From contig CAZZLK010000021.1 in NCBI GenBank assembly GCA_964655195.1, positions 3,377 through 67,376 on the forward strand: a DNA stretch of 64,000 nt. The letters are read 5' to 3'. The notes below the pieces were generated by a model. That model had not been told where the DNA came from. It did no database searches and saw only the letters and a program-made list of their open reading frames with translations. Both the position numbers and the translations under genes were made by a program. The DNA comes from an uncultured bacterium (GTDB lineage Bacteria > DUMJ01). Below, piece after piece: positions 1-64,000 of the stretch (positions within the stretch are counted from its first letter, which is position 1; every line of letters starts with the position of its first letter).

Positions 1-187
1 ATTTTTAAGGGATGAGTTAGATCTCACAATCATTCTGATAGAGCATGATATGCGTGTAGTAATGAACATATGTGAAAGAGTAATAGTATTAAACTATGGA
101 GAGATTATAGCGGAAGGAACTCCTGATGAAATAAAGACTAAACCTGAAGTATTAGAGGCTTATTTAGGCAGTGCCGCAGTAGGATGA
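1..187 (+). CDS. 3' end of a branched-chain amino acid ABC transporter ATP-binding protein (LivG-like); 5' part lies outside the window
   Basis: Frame from nt 2 reads ...[45 protein letters not shown].. and stops at TGA 185-187. This resembles the C-terminal tail of LivG/LivF-type ATPases (..AYLG). Confidence 0.6.
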
Positions 188-200
188 CGGAGGTGTAAAG

Positions 201-1376
201 GTGAAAAGATATATCAAATACTTTAATGCAGAGTCGGTAACTGAAGGACATCCGGATAAGATAGCTGATCAGATCTCTGATGCTATCCTAGATAGTTATT
301 TAGAGAAAGATCCAGAGTCGAGAGTTGCCTGTGAAACCTTAACTACGCTTGGATTGATCCATGTAACAGGAGAGATATCTAGTAGGGCAATGATAGATAT
401 AAACAAGGTAATAAGAAACACAGTAAAGGAAATAGGATATACTGATGCATCTTATGGACTCGATGCTGATAGTTGTGGAATACTTGTGTCTCTTAAAGAA
501 CAGTCTCCGGATATAGCTCAGGGCGTCATAAAGGACAAAGATATTGGTGCTGGAGATCAGGGACTTATGTTTGGTTATGCAACCAACGAAGCTATGGATA
601 TTATGGAAAGTGCTTCATATATGCCTACACCTATAATACTAGCTCATCGCCTAGCTTATAGACTGGCTGAGGTAAGAAAATCTGGCTTTCTTTCCTATTT
701 AAGACCCGACGGAAAGACTCAGGTCACGGTGGTCTATGATGGAGATAGACCGGTAAGGGTAGATAGGGTGGTCATTGCTGCACAACACGATCCTGACGTA
801 GATATGAACAAACTCAGAGAAGAGATTATAGAATATGTAATAAAGTATACAATCCCTAAAGAATGGTTAGATAAAGATACAAAGTACTATATAAATGCTA
901 CTGGAAGATTTGTAATCGGTGGACCGGCAGGAGATGCTGGACTTACTGGCAGAAAGATAATAGTGGATACCTACGGTGGAATGGCAAGACACGGAGGAGG
1001 ATGTTTCTCTGGTAAAGATCCTACCAAGGTAGATAGGTCTGCTGCTTATATGGCTAGGTATACTGCTAAGAACATAGTGGCTAGTGGATTAGCAGATAAG
1101 TGTGAAGTACAGGTGGCCTATGTGATAGGGGTAAGCGAACCAATCTCTCTATATGTAGAGACATTCAATACTGAAAAGGTTGACCCTGAAAAGTTAAACA
1201 GAGTAGTAAGAGAACTTTTTGACTTTAGGCCCAAGAGCATAATAGAAAATTTCAATCTCAGAAGGCCTATCTACAGAAAACTGGCAGCTTACGGCCACTT
1301 TGGAAGAATAGATCTGGATTTACCTTGGGAAAGGCTTGATAAAGTAGATGAATTAAAGAATGCCTTTAACATATGA
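201..1376 (+). CDS. metK: S-adenosylmethionine synthetase
   Basis: Hallmark MetK motifs [16 protein letters not shown] and [22 protein letters not shown]. Length 391 aa. GTG start at 201 with GGAGGTG 4 nt upstream. Confidence 0.95.
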
Positions 1377-3288
1377 TATTCTTATAGATAGAAATGCCCC
1401 GAAAGATTTGATTTTTTCTTATTCTTCGAATAACGTCCTCCGGATAGGAGATTATGTTGCGGTTCTCTTAAAGGGACATCTGGCGAAAGGTTATGTAATA
1501 AAAGAAAACAAGGAAGTATCTGTCCAAGACTCAAAGATGGTCTTGGACAGAATATTTGATGTGCCTTTAGTCTTACCCCATCTTTTAGATCTTGCATATT
1601 GGATTTCTGAGTATTATATATGTAATCTCTCTCAGGCATTAGCAACAGTAATTCCCCCAGAGATAAGGAATATAGATGTAAAATATGATGGTACCTTAAA
1701 AGTTAAGGTGCCAAAAACAAGAAGAAAGAAAAAGAAAAAAGGTTATGCAGGTTACATACCCCTTTCTGACTATGAAACTCCTCTTCTAGGGGAATACAGA
1801 AATCTTTTAGTAAAGCTTCCAATCGAAGAGAGGCTTAGTGTCTACTTGAAACTTATAGAAAAAGAAAGAGATAATGGCAAAGGAGTAGTTGTACTATTCC
1901 CCGAAGTAGATACCCTCCTAGCAGTAGAAGATAAGTTTAGAAAGGAATATGAAGGGGATATCGCCATGTTATACAGTGGACAGAGCCCTGCAGTAAAGAA
2001 TGAGGAATGGTGGCGTATAAGGTATGGCAAGGTTAAAATAGTCTTAGGAACCAGATCAGCCATATTTGCCCCACTAGAAAATCTAGGATTGATAATTATT
2101 GATGGGGAAGAGAGTGACAGCTATAAAGATGAGAGTAGACCTCTCTATGATGCTAGGACGATAGCTTACAGGATTCAAGAATTGTTAGGATGTAAGGTTA
2201 TATTTGGAAGCAGTACCCCTTCATTGGATACATATAAGAGGGTCACAGAGAACAGAATAAATATCATTACCGAAGATAGAACAAGGGATCTGAGTAATAT
2301 AAAATCAGTAAATATGAAAGGGAGAAGGGGTTTTCTCAGCAGAGAACTGATACATTATTGCAAGGTCTCCTTGGCTAGAAAAAAACAGATACTTATACTG
2401 GTCAATAGAAAGGGATATTTTACCCTTGAAGTCTGTAAGAATTGTGGGTATATCGAGAGATGCCCAAACTGTAATATTGCGCTAGTATATCATAAGGATG
2501 AAGGACTTGAATGTCACTACTGCGGATATAGTATAGATAAAATGGATCAGTGTCCAGAATGTGGGGGAAAAATGGAACTGTTTGGTTACGGTGTAGAGAG
2601 GATAGAAGAGATACTACAGAAGATATTCCCTAAAGCTAGAATAGCCAGAATGGATGCAGACCTTCCCACCAAAGAGATTAACGAGATATGGGAGAGATTC
2701 ATAAACGGGAATATAGACATTCTGGTTGGAACGCAGATGATAGCGAAGGGTTTTCGTCTCCCAAATGTTGCCCTAACTGGAATTTTAGCCTCAGACTTGG
2801 CTCTGAATCTACCTGACTTCAAAGTTAGCGAAAGAATCTTTCAGCTTATATATAGCTTGGCTGAACAAACAGGGAATAACAAATATTTAGTGATTCAGAG
2901 TATGCTTCCCAGTTATTATCCTATAAAGTATGCGAGCAGGTTGGATTATGAGAGCTTCTACAGATATGAATCTCAACTACGGAGGTCTCTTGGATATCCT
3001 CCCTATAGTCACATAGTAAGAATAGTCGTCTCCGGAAAAGATGAGGAGAGTGTAAAAACTATAGCGGCCTCTCTAGCTCTTGACATAGAGAGAAGATTGA
3101 GGATAGACTATTCAGGGCCTGCTAGATGTCCTTTCTATAGGATAAAAAAGACATTTCACTGGCATATTCTTTTGAAGATAAAAGACCTAACTGTAGACAT
3201 AATGAAAGTTGTAAAAGAACTTGTAGGGGCTTATAATTATAAAGACATTGGTATAATGGTAGACGTAGATCCTGTGTCTATGTTATAG
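1360..3288 (+). CDS. priA: Primosomal protein N' (PriA) homolog with degenerate ATPase/helicase motifs
   Basis: N-terminal 3' DNA-binding-domain-like region. Cys-rich zinc module [38 protein letters not shown]. PriA-like blocks GTRSAIF and GTQMIAKGF. Overlaps metK by 17 nt. No Walker A: [14 protein letters not shown] sits where GVTGSGKTEVYL is expected. The DEEH box reads DGEE at nt 2101-2112. The arginine-finger region reads AEQTGNNK. Confidence 0.85.
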
Positions 3289-3309
3289 ATACCTCAGGAG
3301 GGAAAATAT

Positions 3310-3774
3310 ATGTCGGGAGTAGCGATAAGAATTTACGGGGATCCAGTTTTAAGGCAGAAGGCTGTTCCTGTAAATAAGATAGATAGAAGGATAAAGAGGC
3401 TTGTTAGATATATGGAAGAAGCTATGGAAAAGGCTAATGGGATTGGCTTAGCCGCTCCTCAGGTAGGAGTAAGTGAGAGGGTTATTATAGTAAAGATAAG
3501 ATCCCCTATAGTTGTAGTAAATCCAGTAATTACTTATATGGAGGGAGAAGAACTAGGAGAAGAGGGCTGTTTAAGTATTCCAAATGTCGTTGGAGATGTA
3601 AGTAGGGCAACTAGAATTATAGTTAAGGGATTAGATCTAAATGAGAGGGAGATAGAGATAGAGGCAAATAATCTTTCTGCTAGAGCATTTCAACACGAAA
3701 TTGATCATCTAGATGGCATACTATTTATAGATAGAGCCATATCTATAAGGAAGGTGGAAAAATCCTCAGAATAG
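3310..3774 (+). CDS. def: Peptide deformylase
   Basis: Motifs GIGLAAPQVG, EGCLSIP and QHEIDHLDG. 154 aa. GGAGGG SD upstream. Confidence 0.93.
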   Translation: MSGVAIRIYGDPVLRQKAVPVNKIDRRIKRLVRYMEEAMEKANGIGLAAPQVGVSERVIIVKIRSPIVVVNPVITYMEGEELGEEGCLSIPNVVGDVSRATRIIVKGLDLNEREIEIEANNLSARAFQHEIDHLDGILFIDRAISIRKVEKSSE

Positions 3775-4676
3775 TATTTTGGGGCACTCCAGAATTTGCT
3801 CTCCCATCTTTAGAAAGGTTAAAGGATAAGATATCCCTGGTGATCACTAAACCGGATAAACCTCAGGGGAGAGGATTAAAACTAAAGCCTTCTCCAGTTA
3901 AATCGAAGGCGTTAGAGCTTAATATACCTGTACTCTCTCCGGAAAAGTTGAGCGAGATAAAAGATAAACTTTCAGGGTTTGACCTTGGTATAGTGGTGGC
4001 TTATGGACTTATTATTCCAAAGAAGATAATAGATATGTTTCCAAAGGGTATTATAAATCTCCATCCATCTCTCCTTCCTAAATACAGGGGACCTGCTCCA
4101 ATACAGTGGGCAATAATGAATGGAGAAGAAGAGACTGGGGTTAGTATAATATACCTTACTGAAGAATTAGATGCTGGAGACATCATCTTACAGGAAAGAG
4201 TCAAAATCTTTCCAGAAGACACAACAGAAACTCTCTCTGAAAGGTTAAGTATGATTGGTGCAGAGGTACTGGAGAGGGCTATAGGACTGATAGAAACAGG
4301 TAGTATAAATCCTATCCCTCAGGAACTCCTAGGGACCGTATCCTATGCTCCAAAGATCGACCCGGAGATGGGTAAAATTATCTGGAATGCCAGGAGTAAA
4401 GACATCGTAAACAAGATTCGAGCCCTTACCCCCTGGCCTAAGGCATATTTCTACAGATGTGGATTAAGAATAAATATTTTAGAGGGGGAACCTTCTCCTA
4501 TAAAAGGAGAACCAGGAAGAGTCATAAGTGTTGAAGAAAAGGGGATATTAGTTGGGACTCAAGATGGAAGTGTGTGGATCAAAAAGGTCCAACCAGAAAG
4601 TAGAAAGGTCATCAGTGGATATGATTTTGCCAATGGTTATAGGATAAAAGAGGGAAGTTTTTTAGCAGATGAATAA
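3762..4676 (+). CDS. fmt: Methionyl-tRNA formyltransferase; proposed non-canonical ATC start
   Basis: The ORF track starts at an internal GTG (3840). The same frame is open from 3735 and encodes the canonical Fmt N-terminus (I)LRIVFWGTPEFALPSLERL. There is no ATG/GTG/TTG in that stretch. ATC at 3762 sits 4 nt after an AAGGAAGGTGG SD-like element and overlaps the def stop. Catalytic region HPSLLPKYRG is present. Confidence 0.8.
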   Translation: MLRIVFWGTPEFALPSLERLKDKISLVITKPDKPQGRGLKLKPSPVKSKALELNIPVLSPEKLSEIKDKLSGFDLGIVVAYGLIIPKKIIDMFPKGIINLHPSLLPKYRGPAPIQWAIMNGEEETGVSIIYLTEELDAGDIILQERVKIFPEDTTETLSERLSMIGAEVLERAIGLIETGSINPIPQELLGTVSYAPKIDPEMGKIIWNARSKDIVNKIRALTPWPKAYFYRCGLRINILEGEPSPIKGEPGRVISVEEKGILVGTQDGSVWIKKVQPESRKVISGYDFANGYRIKEGSFLADE

Positions 4677-5931
4677 GATAATAGAAGCTAAGAAGATAGC
4701 TTACGAGATTCTCCTATCAGTGGAAAGAAAGATGTCTTATGCTAATACCTTAATGAGAGAGAGATTGAGTGAAATCCCTTCAATATACAATCCCCTTATA
4801 ACTGATATTGTATATGGGGTATTGAGAAGAAAGAATACATTAGACTGGTATATATCAAACTTCGTAAAAACAGAAAGGTTAGACCTAGGTCTCCTTACAA
4901 TCCTTCGTATAGGAGCTTATCAGATTTTGTACCACAGTACTCCTATACCACTTGTGGTGAATGAGGCTGTAGAAATGGGGAAGATTCTAGTAAGTAGGAA
5001 GGCTAGCAGATTAATAAATGCAGTACTTAGAAGGATAGCAACTACCGATCTAAAGCCAGAAGAAAAAACAATAGTCTATTCCCATCCTAAATGGCTTATA
5101 GACAAATGGGAAAAGGAGTTGGGAGAAGAAGATACAAGATTACTGTGTGAGAGGAACAATAACCCTATGCCACTAAGCTTCCGGGTGAATGTCTTAAAAA
5201 CAGATATAGAGACAATAGAGACCGCTCTTACTAAAAGAGGATTAACCGTTACAAGAGGTAAGTTTAGCAGAAATTGCCTAATCTTAAAGGAGGGAGAGAT
5301 AACCCCTATAGTGGAGCTAGAAGATGAGGGTAAGGTTTTTATTCAGTCAGAGCCATCAATGGTTGTAGTAGAGCTATTGGATCTTAACCCTGGACTCAGA
5401 GTTTTAGATGGATGTTCTGGCATCGGAGGTAAAACCACCTACATCGCAGAACTTATGTCAAATATCGGAGAGATCATTGCTGTAGACAAAGTTAAAGACA
5501 AATTAAAATTCCTTAAAGCACTGGCTATCAAGAGGAACATATCAATAATTAGGAGTATTGAGAGCCCAGTAGAAGATCTGAAACCCGAAGAGATAGGATA
5601 TTTTGACAGGATATTGCTAGACGTCCCCTGCTCGGGGTTAGGCACTCTTTCTAGAAAGCCAGAGATAAAATGGAGGCTAAGAATAGATGATATCAGTAAG
5701 TTGTCTGAGATGCAGAAGAAGATACTCAATAGTGGTTCTAAGTTTTTGAAGCCTGGAGGAATCCTAATCTATAGCGCCTGTACAATCTCTAGAGAAGAAA
5801 CTTATGATATAATAAAATCGTTTATAAGTGAAAATAGAGATTATTTTCTTATAGAGGAAAGACAATTCCTCCCACATATAGATGATGTGGAGGGGTTTTA
5901 TATAGCCAAAATTCGGAGAGGCTATGCGTAG
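4669..5931 (+). CDS. rsmB: 16S rRNA (cytosine967-C5)-methyltransferase RsmB/Sun (NusB-like N-terminal domain plus MTase)
   Basis: Motif DVPCSGLGTLSRKPEIKWR and a C-terminal SAM-MTase fold. Position after fmt is as in many bacteria. Confidence 0.88.
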   Translation: MNKIIEAKKIAYEILLSVERKMSYANTLMRERLSEIPSIYNPLITDIVYGVLRRKNTLDWYISNFVKTERLDLGLLTILRIGAYQILYHSTPIPLVVNEAVEMGKILVSRKASRLINAVLRRIATTDLKPEEKTIVYSHPKWLIDKWEKELGEEDTRLLCERNNNPMPLSFRVNVLKTDIETIETALTKRGLTVTRGKFSRNCLILKEGEITPIVELEDEGKVFIQSEPSMVVVELLDLNPGLRVLDGCSGIGGKTTYIAELMSNIGEIIAVDKVKDKLKFLKALAIKRNISIIRSIESPVEDLKPEEIGYFDRILLDVPCSGLGTLSRKPEIKWRLRIDDISKLSEMQKKILNSGSKFLKPGGILIYSACTISREETYDIIKSFISENRDYFLIEERQFLPHIDDVEGFYIAKIRRGYA

Positions 5932-6943
5932 TATCCTTGGGATAAATAGTGAGGAATTAAGAGATATCCTTATAGAGAAAGGATATGAGCCATACAGAGT
6001 TCGCCAGATATTGGAATGGATATATGATAAAGCAGTATTGGATTTTTACTCGATGAGTAATCTACCAAAGGAATTACGAAATTTTCTATCCAGTAACTTT
6101 TCCGTAATACCATTTGATCTGGTGACTTATGCCCAAGATGAGGAAACAATCAAGTTTGTCTTTAAAACTGAAGATAATCTCACATTTGAATCGGTAGTAA
6201 TATTCCATCATAACAGGATAACTCTCTGTCTCTCCTCCCAGATAGGGTGTCCCATAGGGTGTAAATTCTGTGCTACTGGTGAATCTTTTCATAGAAATCT
6301 TACATATGAAGAGATAATAGGACAGTATATCTTTGCTAGAAGTTATGTAAAAAAAGATATACGCAGTATAGTATTTATGGGGATGGGAGAACCTTTTCTG
6401 AATGAGGAGAATGTATTCAGAGCGATAGATACATTTATCCAGGAGTTAAATATATCTCCAAGGCACATAACTGTTTCTACATCTGGAATCCCTCGAGGGA
6501 TAATAAATCTGGCTCACAAACATCCTAAGGTCAGACTGGCATTCTCTTTATGGACCCCTGACGAGAGAAAAAGAGAAGGGCTAGTGCCTTTAGCAAATAC
6601 TTATAAGTTAGAAATTATTCTAAGAAGTCTAAAAGAATACGTAAGTATAACTGGTAACAGGATTTCAGTCGAATATACACTGCTCAAAGGAATTAATGAT
6701 GATATAGATGATGCCCATAGACTTGTAGAGCTTTTTAAGGATGTCCCTGTATTTTTCAATGTAATACTTTACAATCCTAAGGACAGAGATACTGAAGCCT
6801 ATAGGACATCTGTAAAAGAAGCCTTAAGATTTGTTGATCTGATAAAAAGTTTAGGGAAAGAGGCTTATCTGAGGATAAGTAAGGGAGAAAGGATCTCAGG
6901 AGCCTGTGGTCAATTGAGGACCGCCTATGAGAGATCTAGGTGA
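5924..6943 (+). CDS. rlmN: 23S rRNA/tRNA adenine-C2 methyltransferase RlmN (radical SAM)
   Basis: CxxxCxxC cluster SQIGCPIGCKFCATG. C-terminal catalytic Cys context GACGQL. Confidence 0.9.
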   Translation: MRSILGINSEELRDILIEKGYEPYRVRQILEWIYDKAVLDFYSMSNLPKELRNFLSSNFSVIPFDLVTYAQDEETIKFVFKTEDNLTFESVVIFHHNRITLCLSSQIGCPIGCKFCATGESFHRNLTYEEIIGQYIFARSYVKKDIRSIVFMGMGEPFLNEENVFRAIDTFIQELNISPRHITVSTSGIPRGIINLAHKHPKVRLAFSLWTPDERKREGLVPLANTYKLEIILRSLKEYVSITGNRISVEYTLLKGINDDIDDAHRLVELFKDVPVFFNVILYNPKDRDTEAYRTSVKEALRFVDLIKSLGKEAYLRISKGERISGACGQLRTAYERSR

Positions 6944-8411
6944 AAGATTTATTATCTTAGAAGAGTCTAAGGGAGATAGGATAAGAGCTTATGACAAACT
7001 ATTAACAAGGTTTGTTAGTCTAAGACAGATAAGAACTAATCTCGGAGTAGGTAAGGTTATAGCTGTATTGGATAGAATTATAAATCTAAATGATGAGTTC
7101 CTAAAAGTTATTGGGTATCAGGCGTTAGATAATGGGATACTATATGCTATAGAAGAGATCCCTCCACAGGAAAATGTAGAGATAAGAAACAATATAAAAG
7201 AGCTATTACAGGTTACAAGGTATATAGGTAGGATGTTTGAGTATCTTAATGCCCAAGGTTTAAGAATAAAGTTGCCAGATATAGACAAGATATATAAAGA
7301 AAGCGACATAAGGTATCTTGTATCTCCCCTAGATTTGATAGACATAAATAATCCGGAAAAAGTGCAGAGTAAGGAGGAGATATTAAATATTCTCGCATCC
7401 TTCTTTATGAACTATGCCCCCCAATCGTTAAGGGATACTTTGTCTTCACTTATTGAGAGAAATATAATATCTAAGCTTAATAATGTAGAGACGCTGGTAA
7501 ATATGTTGAATACATTCATCCTTCAGGAGGAACGAATGAGAACTAAGTCGGACAGTAAAAAGATTGCTGAAGAGGTAAAAAGAGAGAAGAAAAGAATAAG
7601 TCCCTGGGTCTTTATCATAACAGTACTTCTTGTCCTTGCTGGTATTAGCGTCTGGTTATTATATTCTCTGGGAGAAAGATTATTCTTCTCCGAAGGGACA
7701 ATACCAGACGTTATAGTCCCTGATATAATAAATAGGCCCCTTCCTGAGGCATATAGTATTCTTAAGGCTTCAGGGCTTAATATAGAGATCTCTGGATTGG
7801 AATACAGTAGCGCCATTCCTTCCGGGAATATCATCTCGCAGGACCCTAGTGGAGGATTAAAAGTAAAAGCGGGAAGGAATGTAAAAGTAATAATAAGTAA
7901 AGGGATCGAGCTTGTTAATGTTCCCAATATCGTAGGGCAGGAATTAGGTAATGCTAGGAAAATCCTGGAATCAGTAGGTTTGAAGATAGGGGATATAATA
8001 GAAACCCCTACCAGGACAGTCCCAAATGGTATAGTACTCTCACAAAACCCCAAATATGGTAGTATTACTAGTAAAAATTCTCTAGTAGCTGTAGAGATAT
8101 CCAAACATCTCCAGAGTAATATGCCTAATTTAATAGGCAAGACCCAAGAGGAAGCTGAAAGTTTATTAAGATCTCTCGGTCAGTACATACTTGTGATTAA
8201 AGAGAGAGAAAGCGATAATCCCGGGGTTGTCATATCTCAAAATCCCCCGGCTAATACATCCTTACTGCAGGAGATTCCCAGGATAGAGATTACAATAGGA
8301 ATTCCTAAAAAGGCTATCCCTCAACCTCCATCACATCCAAATCTAGAAGAGGTACCAATCGAAGGGCAGACAGAGACCTCACCCAATACTGAGACATTGC
8401 CATCAGAGTAG
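6927..8411 (+). CDS. PASTA-domain membrane protein with degenerate N-terminal Ser/Thr-kinase-like domain (PrkC/PknB-derived pseudokinase)
   Basis: One TM helix (ISPWVFIITVLLVLAGISVWLLY) followed by three PASTA-like repeats (e.g. PDIINRPLPEAYSILKASGLNIEI...NIISQDPSGG..KVKAGRNVKVIISKG). The N-terminal ~150 aa aligns to kinase subdomains but reads RFIILEESKGD in place of the Gly loop, VSLR for VAIK, RIKLPDID for HRD and SPLDLI for DFG. It occupies the prkC slot after rlmN. Confidence 0.7.
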   Translation: MRDLGERFIILEESKGDRIRAYDKLLTRFVSLRQIRTNLGVGKVIAVLDRIINLNDEFLKVIGYQALDNGILYAIEEIPPQENVEIRNNIKELLQVTRYIGRMFEYLNAQGLRIKLPDIDKIYKESDIRYLVSPLDLIDINNPEKVQSKEEILNILASFFMNYAPQSLRDTLSSLIERNIISKLNNVETLVNMLNTFILQEERMRTKSDSKKIAEEVKREKKRISPWVFIITVLLVLAGISVWLLYSLGERLFFSEGTIPDVIVPDIINRPLPEAYSILKASGLNIEISGLEYSSAIPSGNIISQDPSGGLKVKAGRNVKVIISKGIELVNVPNIVGQELGNARKILESVGLKIGDIIETPTRTVPNGIVLSQNPKYGSITSKNSLVAVEISKHLQSNMPNLIGKTQEEAESLLRSLGQYILVIKERESDNPGVVISQNPPANTSLLQEIPRIEITIGIPKKAIPQPPSHPNLEEVPIEGQTETSPNTETLPSE

Positions 8412-8415
8412 AGAT

Positions 8416-9240
8416 ATGAGAGTTATAGATACTTTACAGATAAGTGACTGTGTAGAAGAATTATGCAAAAGGTTAAATTATAAACTAAATGATAGGGTTT
8501 TATCCCTTATCAAAGACTCAGCAAAAAGAGAAACTTCCAGTATTGGTCAGGATGTATTCTCCCAGATGTTTACCAGTTATAGACTGGCAGAGGAGAATAA
8601 GACTCCTTTATGCCAGGACACAGGGATGGTCTCTGTATTTCTAGATGTAGGCCAGGAAGTATTTTTAAAAGGTCTTCCTGTAGAAGAAGCTATAAACATC
8701 GGAGTAAGGAGAGCTTATACGGGTTCCTTTTTTAGATGTTCTGTAGTAAAAGACCCTATAGGTAGAAGAGAGAACACAATGGATAATACTCCGTGCATTA
8801 TACATACCAGAATTATCGAAGGGGATAAGATTAGACTTTATATGCTGATAAAGGGTTTTGGAAGTGAAAATGCAACGGCATTAAGAATGTTTCCTCCTAC
8901 CGCCAGTAAAAAAGATATAGAAGAATTTTTACTGGATCTGGTGAAAGAAAAAGGTATAAATGCCTGTCCTCCACTTTTTATTGGGATAGGCATAGGAGGA
9001 ACCGCAGACTATGCACTGAAACTCTCCAAGGAAGCATTGCTTCAACTTGAACCAATGGATGAATGGGAGTCTTACCTGTTGAAAAAGATTAATAGTCTAA
9101 GAATAGGACCGGCAGGGCTAGGTGGCGATATTACAGCGGTTTATGTAAAGGTAAAGTCCTTTCCAACCCATATAGCAGGCTTACCGGTAGCTATAAATAT
9201 CAATTGCCATATACTTAGAGTAGGGAGTGTGATCCTGTAG
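8416..9240 (+). CDS. Class I fumarate hydratase (or L-tartrate dehydratase) alpha subunit, Fe-S type
   Basis: CQDTGMV motif of the FumA/TtdA N-terminal domain. 274 aa. Confidence 0.85.
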   Translation: MRVIDTLQISDCVEELCKRLNYKLNDRVLSLIKDSAKRETSSIGQDVFSQMFTSYRLAEENKTPLCQDTGMVSVFLDVGQEVFLKGLPVEEAINIGVRRAYTGSFFRCSVVKDPIGRRENTMDNTPCIIHTRIIEGDKIRLYMLIKGFGSENATALRMFPPTASKKDIEEFLLDLVKEKGINACPPLFIGIGIGGTADYALKLSKEALLQLEPMDEWESYLLKKINSLRIGPAGLGGDITAVYVKVKSFPTHIAGLPVAININCHILRVGSVIL

Positions 9241-9244
9241 CGCT

Positions 9245-10386
<1,142 letters not shown>

Positions 10387-10396
10387 GAAAAAGCTT

Positions 10397-11500
10397 ATGT
10401 TTGTCTTTGGTACCCGTCCTGAGGTATCAAAATTGGCTCCTGTCATATTTGAGGCTCAGAGGGAACCTTCTCTTGAAACTATAATTGTATCCACCGGGCA
10501 ACATAGAGAGATGCTGGATCAGATGTTAAAGATATTCGGTATCAGTCCAGATATAGATCTGGACGTTATGGAAGAGAGACAGAGCTTAAGCAGTATCACA
10601 GTAAGGATTATAGAAAGATTAGATCCTGTAATTCTTCGTTACAAACCAGATATGGTGATAGTTCAAGGGGATACCTCTACCGCATTTTTGGCAAGTCTGG
10701 TAAGTTTCTATAATAAGATCCCGGTGGCACATGTAGAAGCAGGTTTACGAAGCTTCGATATATATAACCCATTTCCTGAGGAGGCAAATAGAAGATTCAT
10801 CTCTGTAGTTGCCAGTCTCAATCTAGCTCCCACCAAGAAAGCTAAGGAAAATCTTCTAAAAGAGGGTATAAAAGAGGAGAGTATTATAGTTACTGGTAAT
10901 ACAATAGTAGATGCGGTCTACTGGATTTCAAAAGACCTGCCAGAGATCACTACAGATAAAAAGTTAATACTGGTAACTGCACATAGAAGGGAGAACTGGG
11001 GAGAACCAATGAAAGAACTGGCGCTGGCTATAAAAGAACTCGTACACGAGTTTCCAGATATAGTTTTTATAATTCCGCTCCACAAAAATCCGATTGTGAG
11101 GGAGATATTTAATGATATCCTATCATCTGTAGAGAGGGTCAAACTCTTGGAGCCTTTGGACTATCCTTCCTTAATAGGTATAATGAAGAATTCCTATCTT
11201 ATCCTTACAGATTCAGGAGGTATACAGGAAGAGGCTCCAACATTTGGGAAACCTGTTCTGGTCTTGAGAGAAACCACCGAAAGACCTGAAGGAGTAGAAA
11301 AGGGAGTAGCCAAGCTTGTAGGGATGCACAGAGAAGCTATTGTAAATAGTGTTAAAGAGCTCCTTATTAACAAATCTGTATACATAGCTATGAGTAAAGC
11401 AGGAAATCCTTATGGTGATGGAAAGGCTGGGAAGAGGGTAGTGAAGGCAGTAATGTATTTCCTAGGGATAGGTGAAAAGCCTGATGAGTTTGAATCTTAA
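10397..11500 (+). CDS. wecB: UDP-N-acetylglucosamine 2-epimerase (non-hydrolysing)
   Basis: MFVFGTRPEVSKLAPV.. and HVEAGLRSFD motifs. The ORF track starts at GTG 10352, giving a 15-aa extension atypical for the family. ATG 10397 is chosen, but the start is uncertain. Confidence 0.85.
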   Translation: MFVFGTRPEVSKLAPVIFEAQREPSLETIIVSTGQHREMLDQMLKIFGISPDIDLDVMEERQSLSSITVRIIERLDPVILRYKPDMVIVQGDTSTAFLASLVSFYNKIPVAHVEAGLRSFDIYNPFPEEANRRFISVVASLNLAPTKKAKENLLKEGIKEESIIVTGNTIVDAVYWISKDLPEITTDKKLILVTAHRRENWGEPMKELALAIKELVHEFPDIVFIIPLHKNPIVREIFNDILSSVERVKLLEPLDYPSLIGIMKNSYLILTDSGGIQEEAPTFGKPVLVLRETTERPEGVEKGVAKLVGMHREAIVNSVKELLINKSVYIAMSKAGNPYGDGKAGKRVVKAVMYFLGIGEKPDEFES

Positions 11501-11699
11501 GAAACCTTATGGGATATGGAGGTATATAGGTATAGCATTTTCCCTAGGTTTTACAATAGTCGCTTCTATACTTGTAGGCTTATATATAGGGGGATTCTTG
11601 GATAAAAAGCTACTTACTGGTTACTCTTTTAGAGTTCTTTTTATGTTTATTGGAGCTTTTACTGGATTGAGAAGTATATACAGGCAATACAGGAAGTGA
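11472..11699 (+). CDS. Small two-TM membrane protein, AtpZ-like (ATP synthase operon gene 1 family)
   Basis: 75 aa with two predicted TM helices, immediately upstream of atpI. Resembles AtpZ/ATPase_gene1 proteins in size and topology only. Confidence 0.45.
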   Translation: MKSLMSLNLKKPYGIWRYIGIAFSLGFTIVASILVGLYIGGFLDKKLLTGYSFRVLFMFIGAFTGLRSIYRQYRK

Positions 11700-12049
11700 A
11701 TAATCCTTTAATTTATATCTTAAAGATTTACTCATTAATAGCCTTTCCTCCTGGAATCATAATCCTGATTATGGCAAAAAGACATTACCTTCAAGGATAT
11801 CTTATAGGGGTTTCTCTAGGTTTACTAGATATCTTCTTTTTGTCTAGAAGTCTCAAAGGTAATTTAAATTACTCCAAAGCCATTATAGATATGCTTTTGA
11901 GGATGTTAGTCTTTGGGGCGATAGTACTCTTACTATTTGTTTGTGATATAATAAATAGGTTAAATATAGCAGGGTTATTTGTAGGGTTACTACTATACCC
12001 TATAGCCATAATAGTAGGAGGACTTAAGATTATAAGATGGAAGAGATAG
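11696..12049 (+). CDS. atpI: ATP synthase protein I (AtpI)-like membrane protein
   Basis: 117 aa, multi-TM, directly precedes atpB as in Bacillus-type operons. Confidence 0.55.
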   Translation: MNNPLIYILKIYSLIAFPPGIIILIMAKRHYLQGYLIGVSLGLLDIFFLSRSLKGNLNYSKAIIDMLLRMLVFGAIVLLLFVCDIINRLNIAGLFVGLLLYPIAIIVGGLKIIRWKR

Positions 12050-12693
12050 CTCCAAGAATAGTTTTTAGTATATTTGGGATACCGGTGACTGACTCTGTGA
12101 CCACTACTTGGGTGGTTATGGGGTTTATCCTGCTTTTAGGATGGATTCTCTCTAAAAATCTATCCGAACGACCAAGCAAGATTCAGGCTGTGCTTGAGAG
12201 CGTTATAGACTTTTACGAAAATATAGCGGTGCAAATAATGGGAGAAGAAGGCAAACAGTTTGTTCCTCTGGCTGTATCTATTGGTCTTTTTATACTGCTT
12301 TCTAACTGGATAGAGATAATACCTGGATTTAACGCGCCAACAAGAGATTTAAGTACAACTATAGCGTTAGCTATAGTTGCTGTCTCTTCTACGTATGTGG
12401 TTGGGATCAAGAAAAAGGGCTTGAGGTTCTTCAAAAAGTATATAGAGCCTAGTCCGATATTTCTGCCTATAAATATTCTAGAAGAACTAGTCAGACCTAT
12501 CTCTCTTAGCTTCCGTTTGTTTGGCAATATCCTAGGGGAAGAGATAGTTATAGCCATATTAGTGATGATCGTACCTCTAATCTTGCCTATTCCTATGATA
12601 CTTTTAGGTCTATTCACTGGTCTAATTCAGGCATTTATCTTCTCCCTTCTAACCCTGCTGTATGTAGCTGGAGCAGTAGGAGAAGAAGTCTAG
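12037..12693 (+). CDS. atpB: F0F1 ATP synthase subunit a
   Basis: Conserved stator Arg region LSFRLFGNILGEE. 218 aa polytopic membrane protein. Confidence 0.9.
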   Translation: MEEIAPRIVFSIFGIPVTDSVTTTWVVMGFILLLGWILSKNLSERPSKIQAVLESVIDFYENIAVQIMGEEGKQFVPLAVSIGLFILLSNWIEIIPGFNAPTRDLSTTIALAIVAVSSTYVVGIKKKGLRFFKKYIEPSPIFLPINILEELVRPISLSFRLFGNILGEEIVIAILVMIVPLILPIPMILLGLFTGLIQAFIFSLLTLLYVAGAVGEEV

Positions 12694-12715
12694 AGTTTGG
12701 AGGTGAAACATATCT

Positions 12716-12982
12716 ATGTTGACAGGTAAAGTATTAGTAATAATAGCTTCTGTAATATCAGCCGGATTTGGAATGGGAATGGCAGTATTGGGTGGAGCCC
12801 TTGGCGAAGGAAATGCTGTCTCCAAAGCGATGGAGTCTCTAGGGAGACAACCGGAGGCTCAAAGTTCTATTATGACAGTATTACTTCTGGGGCTTGCATT
12901 TATAGAATCACTGGTAATATTTATGCTAGTTGTAGCACTTGTATTGATCTTTGTGAATCCTTTTGTGGGGATGGTTCAATAG
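12716..12982 (+). CDS. atpE: F0F1 ATP synthase subunit c
   Basis: 88 aa hairpin proteolipid with the ion-binding Glu in [10 protein letters not shown]. Confidence 0.9.
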
Positions 12983-13477
12983 ATGATAAGGTTCACTTTT
13001 CCTACATTTATATTCCAGATTATAAACTTCTTGGTCACCCTGTACTTGATATATAGGTTTGTCTATAACCCTATAGCCAGGTATATATCTAAAAGGCAGG
13101 AGAGTATAGAGAGTGAGCTTGAGAGGGCTAAAGCTGAGAGAGAATCAGCTGAGGCCCTGAAATTAGCGTATGAAGAGAAGTTAAAAGAGGCACAAAGACA
13201 GGCGGAAGAGATTATAGAAAGGGCTAAACTTCAAGCAGAGGAAGAAAGAAAACAGATATTAGATAGGGCCCAGAGGGAGGCTCAAGCTCTGTTTAACAAA
13301 GCTCAGAACGAACTTCTCCTAGAGCGAAAACATGCGATAGAAAAATTTAAAGAGGAAATTACAGAAATAGTACTCGACCTGGTATCAAAACTTATTATGG
13401 TAGAATTCAACAGTAAGGATAAGATTAGAGAGAAAATACTGGAAAAGTATATGGAGGGGATAAAGAGTTATAAATGA
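12983..13477 (+). CDS. atpF: F0F1 ATP synthase subunit b
   Basis: N-terminal TM helix followed by a long charged coiled-coil (E/K/A/R-rich). 164 aa. Confidence 0.85.
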
Positions 13478-15518
13478 GTGCCACCTCAATTTCAAGTACC
13501 ATAGACGTCTTAACCGAAGAGTTGGTTAAAACAGCCATAAGAGAAGATAGAGAAGAGGATTATAAGTCTCTTCTTAGAAATCTTATAGATGAACTTACCT
13601 ATAACCCTGAACTGAGTAATCTATGGGAAAAAGGGGATGTTATTGAAAAGAAGAGGGTTATAAGAGAGAGATTTTCAGACGCCTCTCCTAGATTCTTTAG
13701 CTTTGTCTCCAAAATTATAGATTCCAATTTGGAGGATTCTCTCTACAGCATCTATCTCAGATTTATTGAGTTATTAGATCACAACCAGTTTTCAAAGGTA
13801 AGAGTAGAATTACCATTTCCTCTGTCGGAAGATAAGATAGAAAGTTTAGAATCATTCCTCTCCAATCTTCTTAACAGGGATGTTGTATGCTCCATTCATA
13901 TTAACGAGAACATTATAAATGGAATTAAGGTAGATCTAGAAGAAGAAGTGATAGACTTATCTCTAAAGACTCAACTAGATATCCTAAAAGAAGATCTGGA
14001 AAACATAGCGGTAGAAGATTCTTTCTATGAGATATTAGAAAAGATCAAAGAAAAAGTATCTTCTTTCTCTGTAAAGCCCTTAAGACTCTCTCTGGGACGA
14101 GTAGAAAGTATAAGAGACTGTGTAGTAAATGCCTCTGGGTTAAAGAATGCAAGATACGGGGAGTTGGTATTATTTCCTGATAACGTCTACGGAATGGTGA
14201 TGAGTTTAGAAGAAGATTCTACAGGTATTATACTTTTAGGGCCATCGGATAAGATCTCCGCAGGAGATACCATAAGAACAACCGGCAGGGTGTTAGAAGT
14301 CCCTGTAGGAGAAGAGCTTATAGGAAGGGTGATAGATCCCCTCGGCAGAGCATTAGATGGAGGTCCCCCTATAGAAGCTACTAAGACCAGAAGAATAGAG
14401 AATCTTGCTCCAACAGTAGTTGAGAGAGAACCGGTAAATACCCCCCTGCAGACAGGATTAAAGGTGATAGATGCATTATTTCCCATTGGAAGAGGACAGA
14501 GGGAATTAATAATAGGTGATAGACAGACGGGAAAGACCGCTATAGCTATTGATACCATCCTCAATCAGAAGAATGAAGATGTTATCTGTATATATGTAGC
14601 TATAGGACAAAAGGCAACAACGGTTGCTGAGATAGTCAAAATACTGAAAGAGAGAGGAGCGATGGATTATACAATTATCGTTTCTGCATTCGCCAGCGAA
14701 CCAGCATCTCTACTATATATAGCTCCATACGCAGGATGCGCTATAGGTGAAGAGTTTATGTATCAGGGAAGAGATGTATTGATAATATACGATGATCTAT
14801 CTAAGCATGCAAAAGCTTATAGAGAGATCTCCCTCCTTTTAAAGCGGCCCCCGGGCAGAGAGGCTTATCCTGGAGATATCTTTTACTTACATGCAAGACT
14901 TCTGGAAAGATCGGCAAAACTTAACAGCTATCTTGGTGGGGGATCTTTAACCGCGTTACCTATAGTAGAGACTCAGCTAGGAGATATCTCTGCCTATATA
15001 CCAACAAATCTAATTTCTATTACTGATGGACAGATATATCTGGATGCCTCGCTCTTTCATGAAGGAATTAGACCAGCAGTGGACATAGGACTCTCTGTAT
15101 CTAGAGTAGGTGGCAATGCCCAGATTAAAGCTATGAGGCAGGTAGCCGGAAGATTGAGGCTAGATCTTGCACAGTATCGAGAGGTAGAGACATTTGCCCA
15201 GATATCTACAGATATAGATCCCGCTACTAGGGGGTTATTAGAAAGAGGAGCTAGGATAAGAGAGATACTGAAACAGCCACAGTACAGTCCTATGGAAGTG
15301 ATAGATCAGGTTATAGTTCTATTTACCGTAACCAGAGGATATATAGATGAGATAGCTATAGAAGAAGTTTCTCATTTTCAGAATGGGCTATTAGATTATA
15401 TAAACAGAAACTACAAAGTTTTAAAAGATAAAATAAAGTCAGAAGGTTTAACCGAAGAAAATATAACAGAACTGACTAGGGCTATATTTGAATTTAAAAG
15501 GACATTTAGTAGCGAGTA

Positions 15519-15519
<1 letters not shown>
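13474..15519 (+). CDS. atpA: F0F1 ATP synthase delta (OSCP)-alpha in-frame fusion protein
   Basis: 681 aa. Residues ~1-180 align to delta/OSCP: [47 protein letters not shown] resembles E. coli delta [45 protein letters not shown]. From ~181 it is canonical alpha: [27 protein letters not shown] and Walker [19 protein letters not shown]. No stop or start codon lies between the parts; the junction ..[19 protein letters not shown].. is near nt 14011. Confidence 0.85.
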
Positions 15520-18193
<2,674 letters not shown>

Positions 18194-18197
<4 letters not shown>

Positions 18198-19441
18198 AGA
18201 TAAAGATAGAAGGTGGAGTAAGGCTGAATGGGGAAGTGAGTATAATCGGGGCTAAAAATTCTGCCCTCCCAATAATGGCTGCCACGTTACTCACTGATGG
18301 AACCACTGTCATTCACAATATACCTGATTTAAAAGATGTTCATACTATGATGAGTATGCTGGAAAATTTTGGAGCTAAGTTAAAATTCAAGAAGAATATC
18401 CTCGAGGTTACTATAAATGAAATACTTCCCGTAGACCCACCGGAAGACCAGGTAAAGCAGATGAGGGCTTCTTTTCTCGTTGCAGGACCCCTTCTGGCTA
18501 GACTTGGCAAGATAAGGATACCTCTTCCAGGTGGCTGTCAAATAGGTTCCAGGCCTGTAGACCTCCATCTAAAAGGATTTCAAGCTTTAGGGGCTAAAGT
18601 AACTAGTGAACACGGTTACGTTGACCTGGAGACTAAAGGCTTAAAGGGAGCTTCTATATACCTTGACATTCCTACGGTTACAGGTACTGAAAATATTATG
18701 ATGGCAGCAGTCCTGGCAAGAGGTAAGACGGAGATCATCAATGCTGCCAAAGAACCTGAGGTTGTTGATCTTGCCGAAGCATTAAATAAGATGGGAGCAA
18801 AGATAAAGGGCGCAGGAACAGACAGGATAGAGATCGAAGGGGTAGACTCTTTATCCCCTGTAGAACATACCATAATACCTGACAGGATTGAGGCAGGGAC
18901 ATTTCTTGTGGCTGGAGCAATTACAGGTGGAGAAGTCACTATTAAAGGTGCAAGAAAAGACCATCTTGGAGCAGTACTGGGCAAACTCGAAGAGATGGGT
19001 CATAAGATAGAAGCAGAAGAGGAAAGAATAAGGATTATAGCAAAGAACGTAGGTAAAGCCTGCGATATTACCACTGCTCCTTATCCTGGATTTCCTACAG
19101 ATATGCAGGCTCTCTTTGCCAGTCTATTAGGTGTATCTAAGGGAACTAGTATTATAACAGAAACTATCTTTGATAGGAGATTTGGTTTTGTAGATGAACT
19201 CATCAGGATGGGAGCAAATATGAGGGTCCAAGGGAATACACTTATAATAGTAGGGATAAAGAGGTATTCTGGAGCCAGTGTTACCGCTGGAGATTTAAGA
19301 GCAGGCGCAGCTCTAATAATGGCAGGACTAAATGCTGAGGGAACTACGGAGATATCAGGAGTAGAACATATAGAGAGAGGATACGAAGCTATAGATAAAA
19401 AGCTCAAGATATTAGGGGCTAAGATTTCCATCGAACCTTAA
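18194..19441 (+). CDS. murA: UDP-N-acetylglucosamine 1-carboxyvinyltransferase
   Basis: N-terminal GAKNSALPIMAATLL and active-site Cys region PGGCQIGSRPVDLH. Follows atpC as in Bacillus. Confidence 0.93.
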
Positions 19442-19445
19442 ATAT

Positions 19446-21395
19446 GTGAGATTCATAGTCTTTAATATGATTAAAGAAAGGAGGGCTAAATTGACTAGGA
19501 AGATAATACTGATATTAGCTTTGCTTATCTTCTTCTGTATTATCTTTAATAGCTATGTCTTATCAGGCGAAAAGATTAAGATATCTGGTATTGAAATCCA
19601 GGGGAACCGTAATATCCCTAAAGAAGAGATAATAAAGATACTCGACCTTCCAGAAGAGATAGACGAAGACATAGTTAGATCAGGACTACAGAGGCTCTTA
19701 AATACAGGATACTTTTCCAATATTGACGCTAGTATGAAAGTGGATGGAAGTAAGTATATCTTAGTTATTAGCGTAAGTGAAGCTCCAGTCTTTAAAGAGA
19801 TTAAAGTGGTGGGTAATAAAGATATAGATACTGCAGAGATAGTAAACCTTATCTCTTTAAAGTCAGGCACCACTATAAATCTTATCACCTTAAACCAGGA
19901 TTTAGGTAAGATTGCAGAACTCTACAAGAGTAGAGGATACATAGGAGCAAACTTCCAGGTCAATATAACTGAAGATGGAATAATAGTCATAAATATAAAC
20001 GAGGGCCCAACTGTTTCAGGTTTTATATTTAAAGGAAACACTGTAATAAAGTCGGAAGATCTGGATAAAGAGCTAGAAAAATACAGAGGAAAGACCTTGA
20101 ATACAAATCTATTAAAGGATATGGCACTAAATATTCAGGAGTTCTATAATAAGAAAGGATATCCTGCCTGTGTTATTCTCAATGCGTACAGCGATACAAA
20201 TGGAGTAGTGACATTTGAAATAGGTGAAGGTAAGATTGCAAAGATAGTTATCGATGGAAATAAAAAGACAAAAGACTACGTAATTCTCAGGGAGATGGAA
20301 ACCAAAGCTGGAGACGTTCTTAATACTACTAAAATTCAAAAAGACCTTCAGAAGATATTTAACCTTGGTTATTTTTCAGATGTAAATGCAGATATCAAGT
20401 CTGCCGAAACCCCTGGTGAAATTATCCTAACAGTCAGGGTAGTGGAGCAACTCACTGGACAGGCAAATGGTGGTATAGCCTATAGCACCGCCGAGGGTTT
20501 TTCTATAATATTAGGAATTAAAGACTCAAATCTATTGGGAACAGGAAGAGATTTAGGTCTGTATCTAAATATAGGAGTTACCGCTCGTGATATAACACTA
20601 AATTATACCGAGCCGTATGCTTTCGGAACCACAGGAACCTTAAGTACTTATCTAGTATGGAGGAAGGCAGATAATACAGATATAATAGAGAACACATCAA
20701 TTAACTATTCGGAGGATAGAAAGACCCTTGAATTGACGTTGACTAAACCGATAGATATAAACCTAAAGGGTACGATAGGATTCTCTTATAATGATATAAC
20801 TTATCAGGCTAAAGAGGATGTAACACTACCAGAGATGATAAAGTCTGGTATCTCTAGCGCCCTAGTCCTGGGAGTTGCCAAAGATACAAGAGATGTAATC
20901 TTAAACCCTATGAAGGGGGACTACTACTCACTAAATATAAAGCAGGGCGGAGGAATATTCGGTGGAGACTTCAATTTTACAAGACTCAATATCGACCTAA
21001 GATGGTATTTCCCAACATCAGACAAAGATACACTTGCTTTAAACTGCACCTTGGGATTAGGTTTTGGTGAGCTACCATATATAGAGAAGTTCAGTGTTGG
21101 AGGGGTAAATTCTGTAAGGGGACTTCCAGAAAACTGGAAAAAGTCAGACTATTTAGAACTTATAAGTCTTGAATATAGAAACAAGATACAGGATAATGTA
21201 TTTGGTGTGATATTTTTAGACTTAGGAAATGGATGGAAGAGTGGAGAAACGATAAATCTTACAGATCTATATACTGGAATAGGCCTTGGGTTGAGAATAA
21301 TGGTCCCTCCTATGGGGTTATTAAGACTAGATTATGGCTGGGGTAGTTATGACTGGCAGGGAAGATTCTATTTTAGTGTGGGACAAAAATTCTAA
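19446..21395 (+). CDS. bamA: Outer membrane protein assembly factor BamA/Omp85 (POTRA repeats plus C-terminal beta-barrel)
   Basis: Signal/TM segment, POTRA-like repeats (ISGIEIQGNRNIPKEEI...) and a C-terminal barrel ending ..GRFYFSVGQKF. Confidence 0.8.
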   Translation: MRFIVFNMIKERRAKLTRKIILILALLIFFCIIFNSYVLSGEKIKISGIEIQGNRNIPKEEIIKILDLPEEIDEDIVRSGLQRLLNTGYFSNIDASMKVDGSKYILVISVSEAPVFKEIKVVGNKDIDTAEIVNLISLKSGTTINLITLNQDLGKIAELYKSRGYIGANFQVNITEDGIIVININEGPTVSGFIFKGNTVIKSEDLDKELEKYRGKTLNTNLLKDMALNIQEFYNKKGYPACVILNAYSDTNGVVTFEIGEGKIAKIVIDGNKKTKDYVILREMETKAGDVLNTTKIQKDLQKIFNLGYFSDVNADIKSAETPGEIILTVRVVEQLTGQANGGIAYSTAEGFSIILGIKDSNLLGTGRDLGLYLNIGVTARDITLNYTEPYAFGTTGTLSTYLVWRKADNTDIIENTSINYSEDRKTLELTLTKPIDINLKGTIGFSYNDITYQAKEDVTLPEMIKSGISSALVLGVAKDTRDVILNPMKGDYYSLNIKQGGGIFGGDFNFTRLNIDLRWYFPTSDKDTLALNCTLGLGFGELPYIEKFSVGGVNSVRGLPENWKKSDYLELISLEYRNKIQDNVFGVIFLDLGNGWKSGETINLTDLYTGIGLGLRIMVPPMGLLRLDYGWGSYDWQGRFYFSVGQKF

Positions 21396-21404
21396 GTATG
21401 GGAG

Positions 21405-21881
21405 TTGATGTATAAAATGGATAAGAGGTTATTAATTTTGGCATTGATTATAGGTGCAGTTGGTATTCTTCTTTGGGGGCTGAGTATCCCGAGGTATGGA
21501 TTTGCGCTAGACACATTTAAGATTGGGTATGTAGATATAAACAAAGTCATAGAGAATCATCCCAGGATCGAAAAGGTAAAGAAGGATATAAATGACTTTG
21601 CTATGAAAACTAAGGCAGAATATCAGAAACAGTTAGATGAAGCGGTAAAAGATAAAACAGCTGTTGAGGCTCAACAACTAAAGGCGGAATATGAAGCCAG
21701 ACTAAATCAAGTTGTAGCTCAAAGACAACAGGAGATGTTAAAGCCAATACTCGATGACATTAAATTGGCAGTGAGAGATATATCTAAAAAAAGAGGCATA
21801 GATATAGTATTAAGGAGTGAGATAGTAATAACTGGTGGTATAGACATTACTGATGATGTCATAAAGGCTATAAAGAAATGA
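21405..21881 (+). CDS. skp: OmpH/Skp-family periplasmic chaperone
   Basis: 158 aa, signal peptide then a long Q/K/E-rich helical region. Canonical position between bamA and lpxD. Confidence 0.7.
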   Translation: MMYKMDKRLLILALIIGAVGILLWGLSIPRYGFALDTFKIGYVDINKVIENHPRIEKVKKDINDFAMKTKAEYQKQLDEAVKDKTAVEAQQLKAEYEARLNQVVAQRQQEMLKPILDDIKLAVRDISKKRGIDIVLRSEIVITGGIDITDDVIKAIKK

Positions 21882-22888
21882 ATTATAAGTTAGAGGAGAT
21901 AGCCAGATTTATAAACGGCAAACTTTTTGGGCCCCCAGACATGGTGATAACTGGAGTAAATTCTCCAGAGTTAGCAGGTGAGAAGGAAATATGTATCATC
22001 TATGATGAAAAGTTTGTAGATGTGATAAAAAATAGAAATGTTGGAGCAGTCATAATCAGAGAAGGATTAAAAGTTGATAAGCCTCATATAGTAGTATCAG
22101 ACCCTAGAGCTATTATGCCAGTTATTCTAAATCTTTTTGCTAAAAAAAAGGAGCTTCGAGGTATAGATAAGTCTGCTATTGTAGGAGATAACTGTACTAT
22201 TCCTGAGAGCTGTTTTATAGGTCCCTATGTAGTTATAGGAGATAGGGTAAAGCTTGGAGAAAGAGTTATCATTATGGCTGGAAGTAAGATTGGAGACGAA
22301 GTTATCATAGGGGATGACTCTTTTATCGGCTACAATGTAATAATAGACGATAGTAGTGTTATAGGGAAGAGGGTCAAAATTCAACACGGAGCGGTTATCG
22401 GGAAAGAAGGCTTTGGCTTCTACAGGGGTCAGGAAGGTTATATAAGGATTCCTCACCTTGGCAATGTGGTAATAGAAGATGATGTAGAGATCGGAGCTAA
22501 TAGTGTGGTTGATAGAGCTACTCTTGGATCCACTATTATTAAGAAGGGTACGAAGATAGATAGCCTGGTATTGGTAGGACATAATGTAAAGGTAGGGGAA
22601 GATACTGCTATAGCTGGACAAAGTGGTGTAGCAGGAAGTTCAGAAGTAGGCAATAGATGTATGATAGGAGGACAGGTAGGCATAGCAGATCACCTCAAGG
22701 TTGGAGATAATACAATAATCTTTGCCAAGACAGGGGTTATAGGAGATATACCTTCAAATTCTGTTGTATCTGGTATACCGGCAAGACCTCATAGAGAGTG
22801 GTTAAAAGCACAGGCTATTTTATTAAAACTACCAAAAATAATCAGGCAGTTAGGGATAAAGGATGTGGCAGACGACAGTAAAGAGTAA
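21878..22888 (+). CDS. lpxD: UDP-3-O-acylglucosamine N-acyltransferase
   Basis: Left-handed beta-helix hexapeptide repeats throughout. Position after skp. Confidence 0.88.
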   Translation: MNYKLEEIARFINGKLFGPPDMVITGVNSPELAGEKEICIIYDEKFVDVIKNRNVGAVIIREGLKVDKPHIVVSDPRAIMPVILNLFAKKKELRGIDKSAIVGDNCTIPESCFIGPYVVIGDRVKLGERVIIMAGSKIGDEVIIGDDSFIGYNVIIDDSSVIGKRVKIQHGAVIGKEGFGFYRGQEGYIRIPHLGNVVIEDDVEIGANSVVDRATLGSTIIKKGTKIDSLVLVGHNVKVGEDTAIAGQSGVAGSSEVGNRCMIGGQVGIADHLKVGDNTIIFAKTGVIGDIPSNSVVSGIPARPHREWLKAQAILLKLPKIIRQLGIKDVADDSKE

Positions 22889-23678
22889 AGTAGAGATAAG
22901 AGGGGTTGGACTGCATACTGGAAAAGAGAGTAGGATTATAATATCTCCAGCATCCGCAGATACAGGTATAGTGTTTAACTTTGCAAAGAATAGCTTCACA
23001 AAGATCAAAGTGGATAGTATGGTCATCTCTACCAATAGAGGGACTATTTTGGCTCATAACGAGTACTCCATATATACAGTTGAGCATATCCTTTCTGCCC
23101 TTAATGGGCTAGAGATAGATAATGTGGAGATCATTGTAGATGGTGAAGAGATACCATCCTGTGATGGAAGTGCTAAGACCTTCGTAGACAAGTTAAAAGA
23201 AGCAGGGATAGAAATATTGGATAAAAAAAGGAAAGTAATTCAGCTTCCGGAACCTGTATGGATATTTAATGGAGAGAAGGGAATATTTGCACTACCCAGC
23301 GATAGACTCTCTATTTATTACACGATAGAATTTCCTCGGATAGGAAAACAGTGGATATTCTATGAACATAATCCCTTGAGATATGAGCTGGAGATTGCAC
23401 CTGCCAGGACATTTGGTTTTGAAGAGGAGATAGAGATGCTAATCACTGAGGGTTTAGCAAAGGGAGGAAACCTTCAGAATTCCGTTATAGTTGGGAAAAA
23501 TGGATACTCGTCACCACTCAGATATCCAGATGAGTTTGTAAGGCATAAACTCTTGGACCTTATGGGAGACATATATTTGTTAGGGAAACGTATTAATGCT
23601 ACAATATTTGTAGTAAAAGGTGGTCATAATCTTCACGTAGAATTAGTAAAGAAGATAAAAGAGGTGATCGATGATTGA
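22863..23678 (+). CDS. lpxC: UDP-3-O-acyl-N-acetylglucosamine deacetylase
   Basis: N-terminus ..KVEIRGVGLHTGKESRIIISPA and zinc-ligand context. 271 aa. Confidence 0.92.
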   Translation: MWQTTVKSKVEIRGVGLHTGKESRIIISPASADTGIVFNFAKNSFTKIKVDSMVISTNRGTILAHNEYSIYTVEHILSALNGLEIDNVEIIVDGEEIPSCDGSAKTFVDKLKEAGIEILDKKRKVIQLPEPVWIFNGEKGIFALPSDRLSIYYTIEFPRIGKQWIFYEHNPLRYELEIAPARTFGFEEEIEMLITEGLAKGGNLQNSVIVGKNGYSSPLRYPDEFVRHKLLDLMGDIYLLGKRINATIFVVKGGHNLHVELVKKIKEVIDD

Positions 23679-24162
23679 TAGAGAGATTTCAACTTTGAAC
23701 ATATATGAACTCTTAAATATACTACCCCACAGATATCCATTCTTATTGGTGGATAAGATTATAGAATACGAAAAGGGGAAGAGGGTAAAGGGTGTAAAGA
23801 ATGTGACCATAAATGAACCATATTTTCCTGGACATTTTCCGGAATTCCCGATTACGCCAGGTGTTATCATTATAGAAGCTATGGCACAGATAGGTGGGCT
23901 CCTTTTACTAGAAGAGGCAAAAGAAAAGGATGAGCTGGCAATATTAAGTGGGGTAGATAAAGTCAGGTTTCGTAGAATGGTAAGACCCGGAGATCAGATA
24001 GTGATAGAGGCAGAAATTCTTCAAAGAAAGATTAATTTTTGCAAATTAAAGTGTACCGCATACGTAGAGAGTAATGTGGTAGCAGAAGGTGAGTTATTAA
24101 TAGCGTTATACAAGGAGGATTCTATCCGTGACATATATACATCCAACAGCGATAATAGATGA
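23671..24162 (+). CDS. fabZ: 3-hydroxyacyl-[ACP] dehydratase
   Basis: Hot-dog fold with YFPGHFPEFPITPGV and EAMAQIGG motifs. Confidence 0.9.
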   Translation: MIDREISTLNIYELLNILPHRYPFLLVDKIIEYEKGKRVKGVKNVTINEPYFPGHFPEFPITPGVIIIEAMAQIGGLLLLEEAKEKDELAILSGVDKVRFRRMVRPGDQIVIEAEILQRKINFCKLKCTAYVESNVVAEGELLIALYKEDSIRDIYTSNSDNR

Positions 24163-24952
24163 GTCGGTCAAGTTAGGAATCGATGTGGAAATTGGGCCCT
24201 ATGTAGTAATAAAACATGATACTGTTATAGGAAGTGGTACTAAGATCGATGCCCATTGTATTATAGGCCCATGGGTCACTATAGGGAGTAAGTGTGAGAT
24301 ATACGGAGGATGTTCTATAGGTGCTCCGCCTCAAGACATAAGATATAAAGGTGAAAGAAGTTTTGTAATAATTGGAGATAATAACATCCTCAGAGAGTTT
24401 GTTACTATACATAGAGCAACAGGAAAAGACAAAGCCACTATAATAGGAGATGGCAATTTCCTTATGGCATATTCCCATATAGCCCATAACTGTAAACTTG
24501 GTAACGGGATAACTATGGCTAATTCTTCTAATCTGGCAGGTTATGTAGAAGTATATGATAAGGCTGTTATAGGAGGAATAGTTGGGATACACCAATTTGT
24601 CAGGATAGGAAGGTTAGCTATGGTAGGAGCCTGCTCTAAAGTTGTTCAGGATGTCCTTCCATTTTCTCTTGTAGATGGACATCCGGCCAAGGCTTACGGT
24701 ATAAATGTAGTTGGACTTAGGAGAGCAGGATACTCACCAGAGATCAGGAGTATCCTACAGAGGGCATTTAAAATTTTCTACTTTGCCCATCCCAACAGAT
24801 CCAAGTCGCTTACTATGCTTTTAGAGGAGCTTGACAGTATACCTGAAGTTGAAGAGATGGTAGAATTTATCAGAAACAGTAGAAGGGGGATCGTAAAAGC
24901 AGCTAAAGAAGCTTTACAATGGGACGTTCAGACATTCTTAGAAAATATGTAA
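24128..24952 (+). CDS. lpxA: Acyl-[ACP]--UDP-N-acetylglucosamine O-acyltransferase
   Basis: Hexapeptide-repeat beta-helix plus the C-terminal helical domain typical of LpxA. 274 aa. Confidence 0.9.
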   Translation: MTYIHPTAIIDESVKLGIDVEIGPYVVIKHDTVIGSGTKIDAHCIIGPWVTIGSKCEIYGGCSIGAPPQDIRYKGERSFVIIGDNNILREFVTIHRATGKDKATIIGDGNFLMAYSHIAHNCKLGNGITMANSSNLAGYVEVYDKAVIGGIVGIHQFVRIGRLAMVGACSKVVQDVLPFSLVDGHPAKAYGINVVGLRRAGYSPEIRSILQRAFKIFYFAHPNRSKSLTMLLEELDSIPEVEEMVEFIRNSRRGIVKAAKEALQWDVQTFLENM

Positions 24953-26091
24953 GAATTGCTATTCTGGCAGGTGAGGTATCCGGAGATATACAGGGGTCTT
25001 ATCTTGCTAATGGACTGTTGAACAATGATTATGGAATAAAAGTAGCACTCTGTGGTATTGGGGGGGAATATATGAGAAATAGGGGAGTCAAGTTATGGGA
25101 GGAAACAGCCAGGTATGGTTCAGTTGGTTTTTGGGAACCAGTAAAATTTCTGCCTAACTGGCTTAAGATTTACAATAAAGTTAAAGAAATGCTAAAGAAA
25201 GAAGAATTAGATGGGGTAATTTTTATTGATAATCAGGGATTTAATCTTCAGGTAGCCAAGTTTATCAAGAGAGAAAGACCTGATTTGTCTATGTTCTATT
25301 ACTTTTCTCCACAGGCATGGCTTTGGGGTAGTGGAATAGCCAAACAGGTAAGAGACCTTGGAATTAAAGTTTTGGCAGTTTTTCAGAAAGAAGCAGAGGT
25401 ATACAGGGAGAATAACGTAGAGGTATATTTCGTAGGACATCCTCTTTTAGATATAGTAGAGGCAAAGGTCCCCTCAGAAAAGATAAGAGAAAGTTTAGGG
25501 ATAAAGGATGACCTTCCCCTTATCGGAATATTTCCTGGAAGTAGACAACAGGAGGTCATTTCTCTATTACCAATTATTTTAGAAGGGATCGCTCCTCTAA
25601 TAAATAGAGAGGCTTACTTTTATATAGCCAGTGCATCTGATTTTACCTACAAGTGGATTGGAGAGATCTTAGAAAAAAAGAATCTATATATACCAATTAT
25701 CTCCAACAATAGATATGACTATATGAATGCCTCTAAACTCCTAATTATGGCGTCTGGAACGGCAGTCTTAGAGGCATCTCTTATAGGTATCCCGGTTATA
25801 GCTCTATATAAACTATCGTGGATTTCCTGGAATATTGCAAAAAAGATAGTTCATTACCCCTATGCTACTATGCCGAATATCTTACTTGAAAAGCCGGTTG
25901 TCATAGAGCTGCTTCAGAAGGATGCTAATCCTGTAAGGTTAAGGGAGACTGTAAGAGAGTTGCTGGGTGATAGTAAAAAGATAGAAAGCATCAAAAAAGA
26001 TCTGGAAGGGGTAAGAGAAGTATTGGGAGAGAAGGGAGCGATAAAGAGAGCGGTCGAATTTATCTTTAAGGGGCTGAACTGTATTGAGTAA
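24919..26091 (+). CDS. lpxB: Lipid-A-disaccharide synthase (glycosyltransferase family 19)
   Basis: N-terminus IAILAGEVSGDIQGSYLANGL aligns with LpxB LVAGETSGDILGAGLI. 390 aa. Confidence 0.85.
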   Translation: MGRSDILRKYVRIAILAGEVSGDIQGSYLANGLLNNDYGIKVALCGIGGEYMRNRGVKLWEETARYGSVGFWEPVKFLPNWLKIYNKVKEMLKKEELDGVIFIDNQGFNLQVAKFIKRERPDLSMFYYFSPQAWLWGSGIAKQVRDLGIKVLAVFQKEAEVYRENNVEVYFVGHPLLDIVEAKVPSEKIRESLGIKDDLPLIGIFPGSRQQEVISLLPIILEGIAPLINREAYFYIASASDFTYKWIGEILEKKNLYIPIISNNRYDYMNASKLLIMASGTAVLEASLIGIPVIALYKLSWISWNIAKKIVHYPYATMPNILLEKPVVIELLQKDANPVRLRETVRELLGDSKKIESIKKDLEGVREVLGEKGAIKRAVEFIFKGLNCIE

Positions 26092-27211
26092 GTTGATTAT
26101 GCTCACCAACAGTCCTGGAGAAATAGGAGGATGGTTTCTACCTTTAGCAAAAGCTATAAAAGAGACTTATCCTGCCATAGATATAATAGCTATTCTTTTG
26201 CCATGTCAGTATGCAAGTGGAACTGAATATAGGGTACTTTTAGAGTCTGGATTATTCTCTAGGGTGATAGATAGAAAAGAACTACTGAAATTTTTTACAA
26301 CTCCGGATTTAAATGACAAAAGGATACTTATTTTGCAGCTTGGAGGAGACCCATACTGGGGAACCCTGCTCAAGATAAGATTAAAGAGTAAGCTCTTTAT
26401 ATATTCTGATAGCCTAGTCCATACAAATCGATGGGCAGATAAGATTCTTCTGAGCGATTCAAGATTCTCTAGAGGGAGAGAAAACGAAGTCGTAGTTGGT
26501 AATCTAATCCTTGAGAGTATAGACAGAGATATCACAGTAAACGGATCTAGTATAGCATTCTTACCTGGTAGTAGGCCATATGGACTCAAGTTGATACTCC
26601 CTCTAATGCTTGAAACCGCTGAGATATTAAGGAAGACTTCAGATAATTCGATAAAATTTATTGTTTCACCATTTATCCCTCTTGAAAGTCTGAATAGATA
26701 TGTTCCAGCTAATTTCGCATTAGAGCAAGATAGGATAATTTCTGGCTCAGGAAACGTCTATATACTCGAATATGGAGGGTCTTGGGATTGGGTGAAAGAT
26801 GTGAGATTGGCTATAAATATTCCTGGAACAAATACCTTACAACTGGCGCTTTTGGGTATACCTCAGATAACTATACTCCCACTTCAATGGGCTGAATATA
26901 TCCCTCTAGAGGGTATAATGGAGTGGATAAGTAGGGCACCTCTTATAGGTAAGCCTATAAAAAGAAAAATAATTTATAGACTTATTCCTAAAATTAGGTT
27001 TATAGCCCTCCCCAATATAGTCTCCAAAAGGAAGATTACAGAGGAACTTATAATGGAGATTACACCGGAACTTCTAGCTCAAAAGATATTAGAACTTCTA
27101 AAAGATCAAGAACGACTAGATAAAATGAAAGAGGAGCTAAAGAGTATAGATTTCCTAAGCGGAGCCGGAAGAAATATAGCTAAAATTATAGGTGAAGAAC
27201 TCTGTGAGTAA
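26084..27211 (+). CDS. Divergent LpxB-like glycosyltransferase family 19 paralog
   Basis: 375 aa. LTNSPGEIGGWFLPLAKAIKETYP resembles the LpxB N-terminus. AFLPGSRPYGLKLILPLMLETAEIL and ALPNIVSKRKITEELI align with LpxB [24 protein letters not shown] and SLPNLLAGRELVKELL. Confidence 0.6.
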   Translation: MSKLIMLTNSPGEIGGWFLPLAKAIKETYPAIDIIAILLPCQYASGTEYRVLLESGLFSRVIDRKELLKFFTTPDLNDKRILILQLGGDPYWGTLLKIRLKSKLFIYSDSLVHTNRWADKILLSDSRFSRGRENEVVVGNLILESIDRDITVNGSSIAFLPGSRPYGLKLILPLMLETAEILRKTSDNSIKFIVSPFIPLESLNRYVPANFALEQDRIISGSGNVYILEYGGSWDWVKDVRLAINIPGTNTLQLALLGIPQITILPLQWAEYIPLEGIMEWISRAPLIGKPIKRKIIYRLIPKIRFIALPNIVSKRKITEELIMEITPELLAQKILELLKDQERLDKMKEELKSIDFLSGAGRNIAKIIGEELCE

Positions 27212-28616
27212 TCTTGATTGGGGTCTTATCATATTTCTCATAGCTATAAGTGGGTTTATAGCGTTTGTAGGTAACTATGTTGGGAGGAGGGCAGGGAAGA
27301 GAAGAATCTCTATACTTGGTATAAGACCATATTATACCTCTATGATTATAACGGTACTTACTGGTATTATAATTACTACTGTAACTTTAATTACTCTTAT
27401 TAGTGTATCTTCAAGTATGAGAAGCGCATTAGAGAATAAAGCTCAACTTCAGGAGACAATAAAACTTCTTTCGCAAAGGTTAAGTGCTACAGAGTCAGAA
27501 CTTTCTATAAGGGCAAGTGAACTAAGTGCAGCCATAGAGTATCAAAAAAAGTTAGAAAAGAGCATAAAGGAGCAGAATGAAAGAGTAAAAGAGCTAGAAA
27601 AGAAGTTAAAAGAGACAGAAGAAGAAATAAAAAATAGAGAGATTATTCTAAAGAATAGAGAGATTGCGTTAGAAGAAAGTAAAGCTCAGTTGAGGGAATT
27701 AGATAGGCAGAGAGAACATCTTATCAAAACAATCTCTGAATTAAATAAAGAAGTGGAACAGCTTAAGAGAGAGAAGAATAGTCTTTTACAGGAAAATACA
27801 CAACTTAAGGACAAATTAAATAAATTAGGAAAAGTGGTATCTTCTCTTGAAGAACAGAGAAAGATTTTGAATAATAAGTTAGAACTATACAGTTCTGAAT
27901 TGGCCGAGTTAAAGAAAGAGATAAACGATTATAAAGCTCAGGCAAAGGAACTTAAGAAAGAGATAAAACAGAAGGAATCACAGCTAAATTTATTAAGACA
28001 CCAGAAAATTCTTTTTTACGGGGGAGAGATAATACTAGCAGAGACCATAAATGGACCCAAAAGTGAACAAGAAGCCAAGGACAGCTTAAAATATATGCTA
28101 GAGAGGGCTGAAGAGATAGCAAGATATAGATATCTGCATTCGGGAGAATCTGTGCCTGATAAGGATACCCCACTAATATCTTATGATCCAAGCGAGTTAG
28201 AAAGTGTAATAAGATCTCTAAAAGAGGAACAGCGACTAATACGTATAAGAGTAAGAAACAATACGTTTGTTTATGAACCGATTTATGTAACTATAGAGTC
28301 TTTAAAGAGTAGATTGATATTTAGTAAGGATGAAACTATCGTCTTTAAATTTATCTCTGCCAAGTTGCCAAGGAATAAAATAATCGAAGAGCTCGATACT
28401 TTACTAAGTGAAGTAAGAAAAGAGGGTATAAGAAGAGGTATGATTATTGACCATCTAACCAATCCTATCAGTAACGTATCTTATGAGACGCTCTTGGGAC
28501 TATCGGTTAGAATAAAAGTCAACTATATGAAATTTGGAAGCACTTTAGTTGTGGTTAAAGCGGAAAGAGACATATACACTGGAGGTCCCTTAAGAATAAA
28601 ATTTGAGCTTCGTTAG
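27192..28616 (+). CDS. Membrane-anchored coiled-coil protein, DUF3084-like
   Basis: N-terminal TM helix plus ..VGRRAGKRRISILGIRPYYTSMIITVLTGIIITTVTL.., typical of DUF3084. Then ~250 aa of heptad-rich coiled coil. Confidence 0.5.
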   Translation: MKNSVSNLDWGLIIFLIAISGFIAFVGNYVGRRAGKRRISILGIRPYYTSMIITVLTGIIITTVTLITLISVSSSMRSALENKAQLQETIKLLSQRLSATESELSIRASELSAAIEYQKKLEKSIKEQNERVKELEKKLKETEEEIKNREIILKNREIALEESKAQLRELDRQREHLIKTISELNKEVEQLKREKNSLLQENTQLKDKLNKLGKVVSSLEEQRKILNNKLELYSSELAELKKEINDYKAQAKELKKEIKQKESQLNLLRHQKILFYGGEIILAETINGPKSEQEAKDSLKYMLERAEEIARYRYLHSGESVPDKDTPLISYDPSELESVIRSLKEEQRLIRIRVRNNTFVYEPIYVTIESLKSRLIFSKDETIVFKFISAKLPRNKIIEELDTLLSEVRKEGIRRGMIIDHLTNPISNVSYETLLGLSVRIKVNYMKFGSTLVVVKAERDIYTGGPLRIKFELR

Positions 28617-28742
28617 GTAGATATAATTAGTCGGATAATATATCTTATGTAAAGTAAAAATAAACTCAGACTGTCTTAGATTCTAAAATCCATCCGACTT
28701 GTTATTCTTATCTCCAATATGCTATCCTTATATAAAATGTAA

Positions 28743-28760
28743 ATTGTGAATATTGTGAAT
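28743..28760. repeat. Tandem direct repeat ATTGTGAAT x2 in the promoter region of the sugar transferase gene
   Basis: ATTGTGAAT at 28743-28751 and again at 28752-28760, in an AT-rich 179-bp intergenic region. Confidence 0.4.
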
Positions 28761-28795
28761 AAGGATTAATTTTTTATATCTTAATTTTAATAAAA

Positions 28796-30037
28796 ATGAG
28801 CGCAGGGACATTTCAGAATCAAAATATATATAGAGTCCTAAATCTGACAGGGATTTTTGCTATCATACTCATCTCTTCTTACCTGTCCTGGAGAACGGCG
28901 GAGTTTTGGAAGATAAAAGAAGGAATCCCTATGGTTTCTCTGATACTCGCAGCCCATATCATATCCTCTCTTATAATCTCTAAGCTCATTATATTCCCTA
29001 AGATCGAACATCTGGGTATAGTCTTCTCTACAGTTAGCTTTATGCTTTTATTAGTTATTGGCATTATCGCAGTAAGTAGAATTTACTATTCACGGAGTTT
29101 CTTGTTATCTTCATATATCTTAGATGTCATCCTCCTTATACTCTGTAATCATAGAAAAAAGAAACCTGTCTTTGCTCTTCTCCCTTTTGACAAAAGAGAT
29201 GAAGACTTACTTAAAATAAGTAACATAGACTGGTGTATCCTCCAGTCTCCTTCTGTTGATAATGTAGATCTAGATGGTATTGTGGTGACCTCTTTGAAAG
29301 ATCTAACCCCTGAATGGGCCCATTTTATTGTTACCCAAAAACTTAAAGGGACCTCAATATACCATGCATCAGAAGTATATGAATTAATACTGGGAAAATT
29401 ACCTCTTAAATATTTCTACTCAGAACTCATAGAAAGTTCGAGTCAGCCTTTTGTTACAAAATTTATAAAGAGATTGTCTGATATTATACTCGCTTCCCTT
29501 CTCTTCCCTATCGCTCTTATATTATCAATTATAATAGCCTTACTTATAAAAATAGACTCTGAAGGACCGGTCTTCTTCACACAGGATAGAATTGGTCAAG
29601 GGGGTAAAACTTATAAGATCATAAAATTCAGGACTATGTACAAGGATGCTGAGATCGACGGACCTAGGTTTACAGAAAGGGATGATCCACGTATTACATA
29701 TATAGGACGTATATTAAGAAGGCTTCATTTAGACGAGCTCCCACAGATCTGGAATATTCTGAAAGGCGAGATGAGTTTTATAGGTCCAAGACCAGAGCAG
29801 GCAAAGTTAGTAAAGGAGTTTGAAAAGGAGATTCCCTTCTATAGTTATAGACACCTAGTGAAACCAGGTATAACCGGTTGGGCACAGGTAAACCAAGGTT
29901 ATGCAGCAGGAATTACAGAAACGATAGAAAAATTGGAATATGACCTCTACTATATAAAGAATCTGTCCCCTTGGCTTGACCTCGTAATACTGCTTAAGAC
30001 CGTAAAGATGATAATAACCAGATGGGGTTCAAGGTAA
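28796..30037 (+). CDS. Polyprenyl-phosphate sugar phosphotransferase (bacterial sugar transferase family, WbaP/WcaJ-like)
   Basis: N-terminal multi-TM region. C-terminal catalytic domain with ..KFRTMYKDAE.. and SFIGPRPE motifs. Confidence 0.85.
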   Translation: MSAGTFQNQNIYRVLNLTGIFAIILISSYLSWRTAEFWKIKEGIPMVSLILAAHIISSLIISKLIIFPKIEHLGIVFSTVSFMLLLVIGIIAVSRIYYSRSFLLSSYILDVILLILCNHRKKKPVFALLPFDKRDEDLLKISNIDWCILQSPSVDNVDLDGIVVTSLKDLTPEWAHFIVTQKLKGTSIYHASEVYELILGKLPLKYFYSELIESSSQPFVTKFIKRLSDIILASLLFPIALILSIIIALLIKIDSEGPVFFTQDRIGQGGKTYKIIKFRTMYKDAEIDGPRFTERDDPRITYIGRILRRLHLDELPQIWNILKGEMSFIGPRPEQAKLVKEFEKEIPFYSYRHLVKPGITGWAQVNQGYAAGITETIEKLEYDLYYIKNLSPWLDLVILLKTVKMIITRWGSR

Positions 30038-30409
30038 CTAAGTACTAGCTTCCAGCTCCTTGAACAGGTTGACAACATAAAAAGATCTTTTATACGGGGG
30101 AACCTTAACTCATTATTCTTGGAATGGAGGAGTGGGCTATTCATATACGCTACTTACAGATTACCGGAAGAGATCTAAGTGATTGGCGTAATCCCAGTAC
30201 AGGTGGATGGTTACTGCTAGGAGAAGGAGCAAATATACTAGAAAGCTATTAAATCTGGAACAGTATTGATAGAATAAATTAGGATTAGAAGTTTCGCTCA
30301 ATTAAATTGATCCCTCACCTCTGCTGAAATATGAAAAATCAAAATTATATGGTAAAATATTACACTGTAAAATAGAGAAGTATTTGATGCCCTGGAGGTA
30401 GTTTGCTGT

Positions 30410-32173
30410 ATGAAATATCTGATTAAACTAGTGAAGATTGCCAGACCATACTGGAAGTATCTTATAATTGCTGGTGTTAGTAATCTAACTATAACTGGGA
30501 TCAATCTGTTAGGACCATGGCTAGCAAGACAACTCATCAATATTATTACAAACCTTAATCAGTATCCAGACGCGAAGAGCTACATAATAAGACTCTCCAT
30601 CATTTTAATATCTTCCTATATAGCCAGAATAATTTTTCAGTTCTTAGCCAGTTACTTGTCTCACTATGCCGCCTGGCATCTAGTAGCCCATATGAGGGGC
30701 CTGGTATACGATAAACTCCAGCAGTTATCGTTTAGATTCTTCCAAGACAAACAGACAGGACAGCTTATGTCAAGGGTGGTAAACGATACTGCTAATTTTG
30801 AAGCACTGATTGCCCATGCTGTGCCAGATTTATTTACAAATGCCCTCATTATCCTAGGAGTTATTATTATACTCTTTATAGTAAATCCAACCCTAGCCTT
30901 TTTGTCACTCCTCCCTATCCCATTTTTAGTATATACAGGAACAAGATTTGCAAAAAGAGTACTACCAAACTTTAGAGAAGCACAGAGGGCTCTTGCAGAT
31001 TTAAATGCAGACCTACAGGATAATATATCAGGCATACGTGAGATACAACTCTTTAACCAGCAGAAGAGGGAGTTAACCAAGATACAAAACAAAGTCTATA
31101 GACATATACAGGCACTTTTAAATGCACTGAGACTTAGCGCCATCTTCCATCCTACGGTCAGTTTTCTAAGTTCGATAGGAACAGTGATCGTCTCCTCCGT
31201 CGGAGGAATTATGGCAGTGAACGGAAAGGTCTCTGCAGGAGACATAGTAGGGTTTATGCTTTACCTGAATATGTTTTATTTTCCGATAACTGCTCTCAGT
31301 CAAGTAATCGAGAATATTCAGCAGGCTCTGGCAGGTGCAGAGAGAGTATTTGAGATATTGGAGACAGAATCGGAAATCAAAGAGAGACCAGATGCGATTG
31401 AACTAAAGGATGTTAAAGGGCGAGTAACATTTGAGAATGTAAGCTTCTCTTATGATAAAAAGGTTCCAGTGTTAAAAAATATAACATTCAACATAGAACC
31501 TGGCCAGATGGTTGCCTTTGTAGGTCCTACAGGGGTTGGGAAGACAACAATAATGTATCTTCTGGTCAGGTTCTTTGATCCGGATTCCGGAAGTATAAAG
31601 ATAGATGGAATATATATTAGAGACGTTACATTAAAGTCTCTCCATGATAATATAAGTATGGTAATGCAAGATGTCTTTCTATTTAATGGGACTATCGCCG
31701 AGAATATTGCGTATGGGAAAGAAGATGCAACTATGGATGAGATAATAAACGCTGCGAAAATAGCCTGCGCACATGACTTTATTGTAGAATTACCAGATGG
31801 ATACTATACCTACATAGGCGAAAGGGGGGTCAAACTCTCTGGTGGACAGAAGCAGAGGTTAGCAATCGCTAGAGCAGTTCTGAAAAATTCCCCCATACTG
31901 ATCTTAGATGAGGCGACCTCATCTGTAGATACTGAGACTGAAACTAAGATTCAGGAAGCAATTAACAACCTTGCCGGAACAAAAACAATCCTTATTATAG
32001 CCCACAGGTTATCTACAGTAAAAAGGGCAGATAAGATTATCGTATTGAAAGAAGGCGAAATTGTAGAAGAAGGAACACACGAAGAACTTATGGCTCTTAA
32101 GGGGCTGTACTACCACTTAAGCTCTGTTCAGTTTTTAGAGGAAGAAGTATATAATTCCAAATTTAATATCTAA
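30410..32173 (+). CDS. ABC transporter, fused permease/ATP-binding protein (MsbA-like lipid exporter)
   Basis: Six-TM domain plus an NBD with Walker A GPTGVGKTT, signature LSGGQKQRLAIARA and Walker B ILILDEATS. Located downstream of the lipid A genes. Confidence 0.8.
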   Translation: MKYLIKLVKIARPYWKYLIIAGVSNLTITGINLLGPWLARQLINIITNLNQYPDAKSYIIRLSIILISSYIARIIFQFLASYLSHYAAWHLVAHMRGLVYDKLQQLSFRFFQDKQTGQLMSRVVNDTANFEALIAHAVPDLFTNALIILGVIIILFIVNPTLAFLSLLPIPFLVYTGTRFAKRVLPNFREAQRALADLNADLQDNISGIREIQLFNQQKRELTKIQNKVYRHIQALLNALRLSAIFHPTVSFLSSIGTVIVSSVGGIMAVNGKVSAGDIVGFMLYLNMFYFPITALSQVIENIQQALAGAERVFEILETESEIKERPDAIELKDVKGRVTFENVSFSYDKKVPVLKNITFNIEPGQMVAFVGPTGVGKTTIMYLLVRFFDPDSGSIKIDGIYIRDVTLKSLHDNISMVMQDVFLFNGTIAENIAYGKEDATMDEIINAAKIACAHDFIVELPDGYYTYIGERGVKLSGGQKQRLAIARAVLKNSPILILDEATSSVDTETETKIQEAINNLAGTKTILIIAHRLSTVKRADKIIVLKEGEIVEEGTHEELMALKGLYYHLSSVQFLEEEVYNSKFNI

Positions 32174-32226
32174 TAATACATTCCTTAATCTCACAACTTT
32201 CCAGTTTTTCGGCAGGTTTTTAAAGT

Positions 32227-32433
32227 TCATGGTTGCCATCCTCTTTCATCAATAATTCTCTTCACCTTTTCCTTTAAAAATGGATGAGTTTATCACGCAT
32301 TCCTGCTAACTGCATCCTGCTTTTCTTCATTTTTGAGGAATTCTTCATAATTGAGTCCGGCTGTATATTTTTCTATTCTTTTGCATGCTTCAAGAATGTC
32401 TAACAGAAATTCTCTGTCGGTTCTTTTAGACAT
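32227..32433 (-). pseudogene. hepT: Decayed hepT (HEPN/DUF86 toxin) remnant
   Basis: Minus-strand ATG (complement of 32431-32433) encodes MSKRTDREFLLDILEACKRIEKYTAGLNYEEFLKNEEKQDAVSRN, a typical HepT N-terminus, then hits TGA. The Rx4-6H motif segment AGMRDKLIH appears in the +1 frame and the remainder in a third frame. This implies an internal deletion plus frameshifts. It overlaps the mntA stop by 8 nt. Confidence 0.6.
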
Positions 32434-32668
32434 ATACTATACTCTCCTTTATCTCCTTTTTAATGTCAAGATATTCAATAAATTCAAGGTATTTTTCAAA
32501 TGTCAGTTTATCAAGATCAAATTCCACATAAATGTTAATATCGCTTTTTTCATTCTCCTCTCCCTTTACAAAAGAGCCATAAATACCTATCTTCACTATG
32601 TGAAACCTTTGCATAATTTCCTCTCTATGCCTCCTTAAAGTTTCAAGAATTCTTTCTAAACTCTTCAT
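32426..32668 (-). CDS. mntA: MntA-like minimal nucleotidyltransferase (antitoxin partner of HepT)
   Basis: 80 aa with the NTase motif GSFVKGEENEKSDINIYVEF. The second carboxylate of GS..D[h]D reads Asn (SDIN rather than SDID). Confidence 0.65.
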   Translation of the reverse strand: MKSLERILETLRRHREEIMQRFHIVKIGIYGSFVKGEENEKSDINIYVEFDLDKLTFEKYLEFIEYLDIKKEIKESIVYV

Positions 32669-32689
32669 AAGCTTACACTTCCAATCATT

Positions 32690-33676
32690 TCATATAACTT
32701 CTTCATTCCCTCTAAGATCTCCTCCTGCTTTGAAATCAGCTTTTCCATCAGTGTAGCAGGGTCTTCGTAAAAAAACTGATTTTGCCCGAATCTTTTCTAG
32801 AGCTACTCTTAAATATCCATCTGACTCTTCCAAGAGTCTTCTACTTTCTTCAGGCCCAAGGTTTCCTACTATACTTATTATTGCTTCCTTTACATTCATA
32901 TTACAAGCTTTTAATCTTTCCAATGCTAATTCTTCTGTAGCTCCTGTAATCTTAGTTATTATCCGGATAGCCCTATTTATAAGCTTCTGATTTGTCGGTC
33001 TCACATCGACCATAATATTTCCGTAGACCTTTCCCAGTTTTACCATACTTATAGTACTGAACATATTTAATACCATCTTCTGAGAAGTTCCTGCCTTAAG
33101 TCTTGTTGACCCTGCAATAACTTCTGGACCTGTATCTATCTCTATTGCTATATCCACAAAATCTTTAGCAGGAGAATTATAGTTGTTTGTCAACAGGATA
33201 GTCCTTGCACCCCTTTTATGTGCTTCTTCCAAGGCAGAAAGAACAAATGGGGTGGTGCCACTGGCAGTTATACCTACCACTGCATCATTATCAGATATAC
33301 TTCTTCTTTCTATCTCTTCCCTTCCCTGTTTAACATCATCCTCGGCATATTCTACTGCAGATGTGATAGCCCTTTCTCCTCCGGCAATTATAGCCTGGAC
33401 CATTTCTGGATCCACCCCGAAAGTAGGTGGACATTCCGCAGAATCTAAGATGCCTAACCTTCCGCTAGTTCCAGCTCCTACATAGAGTAGTCTTCCACCT
33501 TTTTTAAAGCACTCGACTATAATATCAATAGCCCTAGCTATGTCTGGCAAGACCTTTTCTATAGCCAATGGGACCTTCTTATCTTCCTGATTCATAAGTT
33601 TAACCATCTCGATGGTGCTCAGTAGATCAAAATTTGACGTCAACTCATTATAGTCTTCTGTTCCCATACAGTTCAC
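32690..33676 (-). CDS. murQ: N-acetylmuramic acid 6-phosphate etherase
   Basis: SIS domain with GGRLLYVGAGTSGRLGILDSAECPPTFG, near-identical to the MurQ signature. Confidence 0.92.
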   Translation of the reverse strand: MNCMGTEDYNELTSNFDLLSTIEMVKLMNQEDKKVPLAIEKVLPDIARAIDIIVECFKKGGRLLYVGAGTSGRLGILDSAECPPTFGVDPEMVQAIIAGGERAITSAVEYAEDDVKQGREEIERRSISDNDAVVGITASGTTPFVLSALEEAHKRGARTILLTNNYNSPAKDFVDIAIEIDTGPEVIAGSTRLKAGTSQKMVLNMFSTISMVKLGKVYGNIMVDVRPTNQKLINRAIRIITKITGATEELALERLKACNMNVKEAIISIVGNLGPEESRRLLEESDGYLRVALEKIRAKSVFLRRPCYTDGKADFKAGGDLRGNEEVI

Positions 33677-34584
33677 CCCTTTTCTAGATATCTCTGTCCT
33701 ATCAATATAGCTCCAACTATAGGCTCTGCTCTGGCTGGGAAGATACTAACATTTGGGAATTTCTCTCTTATATACCTGGTGAAGGAATCAGTTATTATAT
33801 CTCTTGCCTTAAAGAATCCTCCAGTATATGCTATGTTGAATTTATCTTCACTCTGGTATCCTAAACCTTCTGCTGTTGAAATAGCTAGACAACTTAGCTC
33901 ATAAGCTGCAGATTTCAATATTTCCAACGCTACCTTATCTCCAAGTTCCCCAGCCTTTACAACATATCTAGCGAAACCAGATATTATGTCTTTAGCTTTC
34001 TCGTAAATAATCTTTATTAATGCCTCCATTTCTCCAGCGCCAAGATATTCATAAATCATATCTAAGAGAACCGTTTCTTCCCCCCTTCCATCGTATGCCT
34101 TGAGTCCTGCTATAATCCCTCTTCTACCAACATCATATGCGCTACCCTCATCCCCTAATAGATATCCCCAACCACCAGTTCTCTTTTCTGTATTATTCCT
34201 CCTCCCATAGCCAATTGAGCCTGTACCAGCTATAACTATTATACCTTCAGTATCTAAGAGGGCTCCTACCAAAGCAATATGTGCATCGGTGGTCACTATA
34301 ACATCATTTGCGATATTCAAAGAGAAAAGAAAATCCCTCAATTCCCATTCTTTCTTAGCTACCCCAGCGACTCCAGCGCTAATTAGACTAATTTTAATAT
34401 TAGGGATTTGTCTGAGTGCAGACTCTATCCCCTCTATAATGTTTTCTATGGCAACTTTTCTTGGGGTTGTGGTCCAGTTTGACGGACCACTATAAGCCTT
34501 AGAGATTATCTCTCCTGTATCTGTAGCTACTGCTACTTCTGTCTTTGTTCCTCCACCATCTATACCAAGGATATACCTTGCCAA
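33673..34584 (-). CDS. BadF/BadG/BcrA/BcrD-type ATPase, probable MurNAc/GlcNAc kinase (MurK-like)
   Basis: N-terminal ILGIDGGGTKTEVAVA phosphate-1 motif of the ASKHA sugar kinases. Translationally coupled to murQ. Confidence 0.65.
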   Translation of the reverse strand: MARYILGIDGGGTKTEVAVATDTGEIISKAYSGPSNWTTTPRKVAIENIIEGIESALRQIPNIKISLISAGVAGVAKKEWELRDFLFSLNIANDVIVTTDAHIALVGALLDTEGIIVIAGTGSIGYGRRNNTEKRTGGWGYLLGDEGSAYDVGRRGIIAGLKAYDGRGEETVLLDMIYEYLGAGEMEALIKIIYEKAKDIISGFARYVVKAGELGDKVALEILKSAAYELSCLAISTAEGLGYQSEDKFNIAYTGGFFKARDIITDSFTRYIREKFPNVSIFPARAEPIVGAILIGQRYLEKG

Positions 34585-34596
34585 AATACATCCTCC

Positions 34597-35820
34597 TTAC
34601 TTATAGATCAAATATTTACTCCTTAATCTCAGAAAATCTCCTATACCCTTTTCCCAGGTTTTTATAATTTCTTTAGGATTCATACCACTCTCTATGTACT
34701 TTCTAATCCTATCTGTTCCCATACTTAAATCAAAGATATACCTACCATTAGACCTGTCTCCCCAGTTAAAACTCTTAGGATAAAGCCTGTATATAACGTC
34801 TAGAATATTCAGACAGACTTCCAGTGGTTTAAACTTATTTCTATCGTTTATAAATATCTCTATACCCTTACATACCTCATTCTGAAATTTAGAGTATCGA
34901 GGTATAAAGTAAGCAGCTCTAAATGCAACTCCCTCAATCTTTCTTCTCAAAAGTTCTTCTATCAGTCTATCAGGATCAATGTAAGGGGCTCCAACAAAGT
35001 GAAAAGGTTTAGTCGTTCCAACACCTACAGATAGATACGTATCCCCTATAGGACCAGTACAGGGATATAACATTACTGTCTCAAAGTCCGGGATATTGGG
35101 AGAAGATATAACCCAATGTAATCCAGTCTGATCAAACAACATAGCCCTCCTCCATCCCTTCATAGGAATAACTGTCAGCCTTGAGGATATCCTAAATTCG
35201 CTGTTAAATAGGAGTGCCAATTCTCCAACAGTCATTCCATATATATTAGGTATTGGATAGAGTCCGATAAAAGAACTGAAATCAGTTTCTAACACAGGAC
35301 CATCCACATATACCCCACCGAGAGGGTTAGGTCTATCAAGAACTATAAAATCTATACCATTCTCCTTTGCGGATTGCATAGCCAGAGCCATAGTAGATAT
35401 ATAAGTATAATGTCTTACTCCAACATCCTGTATATCAAAAATAAGGGCATCTATATCCTTTAGCATATCTCGAGTAGGCTTTCTCGTTTCCCCATAAAGA
35501 CTATATAAAGGAAGCCTAGTCTTTTCATCTATATAGCTCTTTACGTACTCTCCCGCTAATCTTTCTCCCCTTATACCATGTTCTGGTGAAAAAAGGGCTG
35601 TTAGCTTTACCTCAGGGTTCCTGTAAAGGAGATCTATATTACTTCTTAACTGACTATCAACACCAGTCTGATTCGTAATAAGCCCTACACGTTTCCCTCT
35701 TATAAGATCAACCCTTTCACTCAGTAAGACCTCTAATCCTAACTTTACTTTACCATTTGCCATAACAATCTCACTAACTATAATACTTAAAGATAATAAT
35801 GCTACTATAAATCTAACCAT
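34597..35820 (-). CDS. DUF1343-family protein (exo-beta-N-acetylmuramidase NamZ/YbbC-like), secreted
   Basis: Signal peptide plus ..RVGLITNQTGVDSQL..LFSPEHGIRG.. characteristic of DUF1343. Clustered with murQ. Confidence 0.65.
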   Translation of the reverse strand: MVRFIVALLSLSIIVSEIVMANGKVKLGLEVLLSERVDLIRGKRVGLITNQTGVDSQLRSNIDLLYRNPEVKLTALFSPEHGIRGERLAGEYVKSYIDEKTRLPLYSLYGETRKPTRDMLKDIDALIFDIQDVGVRHYTYISTMALAMQSAKENGIDFIVLDRPNPLGGVYVDGPVLETDFSSFIGLYPIPNIYGMTVGELALLFNSEFRISSRLTVIPMKGWRRAMLFDQTGLHWVISSPNIPDFETVMLYPCTGPIGDTYLSVGVGTTKPFHFVGAPYIDPDRLIEELLRRKIEGVAFRAAYFIPRYSKFQNEVCKGIEIFINDRNKFKPLEVCLNILDVIYRLYPKSFNWGDRSNGRYIFDLSMGTDRIRKYIESGMNPKEIIKTWEKGIGDFLRLRSKYLIYK

Positions 35821-35880
35821 AAATAAGTATCTCCTTCACTAGAAAGAGTTTATCATATAGGGAAATATCTATCAATTTTA

Positions 35881-35889
35881 TGCTAAAAT
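35881..35889 (+). promoter_or_regulatory. Extended -10 (TGcTAAAAT) 6 nt upstream of the ogg ATG; candidate leaderless promoter
   Basis: TG at 35881-82 and TAAAAT at 35884-89. ATG at 35896. No SD. Confidence 0.4.
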
Positions 35890-35895
35890 TTTTCT

Positions 35896-36534
35896 ATGAA
35901 AGAACTACTGGATAAATTTATTGGGAAGTTGAGGGTAATAGAAGAAAGAGCCAAGCCATCTGTGGATGAAAGGATATCTCAATTTAAAAGACTGGGATCA
36001 TACGGCACGGAAGAGGAACTTTTTTCTGAACTGAGTTTCTGCGTACTTACTGCTAACTGGAGCGCCAGTGGAGGGATAAGAGCTCAGGAAAAGATAGGAA
36101 CCTCAGGTTTTATCAAGTACTCGCAAGAAAAACTATCCCGGATTCTATCTGATCTTGGGCACCGATTCCCATATAAAAGGGCGGAATTCATAGTAGAAAA
36201 TAGGTATCTTCTTGGAAGACTTAAAGAGTTTATCCATTTACCATCAGTAGAAGCGAGGAAAGAGCTGGTAAGATCTGCCAAGGGAATCGGATGGAAAGAA
36301 TCAAGTCACTTTCTGAGAAATGTTGGAAACCTGGAAGTTGCTATTCTGGACAGACACATACTTAGGGTACTTAAAGATCTAGATTTAATAAACGAAATAC
36401 CTAATGGCTGGACAGAGAAGAAATATCTCTCTATCGAAGAGGTATTCAAAGAACTATCTGAGAGATTTGGTAAATTACCCGGAGAGACTGACCTTTATAT
36501 CTGGTATTTAATAAAGGGTAAGGTAGAAAAGTAA
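35896..36534 (+). CDS. ogg: N-glycosylase/DNA lyase, Ogg2/archaeal-type 8-oxoguanine DNA glycosylase family (HhH-GPD)
   Basis: ~210 aa with ..FCVLTANWSASGG.. and helix-hairpin-helix region SSHFLRNVGNLEVAILDRHILRVL. Resembles Thermotoga/archaeal Ogg2. Confidence 0.65.
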   Translation: MKELLDKFIGKLRVIEERAKPSVDERISQFKRLGSYGTEEELFSELSFCVLTANWSASGGIRAQEKIGTSGFIKYSQEKLSRILSDLGHRFPYKRAEFIVENRYLLGRLKEFIHLPSVEARKELVRSAKGIGWKESSHFLRNVGNLEVAILDRHILRVLKDLDLINEIPNGWTEKKYLSIEEVFKELSERFGKLPGETDLYIWYLIKGKVEK

Positions 36535-36548
36535 AGCACTTGACTTAA

Positions 36549-36588
36549 TAAAAAATTTTGATAATATTAAGTAAATAATAAAAATTAT
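36549..36588 (+). promoter_or_regulatory. Putative promoter (TTGACT ... TGaTAATAT) and palindrome ATAATaaaaATTAT upstream of rubrerythrin
   Basis: TTGACT at 36549-54. Palindrome at 36575-36588, between the -10 and the AAGGAGGT SD. Similar in flavour to PerR/Fur-family boxes (TTATAATnATTATAA). Confidence 0.3.
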
Positions 36589-36608
36589 CCTCTAAGGAGG
36601 TTGATAGT

Positions 36609-37112
36609 ATGAGAAAGATGACGGAAGAAAGTCTAAAGGCAGCATTTGCCGGTGAGAGTCAAGCCCATATGAAGTATACAATCTTTGCCGAGATCGCAGA
36701 GCAAGAGGGTAGGCCAAATCTAGCTAGACTATTCAGGGCGATAGCAGATGCAGAAAAGGTTCATGCAACAAATCACTTGAAAGCTCTGTCCGGTATAAAA
36801 GGTTCTTCAGATAATATACAAGTCTGTATAGATGGTGAAAATTTTGAGGTCCAAGAGATGTATCCGGCGTATAATGCCATAGCAGAGCTGCAGAATGAGC
36901 CAGAGGCAAAGAGAAGTATACATTTTGCCCTTGAAGCGGAAAAGATACACTCAGCTATGTATCAAAAGGCAAAGCAAGCTGTAGATAGTGGAAACGATAT
37001 AGAAGTTGGGGATATCTACATCTGTCAGGTGTGTGGTCATACAGTAGAAGGTTCTGTCCCTGACAGATGTCCCATATGTGGTGCACCAAGAGAAAAGTTT
37101 AAAAAATTTTAA
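36609..37112 (+). CDS. rbr: Rubrerythrin
   Basis: Diiron ExxH motifs (EKVHATNH, EAEKIHSAMY) and a C-terminal rubredoxin-like CQVCGH..CPICGAP. Confidence 0.9.
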   Translation: MRKMTEESLKAAFAGESQAHMKYTIFAEIAEQEGRPNLARLFRAIADAEKVHATNHLKALSGIKGSSDNIQVCIDGENFEVQEMYPAYNAIAELQNEPEAKRSIHFALEAEKIHSAMYQKAKQAVDSGNDIEVGDIYICQVCGHTVEGSVPDRCPICGAPREKFKKF

Positions 37113-37117
37113 AAGGG

Positions 37118-37462
37118 GTGATTTATATGAATAAGTGGAGATGTGGAGTTTGTGGTATTATTCTGGATGTAGAGAATCCACCTGATGTATGTCCAAAATG
37201 TGGAGCTCCTAAAGAAAAGTTTTCACAGATCCCCGAGGACCAAGCTAAACTTATAGATAGAGCTAGGTTTACTAATGGACTCCATATAGAACTATTTACA
37301 TTAATGGCAAAAGTCGCAGAGTTGGCTCAAAAAGGAATAGAGGACAATCTAGATCCACCATGCGTTAAGATCTTTACTGAAGCAAAGGAACAGGCTATTC
37401 TATTTCAGCAGAAGATAAAGGCAGAGATTCAGGGACACATAAGTAAGGGTAAGTGGGGATAA
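37118..37462 (+). CDS. Rubredoxin-like zinc-ribbon protein with C-terminal helical domain (function unknown)
   Basis: N-terminal CGVCG..CPKCGAP ribbon. The remaining ~75 aa are helical without ExxH diiron motifs. Confidence 0.5.
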   Translation: MIYMNKWRCGVCGIILDVENPPDVCPKCGAPKEKFSQIPEDQAKLIDRARFTNGLHIELFTLMAKVAELAQKGIEDNLDPPCVKIFTEAKEQAILFQQKIKAEIQGHISKGKWG

Positions 37463-37475
37463 ATACTCAGCAATA

Positions 37476-37519
37476 AAGGGCGACAACTAATAGAAGGTTG
37501 TCGCCCTTTATTTATTTCT
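37476..37519 (+). terminator. Rho-independent terminator after the rubrerythrin/rubredoxin-like pair
   Basis: Perfect 12-bp stem AAGGGCGACAAC (37476-37487) / GTTGTCGCCCTT (37497-37508). 9-nt loop, followed by TATTTATTTCT. Confidence 0.8.
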
Positions 37520-37532
37520 GGTATACTATTTG

Positions 37533-38729
37533 ATGGAGGTGATAATCTTGTATAGGATAGGTAAAGAGGAATTAGAAGAGATACAGAGGGTCTTTGAAAG
37601 TAAGCAGTTATTAAGATATGGTGATCCTAATGTAGGACATCTTCAAGAGGTAGTAACATTTGAAAGGGAATGGGCGGAAAAGATAGGTACCAAATATGCA
37701 TTACTTATGGCTGGAGGAGGAACTTCTGCTTTGGCGAGTGGTCTGATTGGACTTGGGATAGGTCCTGGAGATGAGGTTATTGTCCCAGGTTATACCTTTA
37801 TCGCTACCGCTTCAGCAGTCTTAAATGCAGGAGCCATACCTGTTATAGCAGAAGTAGATGAAACCCTAACCTTAGACCCTGAAGATCTTGAAAGAAAGAT
37901 CACACCAAATACCAGGGCTGTCATACCTGTTCATATGCAGGGATTACCAGCAGATATGGACAGGATAATTGAGATAGCAAAAAGACATAATATAAAGGTT
38001 ATAGAAGATGCCTGTCAGGCTGTAGGGGGAAGTTATAAAGGAAAAAGATTAGGAAGTCTAGGCGATGTTGGTGTGTTTAGCTTTAACTATTATAAGATAA
38101 TAAGCTGTGGAGAGGGTGGATGCATAGTTACAAATGATAGATTGGTTTATGAAAGGGTTCTGGTATATCACGATAGCGGATTCGTCTTTCTCAGTCCCTC
38201 TTCTAAGGAGGTAAGTATACCAATTTTTATAGGATTACAATTGAGAGCAAATGAAATTATGGGTGCAATATTACGGATTCAGCTTAGAAGACTCGATGGG
38301 ATACTTTCAGATTTAAGACGCATCAAAAAGTTTTTCGTCGATGAGCTCAAAAGTACAGGTGTAAAGTTTGTTCCAGTTAATGACCCAGAAGGAGATTGCA
38401 GTGTGGTTGTCGGTTTCCAGTTTGAATCTGAGAAAGAGGCTAGAGAATTTGCTCAAAAAGAAGGAGTAAATGGATGGCTACCAATAGATACGGGAAAACA
38501 TGTATACTCTAACTGGGAACCAATTCTAGAACATAGGGTTGGACATCACCCTAGGTTAAATCCGTTTGAATTTCCAGAAAATAGAGGTCTCAGAATAGAC
38601 TACTCCAAAGATATGTGTCCAAAGACACTTGATATTCTTAGTAGAACTGTATTCATATCTATCAATCCTGACTGGACTGAAAGAGAGATAGAAAAAAGAG
38701 TAGAAGCCTGCCGAAAGGCTCTCAGTTAG
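37533..38729 (+). CDS. DegT/DnrJ/EryC1/StrS-family PLP-dependent aminotransferase
   Basis: Fold-type I sugar aminotransferase sequence ..ALLMAGGGTSAL..PGDEVIVPGYTFIATASAV... Start uncertain: ATG 37533 lies 5 nt after an extended -10 (TGgTATACT, 37519-37527), which would make it leaderless. The alternative is TTG 37548, 5 nt after GGAGGTGA. Confidence 0.8.
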   Translation: MEVIILYRIGKEELEEIQRVFESKQLLRYGDPNVGHLQEVVTFEREWAEKIGTKYALLMAGGGTSALASGLIGLGIGPGDEVIVPGYTFIATASAVLNAGAIPVIAEVDETLTLDPEDLERKITPNTRAVIPVHMQGLPADMDRIIEIAKRHNIKVIEDACQAVGGSYKGKRLGSLGDVGVFSFNYYKIISCGEGGCIVTNDRLVYERVLVYHDSGFVFLSPSSKEVSIPIFIGLQLRANEIMGAILRIQLRRLDGILSDLRRIKKFFVDELKSTGVKFVPVNDPEGDCSVVVGFQFESEKEAREFAQKEGVNGWLPIDTGKHVYSNWEPILEHRVGHHPRLNPFEFPENRGLRIDYSKDMCPKTLDILSRTVFISINPDWTEREIEKRVEACRKALS

Positions 38730-38752
38730 AGTATAATAGGAGGAATAAAGGA

Positions 38753-39184
38753 TTGAAAAATTATAGAAAAGCATTCAGTCTTATATCAATAGTAGTTTTT
38801 CTGTTTGCTATAACCGGACTTAACGGATGCGACTGCAGTAAGCCATTTATAGAAAAAGTCGAGGTATGGATAGATAGAAATACTACAGATGGAATACCCT
38901 ACGAAGAGCAAATCTTCCCTGTAGGGCCTACATATAAGATCCCCCAAAATACAAGTTTCAGAATAAAGATAAAGACTCAAGCGACCATATCTAATCTAAA
39001 TAATAGTACAGTCCAGATCACCCCATCAATCTCTATCCCTATAGAACATCTAGAAGATACATGGTATAAAGCAGACTATGATAATCTTTCTGGGACTTTA
39101 GCTGCTGGGACTTATAATGTTACTATAATTATCAACCACGATGGAAGGATCCTGACACAAAGTATCGTTATTCAGATCGAATAA
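38753..39184 (+). CDS. Hypothetical lipoprotein
   Basis: Signal peptide with lipobox LNGC. Beta-rich mature part. No recognisable family. Confidence 0.5.
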   Translation: MKNYRKAFSLISIVVFLFAITGLNGCDCSKPFIEKVEVWIDRNTTDGIPYEEQIFPVGPTYKIPQNTSFRIKIKTQATISNLNNSTVQITPSISIPIEHLEDTWYKADYDNLSGTLAAGTYNVTIIINHDGRILTQSIVIQIE

Positions 39185-39199
39185 GAGTTTTATCTGATA

Positions 39200-39640
39200 C
39201 TAGAATCTAAAGCCTAAACCCAGTGCAAGTCCCAAATCAGGATAGAAAGAATATTCCGTGGTGCTATCGTAAGTGTACTCTTCTACGCCTAACCTGAGTT
39301 GAATTCCCATTTTGAGTTCCATCCCTAAAGGTCCAACAAATATAAGTCCGCCTTCTGCATAAGGGAGTATAAATACTTCAACCCCTCCCTCTCCATAGAA
39401 ATAAATAGGACCGCCCAAATGGAAGTATCTCCTATAACCTACTCCAAGGAAAGTCAGACCTATAAGAGCCTCTGGTTCTCCTCTTGGACCCAAATCTGTA
39501 TAGTAACCCAAGATGATTGAGTCTAGGCCTACTCTAATCCTCTTGTCCACTAATGAGTCAGCGTAAGCAGGAGTAACAGAGGTTACAGTTATAAGTACTG
39601 CTAAGATAAACCCCAATAACCTAATCCTATACATCTTCAT
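39200..39640 (-). CDS. Small secreted protein, probable 8-strand outer-membrane beta-barrel
   Basis: Signal peptide ending AYA. Alternating hydrophobic/G/Y pattern. C-terminal ..GLGFRF with terminal Phe, as in OMP barrels. Confidence 0.45.
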   Translation of the reverse strand: MKMYRIRLLGFILAVLITVTSVTPAYADSLVDKRIRVGLDSIILGYYTDLGPRGEPEALIGLTFLGVGYRRYFHLGGPIYFYGEGGVEVFILPYAEGGLIFVGPLGMELKMGIQLRLGVEEYTYDSTTEYSFYPDLGLALGLGFRF

Positions 39641-39848
39641 AATACCTCCCTTTTATAATTTTTAATTTAGGAAATTAAGATCCCCTAACCGCATAAAAGA
39701 TTAAAAGATCTTAACTTCTCTAGCTAGAATTATACATCAAGATATAATTTCATTTCAAGACAGAAGGATAATCCGAAGTTGACAAGAAGTCTTTGGGAAT
39801 GATATTATTGAGTTTAGAAAATATCCTATTGGGAGGAGGTAAGATAAG

Positions 39849-40127
39849 ATGGCAGAAATACTGAGCTTAGATGTGAATCCCACTTCGGGAAGGCAAGGGG
39901 ATATGGTGACAGTTGTTGTTAAGGCTTCTCCAGATACCAAGGCTGTTTACGGAAGAATCCCTGAGTACGGTTATATGATCCAGTTCCAGAAGGAAGGGGA
40001 CCTTTTCAAACTCTCTATGCAGGTTCCTTATGGAGCACCTCCAGGGGTTTATATGGTTTCAGTCTATCCGGTGGATAACGAAGGTAACAGGGGTGAAGAG
40101 AAAAGGTTCAACTTCCAGGTTCTATAA
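39849..40127 (+). CDS. Hypothetical small protein (92 aa)
   Basis: Strong SD GGGAGGAGGT upstream. Beta-rich. No recognised motif. Confidence 0.4.
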   Translation: MAEILSLDVNPTSGRQGDMVTVVVKASPDTKAVYGRIPEYGYMIQFQKEGDLFKLSMQVPYGAPPGVYMVSVYPVDNEGNRGEEKRFNFQVL

Positions 40128-40851
40128 ATTCCTGAGTTAGAATTCCAAGAGCCTTAAGGACTTGAAATATCTCTTTATTCTTTTCTTCTTTCTCACATAA
40201 TTCGATCTCTTTTCTGATTCTGGCTATCCCTACAGTCCTTAAGGCTCCACCTTTTATTGCATCCTCCATAAGCTCATAAGTGTGTGGTTCTATAACAAAT
40301 CCAAGTCTTACACTAAATCTTATTGCCCTAAAGATACGGGTAGGATCATCTATAAAACTTCTATCATGGAGGACTCTTATGATTCTATCTTCTAAATCCT
40401 TTATTCCACCTAGTGGGTCGAGTATCTCGCCAGGTTTCTTTTTAGGATAGATAGGAACCGCCAGGGCATTTATGGTAAAATCTCTTCTATACAGGTCTTC
40501 CTCAATAGTTCCTGGTTCTACTATTGGCAATGCTCCAGGTCTAGGATAGACCTCTTTCCTAGCGATGGCTATATCTATATGTTCTATATCATTAGAACCT
40601 ACTTTAAACTTGAATGTGTAGAACCTTTTGAGTAGTCTCCCCTTTATACCAAGATTCTCAATATACTCTAAAAATCTTTCCGCGGAAGTCTCTACCACCA
40701 GGTCTATATCTTTCAGCTTTAGACCCAGAAATATATCTCTAAGAGTTCCCCCAACAAGATAGATAGGGATACATCTTCTATGTGCATTCTTTAAGCACAG
40801 ATCTATATCAGGAATAGATAGAATAGATGAGAGTACGTCTTCTAACTTCAT
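40108..40851 (-). CDS. Minimal poly(A) polymerase/tRNA nucleotidyltransferase-family head-domain protein
   Basis: Motif YLVGGTLRDIFLGLKLKDIDLVV (GG..RD..DxD) and RRDFTINA. Only 247 aa, so it lacks the usual body/tail domains of CCA-adding enzymes. Confidence 0.7.
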   Translation of the reverse strand: MKLEDVLSSILSIPDIDLCLKNAHRRCIPIYLVGGTLRDIFLGLKLKDIDLVVETSAERFLEYIENLGIKGRLLKRFYTFKFKVGSNDIEHIDIAIARKEVYPRPGALPIVEPGTIEEDLYRRDFTINALAVPIYPKKKPGEILDPLGGIKDLEDRIIRVLHDRSFIDDPTRIFRAIRFSVRLGFVIEPHTYELMEDAIKGGALRTVGIARIRKEIELCEKEEKNKEIFQVLKALGILTQEFIEPGS

Positions 40852-42052
40852 CTTTATTTATAGATACAGCCTTTCTTAAAAGATCCATAGCCTTCTTTAG
40901 TGCTTCCTCACTGTTATAGTATATATCTAAAATAGTCTCGCCTTTTTCTACGTAATCTCCAACCTTTTTCTTAAGTATTATACCTACATTAGGATCTATA
41001 ACATCTTCCTTCCTGTATCTACCTGCCCCCAGAGTTCTAACTGCCTCTCCAATAAGATAGGCATCTAGCCTCTCTATATATCCAGAATCTTCTAAAGAAA
41101 AGTTATACAACTTGGCTAACGGCATCAGATTACTGATATCTCCACCCTGAGCTTTGACCATCTCTTCAAATTTACTAAATGCCTTACCGCTTTCAAGAGC
41201 ATCTTTCACCATTTCTTTTGGAGCCAAAGTATTGGCGATCTCAATAGTTAATTCTTTTAAGTCTTGAGGACCTTTACCCTTTAAAGTCTCTATAGCTTCT
41301 ATAACTTCTAGTATATTACCGATTGCACAACCAAGGGGCTGATCCATATCTGAAATTACCGCTTTTACCTCTCTATCAAAAGACCTTCCTATCTCTATAA
41401 GCCAAGATGTAAGCTCTTCTGCATCCTTAATATTCTTCATAAAAGCACCTGAGCCTACCTTAACATCAAATATTATCGTCTTTGCCCCTCCAGCTATCTT
41501 TTTGCTAAGAATACTGCTGGTTATAAGAGGAATGCTGTCTACCGTACCAGTAACATCTCTTAATGAATAGATATCCTTCTCAACAGGAACCAGGTCTTCT
41601 GTCTGACTTATTATGCTACAACCAACATCTTCTACTATCTTTTTAAACTCTTCAAGACTAAGATCAACCCTGAATCCAGGGATAGATTCCAGCTTATCTA
41701 TAGTCCCTCCTGTATGTCCAAGCCCTCTACCAGAAAGTTTTGCTACTTTAAACCCAATAGATGCCAAAAGAGGAACAACTACAAGGCTAAGTTTATCACC
41801 TACACCACCTGTTGAATGCTTATCTACTACAGGAAAATCCCATTCTAATCTCTTACCTGTTGATAGTATAGCTGAGATAAGATTTTTTGTCTCCTCCTTT
41901 GATAAGCCCCTTATAAAAGAAGCCATAAGCCACGCACTCATCTGATAATCTTTTATCTCTTTCTTATGAAATCTATCCACAAAGAATGTTATCTCTTCTT
42001 CGGTCAATATATAACCATCTCTCTTTTTAATAATGATCTCGACAGGATTCAT
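40808..42052 (-). CDS. pdp: Pyrimidine-nucleoside/thymidine phosphorylase
   Basis: Motif HSTGGVGDKLSLVVVPLLASIG..GRGLGHTGGTIDKLESIPGF. Confidence 0.9.
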   Translation of the reverse strand: MNPVEIIIKKRDGYILTEEEITFFVDRFHKKEIKDYQMSAWLMASFIRGLSKEETKNLISAILSTGKRLEWDFPVVDKHSTGGVGDKLSLVVVPLLASIGFKVAKLSGRGLGHTGGTIDKLESIPGFRVDLSLEEFKKIVEDVGCSIISQTEDLVPVEKDIYSLRDVTGTVDSIPLITSSILSKKIAGGAKTIIFDVKVGSGAFMKNIKDAEELTSWLIEIGRSFDREVKAVISDMDQPLGCAIGNILEVIEAIETLKGKGPQDLKELTIEIANTLAPKEMVKDALESGKAFSKFEEMVKAQGGDISNLMPLAKLYNFSLEDSGYIERLDAYLIGEAVRTLGAGRYRKEDVIDPNVGIILKKKVGDYVEKGETILDIYYNSEEALKKAMDLLRKAVSINKDEVRRRTLIYSIYS

Positions 42053-42056
42053 TTTA

Positions 42057-42842
42057 TTATACCCCTCTCTTTATCCATTCTCTCAATAGAATCTCAAGAT
42101 CCTTACTTATCCTATTCCCCATCTCCAGGACTTCTCTGTGGGTTATAGGGGATAGGTCATCTCTATGCACATTAGTTATACTAGATATACCAACTACTTC
42201 CATCCCTAAACTCCTAGCTCTTATAACCTCCAGCACTGTAGACATACCAACGGCATCTCCTCCTATGGTCTTGAAGAATCTTATCTCTGCCGGTGTTTCA
42301 TATGTGGGCCCTTTTACCCCAACATAAACTCCCTCTTTTAGACTTATACCAAGTTCCTCGCCGATACTCTTTAATTGCTCCCTGAATCTATAAGAATAGG
42401 CATTCTTCATATCTACAAAATTTGGTCCTCCGACAAGAGGATTCTCTCCAGTAAGGTTTATATGGTCTTTTATAAGCATTATATCCCCCGGATTATAAGT
42501 ATCATTTATCCCTCCACTAGCATTTGTTATAACCAGGACATCGACACCCAAACCTCTAAGTATCTCTACAGGAAAGACTACCTCCTTTGGAGAATATCCC
42601 TCATATAGATGATATCTTCCCCTCATAATAATAACATCCTGATTCTCAACTTTAACAACATCAAGGCGTCCTTTATGTCCTGGTACTGCTGATAAGGGCA
42701 TATTTGGTATATCTCTATACTCTACAGAAAACAGAAGAGTCTGATTAAATATATCAAGCCCAGAGCCTAAAATAATACCTATCCTTTGGTTAAAACTGTA
42801 TCTCTCTTTAAGAAATTCCAATGTCTCTTTTATTCTATCCAT
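42057..42842 (-). CDS. punA: Purine nucleoside phosphorylase (PNP/MTAP family, PunA-like)
   Basis: N-terminus ..RIGIILGSGLD... Trimeric PNP-family blocks. 261 aa. Confidence 0.88.
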   Translation of the reverse strand: MDRIKETLEFLKERYSFNQRIGIILGSGLDIFNQTLLFSVEYRDIPNMPLSAVPGHKGRLDVVKVENQDVIIMRGRYHLYEGYSPKEVVFPVEILRGLGVDVLVITNASGGINDTYNPGDIMLIKDHINLTGENPLVGGPNFVDMKNAYSYRFREQLKSIGEELGISLKEGVYVGVKGPTYETPAEIRFFKTIGGDAVGMSTVLEVIRARSLGMEVVGISSITNVHRDDLSPITHREVLEMGNRISKDLEILLREWIKRGV

Positions 42843-43013
42843 TGTCTCCTCCTCTCTTTAATTATACCAAGTGAATAAAGGTCTTTCTTTCTGTTACACC
42901 TGTAGAACTTGACAAATAAAGTATAATTCAATATAAAACTACCTTTAGAGTTTTCAAGTGGGAGATTTTTTTTAAATTTTCCACAAGTTTTTTTGGTGGG
43001 AGAAAATAATAAA

Positions 43014-43030
43014 CTTATCCACAGGATAAG
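43014..43030. promoter_or_regulatory. Perfect palindrome CTTATCC-aca-GGATAAG in the punA/tdk divergent intergenic region
   Basis: 7-bp arms with a 3-nt spacer. Candidate operator for a nucleoside-salvage regulator. Confidence 0.35.
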
Positions 43031-43098
43031 CAATAAAACATTATAAAATAATACTTTCTGGCAAACCACCAGTCCTATAGCGAAACTTAAAAAATCTA

Positions 43099-43107
43099 TG
43101 ATATAAT
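43099..43107 (+). promoter_or_regulatory. Extended -10 TGaTATAAT 6 nt upstream of the tdk ATG; candidate leaderless promoter
   Basis: TG at 43099-100, TATAAT at 43102-107, ATG at 43114. No SD. Confidence 0.45.
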
Positions 43108-43113
43108 AAACTT

Positions 43114-43683
43114 ATGAGTACAGGATGGATAGAAGTGATATGTGGAAGTATGTTTAGTGGAAAGAGTGAAGAGCTAATAAGAAGAGTAAAACGAGCAGAG
43201 ATAGCCCGTCAGAAGGTACAGGTATTTAAGCCTGCTTTAGACAATCGATATGCAGACAGAGAGGTCGTCTCTCATGACGGCAATAAATTGTCTGCCTATA
43301 CTGTAGCAAGGGCTAGAGAGATAATCGAACTCCTTCTACCAGATGTCCAGGTAGTAGCTATAGACGAGGCTCAATTCTTTGATGACGAGATTGTAGATGT
43401 ATGTCAGATGCTGGCAGATAACGGAAAAAGAGTAATTATAGCAGGATTAGATCAGGATTTTAGAGGAGAGCCATTTGGACCTATGCCAAAACTACTGGCA
43501 GTTGCCGAGAGGGTCGATAAACTTCAGGCAATATGTATGGTCTGTGGTAAACCTGCAAGCAGGACCCAAAGACTCGTAAATGGCGAACCTGCATATTACG
43601 ATGATCCAACTATACTTATAGGTGCAGAAGACGTCTATGAAGCCAGATGTAGAGAGCATCATATAGTAAGAAGGAGGAAATAG
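43114..43683 (+). CDS. tdk: Thymidine kinase
   Basis: P-loop [16 protein letters not shown] and a C-terminal zinc ribbon [13 protein letters not shown]...C..H. Confidence 0.93.
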
Positions 43684-43684
43684 G

Positions 43685-44551
43685 ATGCAGATCGGAGGAC
43701 AGGCAGTAATAGAGGGAGTGATGATGAGAGGTCCAAATAGCTTCAGTGTAGCAGTAAGGACCCCTTCAAATGGGGTAAGGGTCCATAGGTTTAATACCAA
43801 AAGTATAGCGAATAGCAAGATTGGACGTATCCCCATCTTAAGAGGCTTCTTGGTATTGATAGATAGCCTTATATTAGGGATAAAGGCACTTAATATCTCT
43901 GCAGAAGAGTATGGTGGAGAGGATGTAAAACTCTCAAATATGGATATCTTTCTAGCTATGGTTATGGGAGTAGGTTTGGGAATATTACTCTTTATAGTAT
44001 TTCCAGCTTTTATAGCCAGGATGATACAGAACAGCATCTCGTCAGCCTTTCTTGTCAACATAATAGAAGGACTTGTAAGGATTGGGGTATTCATTATTTA
44101 TCTTTACTCTTTCTCCTTTATAAAGGATATAAGGAGAGTCTTTGAGTATCACGGGGCGGAGCACAAAGTAATCTTTACATATGAAAAAGGAGAGCCTCTT
44201 ACAGTAGACAATGCCATAAAAAATAGTAGGTTACATCCTAGATGCGGGACAAGTTTCCTTCTAATAGTGATGGTAGTCAGTATTCTGGTATTTTCTATCC
44301 TTGGGAAACAGACTCTGCTTTTGAGGATAGTCTCCAGAATAGCACTAATTCCGTTGGTAGCAGGGATATCATACGAAATGATACGGCTGACATCCAAATA
44401 CAGAGATTCAAGATTGGCAAAAATTGTAACATCTCCCGGGTTGGCTCTCCAATATCTTACCACTAGAGAACCTTCTTCTGATCAGATAGAAGTAGCTATT
44501 GAAGCTGTAAAATCAATATTGGCTCTAGAGGGTGTTCCATATGTGGGATAA
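43685..44551 (+). CDS. DUF1385-family membrane protein (YqhQ-like)
   Basis: N-terminus [17 protein letters not shown] typical of DUF1385. Several TM segments. Confidence 0.75.
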
Positions 44552-45608
44552 GTTAGAAGAGATAGAAAAGAGGTATATAGAGTTAGAAGTATCTTTGGCT
44601 AAACCCGAAGTAATAGCAGATCAGGAGTTATTCCAGAATCTTGCCAAGACATACAGTGAACTCGGAGAGATCGTCAGTATATACAGGGAGTATAAAGAGG
44701 TAGAAAAAGAGATAAACGATCTAAAGTCGCTTTTGGATGATCCAGAGATTGGACCTATGGCAGAAGAAGAATTAGAAGAATTAGAGGAGAAGAAGGAAAA
44801 GTTAGAAGAAGAACTAAAGATTAAGCTTCTTCCTAAAGACTATCGAGATGAGAGAAACGTTATTATGGAGATAAGAGCAGGGACAGGGGGAGAGGAAGCT
44901 GCACTCTTTGCAGGAGACCTTCTAAGGATGTACCTTAGGTATGTGGAACGTAAGGGCTGGAAGGCAGAAATAATGAGCAGTAACCCGACGGACTTGGGAG
45001 GATATAAAGAGGTCATCCTTTCTATTCAGGGGAAAGGAGCTTATAGTAGATTAAAGTTTGAAAGTGGTGTCCATAGGGTTCAGAGAGTACCGATAACAGA
45101 ATCTGGCGGCAGGATTCACACATCTACAGCAACTGTTGCGATATTACCTGAGGCAACAGAGGTAGAGATAGAGATAAAACCGGAAGATATAAAGATAGAC
45201 ACATTTAGAGCTGGGGGGCATGGGGGACAGAATGTCAATAAGGTTGAAACCGCGGTAAGGATTACTCATATTCCAACAGGGATAGTTGTTACCTGTCAGG
45301 ACGAACGGTCCCAATATCAAAATAGAGAAAAGGCATTAAAGATACTGAGGGCGCATCTCTTAGAGATTAAGGAGAGGGAAAGGGAAAAGGAAGAAACTGA
45401 ACTTAGAAGAAGTCAGGTAGGTTCGGGTGAGCGTAGTGAAAAGATAAGGACGTACAACTTTCCCCAGAACAGGGTTACAGATCACAGGATAGGATTGACC
45501 CTCTATAACCTGCAGGATGTATTGGATGGGGATCTGGATGAACTTATAGATGCCCTTATAAGAGAATATCAGGTTGAGCAGTTGAAGAATTTATCACTTG
45601 CTAAATGA
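44532..45608 (+). CDS. prfA: Peptide chain release factor 1
   Basis: GGQ motif ([28 protein letters not shown]) and the PxT-region equivalent. Confidence 0.95.
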
Positions 45609-46438
45609 CCCTAGGAGATGTCTATAGAGAAGTTGTCAGTTTATTCAGAGGAAAGATTCCCAATAGTCATCTTGAAGCTATTCTTATTATCTCTTTAGCA
45701 TTAAATAAACCTAAAGAGTATATCTTAGCACATCAAGACCTAGAAATATCACCAGAAGAGATAAAAAGGATAGAAGAGCTTAGCAGTAAGAGAATTTCTG
45801 GGATCCCATATGCATATCTGAAAAAAGAAAAGGAATTCTTTGGTCTCAACTTCTATATAGAAGAAGGGGTATTAATACCAAGGCCAGAAACTGAGACCAT
45901 TGTGGAGGTAGTTTTGCAAGAAGGACCGTTTATAAGTGGACTGGACCTCTTCTCTGGAAGTGGTATAATAGGACTTTCTATCCTTTATTATGATGCCTGC
46001 AAAAGATTTCTGGGGGTAGATATATCTTCTAAGAGTATAGAGATCGCTGATATAAACGCCAGGAGGTTAGGGCTATCGGATAGGTATAGACTTATAAAAG
46101 CGGATGTTAGATACATCTCCTTTGATGAGGAGTTCGATCTTATAGTTGCAAATCCCCCTTACCTTCCGAATTCTGTGTGGGATTCTCTAGATCTAGAGGT
46201 AAAAAACGAGCCAAAAGAGGCACTCTTGGGTGGAGAAGACGGCTTAATCTTTTACCCTGAGATAGCCAGACTCATCTCTGAGAATCTGGCCGAAGGTGGA
46301 TTATTTGCGGTCGAAATAGGGGGAGATGAACAGGTAGATAGAGTAAAAGAAATTTTTGTGAGTTACAATATCAGAAGGATAAATGTAAAAGCAGACCTGG
46401 CTGGTATATCCAGAGTAATATGGGGGAGAAAAGAGTAA
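45605..46438 (+). CDS. prmC: Release factor glutamine N5-methyltransferase
   Basis: NPPY motif (IVANPPY) and a SAM-binding fold. Follows prfA. Confidence 0.9.
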
Positions 46439-46439
46439 A

Positions 46440-47078
46440 GTGCTTATAATTAGACCTGAAGAAAATATAGAAACTCTTGCAGAGCTCCTTAGAGAGGGAA
46501 AATTGATAGCTTTCCCTACAGAGACAGTCTATGGCTTAGGGACCAATGCTCTTATAAAAGAGAGCGTCTACAAGATTTATGAGGTAAAAGGGAGAAAGGA
46601 AGAGAAACCATTAAGTCTACATATAGGTACCTTTGAGGGTCTAGAAGAAATAATTGAGCTCGATCCTTTTATCAAAAGACTCCTACTTCAATTTTTCCCT
46701 GGACCAATAAATATAATTGCGAAGAAAAAAAGTAATATTCCTGAATGGATAGGAAAAGGAGATACCTTGGGCGTAAGATTCCCTTCCCTTTTCATATGTC
46801 AGAAATTACTCAGACTAGCAAAAGTACCGGTGGTGGCTACAAGTGCCAATATATCAGGAGGCGAAGAGCCCAAGAGCGCAGAAGATGTAATAAGGATGAT
46901 AGGAGAAAAGATAGATGGAATACTTGATGCTGGGCCCGTCCCTTTAGGACGACCCTCTACAGTGGTGAACATTTCTAGCGGTACTATAGAGATTATAAGG
47001 GAAGGTCCTGTAGATAGAAAGACGCTAGAGGGTATAATAGAGGAATTAAAGATTAGAGAAAAATCGGAGGGAATATGA
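46440..47078 (+). CDS. tsaC: L-threonylcarbamoyladenylate synthase (YrdC/TsaC, short form)
   Basis: Motif ..KLIAFPTETVYGLGTNAL...TSANISGG.. of the YrdC/Sua5 fold. GTG start. Confidence 0.85.
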   Translation: MLIIRPEENIETLAELLREGKLIAFPTETVYGLGTNALIKESVYKIYEVKGRKEEKPLSLHIGTFEGLEEIIELDPFIKRLLLQFFPGPINIIAKKKSNIPEWIGKGDTLGVRFPSLFICQKLLRLAKVPVVATSANISGGEEPKSAEDVIRMIGEKIDGILDAGPVPLGRPSTVVNISSGTIEIIREGPVDRKTLEGIIEELKIREKSEGI

Positions 47079-47524
47079 AAGTAGCTATTGGAAGCGATCA
47101 TGCCGGCTTTAAACTGAAAGAGGAATTAAAGATCTATATAACCTCTCTCAATGTTGAAGTGAAAGACTTTGGATGTCACTCAGAGGATTCGGTAGACTAT
47201 CCTGATATAGCTAGAGAGGTTGCTTTAAGTGTAGCAAGAGGAGAAGTAGATAAAGGGATTCTTATATGTGGAACAGGGATAGGTATGAGTATAGCAGCTA
47301 ATAAGATTAAAGGGGTGCGGGCAGCTGTAGGTAATGAGCTACTCTCAGTGAGGCTTGCTAGAGAACACAACAATGCGAATGTACTTACCCTAGGGGCAAG
47401 AATTATCGGGATTGAGGTTGCCAAAGAGGCAGTTAAAGTATTCCTAGAAACCCAATTTTTGGGTGGAAGACATCAGAGAAGAATAGAGAAAATAGGAGAA
47501 ATGGAGGGATTAAGATGTATCTAG
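47075..47524 (+). CDS. rpiB: Ribose-5-phosphate isomerase B
   Basis: Motif [16 protein letters not shown]...[14 protein letters not shown]. Confidence 0.9.
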
Positions 47525-48756
47525 AGGTGGTTGATCCAGAGATATTTAACGCCATAAGGGGAGAAAGAATAAGAGAAGAAACAACATTAGAATTGATAGC
47601 CAGCGAAAACTTCACCAGTCTTGCAGTATTGGAAGCTCAAGGTTCTCTGCTTACCAACAAATATGCAGAAGGTTATCCAAAGAGAAGGTATTATGGTGGA
47701 TGTCAATGGGTTGATGTGATAGAGCAGTTAGCTATTGACAGGGCTAAGGCTCTGTTTAAAGCTGAGCATGCAAATGTTCAACCTCACTCAGGTTCTCAGG
47801 CAAATATGGCTGTATACTTTGCCGTTCTAAATCCTGGAGATACTGTACTGGGAATGAATCTATCCCATGGAGGACACTTAACTCATGGTAGTCCAGTTAA
47901 TATATCGGGAAAATATTTCAAGTTTGTCTCATATGGGGTTAATCCAGAGACAGAGACAATAGACTACGACCAGGTTAGAGATATAGCCAGAGAGACAAAG
48001 CCAAAACTTATAGTAGCAGGAGCAAGTGCCTATCCAAGGATTATAGACTTTGGGAAATTCTCAGAGATAGCTAAAGAAGTTGGGGCTCTATTAATGGTTG
48101 ATATGGCACATATTGCCGGACTTGTGGCAGCTGAGATTCATCCTAGTCCTGTCCCGTGGGCGGAATTTGTCACGACCACTACCCATAAGACTTTAAGAGG
48201 TCCAAGGAGTGGCCTTATACTCTGTAAATCTGAGTATGCCAAAGCTATAGATAAGGCTATATTCCCAGGAACCCAAGGAGGTCCACTTATGCACATTATA
48301 GCAGCAAAGGCAGTAGCGTTGAAAGAAGCAATGACTTCAGAGTTCAGAGCTTATCAAAATCAGATAGTAAAGAATGCAAAGGTATTAGCAGAGACCTTGT
48401 TGGAGAATGGTTTCAGGCTTGTCTCAGGTGGAACTGATAACCATCTTATGTTGGTAGATGTAAGACCATTTGGCTTAACGGGTAAAGAGGCTGAAAGATT
48501 ATTAGAAGATATTGGTATTACCGTTAATAAGAATGCGATTCCCTTTGATCCACAGCCACCCACAATCTCCAGTGGGATTAGAATAGGTACACCTGCAGTA
48601 ACAACGAGAGGGATGAAAGAATCTGAGATGAGAGAGATAGGAGATATAATAGCTAAATGTTTAAGGAAAGAAGAAGATAAAGAGGTCCTGAAGGGTAGAG
48701 TTAGAGCCCTATGTGAGGCTTATCCCCTGTTCTATAAAGATATCGGAATAGTCTAA
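47515..48756 (+). CDS. glyA: Serine hydroxymethyltransferase
   Basis: PLP-Lys block ..[12 protein letters not shown].. and a typical SHMT N-terminus. Confidence 0.95.
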
Positions 48757-48761
48757 AACCC

Positions 48762-50657
48762 GTGAGATTCTTTAGAGTTATCATAATATCAGTTATTCTA
48801 ATACTGTTTTTATATACTGATCTTTATGCCCAGAGCTTAGTTGATCAGATTTTTATAGCTCCTGGGTTGAATTATACCGTCTCCAAAACAGATAATCTTC
48901 CTTTGATCATCCATACTGTAGAGGTGGATCTTACAAGTCCTTTCATAAAACTGGAGACTTCTCTTGCCAAAGATACTCTTATGCAGAGGGAAGTTTTGAG
49001 TTCTATAGCCAAGAGAAACAGGGCAACTCTAGCTATAAATGGAGATTTTTTCGATCCGAATACAGGGATGATAATAAATTTTATGGTGACTAATGGAGAG
49101 CTTATCAAACTGCCAATTGCTAGAGGAGCCTTTGCCATCACCAGAGATGGAAGGCCCATCATTTCTCTATTTAGTCTTGATATCAATATAGAAACTAAAT
49201 ATGGAGTTATTCCGATAACCAACTTAAATACTCCGAGAGGTGGTAATGAGGCAGTGCTATTTACAGATAAATTTGGTAAAAGTACAACAATATCAAATGG
49301 AGCCTTCGCCGGAATAGATATAGAGCTTCTAGATTTTTCTCAACCTCTACCTGCCTCCGGGGTGATAACGGCAAGGGTAAGAAATATATTTTATGGTACA
49401 AGTAGTTCTATTATACCAGCTAAGGGCGGTATTCTATCTCTCGGAGGAAGAGCCCTTACGTATCTTCCCTATCTAAAGCCAGGCGATGAGGTAAGAATAG
49501 TCACAAGACTAAATCCTCCCGTCGACATCTTACAGGCTATAGGTGGAGGGGCGATTCTGTTAAAAGATGGTAACATAGTCTTCGGGTCTACTGGTGAACA
49601 ACCCCTTTCTCAGGAGATAACTGAGAGGAAAAATCCAATAACAGCAGTAGCAATAGACAGCAATGATAAAGCCTACTTCTTGGTGATTGATGGAAGAAAT
49701 CCTCGGAGTGCTGGTATGACCTATTTGGAGTTGGCAAATTATCTAAAAACTATCGGTATGAGAGATGCTTTAACACTAGATGGTGGCGGTTCTAGTCAGA
49801 TAGTAATTAATGACAACATAATGAATACCCCTTCAGACGGAAGAGAAAGGGCGATAGCTAACGCGATTATTGTAAGAACATCTGTACTTTCAGGAGAAGC
49901 CAGATTACTCTCCTTACACCCCAAACGACTGACTATAAAAGAGGGAGATACCTATAGTTTCAGATTACTCTTGCAGGATATATATGGGAATACATTTCCC
50001 ATTGATCAAAAGAAAGTTATATGGAAGTTGGAGGGTTTAAACGGAAAAATTACAGATGACGGAACTTTTTATGCCAATATTTCTAGCAGCGGGAAAGTAA
50101 TCGCCGAGCTTAATGGATTAAGGGCAGAATCAGAAGTTACTATTGTTTCAGTACAAAGGTCCTCTAAAATACTAGAGGACTTTGAAAACAACTTCCTAGT
50201 CTCTATATCTGGAAGTGGTTTTGATTTTAACCAGACCAAGGTATCCATCTCAGATTCTCAATATATAAGTGGTAGAAGGTCGCTAAGGCTTGACTACTCT
50301 CTAACAAAGGGAGCTACAAGTTTTGTATATATAAATCTCAATATCCCAATACCAAAAGAAGGTAGAAAGATCGGTCTATATGTATACGGTGACAACAGTG
50401 GTCACTGGCTAAGGGGATTATTTAGAGATAGCTATGGAAGATTATGGGTAGGGAATTTTACTTCCGCTACTAAAGGAATAGACTGGGAAGGATGGAGATA
50501 TCTAGAACTGGATTTGTCCAGTTTGGAGGTCTTTAGTGGGGATAAAAGTGTCACGCCTGAGCCTCCCCTAGAGTTAATCCAGATGTACCTGGTAGAATTA
50601 AAGGAGGAGAGGAAGAACCAGGGGACCATATATATAGACTTGATACAAAGTCTGTGA
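48762..50657 (+). CDS. Secreted phosphodiester glycosidase-family (DUF2233) protein with C-terminal Ig-like domain
   Basis: Signal peptide. AINGDFF and GGGAILLKDG motifs of the DUF2233/NAGPA-like family. A Big_2-like segment follows. Confidence 0.6.
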   Translation: MRFFRVIIISVILILFLYTDLYAQSLVDQIFIAPGLNYTVSKTDNLPLIIHTVEVDLTSPFIKLETSLAKDTLMQREVLSSIAKRNRATLAINGDFFDPNTGMIINFMVTNGELIKLPIARGAFAITRDGRPIISLFSLDINIETKYGVIPITNLNTPRGGNEAVLFTDKFGKSTTISNGAFAGIDIELLDFSQPLPASGVITARVRNIFYGTSSSIIPAKGGILSLGGRALTYLPYLKPGDEVRIVTRLNPPVDILQAIGGGAILLKDGNIVFGSTGEQPLSQEITERKNPITAVAIDSNDKAYFLVIDGRNPRSAGMTYLELANYLKTIGMRDALTLDGGGSSQIVINDNIMNTPSDGRERAIANAIIVRTSVLSGEARLLSLHPKRLTIKEGDTYSFRLLLQDIYGNTFPIDQKKVIWKLEGLNGKITDDGTFYANISSSGKVIAELNGLRAESEVTIVSVQRSSKILEDFENNFLVSISGSGFDFNQTKVSISDSQYISGRRSLRLDYSLTKGATSFVYINLNIPIPKEGRKIGLYVYGDNSGHWLRGLFRDSYGRLWVGNFTSATKGIDWEGWRYLELDLSSLEVFSGDKSVTPEPPLELIQMYLVELKEERKNQGTIYIDLIQSL

Positions 50658-50699
50658 TATATTTATCTAAAAATCCTTGCCAGAAAGGGGGTGATAATG

Positions 50700-51284
50700 A
50701 TGAGAAAGGGAAAGGTACAGTATTATAATACGCTGTACCAAATAACTAGAACCATTACTTCTACCTTGGATTTAGATGAAGTCTTGAAACTGATCACAGA
50801 AAATACCGTTAAAACTATGGGAGTAAAAGCCTGTTCCATAAGGCTTATAAATGAGGACAAGAAGACTCTCAGAATAGCATCAGCCTATGGTTTAAGCGAA
50901 GATTATCTAAAGAAAGGTGCAGTAGAGATAGATAAAAGTCTTATCGATGCAGAAGTTCTAAAGGGCAACATAGTTAAGATCAAAGATGCCACAACTGATC
51001 CAAGATTCCAATATCCAGAAGAGGCTAAAAAAGAAGGAATAAAGTCTGTACTCTGTGTTCCCCTACAACTTAAGGACAGAATAATAGGTGTTATGAGAGT
51101 ATATACAGATAAACCCCATACTTTTGCGAAGAGCGAAGTTGAATTTCTTACCGCTTTAGCAAATTCTGCTGCCATAGCTATAGAGAATGCAAGACTCTAT
51201 GACCTCCTGCGTAGAGAATATAGCAAACTTTACAATGACTTTATGCAGTGGTATGATTCATGGAGTGTAGCGGTTAGTAGATAA
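50700..51284 (+). CDS. Stand-alone GAF-domain protein
   Basis: GAF fold (..ACSIRLINEDKKTLRIASAYGL...LCVPLQLKDRIIGVMRVY..). Start placed at ATG 50700, 5 nt after GGGGGTGA. The track's GTG at 50691 lies inside the SD. Confidence 0.65.
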   Translation: MRKGKVQYYNTLYQITRTITSTLDLDEVLKLITENTVKTMGVKACSIRLINEDKKTLRIASAYGLSEDYLKKGAVEIDKSLIDAEVLKGNIVKIKDATTDPRFQYPEEAKKEGIKSVLCVPLQLKDRIIGVMRVYTDKPHTFAKSEVEFLTALANSAAIAIENARLYDLLRREYSKLYNDFMQWYDSWSVAVSR

Positions 51285-51306
51285 GAATTTTAAAGAGGAG
51301 GCATCT

Positions 51307-52626
51307 ATGAAGTTATTTATCGTTCTTTTTCTAGCTATTTCAATGCTTGTGCTGTACGGTATTACTTACTCAGATGAGCTTACTATAGAGGATATTGGTA
51401 AGAACTTTGTAAGTCTTTTAGCCAAAGGAGACTTTGCCAGAACAAGTAATTTCTTTACTAAAGAGCTGGCACAAGCTATTCCTAAAGAAACGTTAGAATC
51501 CATATGGAAGGGTATTCTCTCTACCATGGGTAAATTTAATGGTATCATCGATATAAAAATTACCGAAATTCAGGGATATAAGGTATCTATTTTGACCTGC
51601 GACTTTGAACTTGGCACTCTGGGAATACAGATAGTACTAGACCATGAATCAAAGATTGCCGGCTTATACTTCTTGCAGCCACAATTTAAGGCTACTTATA
51701 AGATACCTCCATATGTGACCCCGGATAGTTATACGGAGATAGAAGTAACCATCGAATCTAACGGCTGGAAATTACCAGCTACCTTGACGTTACCTAGGGG
51801 TGAAAAATCCTGCCCCGCAGTGATTTTGGTTCATGGCTCTGGGCCTCAAGATAGAGATGAAACCATAGGACCTAATAAACCTTTTAAAGATCTAGCACTA
51901 GGACTAGCTTCCAAAGGGATAGCTGTTTTAAGGTATGAAAAAAGGACTAGATATTATGGAGAAAAGGCTTTAGTAGAAGGTTTTACTGTAAAAGAAGAGA
52001 CTATAGAAGATGCTATTAGTGCTATAGAATTACTCTATCAGAGAAAAGAGATAGACAAGGATAGGATATTTCTCCTAGGACATAGTTTAGGGGGTATGTT
52101 AGCTCCAAGAATAGCAGAAAGAACAGATAAGTTGAGAGGTATCATTATCCTAGCTGGAACGATCAATGATTTACTAGAACTTATACCTAAGCAGGCAAGA
52201 TATCTTGCCTCTTTAGATGACAAGATAACCGAGGAGGAAAAAAGAGAGATAGAAGAAATAGAGAATCAGGTAAATAAGGTCAAATCTCAGGAGATAGAAA
52301 GAAACGAATCTATCCTAGGAGCCCCAGGTTCTTACTGGTTAGACCTAATGAGTTATGACCCCTTAAAGACTCTTAAAGGGATGACTATCCCAGTGCTTAT
52401 ACTTCAGGGAGAAAGAGATTTTCAAGTTACTCTAGAGGAATTTAATATCTGGAAAAATGAGCTAAAGGATAAGCCCAATGTATCCTTTAAACTCTATAAA
52501 GGACTGAACCACCTGTTCATCTCTGGAGAGGGGAAATCAAGCATTGAGGAATACTATAAATCGGGAAATATACCGGAGGAGGTAATAGAGGATATAGCCA
52601 GATGGATCTTATCTATTCAGCCTTAA
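51307..52626 (+). CDS. Secreted alpha/beta-hydrolase (DUF3887-like N-domain plus serine hydrolase)
   Basis: Signal peptide. Nucleophile elbow GHSLGG. Acid/His region near the C-terminus. Confidence 0.65.
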   Translation: MKLFIVLFLAISMLVLYGITYSDELTIEDIGKNFVSLLAKGDFARTSNFFTKELAQAIPKETLESIWKGILSTMGKFNGIIDIKITEIQGYKVSILTCDFELGTLGIQIVLDHESKIAGLYFLQPQFKATYKIPPYVTPDSYTEIEVTIESNGWKLPATLTLPRGEKSCPAVILVHGSGPQDRDETIGPNKPFKDLALGLASKGIAVLRYEKRTRYYGEKALVEGFTVKEETIEDAISAIELLYQRKEIDKDRIFLLGHSLGGMLAPRIAERTDKLRGIIILAGTINDLLELIPKQARYLASLDDKITEEEKREIEEIENQVNKVKSQEIERNESILGAPGSYWLDLMSYDPLKTLKGMTIPVLILQGERDFQVTLEEFNIWKNELKDKPNVSFKLYKGLNHLFISGEGKSSIEEYYKSGNIPEEVIEDIARWILSIQP

Positions 52627-53674
52627 GCAGTTTACTTCCAAATATAAAGACAAATGTAAAAAATGCGATAGTCATACCAAGAGATGTATTCAAAACAAAT
52701 GCGATAGTTCCACTCTCCACTCCGGTAGAGATTCTTATACTTCTGGCTATATAGCCAAGTGGCAGTATCTCCCCAATCCTTCTGAGATATTTTGGAAGAA
52801 ATTCTAATGGGAAGTATACTCCAGAAAAGAAGATCATAACTGTCATAAGTAAGGAGCCCACATTTCCAGCCACACTAGGCTCAGTAAAGATACTGCTTAT
52901 TAGTATCCCCAAAGCCATCATTCCAAGAATACTGGTACTGGCAGTAATAAGATACAATGTCCAGTTTATACTGAACTGAACCTTGAATACTAGCTGGGAA
53001 AATAACAGTACCGCTGTTGCTGAAAGGATAGTAACTACAAATCTACCCAATATCATTCCCACTATAAACTGGTATCCTCTTATAGGAGTAACATTAAATC
53101 TCTTGAGTATTCCTCTCTTTTTATAGTCGCAGAAGATTGAAACCATAGAGAATAGGGCACCATTAAAGATAGAAATTGCCACTACTCCGGGTATCATATA
53201 CCCAAGCTGTGTAGTCACAACCTTCCCAGGCTCTATAGCATTTAGGTTTAGATCCATTATCTTATCGATCCTTAAATTACTCTTGGTGAGCCGATCGGCT
53301 ATAGTCTCCCCTAACATCCTACTAAAAGGATTCCTCTGCATAGTAGTAAGATTCAGTATAAGTCTGAGCTTATCACCATCATAAATTGCTCCTGCATCTA
53401 TACTACCATTAATAATAGCCAGTTTGATACTCTCAATACTGTCAAACCCTTTAGCCTCTAAGTTATCTATGTTGTTTATCACCTCAAGGAGTCTCTTATC
53501 AGATGACAGTACTCCTACTAGAAGTTTATTGTCGCCTCCCGATGAACCCATGCCAAATACAAAGCCAAATATAATGACAAACATAAATGGAAATATTAAG
53601 GTGAAAAAGAATGTCATCCTATCCCTGTAAAAGGTCTTAATTGTAGCCAGAAAAAGTTTCCATATGACTCTCAT
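52613..53674 (-). CDS. ABC-2 family transporter permease
   Basis: N-terminal TM, large extracytoplasmic loop, then five C-terminal TM helices. Adjacent to an ABC ATPase. Confidence 0.7.
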   Translation of the reverse strand: MRVIWKLFLATIKTFYRDRMTFFFTLIFPFMFVIIFGFVFGMGSSGGDNKLLVGVLSSDKRLLEVINNIDNLEAKGFDSIESIKLAIINGSIDAGAIYDGDKLRLILNLTTMQRNPFSRMLGETIADRLTKSNLRIDKIMDLNLNAIEPGKVVTTQLGYMIPGVVAISIFNGALFSMVSIFCDYKKRGILKRFNVTPIRGYQFIVGMILGRFVVTILSATAVLLFSQLVFKVQFSINWTLYLITASTSILGMMALGILISSIFTEPSVAGNVGSLLMTVMIFFSGVYFPLEFLPKYLRRIGEILPLGYIARSIRISTGVESGTIAFVLNTSLGMTIAFFTFVFIFGSKLLKAE

Positions 53675-54841
53675 CTAAGTCTCCTCCAACCTAAATCTCT
53701 TTATTGTAAATATTAGACAGAAGATGATCCAGAGAGCAGGAACAGTTATAGTGAGATAGAAAGGATATGGAGATTTCATTATTCCCAAAGCGTCTCTTAT
53801 ACCAGAAGCCAGATATGTAATAGGGTTAATGAGAACAATCCACCTTATAGCCCAAGGGACACCTGTAACAGGAAAGTATATCCCACCTAGAAACTGTAAT
53901 GGAAAATTTAATATCTGACTTATGGCATTGGCACTACCGGTAGTTTTAGAAACAGAAGCAAGGAAGAAGCCAAGCGAAGAAAGACAAAGCACTGTAAGTG
54001 CAGTATAACCTATAAATGGGAGAGATAAAGGATCGATGGTGGTCTTGTATACGAACTTCGCCATTAAAGTAATAAGTGTCACTTGAATTATGATGAGGTA
54101 GATCTTGGAGATTATGTATGAGATGATAAATCTCGACTTAGGCAGTACGGTAACACTTATCCTCTTCAAGATTCCAGTCTCTTTAAGCCATACCAGATCC
54201 ATACCTATACCAAAGAGTCCTGTCATAAAGATAACAAATATCACTATTCCAGGATAAATAAAATCTATATAGGAGAATGTACTCTTTGTACCAACAATCT
54301 CCGTCTCACTTTCAATCCTCCTCAACTGATATCCGGCTTTTCTAATAAATTCAAACTCTAACTTCTCCAATATGTTCTTCACTATAAGATATGCAGACTC
54401 TGAAGATGTATCGTATTTTAGAGAGTAGACATTGATAACAGGAGGAGATGGAGATACTCCCAGACCCTTTAACATAAAGAAATTTAACATCTGAGCATCA
54501 AATCCTTCCGGTATCTCCACAATAAGATTAACCTTTCTCGCTTTAAGTTTTTCTAATTCTCTTTTCAGATTCTCTTCTGAATTCTGAACCAACGAAAGTC
54601 TAAATATCCTGTTTTCCCCTTTACTGAGCTCTTTGAAGACTCTCTCTATAATCTCTGCAAAAGTTCCCTTTTGAGAGAGTAATGTCAGATTAAAAGTTAC
54701 ATCCTTAGGTTCATATATAGATGGAAAGATGAGCATCAGGATCACAAAAAGAATAACTGGAAATATTATAAGCCAGAATAGATCAAGCTTTTCCCTCACA
54801 AGAGACTTGAAAAAATAGTTAGCTAATCTAATTATCTGCAT
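53675..54841 (-). CDS. ABC-2 family transporter permease
   Basis: Same architecture as the downstream permease. Confidence 0.7.
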   Translation of the reverse strand: MQIIRLANYFFKSLVREKLDLFWLIIFPVILFVILMLIFPSIYEPKDVTFNLTLLSQKGTFAEIIERVFKELSKGENRIFRLSLVQNSEENLKRELEKLKARKVNLIVEIPEGFDAQMLNFFMLKGLGVSPSPPVINVYSLKYDTSSESAYLIVKNILEKLEFEFIRKAGYQLRRIESETEIVGTKSTFSYIDFIYPGIVIFVIFMTGLFGIGMDLVWLKETGILKRISVTVLPKSRFIISYIISKIYLIIIQVTLITLMAKFVYKTTIDPLSLPFIGYTALTVLCLSSLGFFLASVSKTTGSANAISQILNFPLQFLGGIYFPVTGVPWAIRWIVLINPITYLASGIRDALGIMKSPYPFYLTITVPALWIIFCLIFTIKRFRLEET

Positions 54842-55767
54842 TACTCTTCCCTCAAAGACCTACCAGTAAGAGATAGGAATACGTCCTCAAGATTGGGCTG
54901 TCTTATCACAACATCCTTTATCTGAAGAGAACTTTCTTTAGAGAGTCTCAGAAGGAGTTCAATAGTAGCCAGTATATCATTTGTCTTTAATAAGAGTCTC
55001 TTATGTTTCTTATCATATACAGGTTCCAGGCCTGCACTGCTAAGTCTCTCTATCATTACTGAATTAGCTTCAAGCTCGACCTCTATAAGACTCTCCTTTT
55101 CCAGATCTCTTATAAGACTCTGCGGGTCTCCTTCTTTTATTATCTTCCCACGATCCATTATGCAGACCCAGTCAGATAGAAACTCCGCTTCTTCCATATA
55201 ATGAGTTGTAAGTATTATAGTTTTCCCTTTTCTCTTCAGGTCAAGGAGTAAATCCCAAGTATTCCTTCGAGCCTGTGGATCAAGACCTGTTGTGGGCTCG
55301 TCCAGAAACAGTATCAAAGGGTCATTAATCATAGCCAGTCCAATCACAAGTCTCTGCTTTTGACCACCGGATAGATTTTTTATATATGTATTTCCCTTAT
55401 CTTCCAGAGATACCATCCTTAAAACCTCATCAACATCAAGTGACCTCGGGAAGATGGTCTTAAACATATCCAAAGTCTCTCTAACGGTAAGGTAAGGGAT
55501 AAGATTAGTTTCCTGCAGAGAGACACCTATATACTCTTTCTGTTTATTCCCTACCCTAGTTATCTCTTCTCCCATAAAGATAATTCTTCCTTCATCTGGT
55601 ATCCTTAGACCCTCTATGATCTCTATGGTGGTGGTCTTTCCTGCCCCATTAGGGCCAAGGAGAGTAAAGATAGATCCCTGTTTTACCTTAAAACTAACCC
55701 CATCAACAGCCTTAACCGGTCCATAATACTTCTTTATATTCTCTACCTCTAGAATAAAATCAGCCAT
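54841..55767 (-). CDS. ABC transporter ATP-binding protein
   Basis: Walker A GPNGAGKTT, signature LSGGQKQRL, Walker B LFLDEPT. Confidence 0.9.
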   Translation of the reverse strand: MADFILEVENIKKYYGPVKAVDGVSFKVKQGSIFTLLGPNGAGKTTTIEIIEGLRIPDEGRIIFMGEEITRVGNKQKEYIGVSLQETNLIPYLTVRETLDMFKTIFPRSLDVDEVLRMVSLEDKGNTYIKNLSGGQKQRLVIGLAMINDPLILFLDEPTTGLDPQARRNTWDLLLDLKRKGKTIILTTHYMEEAEFLSDWVCIMDRGKIIKEGDPQSLIRDLEKESLIEVELEANSVMIERLSSAGLEPVYDKKHKRLLLKTNDILATIELLLRLSKESSLQIKDVVIRQPNLEDVFLSLTGRSLREE

Positions 55768-56230
55768 TACCTCCCTCTTTTTCTCTCAATATCTCTTCTG
55801 CAATTCTTCTTACAGTCTCACCCTCAGCCTTACCTTTTAAATCCTTCATTGCCTCTTTCATCACCCTACCAAGGTCTTTTACATTAACAGCCCCTACATC
55901 TTTTATAATCCTTTGTAAAGTTGCTCTAATATCTTCCTCTGAAAGTTGCTCTGGAAGATATCCCTGTAGTATCTTTAATTCTTCGGATTCCTTTTCAGCA
56001 AGCTCTAATCTTCCACCATGTTTATAGAGCTCTATGGATTCTCTTCTTCTTTTTATCTCCTGCTTTATAAGTTCTATGATATCACTATCCTCTAAAGTCC
56101 TGCCTTTACCCTTGGCTTCTATCTCCTTATACTTGATATTAGACTTAAGTAGATTTAATACACTTTCTCTCAAGGTATCTCTAGCCTTCTTTGCCTCGAT
56201 ATAGTCTCTGTTTATCTTTTCAAGAAGCAT
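55760..56230 (-). CDS. GatB/YqeY-domain protein
   Basis: 156 aa helical protein with the YqeY-like N-terminus ..YIEAKKARD.. Confidence 0.7.
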   Translation of the reverse strand: MLLEKINRDYIEAKKARDTLRESVLNLLKSNIKYKEIEAKGKGRTLEDSDIIELIKQEIKRRRESIELYKHGGRLELAEKESEELKILQGYLPEQLSEEDIRATLQRIIKDVGAVNVKDLGRVMKEAMKDLKGKAEGETVRRIAEEILREKEGGNG

Positions 56231-56309
56231 AAAAAACCTCCCATCCTTGATATAAGATTCTTCAATAAAATTATAACAGGTTCTTAAAAGTCTTCAATAA
56301 ATATTAAAC

Positions 56310-56975
56310 CTAGCTCTCTTTTAGTCCTCTCAACCTTAGCTCTGCCAGGGCAGATTCTTTTTCTAATCTTATATGTTCCCTACAGTAAAATTCCACATTC
56401 TGTACATTTCTCTTTTCTAGGTTTTGCAATATCTTCTTGTGTTCCTGAAGAGAACTTTCAAGCCTACCTGGTAATGTACAGACTATTGGCAGGACTAATC
56501 TCAGCTGATCATCCAGTATAGAGAGGAAATATATGAGCCTTTTATCCTCGGTAAGTTCTCTCAAGACTGTATGGAAATTTCTATCTGCTTCTTCATATTT
56601 TATGAAGTCACTACTTTTGGCATACCTTTCAGAATCACTTATTATGGTGTTTAGTCTCAAGATGCCAGTATCATTTATCTTCTCAGTCACTCTTCTACCA
56701 CATAGACCTTCTAGATACTCCCTAAGTGTATATATCTCTTCGATATCTTTTAGTGTCAATACAGAGACAAAGGCTCCACGTCTAGGAATATTCTGTACCA
56801 ATCCCTCTTTCTCAAGCGCTATAAGTGCCTCCTTTATAGGCGTAGGACTTACATTAAATCTCCTTGTGAGGTCCTCTACTGTAAGCTTCATTCCACTCTG
56901 CAGGTCTCTATTGAGGATAGCCCGCTTTATACTATCATAGACTGCTAACCTGAGATCCATGACCTCACTTTCCAT
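56310..56975 (-). CDS. GntR-family transcriptional regulator (FadR/FCD-type C-terminal domain)
   Basis: N-terminal winged HTH (..LTVEDLTRRFNVSPTPIKEAL..) and an all-helical C-terminal domain. Confidence 0.85.
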   Translation of the reverse strand: MESEVMDLRLAVYDSIKRAILNRDLQSGMKLTVEDLTRRFNVSPTPIKEALIALEKEGLVQNIPRRGAFVSVLTLKDIEEIYTLREYLEGLCGRRVTEKINDTGILRLNTIISDSERYAKSSDFIKYEEADRNFHTVLRELTEDKRLIYFLSILDDQLRLVLPIVCTLPGRLESSLQEHKKILQNLEKRNVQNVEFYCREHIRLEKESALAELRLRGLKES

Positions 56976-57119
56976 CTTGCCCTTCCTCCTTTCTCTTATC
57001 CTTTATCTTAGATTATAAGATTAAATTCAATATGAAACAAGATGTCGTATTAATGAAAATAAATTATTAATCGAGAAAGAAATTTAATTTTATATTGAAC
57101 TACAGATAAGATATAATTA

Positions 57120-57133
57120 CTTAGGCGCCTAAG
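57120..57133. promoter_or_regulatory. GC-rich perfect palindrome CTTAGGCGCCTAAG upstream of the GntR gene and downstream of the malic enzyme gene
   Basis: A 14-bp perfect palindrome in otherwise AT-rich spacer. Could be an operator or a short terminator-like hairpin. Confidence 0.3.
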
Positions 57134-57176
57134 AAGGAGATACGGAAATAAATTTCAGGTCAATCAGTATTAACTA

Positions 57177-58310
57177 CTATACAAAAACCTCTGCCACTTT
57201 CTCCACTACCAGAGGATTAAATGGACTTGGAATTATAATGCCTCTCTCTAATTCTTCTTCTGTCACTAGGCTTGCTATCGCCTTGGCAGATTCTATCTTT
57301 ATCTTGCTATCAATCCTTCTTCCCGACTTGAGTGCACCTTTTATTAGCCCTGGGAAAACCAGGAGATTATTTATCTGATTTGGATAGTCTGATCTACCGG
57401 TAGCTACAACCCTGGCACCAGCAGAAAGTGCCTCATTATAATCTATCTCCGGTATTGGATTAGCCATAGCAAAGACTATTGGATAAGATGCCATACTCAT
57501 TATCATATCTTTACTGACAATACCTGGAGCTGATAGTCCTATAAATATATCTGCCCCTTTTATTGCATCCTTCAACTCACCTGATAGTTTCTCTGGATTT
57601 GTCTTCTGAGCAAGTCTAAATTTATCTTCATTTAGGTCTTTTCTATTTTCATTTATAATCCCCTTACTATCACAGATGATTATATGTTTAAAGCCAAAAT
57701 CCAGTAGAAGATAAGTAACTGCTGTACCTGCTGCACCTGCCCCGGATATAACAACCTTAACATCTTCTTTCTCCTTTTTCACCACCTTCAATGCATTTAT
57801 CAGGCCTGCTAGGACTGCAACCGCTGTTCCGTGCTGATCATCATGAAAGAATGGAATATCCAACCTCTCACTCAGGGACTCCTCAACCCTGAAACACTCA
57901 GGAGCTTTTATGTCCTCAAGCAGGATAAGCCCAAACGTAGGTGCAATAGAACACACTATCTCTACTGTCTCCTCCCAGGATTTTGACCTTATACATATAG
58001 GGACGGCATTTACTCCGGCGAACTTCTTTATGAGCAGGGCTTTCCCTTCCATAACTGGAAGAGCAGATTCTGGTCCAACATTACCTAGCCCTAATACTGC
58101 ACTTCCATCACTTACTACCGCAACTGTATTGCTCTTCCAAGTATAATCATAAACTTTACCCCTATCTTTGGCTATCTCCTGAGAAACAAACCCTACCCCA
58201 GGTGTATATACCAAGCTGAGATCATTCTTATCTAAAACATCCACTTTGGATTCTATAGAGAGTTTTCCCTTCAGATATCTATGTAATTCCAATGCTAATT
58301 CTTTACTCAA
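57177..58310 (-). CDS. NAD(P)-dependent malic enzyme (short form)
   Basis: N-terminus ..LSLVYTPGVG.. and the Rossmann motif GAGAAG of ~380-aa malic enzymes. Confidence 0.88.
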   Translation of the reverse strand: MSKELALELHRYLKGKLSIESKVDVLDKNDLSLVYTPGVGFVSQEIAKDRGKVYDYTWKSNTVAVVSDGSAVLGLGNVGPESALPVMEGKALLIKKFAGVNAVPICIRSKSWEETVEIVCSIAPTFGLILLEDIKAPECFRVEESLSERLDIPFFHDDQHGTAVAVLAGLINALKVVKKEKEDVKVVISGAGAAGTAVTYLLLDFGFKHIIICDSKGIINENRKDLNEDKFRLAQKTNPEKLSGELKDAIKGADIFIGLSAPGIVSKDMIMSMASYPIVFAMANPIPEIDYNEALSAGARVVATGRSDYPNQINNLLVFPGLIKGALKSGRRIDSKIKIESAKAIASLVTEEELERGIIIPSPFNPLVVEKVAEVFV

Positions 58311-59136
58311 TAGAATCCTCCAGCGTTAGAGAAAAGTCTATAGCCTTTGCAGAATGAGTAATAGCACCTATAGATATAAAATCTATAGGTAGCCCTACAA
58401 GCTGTTCGATATTATCACTATTTATACCTCCTGAGACTTCAACCTGTGCCCTACCACTTATTATTTTAATCGCCTCTTTTATCTGATCTATACTCATATT
58501 ATCTAGAAGGATTATATCTGCCCCACCCTCCAAAGCCTCTTTTACATCTTCAAGAGAGGCTGCCTCTATCTCTATCTTCATATAGTGTGGAGCATTTCTT
58601 TTGGCTATTTCTAAAGCCTTCTTTACTCCTCCAGCCGCTATTATGTGATTATCTTTTATTAAGATCCCATCGTATAAACCGAATCTGTGATTCTTTCCTC
58701 CCCCTACTCTTACAGCATACTTTTCTAAAAATCTTAAACCGGGTAGAGTCTTCCTGGTGTCAAGGATCTTAACCGAAGGAGGAAGTAATTTAACAAACTT
58801 GTTAGTTGCTGTAGCAATACCGGAAAGATGCGAAAGGAAGTTAAGGGAAACTCTTTCTCCCTTGAGTATACTCTTTACCTTTCCCTTTATAAACATCACC
58901 TTTTCTCCCGGATATATCTCTTCTCCATCTGATTTCAAAAATTCCAATATCAGGCTCTCATCAATAGTACGAAAGACCTCTTTTACTACTTCACAACCAC
59001 AAAGAATCCCTCTCTCCTTACATTTTATATAAGCCTTACCCTTAAGCCCCTCATCTATAATAAGATCTGTTGTTATATCTCCGATTCCTATGTCCTCTTC
59101 TAAAGCTAATGATATTATCCTAGATATGCTATTCAT
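58303..59136 (-). CDS. nadC: Nicotinate-nucleotide pyrophosphorylase (carboxylating)
   Basis: QPRTase fold. 277 aa. Coupled to nadB. Confidence 0.9.
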   Translation of the reverse strand: MNSISRIISLALEEDIGIGDITTDLIIDEGLKGKAYIKCKERGILCGCEVVKEVFRTIDESLILEFLKSDGEEIYPGEKVMFIKGKVKSILKGERVSLNFLSHLSGIATATNKFVKLLPPSVKILDTRKTLPGLRFLEKYAVRVGGGKNHRFGLYDGILIKDNHIIAAGGVKKALEIAKRNAPHYMKIEIEAASLEDVKEALEGGADIILLDNMSIDQIKEAIKIISGRAQVEVSGGINSDNIEQLVGLPIDFISIGAITHSAKAIDFSLTLEDSIE

Positions 59137-60713
59137 AGCCTTCCTTTCTTCTTTATAATATGTTTTTGCCAGTAAATATCGTCTCTATAAGGATAGTCGA
59201 TCCTAAAATGGGCACCTCTACTTTCCTTTCTCTCTAAGGCGCTCTCAGCAATCAGCTTTGCAAGTAGGAGCATATTTTTAGTCTCAACATCTTTAAAATT
59301 GTTAACCGGTACATCCATTACCTCTGTCTGTATCTTTTCTAACTCTTCTATCAAGAACCTCAGCCCCTTCTCTTCCCTTCTGATTCCACAGTACTTCCAC
59401 ATAAGAGACTGCATCCTGTATCTAAATTCACCTAGAGCCTCATCCTTATATATCTTCTTATCCAAAGCCTTTATACCTCTTATAACCTCTATATCTCCGT
59501 TGTTGAATACATAGTTAGAAACCTCTTGAGCTATAATTTTACCAAAAACTAGACCCTCTAGCAAAGAGTTACTTGCCATTCTATTTGCACCATGTATCCC
59601 AGTTCCAGCACATTCACCACAGGCGTATAAACCCTTTATACTGGTTTCCCCCCTAAGATTTGTCCTTATGCCTCCCATCATATAGTGGGCTCCTGGAGCT
59701 ACAGGGATGTAATCCCTGGTAATGTCTATACCATATTTTAGACACTCGCTATATATCATAGGAAAGTGGGAGAGGATAAAATCTTTTGGAAGATGTGTTA
59801 TGTCAAGATAAACATAGTCCGAATTTGTCCTTTCCATCTCATCCATAATGATCCTTGAGACAACATCCCTTGGGGCAAGCTCCCCCATCTCATGATATTT
59901 GGGGACAAACCTCTCTCCGTTGATATTTCTCAAGACTCCACCCTCTCCCCTGATCGACTCCGTAATTAACAGCGGAGGAGCTGATGGATGTTTCAATACT
60001 GTAGGGTGGAACTGGACAAATTCCATATCACATAACTCTGCCCCAGCATTATATGCAATAGCCAGTCCATCGCCACAAGCCACAGCTGGATTAGTTGTAA
60101 ATGGATATATCTGACCTATGCCACCAGTAGCTAAAATTATCGCTTTAGAAAATATAGGATAGATCTCTTCTTCTCTTCCATCCCAGACAAGAATCCCCTT
60201 ACATATCCCATCTTCTACGATCAAATCTACAACCATAACCTGATCTCTAACAGGAATTTCTCTTTCCAAGGTATGTCTTATAAGCACATCCATAATAGCC
60301 TTTCCTGTAGAGTCACCCCTGCTGTGGAGAACCCTTCTTCTAGAATGAGCACCTTCTCTTCCTAAATCCAATCTCCCGTTTTCGTCTCTATCAAATTCTA
60401 CGCCAAGCCTGATAAGATCCTCAACTATACTGGGTGCATTATAAACCAGTATCTTTACAGCATCTGGATTACATAGACCATCTCCAGCCCTTATAGTATC
60501 TTGAAAATGGATATCTGGACTATCATCTTCCCCTATAGCAGCAGCTATCCCCCCTTGGGCATTATAAGAATTACTCTCCCTGATATCGCCTTTAGTGACT
60601 ACAAGAACCTTAACCCCTTCCCTTACATTTAAGGCAGTATATAGTCCTGCAATACCGCTTCCTACGATTATTACATCCCAGACATTATTCAATCCAGACA
60701 TTTGACGCTCCAA
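59133..60713 (-). CDS. nadB: L-aspartate oxidase
   Basis: FAD motif VIIVGSGIAGL and succinate-dehydrogenase/fumarate-reductase flavoprotein-like blocks. The 5' end overlaps the dnaE 3' end by 29 nt, or by less if the start is a later Met. Confidence 0.92.
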   Translation of the reverse strand: MERQMSGLNNVWDVIIVGSGIAGLYTALNVREGVKVLVVTKGDIRESNSYNAQGGIAAAIGEDDSPDIHFQDTIRAGDGLCNPDAVKILVYNAPSIVEDLIRLGVEFDRDENGRLDLGREGAHSRRRVLHSRGDSTGKAIMDVLIRHTLEREIPVRDQVMVVDLIVEDGICKGILVWDGREEEIYPIFSKAIILATGGIGQIYPFTTNPAVACGDGLAIAYNAGAELCDMEFVQFHPTVLKHPSAPPLLITESIRGEGGVLRNINGERFVPKYHEMGELAPRDVVSRIIMDEMERTNSDYVYLDITHLPKDFILSHFPMIYSECLKYGIDITRDYIPVAPGAHYMMGGIRTNLRGETSIKGLYACGECAGTGIHGANRMASNSLLEGLVFGKIIAQEVSNYVFNNGDIEVIRGIKALDKKIYKDEALGEFRYRMQSLMWKYCGIRREEKGLRFLIEELEKIQTEVMDVPVNNFKDVETKNMLLLAKLIAESALERKESRGAHFRIDYPYRDDIYWQKHIIKKKGRL

Positions 60714-63700
60714 ATATAGATTGTAATTCTCCTAATAACTTTCCTGATTCTTTTACTTTAAATTCGTTACCAAGGGCTATCTTACAGATCTCTATATCAT
60801 TAACAAGATGAACTATAACGGGAAGATCTCCCGGATACTCTGAGAGGACACTTTTAAGTCTGAATAAGAGAGAATCATCGCACCTGTCTTCTTTGATATT
60901 TATGTGTAAGCTTCTGATCTTGTTACTGTAGAAGGACCTTCCAAGAAGATAGATCTTATCTGCAATAACCTTTACCTCTTCTTCTTTCTTATTAATCTTA
61001 CCCTCAACTATGAATATATTGGTAGAGTTCTCAATATCCTTCTTTATCTCTTTGAGGGTCTTCGGAAAGACAACAACTTCTATACTGCCTGAAAGATCTT
61101 CTAACTGCAAGAAACCCATCTTGCCATTCTTGGTATCTACCAGTTTCACTCCGGAAACCACACCGCCTATGGTCACCAGCGCTTCATCTTCAAAATCCTC
61201 TATATCTTCTATGTTACAGGAAACCCGCTCCTTCAAATCTTCTATATAGTGAAGTAAGGGATTATCAGATATGTAAAGGCCTATAAGGTCCTTTTCCATA
61301 GCTAGAATTTCTTCTATCGGAAATTCTTCTATAGTAGGGATTGGTTCAACTTTCAATCCTTCTGGCTCAAAGAGATTTTTCCTCTTACCCTTCTCCCTAC
61401 TCTTCTTCTCCTGATACTGTTCAAACATTGCCAAAAGTTCTGCCCTGCTTCTACCAAGAGAATCAAATGCGCCTGCTTTTATAAGGCTTTCTATAACCTT
61501 CTTGTTGACCCTCTTCGTATCTATTCTACTAAGAAAATCCTCTAGACTTTTGAATTTACCTCCCTTCTGCCTTACCTCTAAGATTGCCTCCACTGCTCCT
61601 TCCCCTACATTTTTTATAGCTGCCAGACCAAACCTTATACTGTTTCCTACCGGAGTGAAGTGGACATTACTCTCGTTGATATCTGGAGGTAATATTCTTA
61701 TGCCCATTCGTCTTGCCTCTTGAACATACCTAGCAATTTTAGCAGTATTCCCCTCAACGCTCATAAGAAGTGCTGTCATATATGCCAGAGGATAATGGGC
61801 TTTTAAGTAGGCGGACTGATACGCTAGCAAACCGTAGGCTACAGTATGTGACTTATTGAATCCATAACCTGCAAAGTATTCCATCAGGTCAAATACATGA
61901 TTAGCTATTTCTTCAGGAATGCCTCTCTCCAATGCTCCCGTCAAAAACCTGTTTCTCTGCTGAGCCAGGACTTCGGGTAACTTTTTACCCATTGCCCTTC
62001 TGAGAAGATCTGCTTCCCCAAGTGTAAAACCTGCCATTACATTAGCTATCTGCATTACCTGTTCCTGGTAGACTATCACTCCGTATGTGTCTTTAAGAAT
62101 TGGTTCCAGCATAGGATGAGGATATTCTATAGGTTCCTCTCCTCTCTTACGCCTTATAAAGTCACTAACCATACCGCTTCCCAACGGCCCAGGACGGTAA
62201 AGCGCAAGTACGGAGCTTATATCTTCAAAAGATTCTGGCTTCATATCCCTTAACAAATTCCTCATACCAGAACTTTCAAGCTGAAAGACTCCAACTGTCT
62301 CTCCTTCCTGCAAAAGTTTATAAGTCTTTCTATCATCCATTGGTATCTTATTCAGCTCTATATTTTCTCCCGTTGTGTCTTTAATGATCTTTATAGTATT
62401 CTCTAGAAGAGTGAGTGTCCTCAAGCCTAGGAAGTCCATCTTCAGAAGTCCCAACTCTTCAAGATCACCCATCTCGAATTGGGTCATCACATCTCCCTCT
62501 GGTCCTCTCTGAAGAGGGACCAGATCCATAAGAGGAAATTTGGATATAACTACTCCAGCTGCATGTGTTGATGCATGCCTTGGCATTCCCTCTAGCCTCT
62601 TAGCAAAGTTAAGAATATTTCTAGCCCATTCTTCACGCTCATAGAGCTCTCTCAACTCAGGCGAAGACTCTAAGGCCTCTGAGATAGAACTTCCAAAGGG
62701 GATGAGTTTTGCCAATCTATCAACATCAGCGTAAGGTATATTAAGTACTCTTCCTACATCTCTAACCGCCGCTCTGGCCGCCATAGTTCCAAATGTGATG
62801 ATCTGGCATACTTTATCTGAGCCATACTTTTCTGTGACATATCTTATGACCTCCTGCCTCTTCTCATCAGCAAAATCTATGTCTATATCTGGCATACTTA
62901 TCCTTTCTGGATTCAAAAATCTCTCAAATAGAAGTCCCATACCTAAAGGTTCCACGTCGGTAATCCCTAAACAATAGGATACCATACTACCAGCTGCGCT
63001 ACCCCTTCCAGGTCCCACCATTATATTATGAGTCTTGGCAAAGTGGACAACATCCCAGACTATAAGGAAGTAGCCTGGAAATCCCATCATTTCAATTACT
63101 GACAGTTCCTTCTCCAGTCTCTCTCTTGCCTCTTTAGAAGGATTATCTCCATATCTCTTCTTAAAGCCGTCTTCTACCAGCTTCCTGAAATAGCTGACTA
63201 CAGTCTCACCTTCTGGTATGGGATAGTCTGGGATGTGATATTTGCCAAAGGTCAACTCTAAGTTACACCTGTCCGCTATCTCTAATGTATTCTCAAGAGC
63301 TTCAGGTACATCCCGAAAAAGCCCCTCCATCTCCTCCCTGGTTTTGAAATAAAACTCGTTGGTGGGAAATCTCATTTTATCGGGGTCATCTATCTTTTTA
63401 TTTGTTTGAACTCCTAAAAGGATATCATGGTATAGAGCGTCCTCTTTTCTAAGATAATGGACATCATTTGTGATAACAAGAGGGACATTCATCTCTCTTG
63501 CTAATCTCTTCATTACTTCATTGACTCTTTCCTCTTCCTCCATACCATGGTCTTGAAGCTCTAGATAAAACCTATCTTTAAAGACATTTCTATACCAATC
63601 TATAACAGACTTTGCTCCATTTATATCACCCTTAAGTATAAGCTTGGAAATCTCTCCCTGTATACAGGAAGAAAGGGCTATTATACCCTCATTATACTTT

Positions 63701-64000
63701 TCAAGTAGAGACTTATCTGCCCTAGGTTTATAATAAAATCCATTGAGATAAGCTATACTAACTATCCTTGTAAGATTTTTATACCCTGTCTCATCCATAG
63801 CAAGAAGAACCAGGTGATGATTTTCCTCCTGTGGATTCTTCTCGGTCATATCTCCAGGAGAAACATATATCTCACAACCTATTATAGGTTTTATACCTTT
63901 CGCTTTGGCTTTCTTATAAAACTTTATTATGCCATACATATTACCATGATCGGTAATGGCACATGCAGGCATCTCTAACCTTTCCAACTCCTCAACGAGG
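60685..64000 (-). CDS. dnaE: DNA polymerase III alpha subunit (partial; N-terminal ~35 aa lie beyond the window end)
   Basis: PHP-domain sequence ..MPACAITDHGNMYG.. near the window edge. The frame continues upstream to nt 64000. More than 1100 aa are in the window, with the polymerase palm/fingers and a C-terminal OB region. Confidence 0.93.
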   Translation of the reverse strand, partial: LVEELERLEMPACAITDHGNMYGIIKFYKKAKAKGIKPIIGCEIYVSPGDMTEKNPQEENHHLVLLAMDETGYKNLTRIVSIAYLNGFYYKPRADKSLLEKYNEGIIALSSCIQGEISKLILKGDINGAKSVIDWYRNVFKDRFYLELQDHGMEEEERVNEVMKRLAREMNVPLVITNDVHYLRKEDALYHDILLGVQTNKKIDDPDKMRFPTNEFYFKTREEMEGLFRDVPEALENTLEIADRCNLELTFGKYHIPDYPIPEGETVVSYFRKLVEDGFKKRYGDNPSKEARERLEKELSVIEMMGFPGYFLIVWDVVHFAKTHNIMVGPGRGSAAGSMVSYCLGITDVEPLGMGLLFERFLNPERISMPDIDIDFADEKRQEVIRYVTEKYGSDKVCQIITFGTMAARAAVRDVGRVLNIPYADVDRLAKLIPFGSSISEALESSPELRELYEREEWARNILNFAKRLEGMPRHASTHAAGVVISKFPLMDLVPLQRGPEGDVMTQFEMGDLEELGLLKMDFLGLRTLTLLENTIKIIKDTTGENIELNKIPMDDRKTYKLLQEGETVGVFQLESSGMRNLLRDMKPESFEDISSVLALYRPGPLGSGMVSDFIRRKRGEEPIEYPHPMLEPILKDTYGVIVYQEQVMQIANVMAGFTLGEADLLRRAMGKKLPEVLAQQRNRFLTGALERGIPEEIANHVFDLMEYFAGYGFNKSHTVAYGLLAYQSAYLKAHYPLAYMTALLMSVEGNTAKIARYVQEARRMGIRILPPDINESNVHFTPVGNSIRFGLAAIKNVGEGAVEAILEVRQKGGKFKSLEDFLSRIDTKRVNKKVIESLIKAGAFDSLGRSRAELLAMFEQYQEKKSREKGKRKNLFEPEGLKVEPIPTIEEFPIEEILAMEKDLIGLYISDNPLLHYIEDLKERVSCNIEDIEDFEDEALVTIGGVVSGVKLVDTKNGKMGFLQLEDLSGSIEVVVFPKTLKEIKKDIENSTNIFIVEGKINKKEEEVKVIADKIYLLGRSFYSNKIRSLHINIKEDRCDDSLLFRLKSVLSEYPGDLPVIVHLVNDIEICKIALGNEFKVKESGKLLGELQSIFGASNVWIE

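Follow-up and report, generated by a model that had tools for sequence, protein, structure and literature searches.

A PriA protein with an eroded ATPase site, predicted to be a pseudohelicase, in an uncultured lineage sister to Dictyoglomus

The PriA protein of Deinococcus radiodurans has no ATPase or helicase activity; it binds single-stranded DNA, forks and DnaB (Lopper, Boone & Morrow 2015, PMC4504706). The Walker A lysine of this protein is replaced by arginine and its motifs I and II are poor, features that were reported for Deinococcus-Thermus generally (PMC4504706). [quoted passage not shown] The corresponding allele, priA300, assembles primosomes, and cells carrying it are near wild type; priA300 depends on PriB, and restart by the PriA-PriC route requires the helicase (PMC5778457). 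A second, weaker nucleotide site was proposed for E. coli PriA and has never been located (PMC5778457).

A priA gene was analyzed in a 64-kb stretch of DNA from an uncultured bacterium (64,000 nucleotides, hereafter the window). The gene and its immediate neighbors are as follows.

201..1376, + strand: metK, the upstream gene, first of a conserved gene string
1360..3288, + strand: priA coding sequence, 642 amino acids plus stop (open reading frame list, TIGR00595, Pfam domains)
3310..3774, + strand: def (peptide deformylase), 22 nucleotides downstream of priA (open reading frame list, synteny)

The first 17 nucleotides of priA lie within the end of metK. The conserved string, metK-priA-def-fmt-rsmB-rlmN-PASTA, is found in the same order in loci L081, L082-84 and L089. 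A Pfam sweep of open reading frames of at least 150 amino acids found no RecG, Rep/UvrD, DnaB, DciA, DnaC or PriB in the 64-kb window, and neither a second canonical priA nor a helicase loader or accessory helicases lie within it. An Rfam scan of the window returned 0 families at threshold.

The assignment of the product to the PriA family is solid. The sequence-only reading of this DNA had made the same assignment, and it is borne out by a match to the curated family model TIGR00595 (431.7 bits against a cut-off of 230.35), by Pfam and by structural modeling. The TIGR00595 match spans residues 161–639 only, beginning just past motif I. Pfam matched PriA_3primeBD, Helicase_C, Zn_ribbon_PriA and PriA_C to the protein and gave no DEAD/ResIII match; every canonical PriA match has one. 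The N-terminus, MPLxY, is common to relatives in the alignment. An AlphaFold (AF2) model was obtained with pLDDT 88 and pTM 0.89, in which two RecA-like lobes and the overall PriA fold are predicted. The best Foldseek matches of this model were E. coli and Klebsiella PriA structures, with 8fak_H (E. coli PriA) at TM 0.80, the highest value, followed by 6dcr, 6dgd and 4nl4. The window PriA has no winged-helix domain, like many short canonical PriAs of about 660 amino acids. Domains outside the ATPase site are retained.

1399..1656, + strand: 3′ DNA-binding domain (3′BD), residues 14–99, retained (PF17764, E = 1.1e-12; pLDDT about 87–96)
2434..2562, + strand: cysteine-rich region (CRR; PF18319; eight invariant Cys columns in alignments)
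3001..3273, + strand: PriA C-terminal domain (CTD), residues 548–638, retained (PF18074, E = 1.1e-15)

The CRR is inserted in helicase lobe 2 and contains four CxxC pairs forming two zinc sites. Its cysteines (C359, 362, 368, 371, 385, 388, 398 and 401) do not vary in clade, canonical or Dictyoglomus sequences.

The helicase motifs were mapped by alignment with canonical PriAs. All strings quoted in the sequence-only reading were found at the places it gave.

1711..1743, + strand: Lys/Arg-rich patch, residues 118–128 (translation; P118 and R121 invariant in the clade)
1804..1848, + strand: degenerate motif I (Walker A), residues 149–163 (alignment, AF2 model)
1885..1923, + strand: altered motif Ia, canonical VLVPEIALTPQ
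2047..2067, + strand: motif Ib block GTRSAIF, retained
2101..2112, + strand: motif II remnant DGEE, canonical DEEH/DEEQ
2116..2169, + strand: equivalent of the aromatic-rich loop, partly retained, canonical SYKQEDxPRYHARDVA
2206..2223, + strand: motif III GSSTPS, retained
2728..2763, + strand: motif V GTQMIAKG (VGTQMIAKG), retained, with FRLP next
2860..2883, + strand: motif VI remnant AEQTGNNK, residues 501–508, opposite AGRAGRG

The SF2 ATPase motifs I (GxxGSGKT), II (DEEH/Q) and VI (QxxGRxGR) do not occur in the window PriA in these forms. The segment singled out in the sequence-only reading as the place of a missing Walker A is present at 1804–1848 and aligns column by column with canonical LLHGVTGSGKTEVYL and E. 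coli LLAGVTGSGKTEVYL. Its core reads LPIEERL; the glycines are gone, Arg158 takes the aligned position of E. coli Lys230 and Leu159 occupies the Thr position. P154, E156 and R158 are invariant across the 13 clade sequences. In the AF2 model strand 148–152 is followed, after about two residues, by a helix starting at residue 155; because the strand leads into this helix, the model has no P-loop left. A Walker A elsewhere in the protein would have overturned the claim, and a search of the entire window PriA for GxxxxGK[ST] found none.

The change of DEEH to DGEE at 2101–2112 was read correctly. The catalytic Glu of motif II (position 249) is Gly in the window and G or E among clade members, a variation that fits relaxed catalytic constraint. 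Likewise, AEQTGNNK does stand in place of the AGRAGR region at 2860–2883: both GRAGR arginines are gone and three residues are deleted, with Glu502 and Lys508 of the remnant invariant. Thus, the claim that all signature motifs are lost stands for motifs I and VI and for the catalytic Glu of motif II, but not for motifs Ib, III, IV (NRKGY) and V, which are kept. KGFRLP, which had been taken for a degenerate KGHHFP, is present (residues 463–468) but gives no evidence of loss, because canonical PriAs vary there (KGLDF, KGHDF, KGFDF, KGWDF). In the aromatic-rich loop, which has a role in E. coli PriA (PMC5175346), Y255, K256, P261, Y263 and R266 are kept, and the substitutions include Arg to Leu and His to Asp. 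The run of lysines described as an insertion is found at 1711–1743 but replaces a segment rather than adding one: in the alignment the window PriA has no counterpart of the L(T/S)xEQ..A helix that precedes motif I in canonical PriAs, and a basic linker takes its place. The patch sits in a linker (residues ~120–146) of low model confidence, with pLDDT 51–71, and this linker is predicted to be disordered. ATP hydrolysis depends on four elements that the window PriA lacks: the P-loop glycines together with Lys and Thr, the catalytic Glu, the arginine fingers and the helix preceding motif I.

SGKT, GRxGR and DEE[HQ] were kept in 30/30 canonical PriAs in the alignment. GxxxxGK[ST] and GRxGR were both present in 70 of the 72 PriA open reading frames from GTDB species genomes of many phyla, these being the PriA loci among the matches listed from a scan with the clade alignment. 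The motif loss in the window PriA is far beyond chance.

Compared with canonical PriA (4NL4, 6DCR, 6DGD, 8FAK), the window protein has the same domain order, eight-Cys region, motifs Ib, III, IV and V, fold and def-fmt neighbors, but it lacks motifs I and VI and the motif II catalytic Glu and has a basic disordered linker. It shares with E. coli priA300 the same residue change, E. coli K230 being the equivalent of window R158, and the laboratory alleles K230A/D are altered at this aligned position too. However, priA300 carries one engineered change in an otherwise intact motor, whereas the window PriA is natural and multiply eroded. [quoted passage not shown] The erosion may exceed that of Deinococcus-Thermus, as judged from the text of the paper describing the latter (motifs I and II, Lys to Arg) alone: in the window protein nothing is left of the whole glycine-rich loop, the Thr or the motif VI arginines, and the helix preceding motif I is missing. 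The two proteins belong to different phyla; the window groups with Dictyoglomus and carries lpxA/B/C/D and bamA. Deinococcus-Thermus are not known to have lipid A.

By DnaE sequence the window lineage is sister to Dictyoglomus. The two grouped in 84 of 100 bootstraps of a neighbor-joining tree, which places the window clade with Dictyoglomus and not with Deinococcus-Thermus, and one member of the clade carries the label "Dictyoglomi bacterium". In an exhaustive profile search, which yielded 25,076 PriA-like cluster representatives, the whole clade collapsed into one 50%-identity representative (1205 bits), with the next match at 491 bits. The window PriA alone found no match in GTDB species genomes, and the scan of these genomes with the clade alignment gave, among the matches listed, canonical PriAs only, at no more than 38% identity. 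Identity of the window PriA is 36.6% to a canonical PriA and 25.5% to the PriA of D. thermophilum; the corresponding values for DnaE and RsmB against Dictyoglomus are 55% and 38%. In neighbor-joining bootstrap trees of PriA, built with and without lobe 1, only the clade itself was supported and deeper groupings stayed below 10%. A cluster of degenerate sequences in the PriA point tree was set aside, as it may reflect long-branch attraction.

The D. thermophilum and Dictyoglomaceae proteins themselves are degenerate. Motif I reads ESRDERWKTY in D. thermophilum (L086) and ENRRERWEYY in a Dictyoglomaceae genome (L090), motif II is DQEE/EEEE, motif VI is lost and all eight cysteines are kept; neither protein has DEAD or Helicase_C matches in Pfam. 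They resemble the window PriA in the motif I Lys to Arg and Thr to hydrophobic changes, in the loss of motif VI and in the retention of CRR, 3′BD and CTD, and the priA-def-fmt...rsmB-rlmN-PASTA order is common to both. They differ in length (702–705 amino acids), in additional erosion of motifs Ia, Ib, IV and V and in sequence, with 25–27% identity to the window PriA. A PriA predicted from its sequence to be motor-dead is, then, fixed in the uncultured lineage sister to Dictyoglomus and is more eroded in D. thermophilum and another Dictyoglomaceae genome. Since the loss is seen in the window lineage, D. thermophilum and the Dictyoglomaceae genome, the degenerate PriA is probably ancestral to the phylum Dictyoglomota. 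No description of the D. thermophilum or Dictyoglomaceae PriA was found in the literature searched. Dictyoglomota would be the second phylum with a PriA pseudohelicase, previously described only in Deinococcus-Thermus. D. thermophilum is a cultured, genome-sequenced thermophile whose PriA is open to direct expression and assay.

We consider it likely that the window PriA is an ATPase-dead pseudohelicase that acts as a scaffold for fork recognition and helicase loading. This function had been predicted by the sequence-only reading and is consistent with the motif loss, the retained 3′BD and zinc modules, purifying selection and the conserved operon; the lack of helicase activity that it mentioned for Deinococcus PriA is borne out by PMC4504706. 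Lack of ATPase activity is predicted from the motifs, and DNA binding and DnaB recruitment are inferred; the DNA-binding modules are retained in the sequence. The canonical site would be unable to bind or hydrolyze ATP, and a protein that uses no ATP there would therefore neither translocate nor unwind. The 3′BD and CTD, together with the zinc region and motifs IV and V of lobe 2, would most likely still recognize abandoned replication forks, and the Lys/Arg-rich linker may contribute non-specific DNA contacts. PriA would then nucleate reloading of DnaB, the replicative helicase, through protein–protein contacts, and exposure of the single-stranded lagging-strand template would be left to SSB remodeling or to another helicase. 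Motor loss, hinted at in several further lineages, strengthens the view that PriA is indispensable at its core for recognizing forks by their structure and recruiting the replicative helicase rather than for unwinding DNA. Natural and strongly selected motor-dead sequences can be used to map PriA surfaces needed for loading, and they let one ask what substitutes for the unwinding step.

Alteration of several catalytic motifs together is also what a decaying gene would look like, but there is hardly any chance that decay, or an assembly or sequencing artefact, explains the window PriA. Sequence errors, a possibility raised for 1750–2110, are not the cause, because an independent assembly (SRR7540026, L088) has identical lobe-1 DNA: 11 nucleotides differ in priA and none in residues 147–300. 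The loss is shared by relatives at 53–99% identity, as is the synteny; in 13 of them, the most distant at 53%, the reading frame is uninterrupted at 642–643 amino acids. The gene is under purifying selection. Against three relatives dN/dS was 0.08–0.13, with dS of 1.6–2.8, near saturation, and lobe 1 is as constrained as 3′BD and CTD (pN/pS 0.19). The high-confidence AF2 model and the conserved operon position likewise argue against decay. Constraint on lobe 1 could instead mean that the protein is still an ATPase or helicase in which non-canonical residues do the work, with Arg158, for instance, as the Walker Lys, Glu156/Glu157 or Glu250/Glu251 as the catalytic base and Lys508 as the arginine finger. 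In its favor, the clade shows no variation in R158, K508, motifs III–V or the motif II residues D248 and E250. Nevertheless, we think it very improbable: K230R alone already abolishes the ATPase of E. coli PriA, D. radiodurans PriA, which also carries Arg there, shows no activity, and in the window PriA the P-loop glycines and Mg-ligand Thr are gone, with the loop predicted to be absorbed into a helix. Variation between G and E at the Glu249 position within the clade and a motif VI that has a deletion and neither arginine weigh against it as well.

Recruitment of the protein to a job other than restart, such as that of a structure-specific DNA-binding regulator or a recombination factor, with other proteins performing restart, would fit the fast evolution of PriA relative to DnaE and RsmB in the comparison with Dictyoglomus, the clade-specific invariant residues in the dead site and the new basic linker. 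We find this improbable, though less so than residual catalysis, given that 3′BD, CRR and CTD, the modules with which E. coli PriA recognizes forks and assembles primosomes, are kept together with the ancestral priA-def-fmt position, that the D. radiodurans pseudohelicase has kept its binding to forks and DnaB, and that an alternative restart gene was not seen within the 64 kb searched. As to the history of the loss, convergence, i.e., independent loss of the motifs in the window clade and Dictyoglomaceae rather than a single loss in a common ancestor, is the less likely course but a real possibility. The low bootstraps of deeper PriA groupings speak for it, as does the unequal extent of erosion; Dictyoglomaceae PriA has an extra segment at the winged-helix place which the 642-residue proteins of the window clade lack, and about nine further degenerate, unrelated-looking PriA representatives show that loss recurs. 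On the other hand, an acidic-acidic-Arg-hydrophobic pattern is common to both groups at the S-G-K-T positions (E-E/K-R-L/I/V vs D/R-E-R-W), a motif VI deletion is found in both, and DnaE places the organisms as sister groups.

More tentatively, and with the odds rather against it, loss of the PriA motor may be recurrent, being fixed phylum-wide in Dictyoglomota and present in several other uncultured lineages, with the dead pocket of the Dictyoglomota proteins rebuilt as a new, selected structural element. In the rebuilt pocket, the invariant Pro-x-Glu-x-Arg would extend the helix and, with Glu502 and Lys508, could lock the lobes in one conformation, e.g., by mimicking a nucleotide-bound, loading-competent state. 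If this is true, the universal and essential role of PriA is fork recognition and loading, and the motor is optional. Degeneracy extends to about 9 of the 149 PriA cluster representatives that come next in closeness, a hint of motor loss in several further lineages.

The priA gene of the window (ORF 1360..3288, + strand) encodes a 642-residue protein. A Pfam scan of the protein detected no DEAD/ResIII domain and revealed the following matches:

residues 14-99, PriA 3' DNA-binding domain (3'BD)
residues 368-391, PriA zinc ribbon
residues 401-473, Helicase_C
residues 548-638, PriA_C

The NCBIfam PriA equivalog TIGR00595 was matched at 431.7 bits (cut-off 230), with the match starting only at residue 161, directly past the expected Walker A position. 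In a phmmer search of PDB sequences, E. coli and Klebsiella PriA were likewise aligned only from residue 158 on. BLASTP pairs residues 149-163 with E. coli K-12 PriA LLAGVTGSGKTEVYL; this places Arg158 opposite E. coli Lys230, Leu159 opposite Thr231, and Lys152, Ile155 and Glu157 opposite the three P-loop glycines. The pattern GxxxxGK[ST] was found nowhere else in the whole protein, in agreement with the sequence-only reading that Walker A is absent; all sequence strings cited in that reading were present where it had placed them.

The motifs of the window protein were compared with those of 30 canonical PriAs in an alignment that also included 12 close relatives.

Helicase motifs of canonical PriAs and of the window PriA
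I; G(V/I)T(G/A)SGKTE(V/I)Y; lost
Ia; VPEI(A/S)LT; FPEVDTL, altered
Ib; G(T/A)RSA(I/V)F; GTRSAIF, kept
II; DEE(H/Q); DGEE, catalytic Glu lost
III; GSATPS; GSSTPS, kept
IV; NRRG(F/Y); NRKGY, kept
V; VGTQM(I/V)AKG; VGTQMIAKG, kept
VI; Q(V/L)AGR(A/S/T)GRG; LAEQTGNNK with a 3-residue deletion, lost

Upstream of motif I, the canonical L(T/S)xEQ..A segment is replaced in the alignment by a different 31-residue stretch. The initial proposal that all ATPase/helicase motifs are lost was thus overstated: it holds for motifs I and VI and for the catalytic Glu of motif II, while motifs Ib, III, IV and V are kept. Therefore, the elements affected are those of ATP binding and hydrolysis, and the DNA-contacting SF2 helicase elements are largely preserved. 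The proposed KGHHFP signature of loss had to be abandoned, since canonical PriAs themselves differ at that place (KGLDF, KGHDF, KGFDF, KGWDF).

In an AlphaFold2 model built with a 43-sequence alignment (mean pLDDT 88, pTM 0.89), the two RecA-like lobes are confidently folded, as are the zinc region and the C-terminal domain (CTD). The model's best PDB structural matches are PriA entries (8fak_H, TM 0.80, then 6dcr, 6dgd and 4nl4), with Mfd and RecQ trailing far behind. A strand (residues 148-152) is followed by a helix from residue 155, the phosphate-binding loop being shrunk to ~2 residues. The Lys/Arg-rich stretch is located in the sole long low-confidence segment (residues ~120-146, pLDDT 51-71).

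The loss is shared by relatives. A word-indexed search with the window PriA yielded 15 proteins at 53-99% identity (13 of them full-length, each 642-643 residues), none with a DEAD match save for one extra precomputed PF00270 entry (P0009). Below these, identity drops sharply to 35-38%, the level of canonical PriAs, all with PF00270 and PF04851. When 1.84 billion cluster representatives were searched exhaustively with a HMMER profile, the clade formed a single 50%-identity representative (1205 bits; next match, 491 bits). The gene order metK-priA-def-fmt-rsmB-rlmN-PASTA-fumAB-upp-wecB-atp is kept in relatives with 76%, 72% and 53% PriA identity.

Such a pattern could arise from sequencing or assembly error or from gene decay. 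The former is ruled out: in the Logan assembly of SRR7540026, an unrelated run, the same gene differs at 11 nucleotides, none of them in residues 147-300. A pseudogene is ruled out by low dN/dS relative to three relatives and by constraint on lobe 1 equal to that on the 3'BD and CTD. Nei-Gojobori estimates were dN 0.134, dS 1.67, dN/dS 0.08 for locus L089; 0.175, 1.62, 0.11 for L081; and 0.379, 2.80, 0.135 for L082, the ratios being only rough because dS is close to saturation. Relative to L089, pN/pS was 0.19 for lobe 1, 0.19 for the 3'BD and 0.20 for the CTD; the linker alone was relaxed (0.47). No variation occurs in the clade at the replacement residues Pro154, Glu156 and Arg158, nor at Asp248, Glu250, Glu502 and Lys508; position 249, once the catalytic Glu, is Gly or Glu.

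The nearest relatives of the window DnaE (76-100% identity) include one labelled "Dictyoglomi bacterium", followed by Dictyoglomus species (54-55%, equal length of 1127 residues) and Firmicutes (50-54%). In a neighbour-joining tree of 119 top-hit DnaE sequences, the window clade received 100/100 bootstrap support and its union with the Dictyoglomus group 84/100. Because of this support the host is placed, within the top-hit sample, in an uncultured sister lineage of Dictyoglomus. The window (38% G+C) encodes BamA, OmpH and LpxD/C/A/B, and the host therefore possesses a lipid A-containing outer membrane.

The D. thermophilum priA locus was reached via its RsmB orthologue (gmk-rpoZ-priA-def-fmt-x-rsmB-rlmN-PASTA). 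The 702-residue PriA (L086:5767-7875) matched only the Pfam 3'BD, zinc ribbon and PriA_C, and neither DEAD nor Helicase_C. A Dictyoglomaceae MAG (GCA_039630385.1, L090:3777-5894) encodes a 705-residue orthologue, 51.5% identical to it.

Motifs in D. thermophilum / Dictyoglomaceae PriA
I; ESRDERWKTY / ENRRERWEYY
Ia; FPT / FPT
Ib; STSKG / STGKG
II; DQEE / EEEE
IV; NRLGY / NRLGY
V; VGTRLIEPW / VGTSLIVPW
VI; lost with a 4-residue deletion in both

Judged by these sequences, Dictyoglomus PriA is more eroded than the window protein, with motifs I, Ia, Ib, II, IV, V and VI altered and the 3'BD, all eight cysteines (present in both orthologues) and CTD kept. Replacement of the Walker Lys by Arg and of Thr by a hydrophobic residue is common to both Dictyoglomota branches; just before the Arg, both Dictyoglomaceae sequences have Glu, and members of the window clade have Glu, Lys, Asn or Asp. 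A single ancestral motor loss in Dictyoglomota would be the simplest reading, which the PriA tree, with all deep nodes below 10% bootstrap, does not confirm. Identity between the window clade and Dictyoglomaceae is 25-27% for PriA, 55% for DnaE and 38% for RsmB, indicating that PriA is fast-evolving, above all in Dictyoglomaceae.

Key residues are also missing in ~9 of the 149 next-best representatives of the HMMER search, most of them in metagenomic clusters found in more than one data set.

Further degenerate PriAs
P0122; VAG---EKRWQIYL, DEEED; motif VI lost
P0145; SGRIEVYI; Lys to Arg
P0142; AQAKT; motif VI lost
P0220; GKM, IYEEH; motif VI lost
P0254 and P0257; motifs I and VI lost
P0268; YSAKT; motif VI lost
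P0132; GKE, DGEE; motif VI kept
P0227; motif I kept, motif VI lost

The context of P0122 (L091:942-2921) differs (priA-recX-alaS-ruvX-mltG). These representatives suggest that PriA motor loss is recurrent. The 6% frequency is probably an overestimate, since the query profile was made from degenerate sequences; Walker A and GRxGR are both present in 70 of the 72 PriA ORFs among the matches listed from GTDB species genomes of many phyla.

E. coli PriA K230R (priA300) lacks ATPase, helicase and translocase activity, still builds primosomes and supports near-normal growth via the PriA-PriB route; the PriA-PriC route depends on helicase (PMC5778457). D. radiodurans PriA, with the same Lys to Arg change, has negligible unwinding, as the sequence-only reading had suggested for Deinococcus, and no ATPase activity could be detected; the protein still bound ssDNA (Kd ~215 nM), forks (~109 nM) and DnaB (PMC4504706). 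By sequence criteria, the window protein is a predicted PriA pseudohelicase working like the kind described in Deinococcus-Thermus, although by DnaE its lineage lies outside that group. We infer that its 3'BD, lobe 2, zinc region and CTD, possibly aided by the basic linker, would recognise forks that are stalled or repaired, and that the protein would then recruit the replicative helicase without unwinding. The lagging-strand template would have to be exposed by already-gapped forks, SSB remodelling or another helicase; no partner or accessory helicase candidates were found within the 64-kb window. PriA motor loss and what probably follows from it have been described before; what this case adds is the phylum, the extent of the erosion and a hint that such loss recurs. 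No pairing of PriA with Dictyoglomus or its uncultured sister lineage was found in the searched literature. As a cultured thermophile, Dictyoglomus would allow the helicase-independent core function of PriA to be tested directly.

Several features of neighbouring genes were also recorded (all + strand):

~3759-3840, start of fmt
6927-8411, 494-residue protein with three PASTA repeats, after rlmN
13474-15519, 681-residue ORF with ATP synthase delta/OSCP (residues 17-175) and full alpha subunit (217-673)
19446-27211, outer-membrane/lipid A cluster bamA-ompH-lpxD-lpxC-fabZ-lpxA-lpxB together with the ORF listed next
26084-27211, second ORF after lpxB, with only a weak C-terminal LpxB match

The 681-residue ORF is an apparent atpH-atpA fusion inside the atp operon. 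In the Firmicutes gene order the position after rlmN is occupied by the PASTA kinase PrkC; the ~250-residue N-terminal part of the 494-residue protein has no kinase or other Pfam match even at E = 1. The clade loci L081, L082 and L089 all encode this PASTA protein at 494-495 residues, whereas Dictyoglomaceae have just a 176-187-residue one at this position. A scan of all 64 kb gave no Rfam match at the gathering threshold, be it tRNA, rRNA or riboswitch. GC skew changes sign with the coding strand of gene blocks, being positive over 1-32 kb and negative over 32-36, 40-42 and 54-64 kb. The conserved methionyl-tRNA formyltransferase N-terminus (ILRIVFWGTPEF...) lies in frame before the first ATG/GTG/TTG, and the apparent start codon of fmt, ATC/ATT, overlaps the end of def. 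In L081 the gene call likewise begins at ATT; in L082 and L089 the gene was instead shortened by the callers.

Follow-up and report, generated by a model that had tools for sequence, protein, structure and literature searches.

Organization of the def-fmt junction

The window, that is, the whole 64,000-nt stretch of DNA that was analysed, contains the gene order priA-def-fmt-rsmB-rlmN, in which the neighbours of fmt start with ATG. The features at the junction, all on the forward strand, are as follows.

3310..3774, + strand: def (peptide deformylase), 154 aa, ATG start with a GGAGGG Shine-Dalgarno (SD) sequence (-10.8 kcal/mol), TAG stop at 3772-3774; PF01327, E 6e-47
3747..3757, + strand: fmt SD sequence AAGGAAGGTGG, within the 3' end of def (def codons R-K-V-E); duplex energy -11.5 kcal/mol, 4-nt spacer
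3762..3764, + strand: proposed fmt initiation codon ATC, near-cognate; ATC, ATT or ATA in 25/25 related loci; the residue after it aligns with position 1 of the TIGR00460 model
3762..4676, + strand: fmt (methionyl-tRNA formyltransferase), re-annotated, predicted product of 304 aa, MLRIVFWGTPEF..., TAA stop at 4674-4676
3762..3774, + strand: def/fmt overlap of 13 nt, in which the proposed fmt start precedes the def stop, as would be expected of translationally coupled genes
3765..3839, + strand: fmt codons 2-26, predicted beta1 (4-8), alpha1 (11-19) and start of beta2 (24-28), all of which would be lost with a start at GTG 3840
3771..3773, + strand: ATA, alternative start that forms an ATAG overlap at the end of def, not regarded as the principal start
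3840..3842, + strand: GTG, first canonical in-frame codon and gene-caller start, rejected as the start
4669..5931, + strand: rsmB, whose ATG start overlaps the fmt stop

The fmt reading frame runs TAG(3732-3734) AGC CAT ATC TAT AAG GAA GGT GGA AAA ATC(3762) CTC AGA ATA(3771) GTA TTT TGG GGC ... CTG GTG(3840), and its translation from the TAG reads as a stop followed by SHIYKEGGKILRIVFWGTPEFALPSLERLKDKISLVITKPD. The first-pass annotation had described this frame as open back to the TAG at 3732-3734, with an ATC 4 nt downstream of AAGGAAGGTGG that overlaps the def stop. All three points were read directly from the DNA: ATG, GTG and TTG are absent over 3735-3839, the SD sequence (3747-3757) is followed by AAAA and the ATC, and the ATC lies 10 nt ahead of the def stop, giving the 13-nt overlap. 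The def frame is the fmt frame +1. The ORF lister placed the fmt start at GTG 3840, which yields a 278-aa protein and cuts off the first 26 residues.

The open leader of fmt comprises 35 codons, more than that of any other among the window's 63 ORFs of 90 aa or longer. Since 35 random codons would lack a canonical start with a chance of about 0.19, such a leader is not improbable by itself, and its significance rests on homology. A genome-wide relaxation of start codons was considered and rejected: six further ORFs have open leaders of 20 codons or more, and in the four of them with Pfam matches the domains begin after the canonical start. The ATC at 3741 was also rejected as a start: it has no SD sequence (-2.1 kcal/mol), and relatives carry CTC or TTC in its place. 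Searches of the window for Rfam families and for tRNAs gave no match.

Identity of Fmt and its N-terminus

The 304-aa form matched TIGR00460 with 281 bits (cut-off 201.5), residues 2-294 aligning to model positions 1-305 of 315, and it contained PF00551 (E 6e-41) and PF02911 (E 1e-25). The best PDB matches were all Fmt (4iqf, E 6e-60), with alignments to these solved structures beginning at query residue 2. The protein is thus assigned to Fmt by a full-length equivalog match above the curated cut-off, by the catalytic core N...H...D with HPSLLPxxRG, and by the N-terminal beta1-loop-alpha1. Residues N99, H101, P102, S103, L104-L105, P106, Y108-G110, and D137 are invariant in the clade; the invariance extends to the wider homologue alignment for H101, S103, L105, P106, Y108-G110, and D137.

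The claim of the first-pass annotation that the conserved Fmt N-terminus is encoded upstream of GTG 3840 held up: TIGR00460 position 1 falls on residue 2, and the match of the 278-aa form begins at model position 31. In an AF2 model built with homologue sequences (pLDDT 95.7), strand 4-8, helix 11-19, and strand 24-28 had block pLDDT values of 96-98, so that codons 2-26 are predicted to encode the beta1-alpha1-beta2 of the catalytic domain. The dN/dS ratio was 0.117 for codons 2-26 and 0.107 for the rest of the gene, at a near-saturated synonymous divergence (pS 0.65). Such a ratio at this divergence, over the 25 codons before the GTG, indicates that these codons are translated.

These results bear on the possibility that the gene caller was right and that the upstream homology is a relic, leaving a 278-aa Fmt without its first strand and helix. 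GTG 3840 is the first canonical codon in the frame, and the 278-aa form still passes the TIGR00460 cut-off (261 bits). However, the GTG has no SD sequence (-4.7 kcal/mol, spacer 12), its homologue is GTT, GTC or GTA in 8/12 aligned lineages, which have their first canonical codon as far as 142 codons downstream, and a protein started at the GTG would lack beta1, alpha1, and the greater part of beta2 in the Rossmann-like core. Together with the selection on the upstream codons, this makes a start at GTG 3840 very improbable. The missing canonical start could also mean that fmt is a pseudogene decaying after the loss of its start codon, but we give this a likelihood close to nil, because no lineage shows a break in the 304-codon frame, dN/dS is about 0.11 gene-wide, the catalytic HPSLLPKYRG region is invariant, and the start-less state is kept down to 63% identity.

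The start codon in related loci

As the first-pass annotation had proposed, the start regions of orthologues were compared. The 25 related loci represent ~13 lineages with Fmt identities of 63-99%, and come from independent assemblies in four sources (Logan, ENA, JGI, and NCBI); genes called around fmt in these loci carry Pfam matches. A metagenome scan with the clade alignment added at least three new clade loci. A scan of a genome collection with a single Fmt protein, whose peptide patterns proved too specific, returned distant relatives only (≤46% identity), which were taken as controls. The codon homologous to ATC 3762 was ATC, ATT or ATA (ATH) in 25/25 related loci, with a canonical codon in none (0/25). 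The first canonical in-frame codon of the relatives occurs at +16 to +142 codons, at non-homologous positions, and their def stop begins 4-10 nt past the A of the ATH codon. Hence, in the window and in all 25 related loci no canonical start lies upstream of the conserved and selected coding sequence, and in all lineages a conserved codon one base from AUG stands at a proper distance from an SD sequence.

An upstream limit to the start is set by an in-frame TGA, located one or two codons before the ATC in four lineages (L088, L089, L094, and L097), so that fmt cannot start further up there. It should be noted that L088 and L089 have two tandem ATC codons, leaving the exact start codon ambiguous, and that the ATC of L097 is one codon later than in these two lineages, so that the start shifts by one codon from lineage to lineage. 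An altered code in which the upstream TGA is sense was considered and rejected: stops in the window are TAA, TGA, and TAG in 18, 10, and 10 cases, respectively, and no canonical start is found further upstream anyway.

In the def frame, the third base of the ATH codon falls on the second position of a tail codon. ATC, ATT, and ATA are also plain synonymous Ile codons, and the third-base pattern alone is no proof of a start. Selection against ATG at this base was not demonstrable, as the tree shows only two changes (C to T and C to A).

A miscall of ATG as ATC, which the first-pass annotation had suggested checking, is excluded by the occurrence of the same codon in independent Logan, ENA, JGI, and NCBI assemblies. 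A single-base difference would suffice for an error in sequencing or assembly to have hidden a true ATG at 3762. However, L081 (Logan), L082 (ENA), and L103 (JGI), which were assembled independently and are 94-99% identical, have the very same ATC, the protein P0001 was called at the same GTG, and every other lineage has ATC, ATT or ATA, so that such an error is hardly conceivable.

The Shine-Dalgarno sequence and competing readings of the overlap

An SD sequence precedes the ATH codon in every lineage, with a duplex energy of about -10 to -12 kcal/mol (-10.2 to -11.9), a spacer of 4-10 nt, and the core A-G-G-A-[A/G]-G-G. It matches the SD sequence of def itself in strength. These energies were calculated with the anti-SD CACCUCCUU, which was assumed because the window contains no 16S rRNA.

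The spacing helps to discriminate between ATC 3762 and the ATA at 3771, from which a product three residues shorter (MVFWGTPEF...) would be made. ATA 3771 is also near-cognate, most lineages have ATA there, and the last two bases of the codon overlap the def stop (ATAG) in a 4-nt stop/start overlap, a classic coupling geometry like the common ATGA overlap. NCBI annotation took this codon in a relative (P0003, 'MVFFGTPEF'; L083, start 1326 ATA). However, the ATA is 13 nt from the SD sequence, compared with 4 nt for ATC 3762, and a start there would fall inside beta1. Its homologue is a non-initiator, namely TTA in L088, L089, and L097 and GTA in L100, and the lineages with ATT (L084, L085, and L092) have a TAA def stop further upstream and thus no ATAG overlap. 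A start at ATA 3771 is therefore improbable, and the first-pass annotation was right to rank it behind ATC 3762, given that these four lineages preserve no start codon at this place.

Alternatively, no fmt start would be needed if ribosomes slipped by -1 on the A-run GGAAAAAUC (3756-3764), with an SD-like stimulator just upstream, and produced a Def-Fmt fusion. The fmt frame is indeed the def frame -1, and the five-A run after an SD-like element in the window lineage is loosely dnaX-like. However, the X XXY YYZ heptamer of programmed -1 frameshifting is absent, the A-run is missing in L088 (GAGGAATCATC), L089, L094, and L099, and the in-frame TGA in L088, L089, L094, and L097 leaves one to three codons for the shift, without a slippery sequence. 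No Def-Fmt fusion occurred among 7381 homologues either, which renders this reading exceedingly improbable.

The absence of a canonical start, the ATC, ATT or ATA codon in 25/25 related loci, the conserved SD sequence at 4-10 nt, the TGA bound in four lineages, and the purifying selection on the N-terminal codons support ATC 3762 as the best start, as the first-pass annotation had put forward.

fmt starts outside the clade and in databases

The closest outgroup (L102, 50% identity) has a normal ATGA overlap. Among non-clade fmt loci, 140/149 have a canonical codon at this place (ATG in 100, GTG in 34, and TTG in 6), usually ~2 codons before an I/V-I/V-F motif. All sixteen protein clusters at 90% identity with at least 60% identity to the query (16/16) were called as truncated proteins of 208-301 aa. 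NCBI already holds 304-aa 'MIRLVFFG...' proteins in the L089 cluster (MBP8637624.1 and HHV80425.1), and one species cluster in NCBI has three different N-termini.

A subclade of Gemmatimonadaceae has an fmt with a CTG start, where the N-terminus LRVVFWGTPEF is encoded upstream of any canonical start. The CTG directly abuts the def stop (GAGGAGctcTAG CTG), with an SD sequence 6 nt upstream. As in the clade studied here, the conserved N-terminus lies ahead of any canonical start and a near-cognate codon is found at the def stop; however, the codon is CTG and the phylum is unrelated and of high GC content. The Gemmatimonadaceae case is younger, since a canonical codon (ATG, GTG or TTG) occupies this position in sister genomes. 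Our literature search returned nothing specific on a non-canonical fmt start or on natural bacterial ATC starts.

Proposed initiation at AUC

We conclude that fmt is very probably a full-length and, by prediction, functional gene whose translation begins at the near-cognate AUC at 3762-3764 and gives a 304-aa product. Judging from the sequence comparison, its start appears to be a real, rare but known kind of weak start codon and no sequencing error. In the proposed mechanism, the strong SD sequence AAGGAAGGTGG inside the end of def would put the P site of the 30S subunit on the AUC, and initiator fMet-tRNA (anticodon CAU) would read this codon with the help of the SD sequence by pairing with its first two bases. 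The downstream start is a few nucleotides from the upstream stop, with its SD sequence inside the upstream ORF, as in coupled genes. Because the fmt start is 10 nt upstream of the def stop, ribosomes finishing def probably re-initiate at the AUC too, and fmt translation is probably coupled to that of def, which is consistent with the overlap. Owing to the weak AUC, the output of Fmt would be low compared with that of Def and would respond to discrimination by IF3; we thus infer a low Fmt output.

Fmt is normally needed, and set against this need, the weakness of near-cognate starts in E. coli (1-2% of AUG) is a point against an AUC start. In that organism, AUC, AUU, and AUA initiate at about 1-2% of AUG, and the product started at AUC carries an N-terminal Met (bioRxiv 10.1101/063800).

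It is conceivable, though rather unlikely, that the weak start is a selected regulatory device and not a tolerated defect, with Fmt arising from re-initiation at the AUH codon beside the def stop. Fmt synthesis would then be gated by the initiation machinery through IF3 discrimination and the supply of IF2 and fMet-tRNA, and fmt would gain a feedback of the infC type on the fidelity of initiation or on the capacity for formylation. Both links are known from E. coli, where IF3 is inhibitory to non-canonical starts as well as to re-initiation, and where ribosomes need formylated initiator tRNA to re-initiate (PMC2268962). The persistence of the ATH state through near-saturated synonymous divergence and the independent CTG start beside the def stop in Gemmatimonadaceae both fit such regulation without proving it. 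No description of re-initiation at a conserved AUH codon was found in the literature searched.

Comparison with known systems

Established bacterial non-canonical starts are a handful, such as infC and pcnB in E. coli, and the clade fmt start joins this kind. Like infC (encoding IF3 in E. coli and many bacteria), fmt is a translation-initiation gene with its own near-cognate AUH start conserved among relatives. IF3 disfavours AUH codons as starts (Sacerdot 1996, as cited in PMC2268962; 10.1101/063800), and in infC the AUU acts as the sensor in a demonstrated autoregulation by IF3, whereas a feedback logic for fmt is not obvious. Moreover, unlike in infC, the fmt codon is mostly AUC, varies among AUC, AUU, and AUA, and lies inside an overlapping upstream gene. 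The gene pcnB (poly(A) polymerase I, E. coli) likewise has a near-cognate AUH start, an AUU that serves a low enzyme level; only two non-canonical starts are confirmed in E. coli, and this is one of them (10.1101/063800). However, pcnB is unrelated, is not coupled to an upstream ORF, and is experimentally proven, whereas the fmt start is proposed from sequence comparison.

The gene order and neighbours are those of the canonical def-fmt(-rsmB) operon of E. coli, B. subtilis, and most bacteria (PMC7264889), whose fmt starts with ATG, GTG or TTG in the great majority of the non-clade loci counted above. The start 4-10 nt before the upstream stop, with its SD sequence inside the upstream gene, resembles termination-reinitiation coupling (Huber et al. 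2019, as cited in PMC7264889; Yoo & RajBhandary 2008, PMC2268962), but the described cases use AUG, GUG or UUG.

Gene callers restricted to canonical starts truncate fmt, a gene of an essential pathway, by 3 to 96 residues across this whole uncultured clade, and a rule that fmt extends to the ATH codon after the SD sequence inside def would repair the records. A deeply conserved near-cognate start in a gene that itself serves initiation, lying inside a stop/start overlap, would provide a clean natural test case for how strong SD sequences and coupling permit initiation at AUH codons, and for a link between Fmt dosage and initiation fidelity.

Start region of fmt in the window

Direct reading of the sequence showed that the frame of fmt, the methionyl-tRNA formyltransferase gene, holds no ATG, GTG or TTG ahead of GTG 3840, as the first-pass annotation had stated, and the positions it gave for the upstream TAG, AAGGAAGGTGG, ATC, ATA and the stop of the preceding peptide deformylase gene (def) were all correct.

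Features of the fmt start region (read from the sequence unless stated)
3732-3734, in-frame stop TAG upstream of fmt
3747-3757, AAGGAAGGTGG, Shine-Dalgarno (SD) element
3762-3764, ATC, proposed fmt codon 1
3771-3773, ATA, alternative start codon
3772-3774, def stop TAG, frame +1 relative to fmt
3840, GTG, first canonical in-frame fmt codon (mechanical ORF list, 278 aa)

Read in the fmt frame, ~3735-3845 runs TAG AGC CAT ATC TAT, then AAGGAAGGTGG and A AAA, then ATC CTC AGA ATA GTA, TTT TGG GGC ACT CCA GAA TTT and, further on, CTG GTG ATC ACT. The open leader of fmt is the longest among the 63 window ORFs. ATG is the start codon of the neighbouring genes def, rsmB and rlmN, and four of the six other window ORFs with leaders of at least 20 codons had Pfam hits, whose domains begin after the canonical start; the anomaly is therefore specific to fmt, not a genome-wide habit.

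The folate-dependent one-carbon metabolism gene glyA (serine hydroxymethyltransferase, PF00464; 47515-48756) starts in the ordinary way, at an ATG preceded by an SD, although its frame stays open for 26 codons further upstream. The gene array is tight and mostly overlapping except for two unusually long gaps, 11501-11695 (195 nt) and 12694-12982 (289 nt); Pfam matched nothing in the ORF that follows the first gap (GTG 11696, 117 aa, 21 open codons upstream). The whole window yielded no Rfam family and no tRNA.

Identity and N-terminus of Fmt

The upstream ORF was identified as peptide deformylase (PF01327, E 6e-47) and the downstream ORF as methionyl-tRNA formyltransferase (PF00551 and PF02911). 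In the 304-aa form starting at ATC 3762, position 1 of TIGR00460 (NCBIfam equivalog) aligned to residue 2 (281 bits); the 278-aa form enters this model only at position 31. Alignments with experimentally solved Fmt proteins (4iqf, 3tqq, 1fmt and others) begin at query residue 2, opposite residues 3-5 of those structures. An AlphaFold2 model (35 homologues, mean pLDDT 95.7) placed beta1, alpha1 and beta2 at residues 4-8, 11-19 and 24-28, so the predicted effect of starting at GTG 3840 is removal of the first strand-helix-strand of the catalytic domain, in line with the loss of the conserved N-terminus claimed earlier.

Pooled over 12 lineages, codons 2-26 (3765-3839) had a pS of 0.65, a pN of 0.155 and a dN/dS of 0.117, indistinguishable from the 0.107 of the rest of fmt, with many synonymous changes within invariant residues (Gly GGC/GGT/GGA/GGG, Thr ACT/ACC/ACA, Pro CCA/CCT/CCC/CCG). 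At the sequence level, the segment upstream of GTG 3840 is judged to be translated. The selection analysis and the structure contradict both GTG 3840 as the true start, which is highly unlikely, and the reading of fmt as a pseudogene, which is scarcely credible.

In the clade of related loci sharing ATC, ATT or ATA (ATH) at the proposed fmt start, the alpha1-beta2 connection of Fmt is shortened (residues 20-26, window 3819-3839; LERLKDK-ISLV versus the usual L..L...G.EVV.VVT). Because of this, the local PF00551 alignment does not begin until residue 30 of the extended ORF, and this late onset could by itself lead start prediction astray. At position 7 the window Fmt carries Trp (VFWGT), unlike its relatives in the clade, all of which have Phe or Leu.

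Probable start codons of fmt in related loci

In a protein search, 16 clusters (90% identity level) matched at 60% identity or more, and all of them were called short (208-301 aa versus a normal ~305 aa), and the called N-termini of close relatives differ and look arbitrary. We compared 25 related loci from Logan, ENA, JGI and NCBI assemblies (~13 lineages, Fmt identity 63-99% to the window), at least three of them contributed by a metagenome scan. In 25/25, the in-frame sequence for the conserved N-terminus [IVL]VF[FWL]G[TS]PEF precedes every canonical start, and an ATH codon lies 6-7 codons ahead of the invariant Gly.

ATH codon at the proposed fmt start (L numbers, DNA loci of relatives)
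ATC: window, L081/L082/L103, L088, L089-L091/L104, L094-L096, L097/L098, L099, L100/L101/L106
ATT: L084, L085-L087, L092/L093
ATA: L083, L105 (two independent samples)

This comparison of ortholog start regions, proposed in the first-pass annotation, placed ATH, never a canonical codon, at the homologous position throughout. Since independent assemblies share the identical codon, the ATG-to-ATC miscall raised earlier is excluded, and a sequencing error at ATC 3762 is next to impossible. Counted from ATH, the fmt frame reaches its first canonical codon only 16 to 142 codons further downstream, at non-homologous positions, and the codon homologous to GTG 3840 is GTT, GTC or GTA in 8/12 aligned lineages. 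An in-frame TGA 1-2 codons upstream of ATC means that initiation cannot lie further upstream in L088, L089, L094 and L097; all three stop codons are used within the window, giving no sign of TGA recoding.

In the neighbour-joining tree ATC is ancestral, and ATT and ATA mark one subclade each. Only two changes map to the third base of ATH, which is at once the middle base of a codon in the def tail (Ser/Phe/Tyr). In the nearest outgroup (L102, 50% identity), stop and start overlap in the ordinary way, as ATGA, and in 140 of 149 non-clade control loci with a recognisable motif the expected position is taken by ATG (100), GTG (34) or TTG (6).

Between fmt and rsmB, the three deepest-branching lineages have an additional gene of ~200 aa (PF19928, DUF6391; L094 2860-3471; L099 2708-3319; L100 2656-3240). 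The window and its closer relatives lack this gene, and in them fmt overlaps rsmB.

NCBI annotation of fmt in relatives is inconsistent (protein records P0003, P0004, P0007, P0122-P0126; loci L083, L084, L089), some records using internal ATA/ATC starts (MVFFGTPEF..., MPSLEELK..., MPSLEYL...). The NCBI pipeline already uses the proposed ATC in two records of one 90% cluster, that of L089 (304 aa, MIRLVFFG...), one labelled Dictyoglomota bacterium; other records of the cluster have 291-aa, 280-aa (partial record), 268-aa or 248-aa forms, and the same 93,687-bp contig yields a 248-aa fmt with another gene caller.

Ribosome-binding site and overlap with def

All SD energies were computed with an assumed anti-SD, CACCUCCUU (the usual sequence; the window holds no rRNA). 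With this assumed anti-SD, the 22 nt before ATH gave -10.2 to -11.9 kcal/mol with a spacer of 4-10 nt in every lineage; the def SD gave -10.8 kcal/mol and GTG 3840 -4.7 kcal/mol. ATC 3741, also considered as a start, reached only -2.1 kcal/mol and was rejected. The SD core A-G-G-A-[A/G]-G-G is kept although it codes for the variable Def tail R-[KR]-[VTA]-E, and the def stop starts 4-10 nt past the A of ATH. Within 3000-5000 no terminator-like sites were found, and promoter-like matches were no commoner than in shuffled sequence.

The homologous ATH and strong SD in every lineage support the first-pass choice of ATC 3762. A start at ATA 3771 through an ATAG overlap was chosen by NCBI annotation for one relative (P0003), but four lineages have TTA or GTA in its place, and its distance from the SD (13 nt) is unfavourable. 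It is thus an unlikely start, as the first-pass annotation had ranked it, and where present may be at most a minor secondary one.

A -1 frameshift fusing def to fmt would suit the frames (fmt lies in the def frame -1) and the A5 run after the SD-like element in the window. An X XXY YYZ site is lacking, however; L088, L089, L094 and L099 do not have the A-run, TGA codons leave only 1-3 codons for the shift, and the protein search found no Def-Fmt fusion among homologues, making a frameshift very improbable.

Apparent CTG start of fmt in Gemmatimonadaceae

In nine Gemmatimonadaceae MAGs (L046, L051, L056, L059, L062, L063, L075, L076, L077), CTG occupies a position that is ATG (L067, L072, L041, L026), GTG (L079, L080) or TTG (L038) in sister genomes. 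The CTG follows the def stop immediately in 6/9 (in L046, 2998-3003: def TAG 2998-3000, CTG 3001) and after 1 nt in L059, L076 and L077, with an SD (GAGGAG) 6-7 nt upstream (...GAGGAGctcTAG CTG CGC GTC GTC TTC TGG...). No canonical codon precedes a GTG ~29 codons downstream; in L046 this GTG (3088) would delete 29 residues. Judged from sequence, CTG appears to serve as the fmt start codon in these MAGs, a second weak start of this gene that is independent of the first.

Proposed mechanism and significance

Translation of fmt very likely begins at the near-cognate AUC 3762, yielding a 304-aa Fmt. The SD inside def would set the 30S P site on AUC, which would then be read by initiator tRNA. In E. 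coli, AUC, AUU and AUA give ~1-2% of AUG initiation, and an AUC-started product has N-terminal Met (10.1101/063800). Because the proposed fmt start is only a short way upstream of the def stop, ribosomes terminating def probably re-initiate at the fmt AUC. Re-initiation in E. coli requires formylated initiator tRNA and IF2, and excess IF3 inhibits both re-initiation and non-canonical starts (PMC2268962). Given the weak AUC, its position next to the def stop and these IF3 effects, Fmt would be made in small amounts, in dependence on def translation and with sensitivity to IF3.

The AUU starts of infC (IF3 autoregulation) and pcnB in E. coli, the only two confirmed non-canonical starts in that species (10.1101/063800), are among the nearest known parallels; our literature search found no paper describing a non-canonical fmt start. 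The probable ATH start of fmt is a clade-wide addition to such infC/pcnB-like starts, and its significance is that fmt belongs to the initiation machinery and that the ATH state is old and conserved.

Follow-up and report, generated by a model that had tools for sequence, protein, structure and literature searches.

The window analysed here (the whole stretch of DNA, 64 kb long) comes from a diderm bacterium with LPS genes. The host is an uncultured heat-loving bacterium. Pfam recovers the gene order metK-priA-def-fmt-rsmB-rlmN followed by a gene with PASTA repeats, which agrees with the priA-def-fmt-rsmB-rlmN order of the initial annotation and puts metK at its front. The open reading frame that had been reported for the PASTA gene is confirmed and we judge it to be real; its frame allows no N-terminus longer than the one starting at the ATG in Table 1. 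The gene begins within the end of rlmN, an overlap kept in the genomes of six GTDB species (L001-L006) and in L045, and the presence of a GAGG motif inside rlmN suggests that the translation of the two genes may be coupled. The genes of the fumarate hydratase start 4 nt past its stop codon, at the place where Firmicutes have rsgA, and a tblastn search of the window did not find the latter. Searches of the window for Rfam families and tRNA genes returned nothing, and hence no rRNA of taxonomic use, and the scan for promoters and terminators remained at chance level.

Table 1. Features of the PASTA gene and its immediate neighbours (positions in the window; residues of the PASTA protein).
Feature	Coordinates	Strand	Residues	Description and basis
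rlmN (context)	5924..6943	+		Pfam RlmN_N and Radical_SAM; shares its final 17 nt with the 5' end of the PASTA gene
GAGG, Shine-Dalgarno-like	6916..6919	+		7 nt 5' of the PASTA-gene ATG, within rlmN; direct sequence reading
PASTA-gene ORF	6927..8411	+		ATG start, 494 aa; predicted pseudokinase, TM helix, three PASTA repeats, Pro-rich tail
Predicted pseudokinase N-lobe	6927..7172	+	1-82	b1-b2-b3-alphaC-b4-b5; AF2 secondary structure, hhalign register, conservation
Predicted pseudokinase C-lobe remnant	7173..7541	+	83-205	alphaE to alphaI
C-lobe: alphaE			90-109
C-lobe: catalytic-loop remnant			110-121
C-lobe: b7-b8 hairpin			122-132
C-lobe: activation-segment remnant			S133-P134...D139
C-lobe: alphaF			149-163
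C-lobe: alphaH			166-177
C-lobe: alphaI			187-205
Juxtamembrane linker	7542..7601	+	206-225	Short, charged, weakly conserved, low pLDDT
Single transmembrane helix	7602..7685	+	226-253	AF2 helix; hydrophobic stretch PWVFIITVLLVLAGISVWLLYSL
PASTA repeat 1	7698..7901	+	258-325	Pfam PF03793, best stretch 262-325; AF2 alpha+beta unit
PASTA repeat 2	7902..8111	+	326-395	Pfam, AF2, conservation
PASTA repeat 3	8112..8306	+	396-460	Pfam, AF2, conservation
Pro/Glu/Thr-rich extracellular tail, disordered	8307..8408	+	461-494	pLDDT <50; fast-evolving
Fumarate hydratase alpha and beta subunits (context)	8416..9763	+		Pfam Fumerase, Fumerase_C

The source annotation of the protein is 'beta-lactam-binding protein with PASTA domain'. 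Pfam finds three PASTA repeats (E 8.7e-41) and no other family in it, and AF2 predicts one transmembrane helix, in line with the membrane protein with three PASTA repeats described initially. The profile of the Stk1-family PASTA kinases (NF033483) matches with 128.4 bits, relative to a cutoff of 450, and the match is restricted to residues 201-456 of the protein and positions 309-561 of the profile. The nearest relatives outside the family are true PASTA kinases, with 38-40% identity. We also considered a PASTA penicillin-binding protein and rejected it, since the repeats are not preceded by a transpeptidase domain: Pfam identifies PASTA only, and the N-terminal domain has a predicted kinase fold (see below).

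In two Firmicutes controls, Lachnospira (L010) and Ruthenibacterium (L025), we observed directly the canonical order rlmN-PP2C-PASTA kinase-rsgA. As a negative control, we used 80 unrelated rlmN loci from a metagenome scan seeded with RlmN (generic RlmN loci of 35-42% identity, not sister lineages), none of which has a PASTA gene near rlmN. The argument that the gene occupies the position of PrkC therefore holds, considering its slot after rlmN, the match of its transmembrane and PASTA regions to NF033483, and the identity of its nearest relatives. There is no PP2C gene between rlmN and the PASTA gene, as the initial annotation had pointed out, and there could not be one because the two genes overlap. 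Genes for PP2C, Hanks kinases, or FHA proteins were found neither in the 64-kb window nor in six orthologous loci of about 20 kb each. Hence, the more general statement that the protein has no PP2C partner stands locally, i.e., across these loci.

None of the searches with Pfam, NCBIfam, phmmer on the PDB, or phmmer on 1.84 billion representatives sees the cytoplasmic domain of 205 aa (hereafter the N-domain) as a kinase. The protein has no Pfam match to Pkinase (PF00069) even at E<=1, and an HMM based on 13 PASTA kinases gave no match at E<=10 with the --max option. When the N-domain was used in an exhaustive phmmer search of the 1.84 billion representatives, it retrieved the family's own representative only, with no intermediates or distant relatives. 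Searches of the PDB returned nothing with the single sequence, and chance-level matches only with the profile (a quinone reductase, E 0.1). The hhalign comparison of the N-domain with the kinase profile gave P=0.07 and a probability <1%. The kinase homology of the N-domain is not significant at the sequence level, and the assignment to the kinase fold therefore rests on the predicted model.

The AF2 model of the N-domain has high confidence, which drops for residues 1-28 in the full-length run, and many independent kinase structures match it, with around 190 of 210 residues superposed. According to this model, the N-domain has a bilobal protein-kinase fold, followed by the transmembrane helix and the C-terminal extracellular PASTA repeats, the order found in the NF033483 family. 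We regard it as extremely improbable that AlphaFold imposed a kinase-like fold on an N-domain whose real fold is an unrelated orphan one. The lack of a significant sequence match to any kinase and the shallow alignment (16 sequences) would fit an artefact, whereas the confident model and its extensive superposition argue against it. So does an independent profile alignment that is collinear with kinases across the whole N-domain and lands on their structural hallmarks: F8/Y11, Y64/Y75, S133-P134/SPE, E151/alphaF-Asp, and K183/alphaH-I Arg (family/kinase). The prediction thus favours a kinase fold over the unrelated fold that the initial annotation had contemplated.

Residues were mapped by profile alignment (hhalign in local and greedy modes, register 3-113 to 6-131) and secondary structure, and not by model superposition; the register is of low confidence, and hhalign visibly misplaces alphaC, the helix in which D/E49 lies. 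The N-domain is shorter than the kinase domain of PASTA kinases (205 aa versus about 270 aa) because of internal deletions in the pre-alphaC region, alphaD, the activation segment, and alphaG, the missing part amounting to around 65 residues. The loss of some ten residues at the N-terminus, which had been proposed, is not observed: this end is only about three residues shorter, and E6-R7-F8 aligns with G9-R10-Y11. The losses proposed for the catalytic motifs are found, some of them in another register. The Gly loop is replaced by LEESKGD, which varies across the family, and the position of the VAIK Lys (K40) is occupied by the invariant R33. The catalytic residues of HRDxKxxN are gone, as the family has [VIA]/[KR]/[LIV]/[PED]/[KE] at the positions of H132/R133/D134/K136/N139; HRD falls on I114-K115-L116, one residue away from the first proposal, and the catalytic-loop remnant has no conserved Asp or Asn in any register. 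The DFG motif falls in a gap, the segment between DFG and APE being essentially deleted, and is indeed lost, but its proposed replacement by SPLDLI does not stand because S133-P134 aligns with the SPE (APE) motif instead. Hence, the profile-profile alignment, to which the possible presence of intact K, D, or DFG residues had been referred, places none of them. The loss of the catalytic triad is conserved in all 16 sequences. If a pseudokinase is defined by a kinase fold from which VAIK-Lys, HRD-Asp, or DFG-Asp, or more than one of them, is missing, the predicted fold with its conserved loss of these residues corresponds to this definition.

The invariant polar residues of the N-domain (R33, D139, E151, R178, and K183) could form a ligand site. 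Together with strong purifying selection, they are in favour of a shrunken kinase fold that works as an enzyme or a nucleotide-binding switch by means of non-canonical residues, for which WNK, E. coli YegI, SelO, and SidJ are precedents; some kinases without canonical motifs are active (YegI, cited in PMC9674922). We find this very unlikely for the present family. The positions on which E151, R178, and K183 fall are structural (the alphaF Asp, and the Lys and Arg of alphaH-alphaI) and not catalytic, and the Gly-loop region is variable. The family has Arg or Lys at the place of the pocket-lining V25 and often Ile instead of A38, while the catalytic-loop remnant lacks any conserved acidic residue and the activation segment is absent.

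The full-length query identified 15 orthologue clusters, and the resulting family alignment is shallow, with 16 sequences and identity down to 50%. A k-mer search with the N-domain alone gave nothing, which we take as an artefact of the prefilter. The family is narrow: it forms one cluster at 50% identity, with six species-level MAGs of identical synteny (JBMFMV01, CALGNK01, JAOACC01, DUMJ01, JBMFOH01, and JACIXS01), and the association of rlmN with the PASTA gene is also seen in L045 and L046. Its nearest named relatives are Dictyoglomi. In the comparison with L045 (dS 0.35), dN/dS is 0.094 for the N-domain, 0.090 for the PASTA module, and 0.43 for the tail. Purifying selection on the N-domain equals that on the PASTA module, and on this basis we reject the reading of the kinase-fold domain as a decaying remnant. 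One could still argue that the PASTA ectodomain alone matters, e.g., to bind peptidoglycan or position hydrolases in the periplasm, with the cytoplasmic domain left as an inert anchor or stabilizer. The second PASTA repeat is the most conserved segment of the protein (56% invariant columns), and there are membrane proteins that have only PASTA repeats and a short tail in the cytoplasm (P0028, P0031). However, an inert remnant would drift like the unconstrained tail, and the N-domain has 45 invariant residues across the 16 sequences, which makes this explanation highly improbable.

Considering all these elements, the gene likely encodes a receptor pseudokinase that descends from a PASTA Ser/Thr kinase of the PrkC/PknB/StkP type and signals by non-catalytic means. 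With the small corrections mentioned above, this supports the initial interpretation of a PASTA sensor that has lost phosphotransfer. The architecture is that of the PASTA Hanks-type kinases (B. subtilis PrkC, M. tuberculosis PknB, S. pneumoniae StkP, S. aureus Stk1), the 'KAPD' family of the bacterial STK atlas (bioRxiv 10.1101/2025.01.12.632604). The transmembrane and PASTA regions are homologous, the slot after rlmN is the one of Firmicutes, and the N-lobe signature positions are kept. In contrast with these kinases, the kinase domain is some 65 residues shorter and invisible to Pfam Pkinase, lacks the Gly-loop, HRD-Asp, Asn, DFG, and activation loop, and has Arg in place of Lys. The host is a diderm, neither a PP2C gene nor rsgA is adjacent, and a short linker leads to the membrane helix.

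Precedents for roles other than catalysis come from two bacterial pseudokinases that act as scaffolds (PMC12599244). EssB/YukC of type VIIb secretion (PDB 6Z0F; PMC12599244, PMC9600267) is likewise monotopic in the membrane and carries a cytoplasmic pseudokinase at its N-terminus, in which all catalytic motifs and the Gly-loop are degraded and the activation loop is attenuated; it acts as a dimerizing scaffold. Yet, its ectodomain is different and lacks PASTA repeats, we found no Pfam match to its family at E<=1 nor any detectable sequence relationship, and it is encoded in T7SSb clusters, of which no gene is present among the annotated genes of the window. The pseudokinase domain of M. tuberculosis MviN/MurJ (ActPs3 family; PDB 3UQC; PMC12599244) is likewise linked to the cell wall and tethered to the membrane, has fully lost its catalytic motifs and activation loop, and regulates peptidoglycan synthesis without catalysis; it differs in being actinobacterial and fused to the MurJ flippase instead of PASTA. 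The eukaryotic receptor pseudokinases HER3, ROR, and RYK (PMC13259870) share a ligand-binding ectodomain, a single transmembrane helix, a dead kinase fold, and signalling by dimerization or scaffolding. This is an analogy only, as lineage, ligands, and the orientation of the membrane helix relative to the kinase differ.

MviN, like the eukaryotic HER3 and KSR, also illustrates another arrangement. An intact Hanks kinase with its gene in a different part of the genome might have the protein as its substrate, its allosteric partner, or a platform for docking; the pathway would then still involve phosphorylation, but not by this protein. In the case of MviN, the pseudokinase is a substrate of PknB and recruits FhaA (PMC12599244). 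In our family, R7, L26, and Q/E/D65 align with PknB R10, L33, and D76, and D23 with D30; these conserved residues correspond to the back-to-back interface of PknB (L33 and D76 per PMC13434768), and the juxtamembrane stretch has Ser and Thr. Against this, the Ser/Thr positions are not conserved (0/20 invariant columns), and the 64 kb and six related loci have no kinase, PP2C, or FHA gene. We consider such a partnership unlikely.

We therefore return to the receptor pseudokinase. The loss of catalytic residues in a domain that is strongly conserved implies that the protein probably signals without phosphorylating. Judging from its residues, it would be unable to transfer phosphate, while the PASTA ectodomain may still bind peptidoglycan-derived ligands or periplasmic cell-wall proteins; a non-catalytic precedent is StkP PASTA4, which binds LytB directly (PMC10434722). 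The signal, or the localization of the protein, would be relayed by the transmembrane helix to a rigid, non-catalytic platform with a kinase fold. The platform may act by dimerization, by docking cytoplasmic proteins of the cell envelope or division, or both; as a further precedent, the cytoplasmic domain of PrkC is bound by GpsB (PMC5786024). The surface involved could be the conserved face of the N-lobe with R7, D23, L26, and Q/E/D65, which align with residues of the PknB back-to-back dimer. We infer signalling by scaffolding or dimerization, and the dN/dS of 0.09 of a dead domain strengthens the case for scaffolding. That a whole lineage kept the receptor, the slot, and a constrained fold when the catalytic elements and, at this locus, the partner phosphatase are gone is an argument for a non-catalytic function of the fold itself on which selection can act.

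PASTA kinases have a central role in how Gram-positive bacteria regulate cell-wall growth and division. Their activation, and which of their roles require catalysis, are still debated (PMC13434768). Proteins like the one described here are missed by kinome censuses based on profiles: the 2025 atlas of bacterial STK starts from matches to PF00069 and lists no PASTA-associated pseudokinase family (bioRxiv 10.1101/2025.01.12.632604). Public annotations of the family read just 'PASTA domain-containing' or 'beta-lactam-binding' protein, and literature searches on PASTA together with pseudokinases, and on PASTA proteins or Hanks kinases of Dictyoglomus, returned no description of it. Since the family is narrow and its hosts are uncultured, its practical impact is limited until heterologous testing. 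A more speculative possibility, which we hold as rather doubtful, is that the lineage lacks any Hanks kinase or PP2C, and that the PASTA receptor transmits cell-wall information through the membrane solely by conformational or oligomeric coupling, which would connect a minimal platform with a kinase fold to some partner in the cytoplasm. If true, this complete phosphorylation-free PASTA pathway would be a natural kinase-dead experiment on the roles of PASTA kinases that do not depend on catalysis.

The gene directly after rlmN encodes a protein with three PASTA repeats (Pfam, E 8.7e-41), as the initial annotation had noted, and the order priA-def-fmt-rsmB-rlmN described for its 5' side was borne out by Pfam, with metK preceding priA. 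A GAGG lies 7 nt 5' of its ATG, and the fumarate hydratase alpha gene begins 4 nt past its stop. We found the gene in six GTDB species-representative MAGs (loci L001-L006), which share the order metK-priA-def-fmt-rsmB-rlmN-PASTA-fumAB-upp-wecB-atp and an identical rlmN overlap as far as their contigs extend (L001 starts in priA and L002 in rlmN). In the window, Pfam matched the 3'BD, Cys-rich, Helicase_C and C-terminal domains of PriA and did not match its N-terminal DEAD/ResIII helicase lobe (E<=1e-3). For ATP synthase, subunits delta (OSCP) and alpha are encoded by one fused ORF, also kept in L001-L006 and in the related loci L045 and L046.

Positions of genes in the window and of predicted elements in the PASTA protein
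Feature	Position	Strand	Remark
PriA	1360-3288	+	
rlmN	5924..6943		3' end contains ATG of PASTA gene, 17-nt overlap
PASTA-protein ORF	6927..8411	+	494 aa
OSCP-alpha fusion	13474-15519	+	681 aa
murA, then outer-membrane/LPS block	18194-32173	+	
MurNAc/peptidoglycan-recycling cluster	32690-35820	-	
Rubrerythrin with adjoining rubredoxin-like ORF; GAF-domain protein	36609-37462 and 50691-51284	+	
dnaE	60685-63987	-	
N-domain strands b1, b2, b3	residues 8-10, 18-23, 28-34		AlphaFold2
N-domain helix	residues 41-52		AlphaFold2
N-domain strands b4, b5	residues 61-66, 72-77		AlphaFold2
N-domain long helix	residues 90-109		AlphaFold2
N-domain hairpin	residues 122-126 / 129-132		AlphaFold2
N-domain C-terminal helices	residues 149-163, 166-177, 187-209		AlphaFold2
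Transmembrane helix	residues 226-253		AlphaFold2, full-length model

Residues 1-250 of the ORF have no significant Pfam match, even at E<=1. NF033483, the NCBIfam model of Stk1-family PASTA kinases, matches residues 201-456 only (profile positions 309-561), with 128 bits vs a cutoff of 450. Hence, resemblance to PASTA kinases lies in the transmembrane-plus-PASTA half, and the kinase half goes unrecognised. The cytoplasmic N-domain (residues 1-205) had no phmmer match among PDB sequences, and a family profile search of the PDB gave matches at chance level only. Exhaustive phmmer against 1.84 billion cluster representatives returned only P0004, the family's own representative, and a kinase HMM trained on 13 PASTA-kinase sequences did not match the ORF at E<=10 with all filters off. 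A word-prefiltered homologue search with the N-domain alone (window 6927-7670) found no match, whereas the full-length query retrieved 15 orthologues that are 50-92% identical within the same region; the null result thus reflects the prefilter and not biology. For these 15 clusters (488-498 aa, 54-93% identity), PASTA is the sole Pfam annotation, and the most specific names given to them are "PASTA domain-containing protein" and "beta-lactam-binding protein with PASTA domain". A single 50%-identity cluster holds the entire family.

Profile-profile comparison of 16 family N-domains (alignment A2) with 13 or 35 PASTA-kinase domains was not significant (P = 0.07-0.08, probability <1%). Despite this score, hhalign gives a collinear alignment whose register is as expected: ERFIILE falls on GRYKLLQ, RAYDKLLTRFVSLRQIR is paired with LAHDMILDRDVAIKILR, and the alphaE helix falls on alphaE. 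The AlphaFold2 model of the N-domain, based on A2, is confident (mean pLDDT 89.6, pTM 0.86) and kinase-like, not an unrelated fold. It matches PknG of C. glutamicum (13.3, 192 residues aligned) and M. tuberculosis (12.6), PknE (12.5), M. tuberculosis PknB (1MRU; 12.2, 188 aligned, 13% identity) and S. aureus PknB (11.9). The full-length model, in which residues 30-205 are still confident, also shows a transmembrane helix, three PASTA units of alpha+beta type and a disordered tail; confidence drops for residues 1-28 and the juxtamembrane residues 208-225. The kinase fold is unlikely to be an AlphaFold artefact, considering the model confidence, the breadth of kinase structures matched, and a collinear profile alignment, obtained independently, that reaches the structural hallmarks of kinases.

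We used an extended alignment (hhalign -mact 0.05, 190 aligned columns, collinear across template positions 4-280) and tabulated every position with conservation of 85% or more among 35 PASTA kinases. Structural positions are kept: Y11 as F8 and Y75 as Y64 (both 16/16), A28 as A21, V37 as V30, I86 as I75, the SP of the SPE/APE motif as S133-P134, the alphaF Asp as E151 (16/16), and the alphaH-alphaI Lys and Arg as R178 and K183 (16/16). The alignment places no intact K, D or DFG residues, and the claim that every catalytic motif is lost proved correct in substance. The Gly-loop G18/G20/G21 become variable residues or gaps, K40 an invariant R33, H132-R133-D134 [V/I/A]-[K/R]-[L/I/V], K136 P/E/D, and N139 K/E, while D152-F153-G154 falls in a deletion. 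The HRD replacement had been read one residue out of register, and SPLDLI, proposed as the substitute of the lost DFG, is better taken as the remnant of a merged DFG...APE segment. The N-terminal loss, put at roughly ten kinase residues, amounts to only about 3. Overall, the N-domain is ~65 residues shorter than a canonical ~270-residue kinase domain and misses part of the b3-alphaC region, alphaD, the DFG-to-APE activation segment and alphaG. Around alphaC the hhalign register conflicts with the AlphaFold2 secondary structure; going by the order of structural elements, the conserved D/E49 of helix 41-52 is likely the counterpart of the alphaC Glu and could pair with R33. In the PknB adenine pocket, V25 is replaced by Arg/Lys (residue 18) and A38 often by Ile (residue 31), substitutions that, judged from the alignment, argue against nucleotide binding. 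With the Gly-loop variable, these pocket positions blocked and the activation segment absent, residual non-canonical catalysis or nucleotide binding by the N-domain is unlikely.

The N-domain has 45 invariant residues among sequences down to 50% identity. Against L045, the closest relative with DNA (Nei-Gojobori; dS 0.35, unsaturated), dN/dS is 0.094 for the N-domain, 0.115 for the juxtamembrane and transmembrane part, 0.090 for the PASTA module, and 0.43 for the C-terminal tail. Since the N-domain is constrained as much as the sensor module, we rejected its reading as a decaying remnant; its dN/dS likewise contradicts an inert anchor.

Four observations point to descent from a PASTA kinase. 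The transmembrane-plus-PASTA half matches the PASTA-kinase equivalog model. The nearest non-family matches are true PASTA kinases (38-40% identity), and two of them, P0016 and P0017, still carry the C-terminal end of the kinase domain. The gene occupies exactly the Firmicutes post-rlmN slot: the order is fmt-...-rsmB-rlmN-PP2C-PASTA kinase-rsgA in Lachnospira (L010) and alike in Ruthenibacterium (L025), whereas PP2C and rsgA are both absent beside the gene in the window. Finally, as a control, this linkage is missing from 80 unrelated rlmN loci of metagenomes (6 kb on either side), where a PASTA or PP2C gene occurred in 0/80 and a weak kinase-like ORF, on the opposite strand, in 1/80. Two Oscillospiraceae/Eubacteriales MAGs (L028:8741-10717 and L029:8624-10729) encode PASTA membrane proteins with a degenerate, recognisable full-length kinase domain (75-79 bits vs 177-411 for the remaining kinase ORFs of the loci analysed), in which VAIK is ITVR, HRDIKPQN is HLGLSPEV and DFG is DFS. 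They have an N-terminal CxxC...CxxC segment, and their genes adjoin neither rlmN nor PP2C. They seem to represent a separately evolved PASTA pseudokinase with less reduction, and the combination of PASTA and pseudokinase is therefore probably not unique.

No match to Pkinase, PP2C, FHA, GpsB/DivIVA or IreB was found among the Pfam-scanned ORFs, i.e., nearly all non-overlapping ORFs of the window except the 75-164 aa atp-operon ORFs, atpG, atpD, ORF 23671-24162 and metK. The custom kinase HMM and PP2C phmmer were negative on every six-frame ORF of the window and of L001-L006; the PASTA gene thus has no adjoining phosphatase gene, as first annotated. These kinase searches covered only ~64 kb of the genome, which leaves room for an intact kinase elsewhere with the PASTA protein as its partner or substrate, an arrangement we consider rather improbable.

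The host is diderm, given the outer-membrane/LPS block, which comprises bamA (Omp85 + POTRA), skp/ompH, lpxD, lpxC, lpxA, lpxB, a second weak LpxB-like ORF, DUF3084, a sugar transferase and an msbA-like ABC exporter. For a PASTA protein of the PrkC locus, this setting is unusual. Among named sequences, DnaE is closest to one from a "Dictyoglomi bacterium" MAG (80%), followed by those of Dictyoglomus spp. (55%, with the same length, 1127 aa), Thermincola (54%) and Atribacteria (50%); given the 1127-aa database entries, the true dnaE start is probably upstream of the predicted TTG. Several MAG names suggest an origin in hot springs or thermophilic digesters. We tentatively place the host in an uncultured lineage in or near Dictyoglomota. 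The MurNAc/peptidoglycan-recycling cluster encodes a MurQ-like SIS etherase, a BadF/BcrAD-type sugar kinase and a NamZ exo-beta-N-acetylmuramidase. The rubrerythrin, its short rubredoxin-like neighbour and the stand-alone GAF-domain protein are consistent with an anaerobic lifestyle and unrelated to the PASTA finding.

The protein has an extracellular PASTA module, homologous to the one in PASTA kinases, a single transmembrane helix, and a kinase-fold domain that is compact, under strong constraint and devoid of catalytic residues. We propose that it is a receptor pseudokinase that would carry out no phosphotransfer. Its ectodomain may bind peptidoglycan fragments, lipid II or periplasmic cell-wall enzymes, and PASTA2, the most conserved segment of the protein (56% invariant columns), would be the best candidate ligand or partner site. 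The cytoplasmic fold may be a platform for dimerisation or docking, because R7, D23, L26 and Q/E/D65 of its N-lobe align with PknB R10, D30, L33 and D76, and L33 and D76 are positions mutated to disrupt the back-to-back dimer in PknB and StkP (PMC13434768). Documented non-catalytic interactions of PASTA kinases also suggest such a platform: StkP PASTA4 binds the hydrolase LytB with a KD of 22 uM (PMC10434722), and GpsB binds the cytoplasmic domain of PrkC (PMC5786024). So do EssB/YukC and MviN, known bacterial membrane pseudokinases that serve as scaffolds (PMC12599244).

A 2025 atlas of bacterial STKs classifies PF00069 homologues (bioRxiv 10.1101/2025.01.12.632604). In its available text, PASTA kinases form the canonical "KAPD" family, the only one for which PASTA is mentioned, and none of the seven pseudokinase families (ActPs1-3, GLW, CP1, DLHK and DYD) is linked to PASTA. 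Our literature text search found no description of a PASTA-linked pseudokinase. Any PF00069-seeded census would miss the family. The parts, a PASTA receptor and a bacterial pseudokinase, are known; their combination and the extent of reduction are so far undescribed. These results confirm the observation made in the initial annotation and support its interpretation as a pseudokinase that may signal by scaffolding. They provide a clean, well-supported natural "kinase-dead" PASTA receptor, yet in a narrow, uncultured lineage.

Follow-up and report, generated by a model that had tools for sequence, protein, structure and literature searches.

A complete ATP synthase delta subunit fused in frame to alpha in the atp operon of an uncultured DUMJ01 bacterium

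Results

Organization of the atp operon

The 64-kb stretch of DNA analyzed here (the window) contains an atp operon with the gene order atpZ-like, atpI-like, a, c, b, [delta-alpha], gamma, beta and epsilon (Table 1). The AtpZ-type gene lies at the same position in all related loci, and the position of the AtpI-like gene is taken by a conserved 118-aa gene in L004, L005, L007 and L009. Once these two small upstream genes are counted, the fused gene becomes the sixth of the operon, not the fifth as numbered in the first-pass annotation. The c subunit has a glutamate in the 'GEGN' of helix 1 and an 'ES' in helix 2. The fusion gene overlaps both of its neighbors, the atpF stop overlapping the atpHA start (ATGA) and the atpHA stop overlapping the atpG start (TAATG), and the delta part, encoded between atpF and alpha, is the sole delta of the operon. 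No second alpha or delta was found in the 64-kb window by tblastn, for which the distant match was beta only, and no Rfam matches were obtained in the whole window. Assignment to the N-ATPases fails on score (TIGR03324, 651.7, below the cut-off of 750.5); moreover, N-ATPase operons begin with beta-epsilon and are without delta, whereas the order in the window is a-c-b-delta/alpha-gamma-beta-epsilon. The atp operon is otherwise ordinary.

Table 1. Features of the atp operon and of the fused atpHA gene (positions within the window)
Feature	Position	Strand	Basis and remarks
AtpZ / 'ATPase_gene1'-type small membrane protein, first gene of cluster	11472..11699	+	PF09527, 49 bits
AtpI-like small hydrophobic protein, 117 aa	11696..12049	+	name from position only; no Pfam match
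atpB, Fo subunit a, 218 aa	12037..12693	+	PF00119, 171 bits
atpE, Fo subunit c, 88 aa	12716..12982	+	PF00137; alignments to solved c subunits
atpF, single peripheral-stalk subunit b, 164 aa	12983..13477	+	PF00430, 91.5 bits
atpHA, delta-alpha fusion protein	13474..15519	+	681 aa, 76.3 kDa; conserved in ~24 clusters
delta N-terminal domain, residues 1-105, six-helix bundle	13474..13788	+	Pfam, AF2, Foldseek, pN/pS
delta C-terminal domain, residues 106-176, binds b-dimer	13789..14001	+	Pfam OSCP, AF2, 9jc1_I alignment
junction coil, 7 residues, 177-183 (LENIAVE-D)	14002..14022	+	AF2 DSSP, 19-sequence alignment
alpha N-terminal helix, residues 184-196	14023..14061	+	AF2; alignment to PS3 alpha
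alpha body: beta-barrel crown, nucleotide-binding domain, C-terminal helical domain	14062..15516	+	PF02874, PF00006, PF00306
atpG, gamma	15519..16400	+	PF00231, 206 bits
atpD, beta	16393..17787	+	PF00006 + PF02874
atpC, epsilon	17784..18197	+	PF02823, 93.8 bits

Domain content and predicted fold of the fusion protein

The ORF listing and a direct read of the DNA both bore out the earlier observation that one ORF joins delta/OSCP and alpha in frame: it is a single ORF of 681 aa with an ATG start and zero internal stops. The OSCP family (PF00213) was matched by residues 17-175 over profile positions 9-172 of 172 (65.1 bits, cut-off 22.3), and residues 1-180 alone, which the first-pass annotation had taken for delta, scored 68.7 bits against the same profile. 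The score against TIGR01145, a stricter NCBIfam delta equivalog, was 44.1, under its cut-off of 57.5. Residues 217-673 comprised the alpha domains ATP-synt_ab_N, ATP-synt_ab and ATP-synt_ab_C (Pfam), and the NCBIfam model for atpA, TIGR00962, was matched at residues 185-679 over model positions 5-502 of 503 (735.7 bits, cut-off 484.45), in agreement with the proposal that a complete alpha follows from about residue 181. The Walker A motif of the alpha part is GDRQTGKT (residues 348-355). No match to PF00430 (ATP-synt_B) was obtained in the 681-aa ORF, b being a separate gene. Both halves of the fusion are ordinary members of their families.

In the AF2 model, the delta part has the two-domain delta fold, namely an N-terminal six-helix bundle (residues 8-23, 27-43, 45-53, 56-66, 72-83 and 87-102; pLDDT ~85-90) and a C-terminal alpha/beta domain with a beta-alpha-beta-beta-beta-alpha fold (residues 107-176), pLDDT over the two domains being ~80-90. 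Solved delta/OSCP chains (~175 residues) were aligned to the predicted delta part over 168-177 columns by Foldseek, with an inter-domain angle unlike that of the solved chains (rmsd ~13 Å), and solved alpha chains were matched by the alpha body with a TMt of 0.9. The junction coil had the lowest pLDDT within the N-terminal half (~66-77). All AF2 models are of monomers and carry no information on three-copy packing.

The best PDB fold matches of the whole protein were 9jc1_I, K and J (Foldseek; TMt 0.88 over 574 columns), chains of the engineered Bacillus PS3 delta(ΔN)-alpha fused FoF1 (PDB 9JC1) of Ueno et al., Nat Commun 2025 (PMC12229609). Window residues 115-678 aligned continuously to 9jc1_I residues 12-576 (phmmer), and the junction differed from the engineered GSGG linker of 9JC1 by one single-residue gap and otherwise not at all. 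When a model of the N-terminal 262 residues was superposed on 9jc1, the delta-C, junction and barrel parts fitted at 3.6-4.7 Å, and the alpha N-terminal helix aligned to 'EEISALIKQQIENY' of PS3 alpha in 9jc1_I. These comparisons strongly support the same topology and almost the same length for the delta C-domain/alpha junction as in the engineered PS3 fusion.

The junction and internal initiation

The sequence and the in-frame codon listing confirmed the earlier reading that the window junction holds no stop codon, start codon or Shine-Dalgarno (SD) sequence. No in-frame ATG, GTG or TTG occurs across residues 160-230 in the window, and an ATG at 14027-14029 is out of frame. Across nine loci, every in-frame ATG, GTG and TTG was listed together with the 20 nt that precede it; none was conserved and none was preceded by an SD; no conserved in-frame start was present between about residues 160 and 241 in the nine loci, and L007-L010 had zero in-frame start codons between about residues 142 and 241. 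Synonymous codon identity at the junction, measured by sliding window over seven sequences, was 0.52-0.59 against a gene mean of 0.50 ± 0.07 with no peak, and a promoter/terminator scan of positions 11000-18600 gave counts at shuffle level with nothing at the junction. Internal initiation, which had been suggested as a possible answer to the stoichiometry question, is therefore not supported, since the region near the junction shows no conserved in-frame start, SD or synonymous-site constraint. The synonymous-site test likewise gave no sign of a hidden RNA or initiation element at the junction.

Junction length is invariant within the clade. D183-S184-F185, just ahead of the alpha N-helix, was invariant in 19 sequences amid variable neighbors; the alignment and the AF2 model suggest that S-x-x-E/D after the Asp forms the helix N-capping box of the alpha N-helix.

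Recurrence, conservation and origin of the fusion

The same fusion was found in ~24 protein clusters, from 100% down to 69% identity, in NCBI, ENA, JGI and Logan assemblies, and orthologue length was 680-684 aa across these four independent data sources. Synteny was identical in L003-L010, and a continuous reading frame was verified on DNA in nine loci. Locus L005 belongs to the genome after which candidate phylum DUMJ01 ("Ca. Macifiota") is named, whose habitat is organic-waste digesters and oil fields. Because it recurs in many independent assemblies, the fusion is not a chance or one-off event. The 19-sequence alignment showed no indel at the junction, though identity in the delta N-domain fell to 30%, and pN lay far below pS for each of the two delta domains, synonymous sites being close to saturated. 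Comparison of atpH and atpA in related genomes, as the first-pass annotation had proposed, recovered the fused gene in these clusters, and there was no close unfused alpha among thousands of matches. Above 69% identity, and with contig-truncated partials set aside, the sole shorter alpha-like product was an annotation truncation of the fused gene. Homology searches via a word index returned two matches for the first 260 residues and one for a profile of nine full-length fusions.

The first-pass annotation had allowed for an assembly error, in which a missed stop or frameshift near nt 14010 merged two ordinary genes. Nothing was found in favor of this reading, and against it stand the continuous frame in all four data sources and the conservation of the fusion, without a junction indel, across a clade of near-saturated synonymous sites. 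Nor is it simple read-through of a mis-called stop, because the delta tail and the first alpha residues of unfused relatives are absent. Recurrence across independent assemblies effectively refutes an artefact, to which we assign a negligible chance.

The full-length-delta type also occurs elsewhere, in P0116/P0118 (Anaerovoracaceae), P0158 (Erysipelotrichaceae), P0172 and P0264, and is common to at least four lineages beyond the DUMJ01 clade; the linkers of these lineages are quite different and share no motif. Separate from the window type are 'class B' proteins, which combine both fusions as b + delta C-domain + alpha.

In the nearest unfused relatives, the Halanaerobiales, atpH and atpA are spaced by 6 nt or overlap by 11 nt, and relative to them ~11-16 residues, comprising the delta C-tail and the first alpha residues, are absent from the fusion. 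The fusion probably originated when the delta stop was lost in such a tightly abutting atpH/atpA pair, with the delta tail and first alpha residues trimmed. Identity in the delta C-domain was 47-53%, versus 41% in a free-delta control (Iocasia and Halothermothrix) at equal alpha divergence, a comparison that is suggestive only because the control is a single pair. The fusion is anciently fixed and represents a genuine atpH-atpA event.

Discussion

The ion/ATP ratio sets the minimum membrane potential for ATP production by a cell, and it was long held to depend on c-ring size alone. Two papers of 2025 showed that ion/ATP can be set by stalk and a-subunit number as well, and that it is the delta N-domain which ordinarily holds the stalk count at one. 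The gene described here is a real, ancient fusion and a full-length-delta version of the recently recognized delta-alpha fusion kind. Its importance lies in a complete delta, N-domain included, that appears to be fused to every alpha, and this repeatedly, in a candidate phylum and at least four other anaerobic lineages. Annotation pipelines sometimes hide such fusions by truncating alpha to an internal codon.

The explanation that we prefer, an ancient atpH-atpA fusion giving one polypeptide, three deltas per head and possible extra stalks, has as a whole an even chance of being correct, and its parts differ in strength. The ribosome would make one 76-kDa chain composed of full-length delta, a rigid 7-residue turn, the alpha N-helix and complete alpha; that the fusion is real and translated as one protein is highly probable. 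Because the operon has a sole alpha gene and no close unfused paralogue was seen, delta-alpha would fill all three alpha positions, and each F1 head would therefore bear three covalent deltas, not one free delta. We consider it likely that all three positions carry delta, so that the stoichiometry question raised in the first-pass annotation is a real one. Each delta C-domain would most likely dock on the crown of its own alpha and, together with that alpha's N-helix, could form a docking site for a b2-dimer, giving three such sites per head, one for every alpha. This could allow recruitment of additional peripheral stalks, each with its own a-subunit, although we advance more than one stalk and a-subunit tentatively and at somewhat less than an even chance. 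With extra stalks and a-subunits, more ions would be moved in each turn and ATP synthesis would require a lower membrane potential, and back-pressure would likewise fall when the enzyme pumps; either effect would suit a low-energy anaerobe of digesters or oil fields.

Against multiple stalks stands the retained six-helix N-domain, the element argued to limit enzymes to one stalk. Chloroflexus fits two deltas only with a shortened four-helix N-domain, and three full N-domains may block extra stalks or leave two deltas dangling. Since three N-domains cannot share the single axial canonical site, either one would lie there or they would be packed together above the crown, and the rest would be hinged away. 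Because it is still under purifying selection, the N-domain presumably keeps a job, possibly the canonical single-stalk one. That three full deltas coexist with two or three stalks and a-subunits despite the N-domain, for example with the N-domains packed as a crown cap, is a speculative possibility that we think rather doubtful. If true, ion/ATP would exceed that of any known natural enzyme, at two- to threefold the value of c-ring size divided by 3, ATP synthesis would be possible at very low membrane potential in DUMJ01 and several Firmicutes lineages, and the rule tying a full-length delta N-domain to a single stalk in F-type enzymes would be overturned.

The same retained and selected six-helix N-domain, along with the published design principle that the N-domain limits stalks to one and an operon with one a gene and one b gene, both unremarkable, would suit an enzyme with a single stalk and supernumerary deltas. 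All three alphas would be fused, with one delta placed canonically on the axis and holding b2, and the other two displaced and idle or trimmed afterwards by housekeeping proteases; what is gained would concern assembly, delta being always present and F1 never without its clamp, with the ion/ATP ratio unchanged. An idle tether, however, needs no junction as short and invariant in length as this one, which matches the geometry of a stalk-recruiting enzyme. The delta C-domain is also more conserved than in the one free-delta control pair, and burdening a highly expressed enzyme with two 21-kDa domains of no use seems costly across a phylum-level clade and at least four other lineages. We regard this arrangement as unlikely, albeit a serious contender.

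Two further explanations would restore a conventional enzyme by other means. Post-translational cleavage at or near the junction, for example at D-S-F, would release free delta and alpha and, with excess delta degraded, leave a canonical mature enzyme; the invariance of D183-S184-F185 amid variable neighbors and the low pLDDT of the junction coil speak for such a cut. Yet helix N-capping would by itself account for the D-S-F invariance, a protease gene is tied to the operon in none of the loci, the other full-length fusion lineages share no linker motif, making three deltas to discard two would be wasteful, and the engineered fusion works uncleaved (PMC12229609), all of which make cleavage improbable. 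Very improbable is a mixed alpha pool, in which free alpha from internal initiation or from a second atpA would give one delta-alpha and two plain alphas. In some MAGs, the NCBI pipeline did place the start of alpha at an internal codon (the GTG at L003:1715; the 502-aa P0273), and a second, divergent atpA could lie elsewhere, 64 kb of the genome being visible. The GTG at L003:1715 is not conserved, however, the window having GTA at that place, and the start-free stretch in L007-L010, the junction without SD or synonymous constraint, the window without a second alpha or delta, and the thousands of matches without a close unfused alpha all count against such a pool.

Natural full-length fusions offer a ready-made test of the N-domain/one-stalk rule. 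Multi-stalk enzymes would require that rule to be revised and would mean that low-energy anaerobes possess an unrecognized means of living on small gradients; single-stalk enzymes would show how an asymmetric stator is assembled from three identical delta-bearing subunits.

Comparison with known ATP synthases

Canonical enzymes with separate delta and alpha (E. coli 6OQR, Bacillus PS3 6N2Y, A. baumannii 7P2Y) share with the window the order b, delta, alpha, gamma, and their alpha N-helix is retained in the window protein; the difference is that the window encodes one polypeptide, for which delta:alpha would be 3:3 versus 1:3. The b-delta fusion of mycobacteria and actinobacteria (PDB 7JG5, 7NJK; PMC5709465) likewise joins neighboring peripheral-stalk genes of the atp operon and retains a delta domain that docks on F1, but there the partner is b at the delta N-terminus, as opposed to alpha at the delta C-terminus in the window, and because the partner is b and not alpha the stoichiometry stays at 1. 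The F1Fo of Chloroflexus aurantiacus (delta2 b4 a2; PMC12002316) shows that F-type heads bearing more than one delta occur naturally; its delta C-domains sit on alpha barrels, where each holds a b-dimer and an a-subunit. In Chloroflexus, delta is a free protein whose N-domain, shortened to four helices (~85 residues), dimerizes on the axis, whereas the window delta is covalently part of the fusion, keeps an N-domain of canonical length with six helices (~102 residues) and is predicted to be present in three copies; no Chloroflexus chains were among the top 50 fold matches.

The first-pass annotation treated a delta-alpha fusion as undescribed, a statement that does not stand, as both an engineered and natural examples have been published. 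A term-based literature search on delta-alpha fusion returned the b/delta fusion only, and Ueno et al. was reached via the 9JC1 fold match. The engineered delta(ΔN)-alpha enzyme is uncleaved, stable and functional, and it has up to three peripheral stalks and three a-subunits, an H+/ATP of 5.8 versus 3.0 and a halved equilibrium pmf (PMC12229609). Like it, the window protein runs in frame from the delta C-terminus across a very short linker into the alpha N-terminus, and neither operon has a delta gene apart from the fusion. The two differ in that the engineered chain is without delta residues 2-104 whereas the window protein keeps the entire N-domain, and in that the multi-stalk state is proven for the former while the latter is known from sequence and models. 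Ueno et al. (PMC12229609) and Zhang et al. both argued that it is the delta N-domain which holds F-type enzymes to a single stalk. Examples of delta(ΔN)-alpha gene fusions from nature, namely UniProt D2RLW6 of Acidaminococcus fermentans, G4Q3K6 and A0A1I2C5T3, have been noted and proposed, as a proposal only, to be multi-stalk enzymes (PMC12229609, Discussion and Supplementary Fig. 9). The window protein resembles the A. fermentans type as a natural in-frame delta-alpha fusion in strict anaerobes and is set apart from it by description, since that type is described as being without the delta N-domain. Held against the delta(ΔN)-alpha class, it thus has the in-frame, short-linker fusion without a separate delta, and its N-domain is present; the complete delta N-domain is what distinguishes the window protein from the published delta-alpha cases.

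A delta-alpha fusion gene in an ordinary F-type operon

The single 681-aa ORF described in the first-pass annotation was borne out: it begins with ATG and contains no internal stops, and its product matched the OSCP/delta profile over its whole length together with a complete alpha subunit by both Pfam and NCBIfam. The surrounding operon (AtpZ-like, AtpI-like, a, c, b, fusion, gamma, beta, epsilon) was of ordinary F type, with stop/start overlaps between b and the fusion (ATGA) and between the fusion and gamma (TAATG). The window c subunit carries Glu in 'GEGN' vs. Gln ('GQG') in aligned solved c subunits, and 'ES' at the helix-2 carboxylate, a two-carboxylate pattern that we take to resemble that of the Fusobacterium nucleatum Na+ c-ring; the coupling-ion specificity of this enzyme bears on any ion/ATP argument.

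Coordinates of the fusion protein, its operon context, and compared loci
Feature	Location	Basis or detail
Fusion gene	window:13474..15519 (+)	681 aa
OSCP/delta	residues 17-175	Pfam; profile positions 9-172/172; 65 bits vs. cut-off 22
Three alpha domains	residues 217-673	Pfam
atpA equivalog	residues 185-679	NCBIfam; model positions 5-502/503; 736 bits
Delta N-domain, six helices	residues 8-102	AF2
Delta C-domain, beta/alpha	residues 107-176	AF2
Junction, 7-residue coil	residues 177-183	AF2
Alpha N-helix	residues 184-196	AF2
Alpha barrel	from residue 203	AF2
PASTA-domain protein	window:6927-8411	
c subunit	window:12716-12982	
BamA/Omp85 homologue	window:19446-21395	POTRA domains
Contig-end delta products	L001:2978-3532; L002:707-1261	185 aa
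Fused locus with split annotation	L003:1175-2995	alpha called from GTG at L003:1715
Class B fusion	L011:8001-10274	
V/A-type operon	L012:1-5497	Anaerovoracaceae-like
Unfused atpH/atpA	L013:2435-3001; L014:2436-3011	Iocasia, Halothermothrix

Conservation of the fusion

Homology searching with the complete protein gave ~24 clusters (680-684 aa; 100% down to 69% identity) from NCBI, ENA, JGI, and Logan assemblies, all with OSCP and alpha domains. The DNA of nine loci showed a continuous frame and shared synteny (fumarase, upp, wecB, atp genes, murA, bamA, ompH), and the junction was gap-free in a 19-sequence alignment in which the lowest identities were 30% for the delta N-domain, 47-53% for the delta C-domain, and 81-83% for alpha. 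Between members, synonymous sites were near saturation (pS 0.6-0.8) and pN lay far lower in both delta domains (0.15-0.44), which indicates that the delta part is selected coding sequence long in frame with alpha. A missed stop or frameshift, raised in the first-pass annotation, is contradicted by the related genomes, and an assembly error merging two genes is ruled out, its probability being negligible, by the same unbroken frame in nine loci, ~24 clusters, and four data sources. Judged from these comparisons, the fusion is real and ancient.

ENA, JGI, and NCBI contigs (L001, L002) stop at the same codon just beyond the junction, leaving a product that ends '…ARDSI'; these shared ends may mark a break in the assembly graph, at the passage from divergent delta DNA to the highly conserved alpha DNA of strains occurring together.

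One product or two

Internal initiation, previously proposed as one answer to the stoichiometry problem, was not supported: no conserved in-frame ATG, GTG, or TTG was found at about residues 160-241 across nine loci (none at all at residues 160-230 in the window or 142-241 in L007-L010, four related fused loci), no SD-like sequence preceded the sporadic internal start codons, synonymous codon identity had no junction peak, and no second alpha or delta was present in the 64-kb window. Promoter- and terminator-like motifs occurred at shuffle-level counts, with none at the junction. With contig-truncated partials set aside, shorter alpha-like products of the clade, comprising the window protein and its close fused orthologues, were annotation products only. 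The predicted product of the gene is thus a single polypeptide; a mixed alpha pool is highly improbable, and cleavage of the fusion protein is improbable.

In one related locus (L003), the NCBI pipeline begins alpha at a non-conserved internal GTG, and a 502-aa NCBI entry lies inside a cluster of 681-aa proteins (P0273), the 540-nt delta part being left without a gene call in these annotations. In MAGs annotated in this way the fusion goes unseen, and databases therefore undercount proteins of this type.

Anatomy and origin of the junction

The AF2 model (mean pLDDT 83 for the full protein, 84 for residues 1-262) was matched over the full length of delta by solved delta/OSCP chains, with a different hinge angle. 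D183-S184-F185 is invariant across the clade, and S-x-x-E/D probably serves the alpha N-helix as its N-capping box. The closest unfused relatives were Halanaerobiales (alpha 62-63% identical), and the fusion is without the delta C-terminal tail (9-14 residues in Iocasia and Halothermothrix) and the first few alpha residues of the Halanaerobiales proteins. With a spacer of 6 nt or an overlap of 11 nt between atpH and atpA in these two relatives, one stop-loss or indel could create the fusion, and the comparison suggests stop loss followed by trimming.

Breadth of delta-alpha fusions

When a junction-region profile was searched against 1.84 billion representatives, 56 of the best 150 hits gave one continuous match from delta C-domain to alpha barrel, and full-length examples were sorted by Pfam into two classes. 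Class A, whole OSCP plus alpha, comprised the clade, P0116/P0118 (Anaerovoracaceae MAGs, adjoining a V-type operon), P0158 (Erysipelotrichaceae MAGs), P0172, and P0264; linker length and sequence vary between lineages, which suggests independent origins. On an Anaerovoracaceae-like contig (L012), the F-type operon with its full-length delta-alpha fusion directly follows a complete V/A-type ATPase operon (E, C, F, A, B, D), which gives this organism two neighbouring rotary ATPases.

Class B (L011, P0031, P0124, P0148, P0119) joins a complete membrane-anchored b, with N-terminal transmembrane helix and full coiled coil (PF00430), to the delta C-domain only and a complete alpha, in the operon a-c-b(145 aa)-[b-deltaC-alpha]-gamma-beta-epsilon(86 aa); some clusters occur on >100 contigs. 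The arrangement is similar to the mycobacterial b plus b-delta, with alpha fused in addition, and every alpha would be membrane-anchored. Class B may or may not be the Acidaminococcus fermentans type of Ueno et al.

Host lineage

One fused locus (L005) lies in assembly DUMJ01, which gave its name to GTDB phylum DUMJ01 ("Candidatus Macifiota"); the phylum is described from 3 genomes (GC 37.7-39.8%) that derive from digesters of organic waste and from oil fields. The window (GC 38.5%) probably belongs to this phylum, and the fusion appears to be a trait of an uncultured diderm lineage. Directly downstream of murA is a BamA/Omp85 homologue, then OmpH, with a PASTA-domain protein upstream; the arrangement is kept in all related loci and indicates a diderm cell envelope.

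Stalk number and comparison with known systems

A full-length delta fusion may affect stalk number and ion/ATP ratio. Delta would occupy all three alpha positions, each C-domain on its own alpha and able to hold a b-dimer, and more than one stalk and a-subunit per enzyme would translocate more ions per ATP, which would fit low-energy anaerobic habitats. We tentatively favour more than one stalk, at somewhat under even chances. The main argument against it is that the axial site cannot take three full N-domains, and that this domain is held to impose a single stalk. A single stalk with the other deltas idle or trimmed is somewhat less likely. At equal alpha divergence, the delta C-domain of the clade was more conserved (47-53%) and the N-domain less (30-32%) than in a free-delta control (41%/41%), a weak hint from one pair.

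Direct literature searches for a delta-alpha fusion turned up only the actinobacterial b/delta fusion; among PDB folds, the best matches came from entry 9JC1, "Engineering of ATP synthase". In that work, the Bacillus PS3 delta N-domain was deleted and the C-domain joined to the alpha N-terminus, giving up to three peripheral stalks with one a-subunit each, an H+/ATP of 5.8 vs. 3.0 for wild type, and a halved equilibrium pmf; Ueno et al. (2025; PMC12229609) concluded that the N-domain on the pseudo-threefold axis restricts stalks to one, and noted natural N-domain-less fusions in A. fermentans (D2RLW6) and two more UniProt entries. A delta-alpha fusion is therefore no longer without precedent. 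In the solved Chloroflexus aurantiacus F1Fo, a delta dimer with the N-domain shortened to four helices keeps two stalks and two a-subunits in place (Zhang et al. 2025; PMC12002316).

The window fusion is a new, full-length-delta form of a fusion type that came to notice only in 2025. Residues 115-678 align in one stretch to residues 12-576 of chain 9jc1_I (phmmer), with a single one-residue gap between the natural junction and the engineered "…IRRQLIGGSGGSIRAEEISALIKQQI", and the N-terminal model superposes over delta C-domain, junction, and barrel at 3.6-4.7 Å; the stalk-recruiting covalent geometry of 9JC1 is thus present in the window protein, which differs in keeping a complete, canonical-length delta N-domain under selection.
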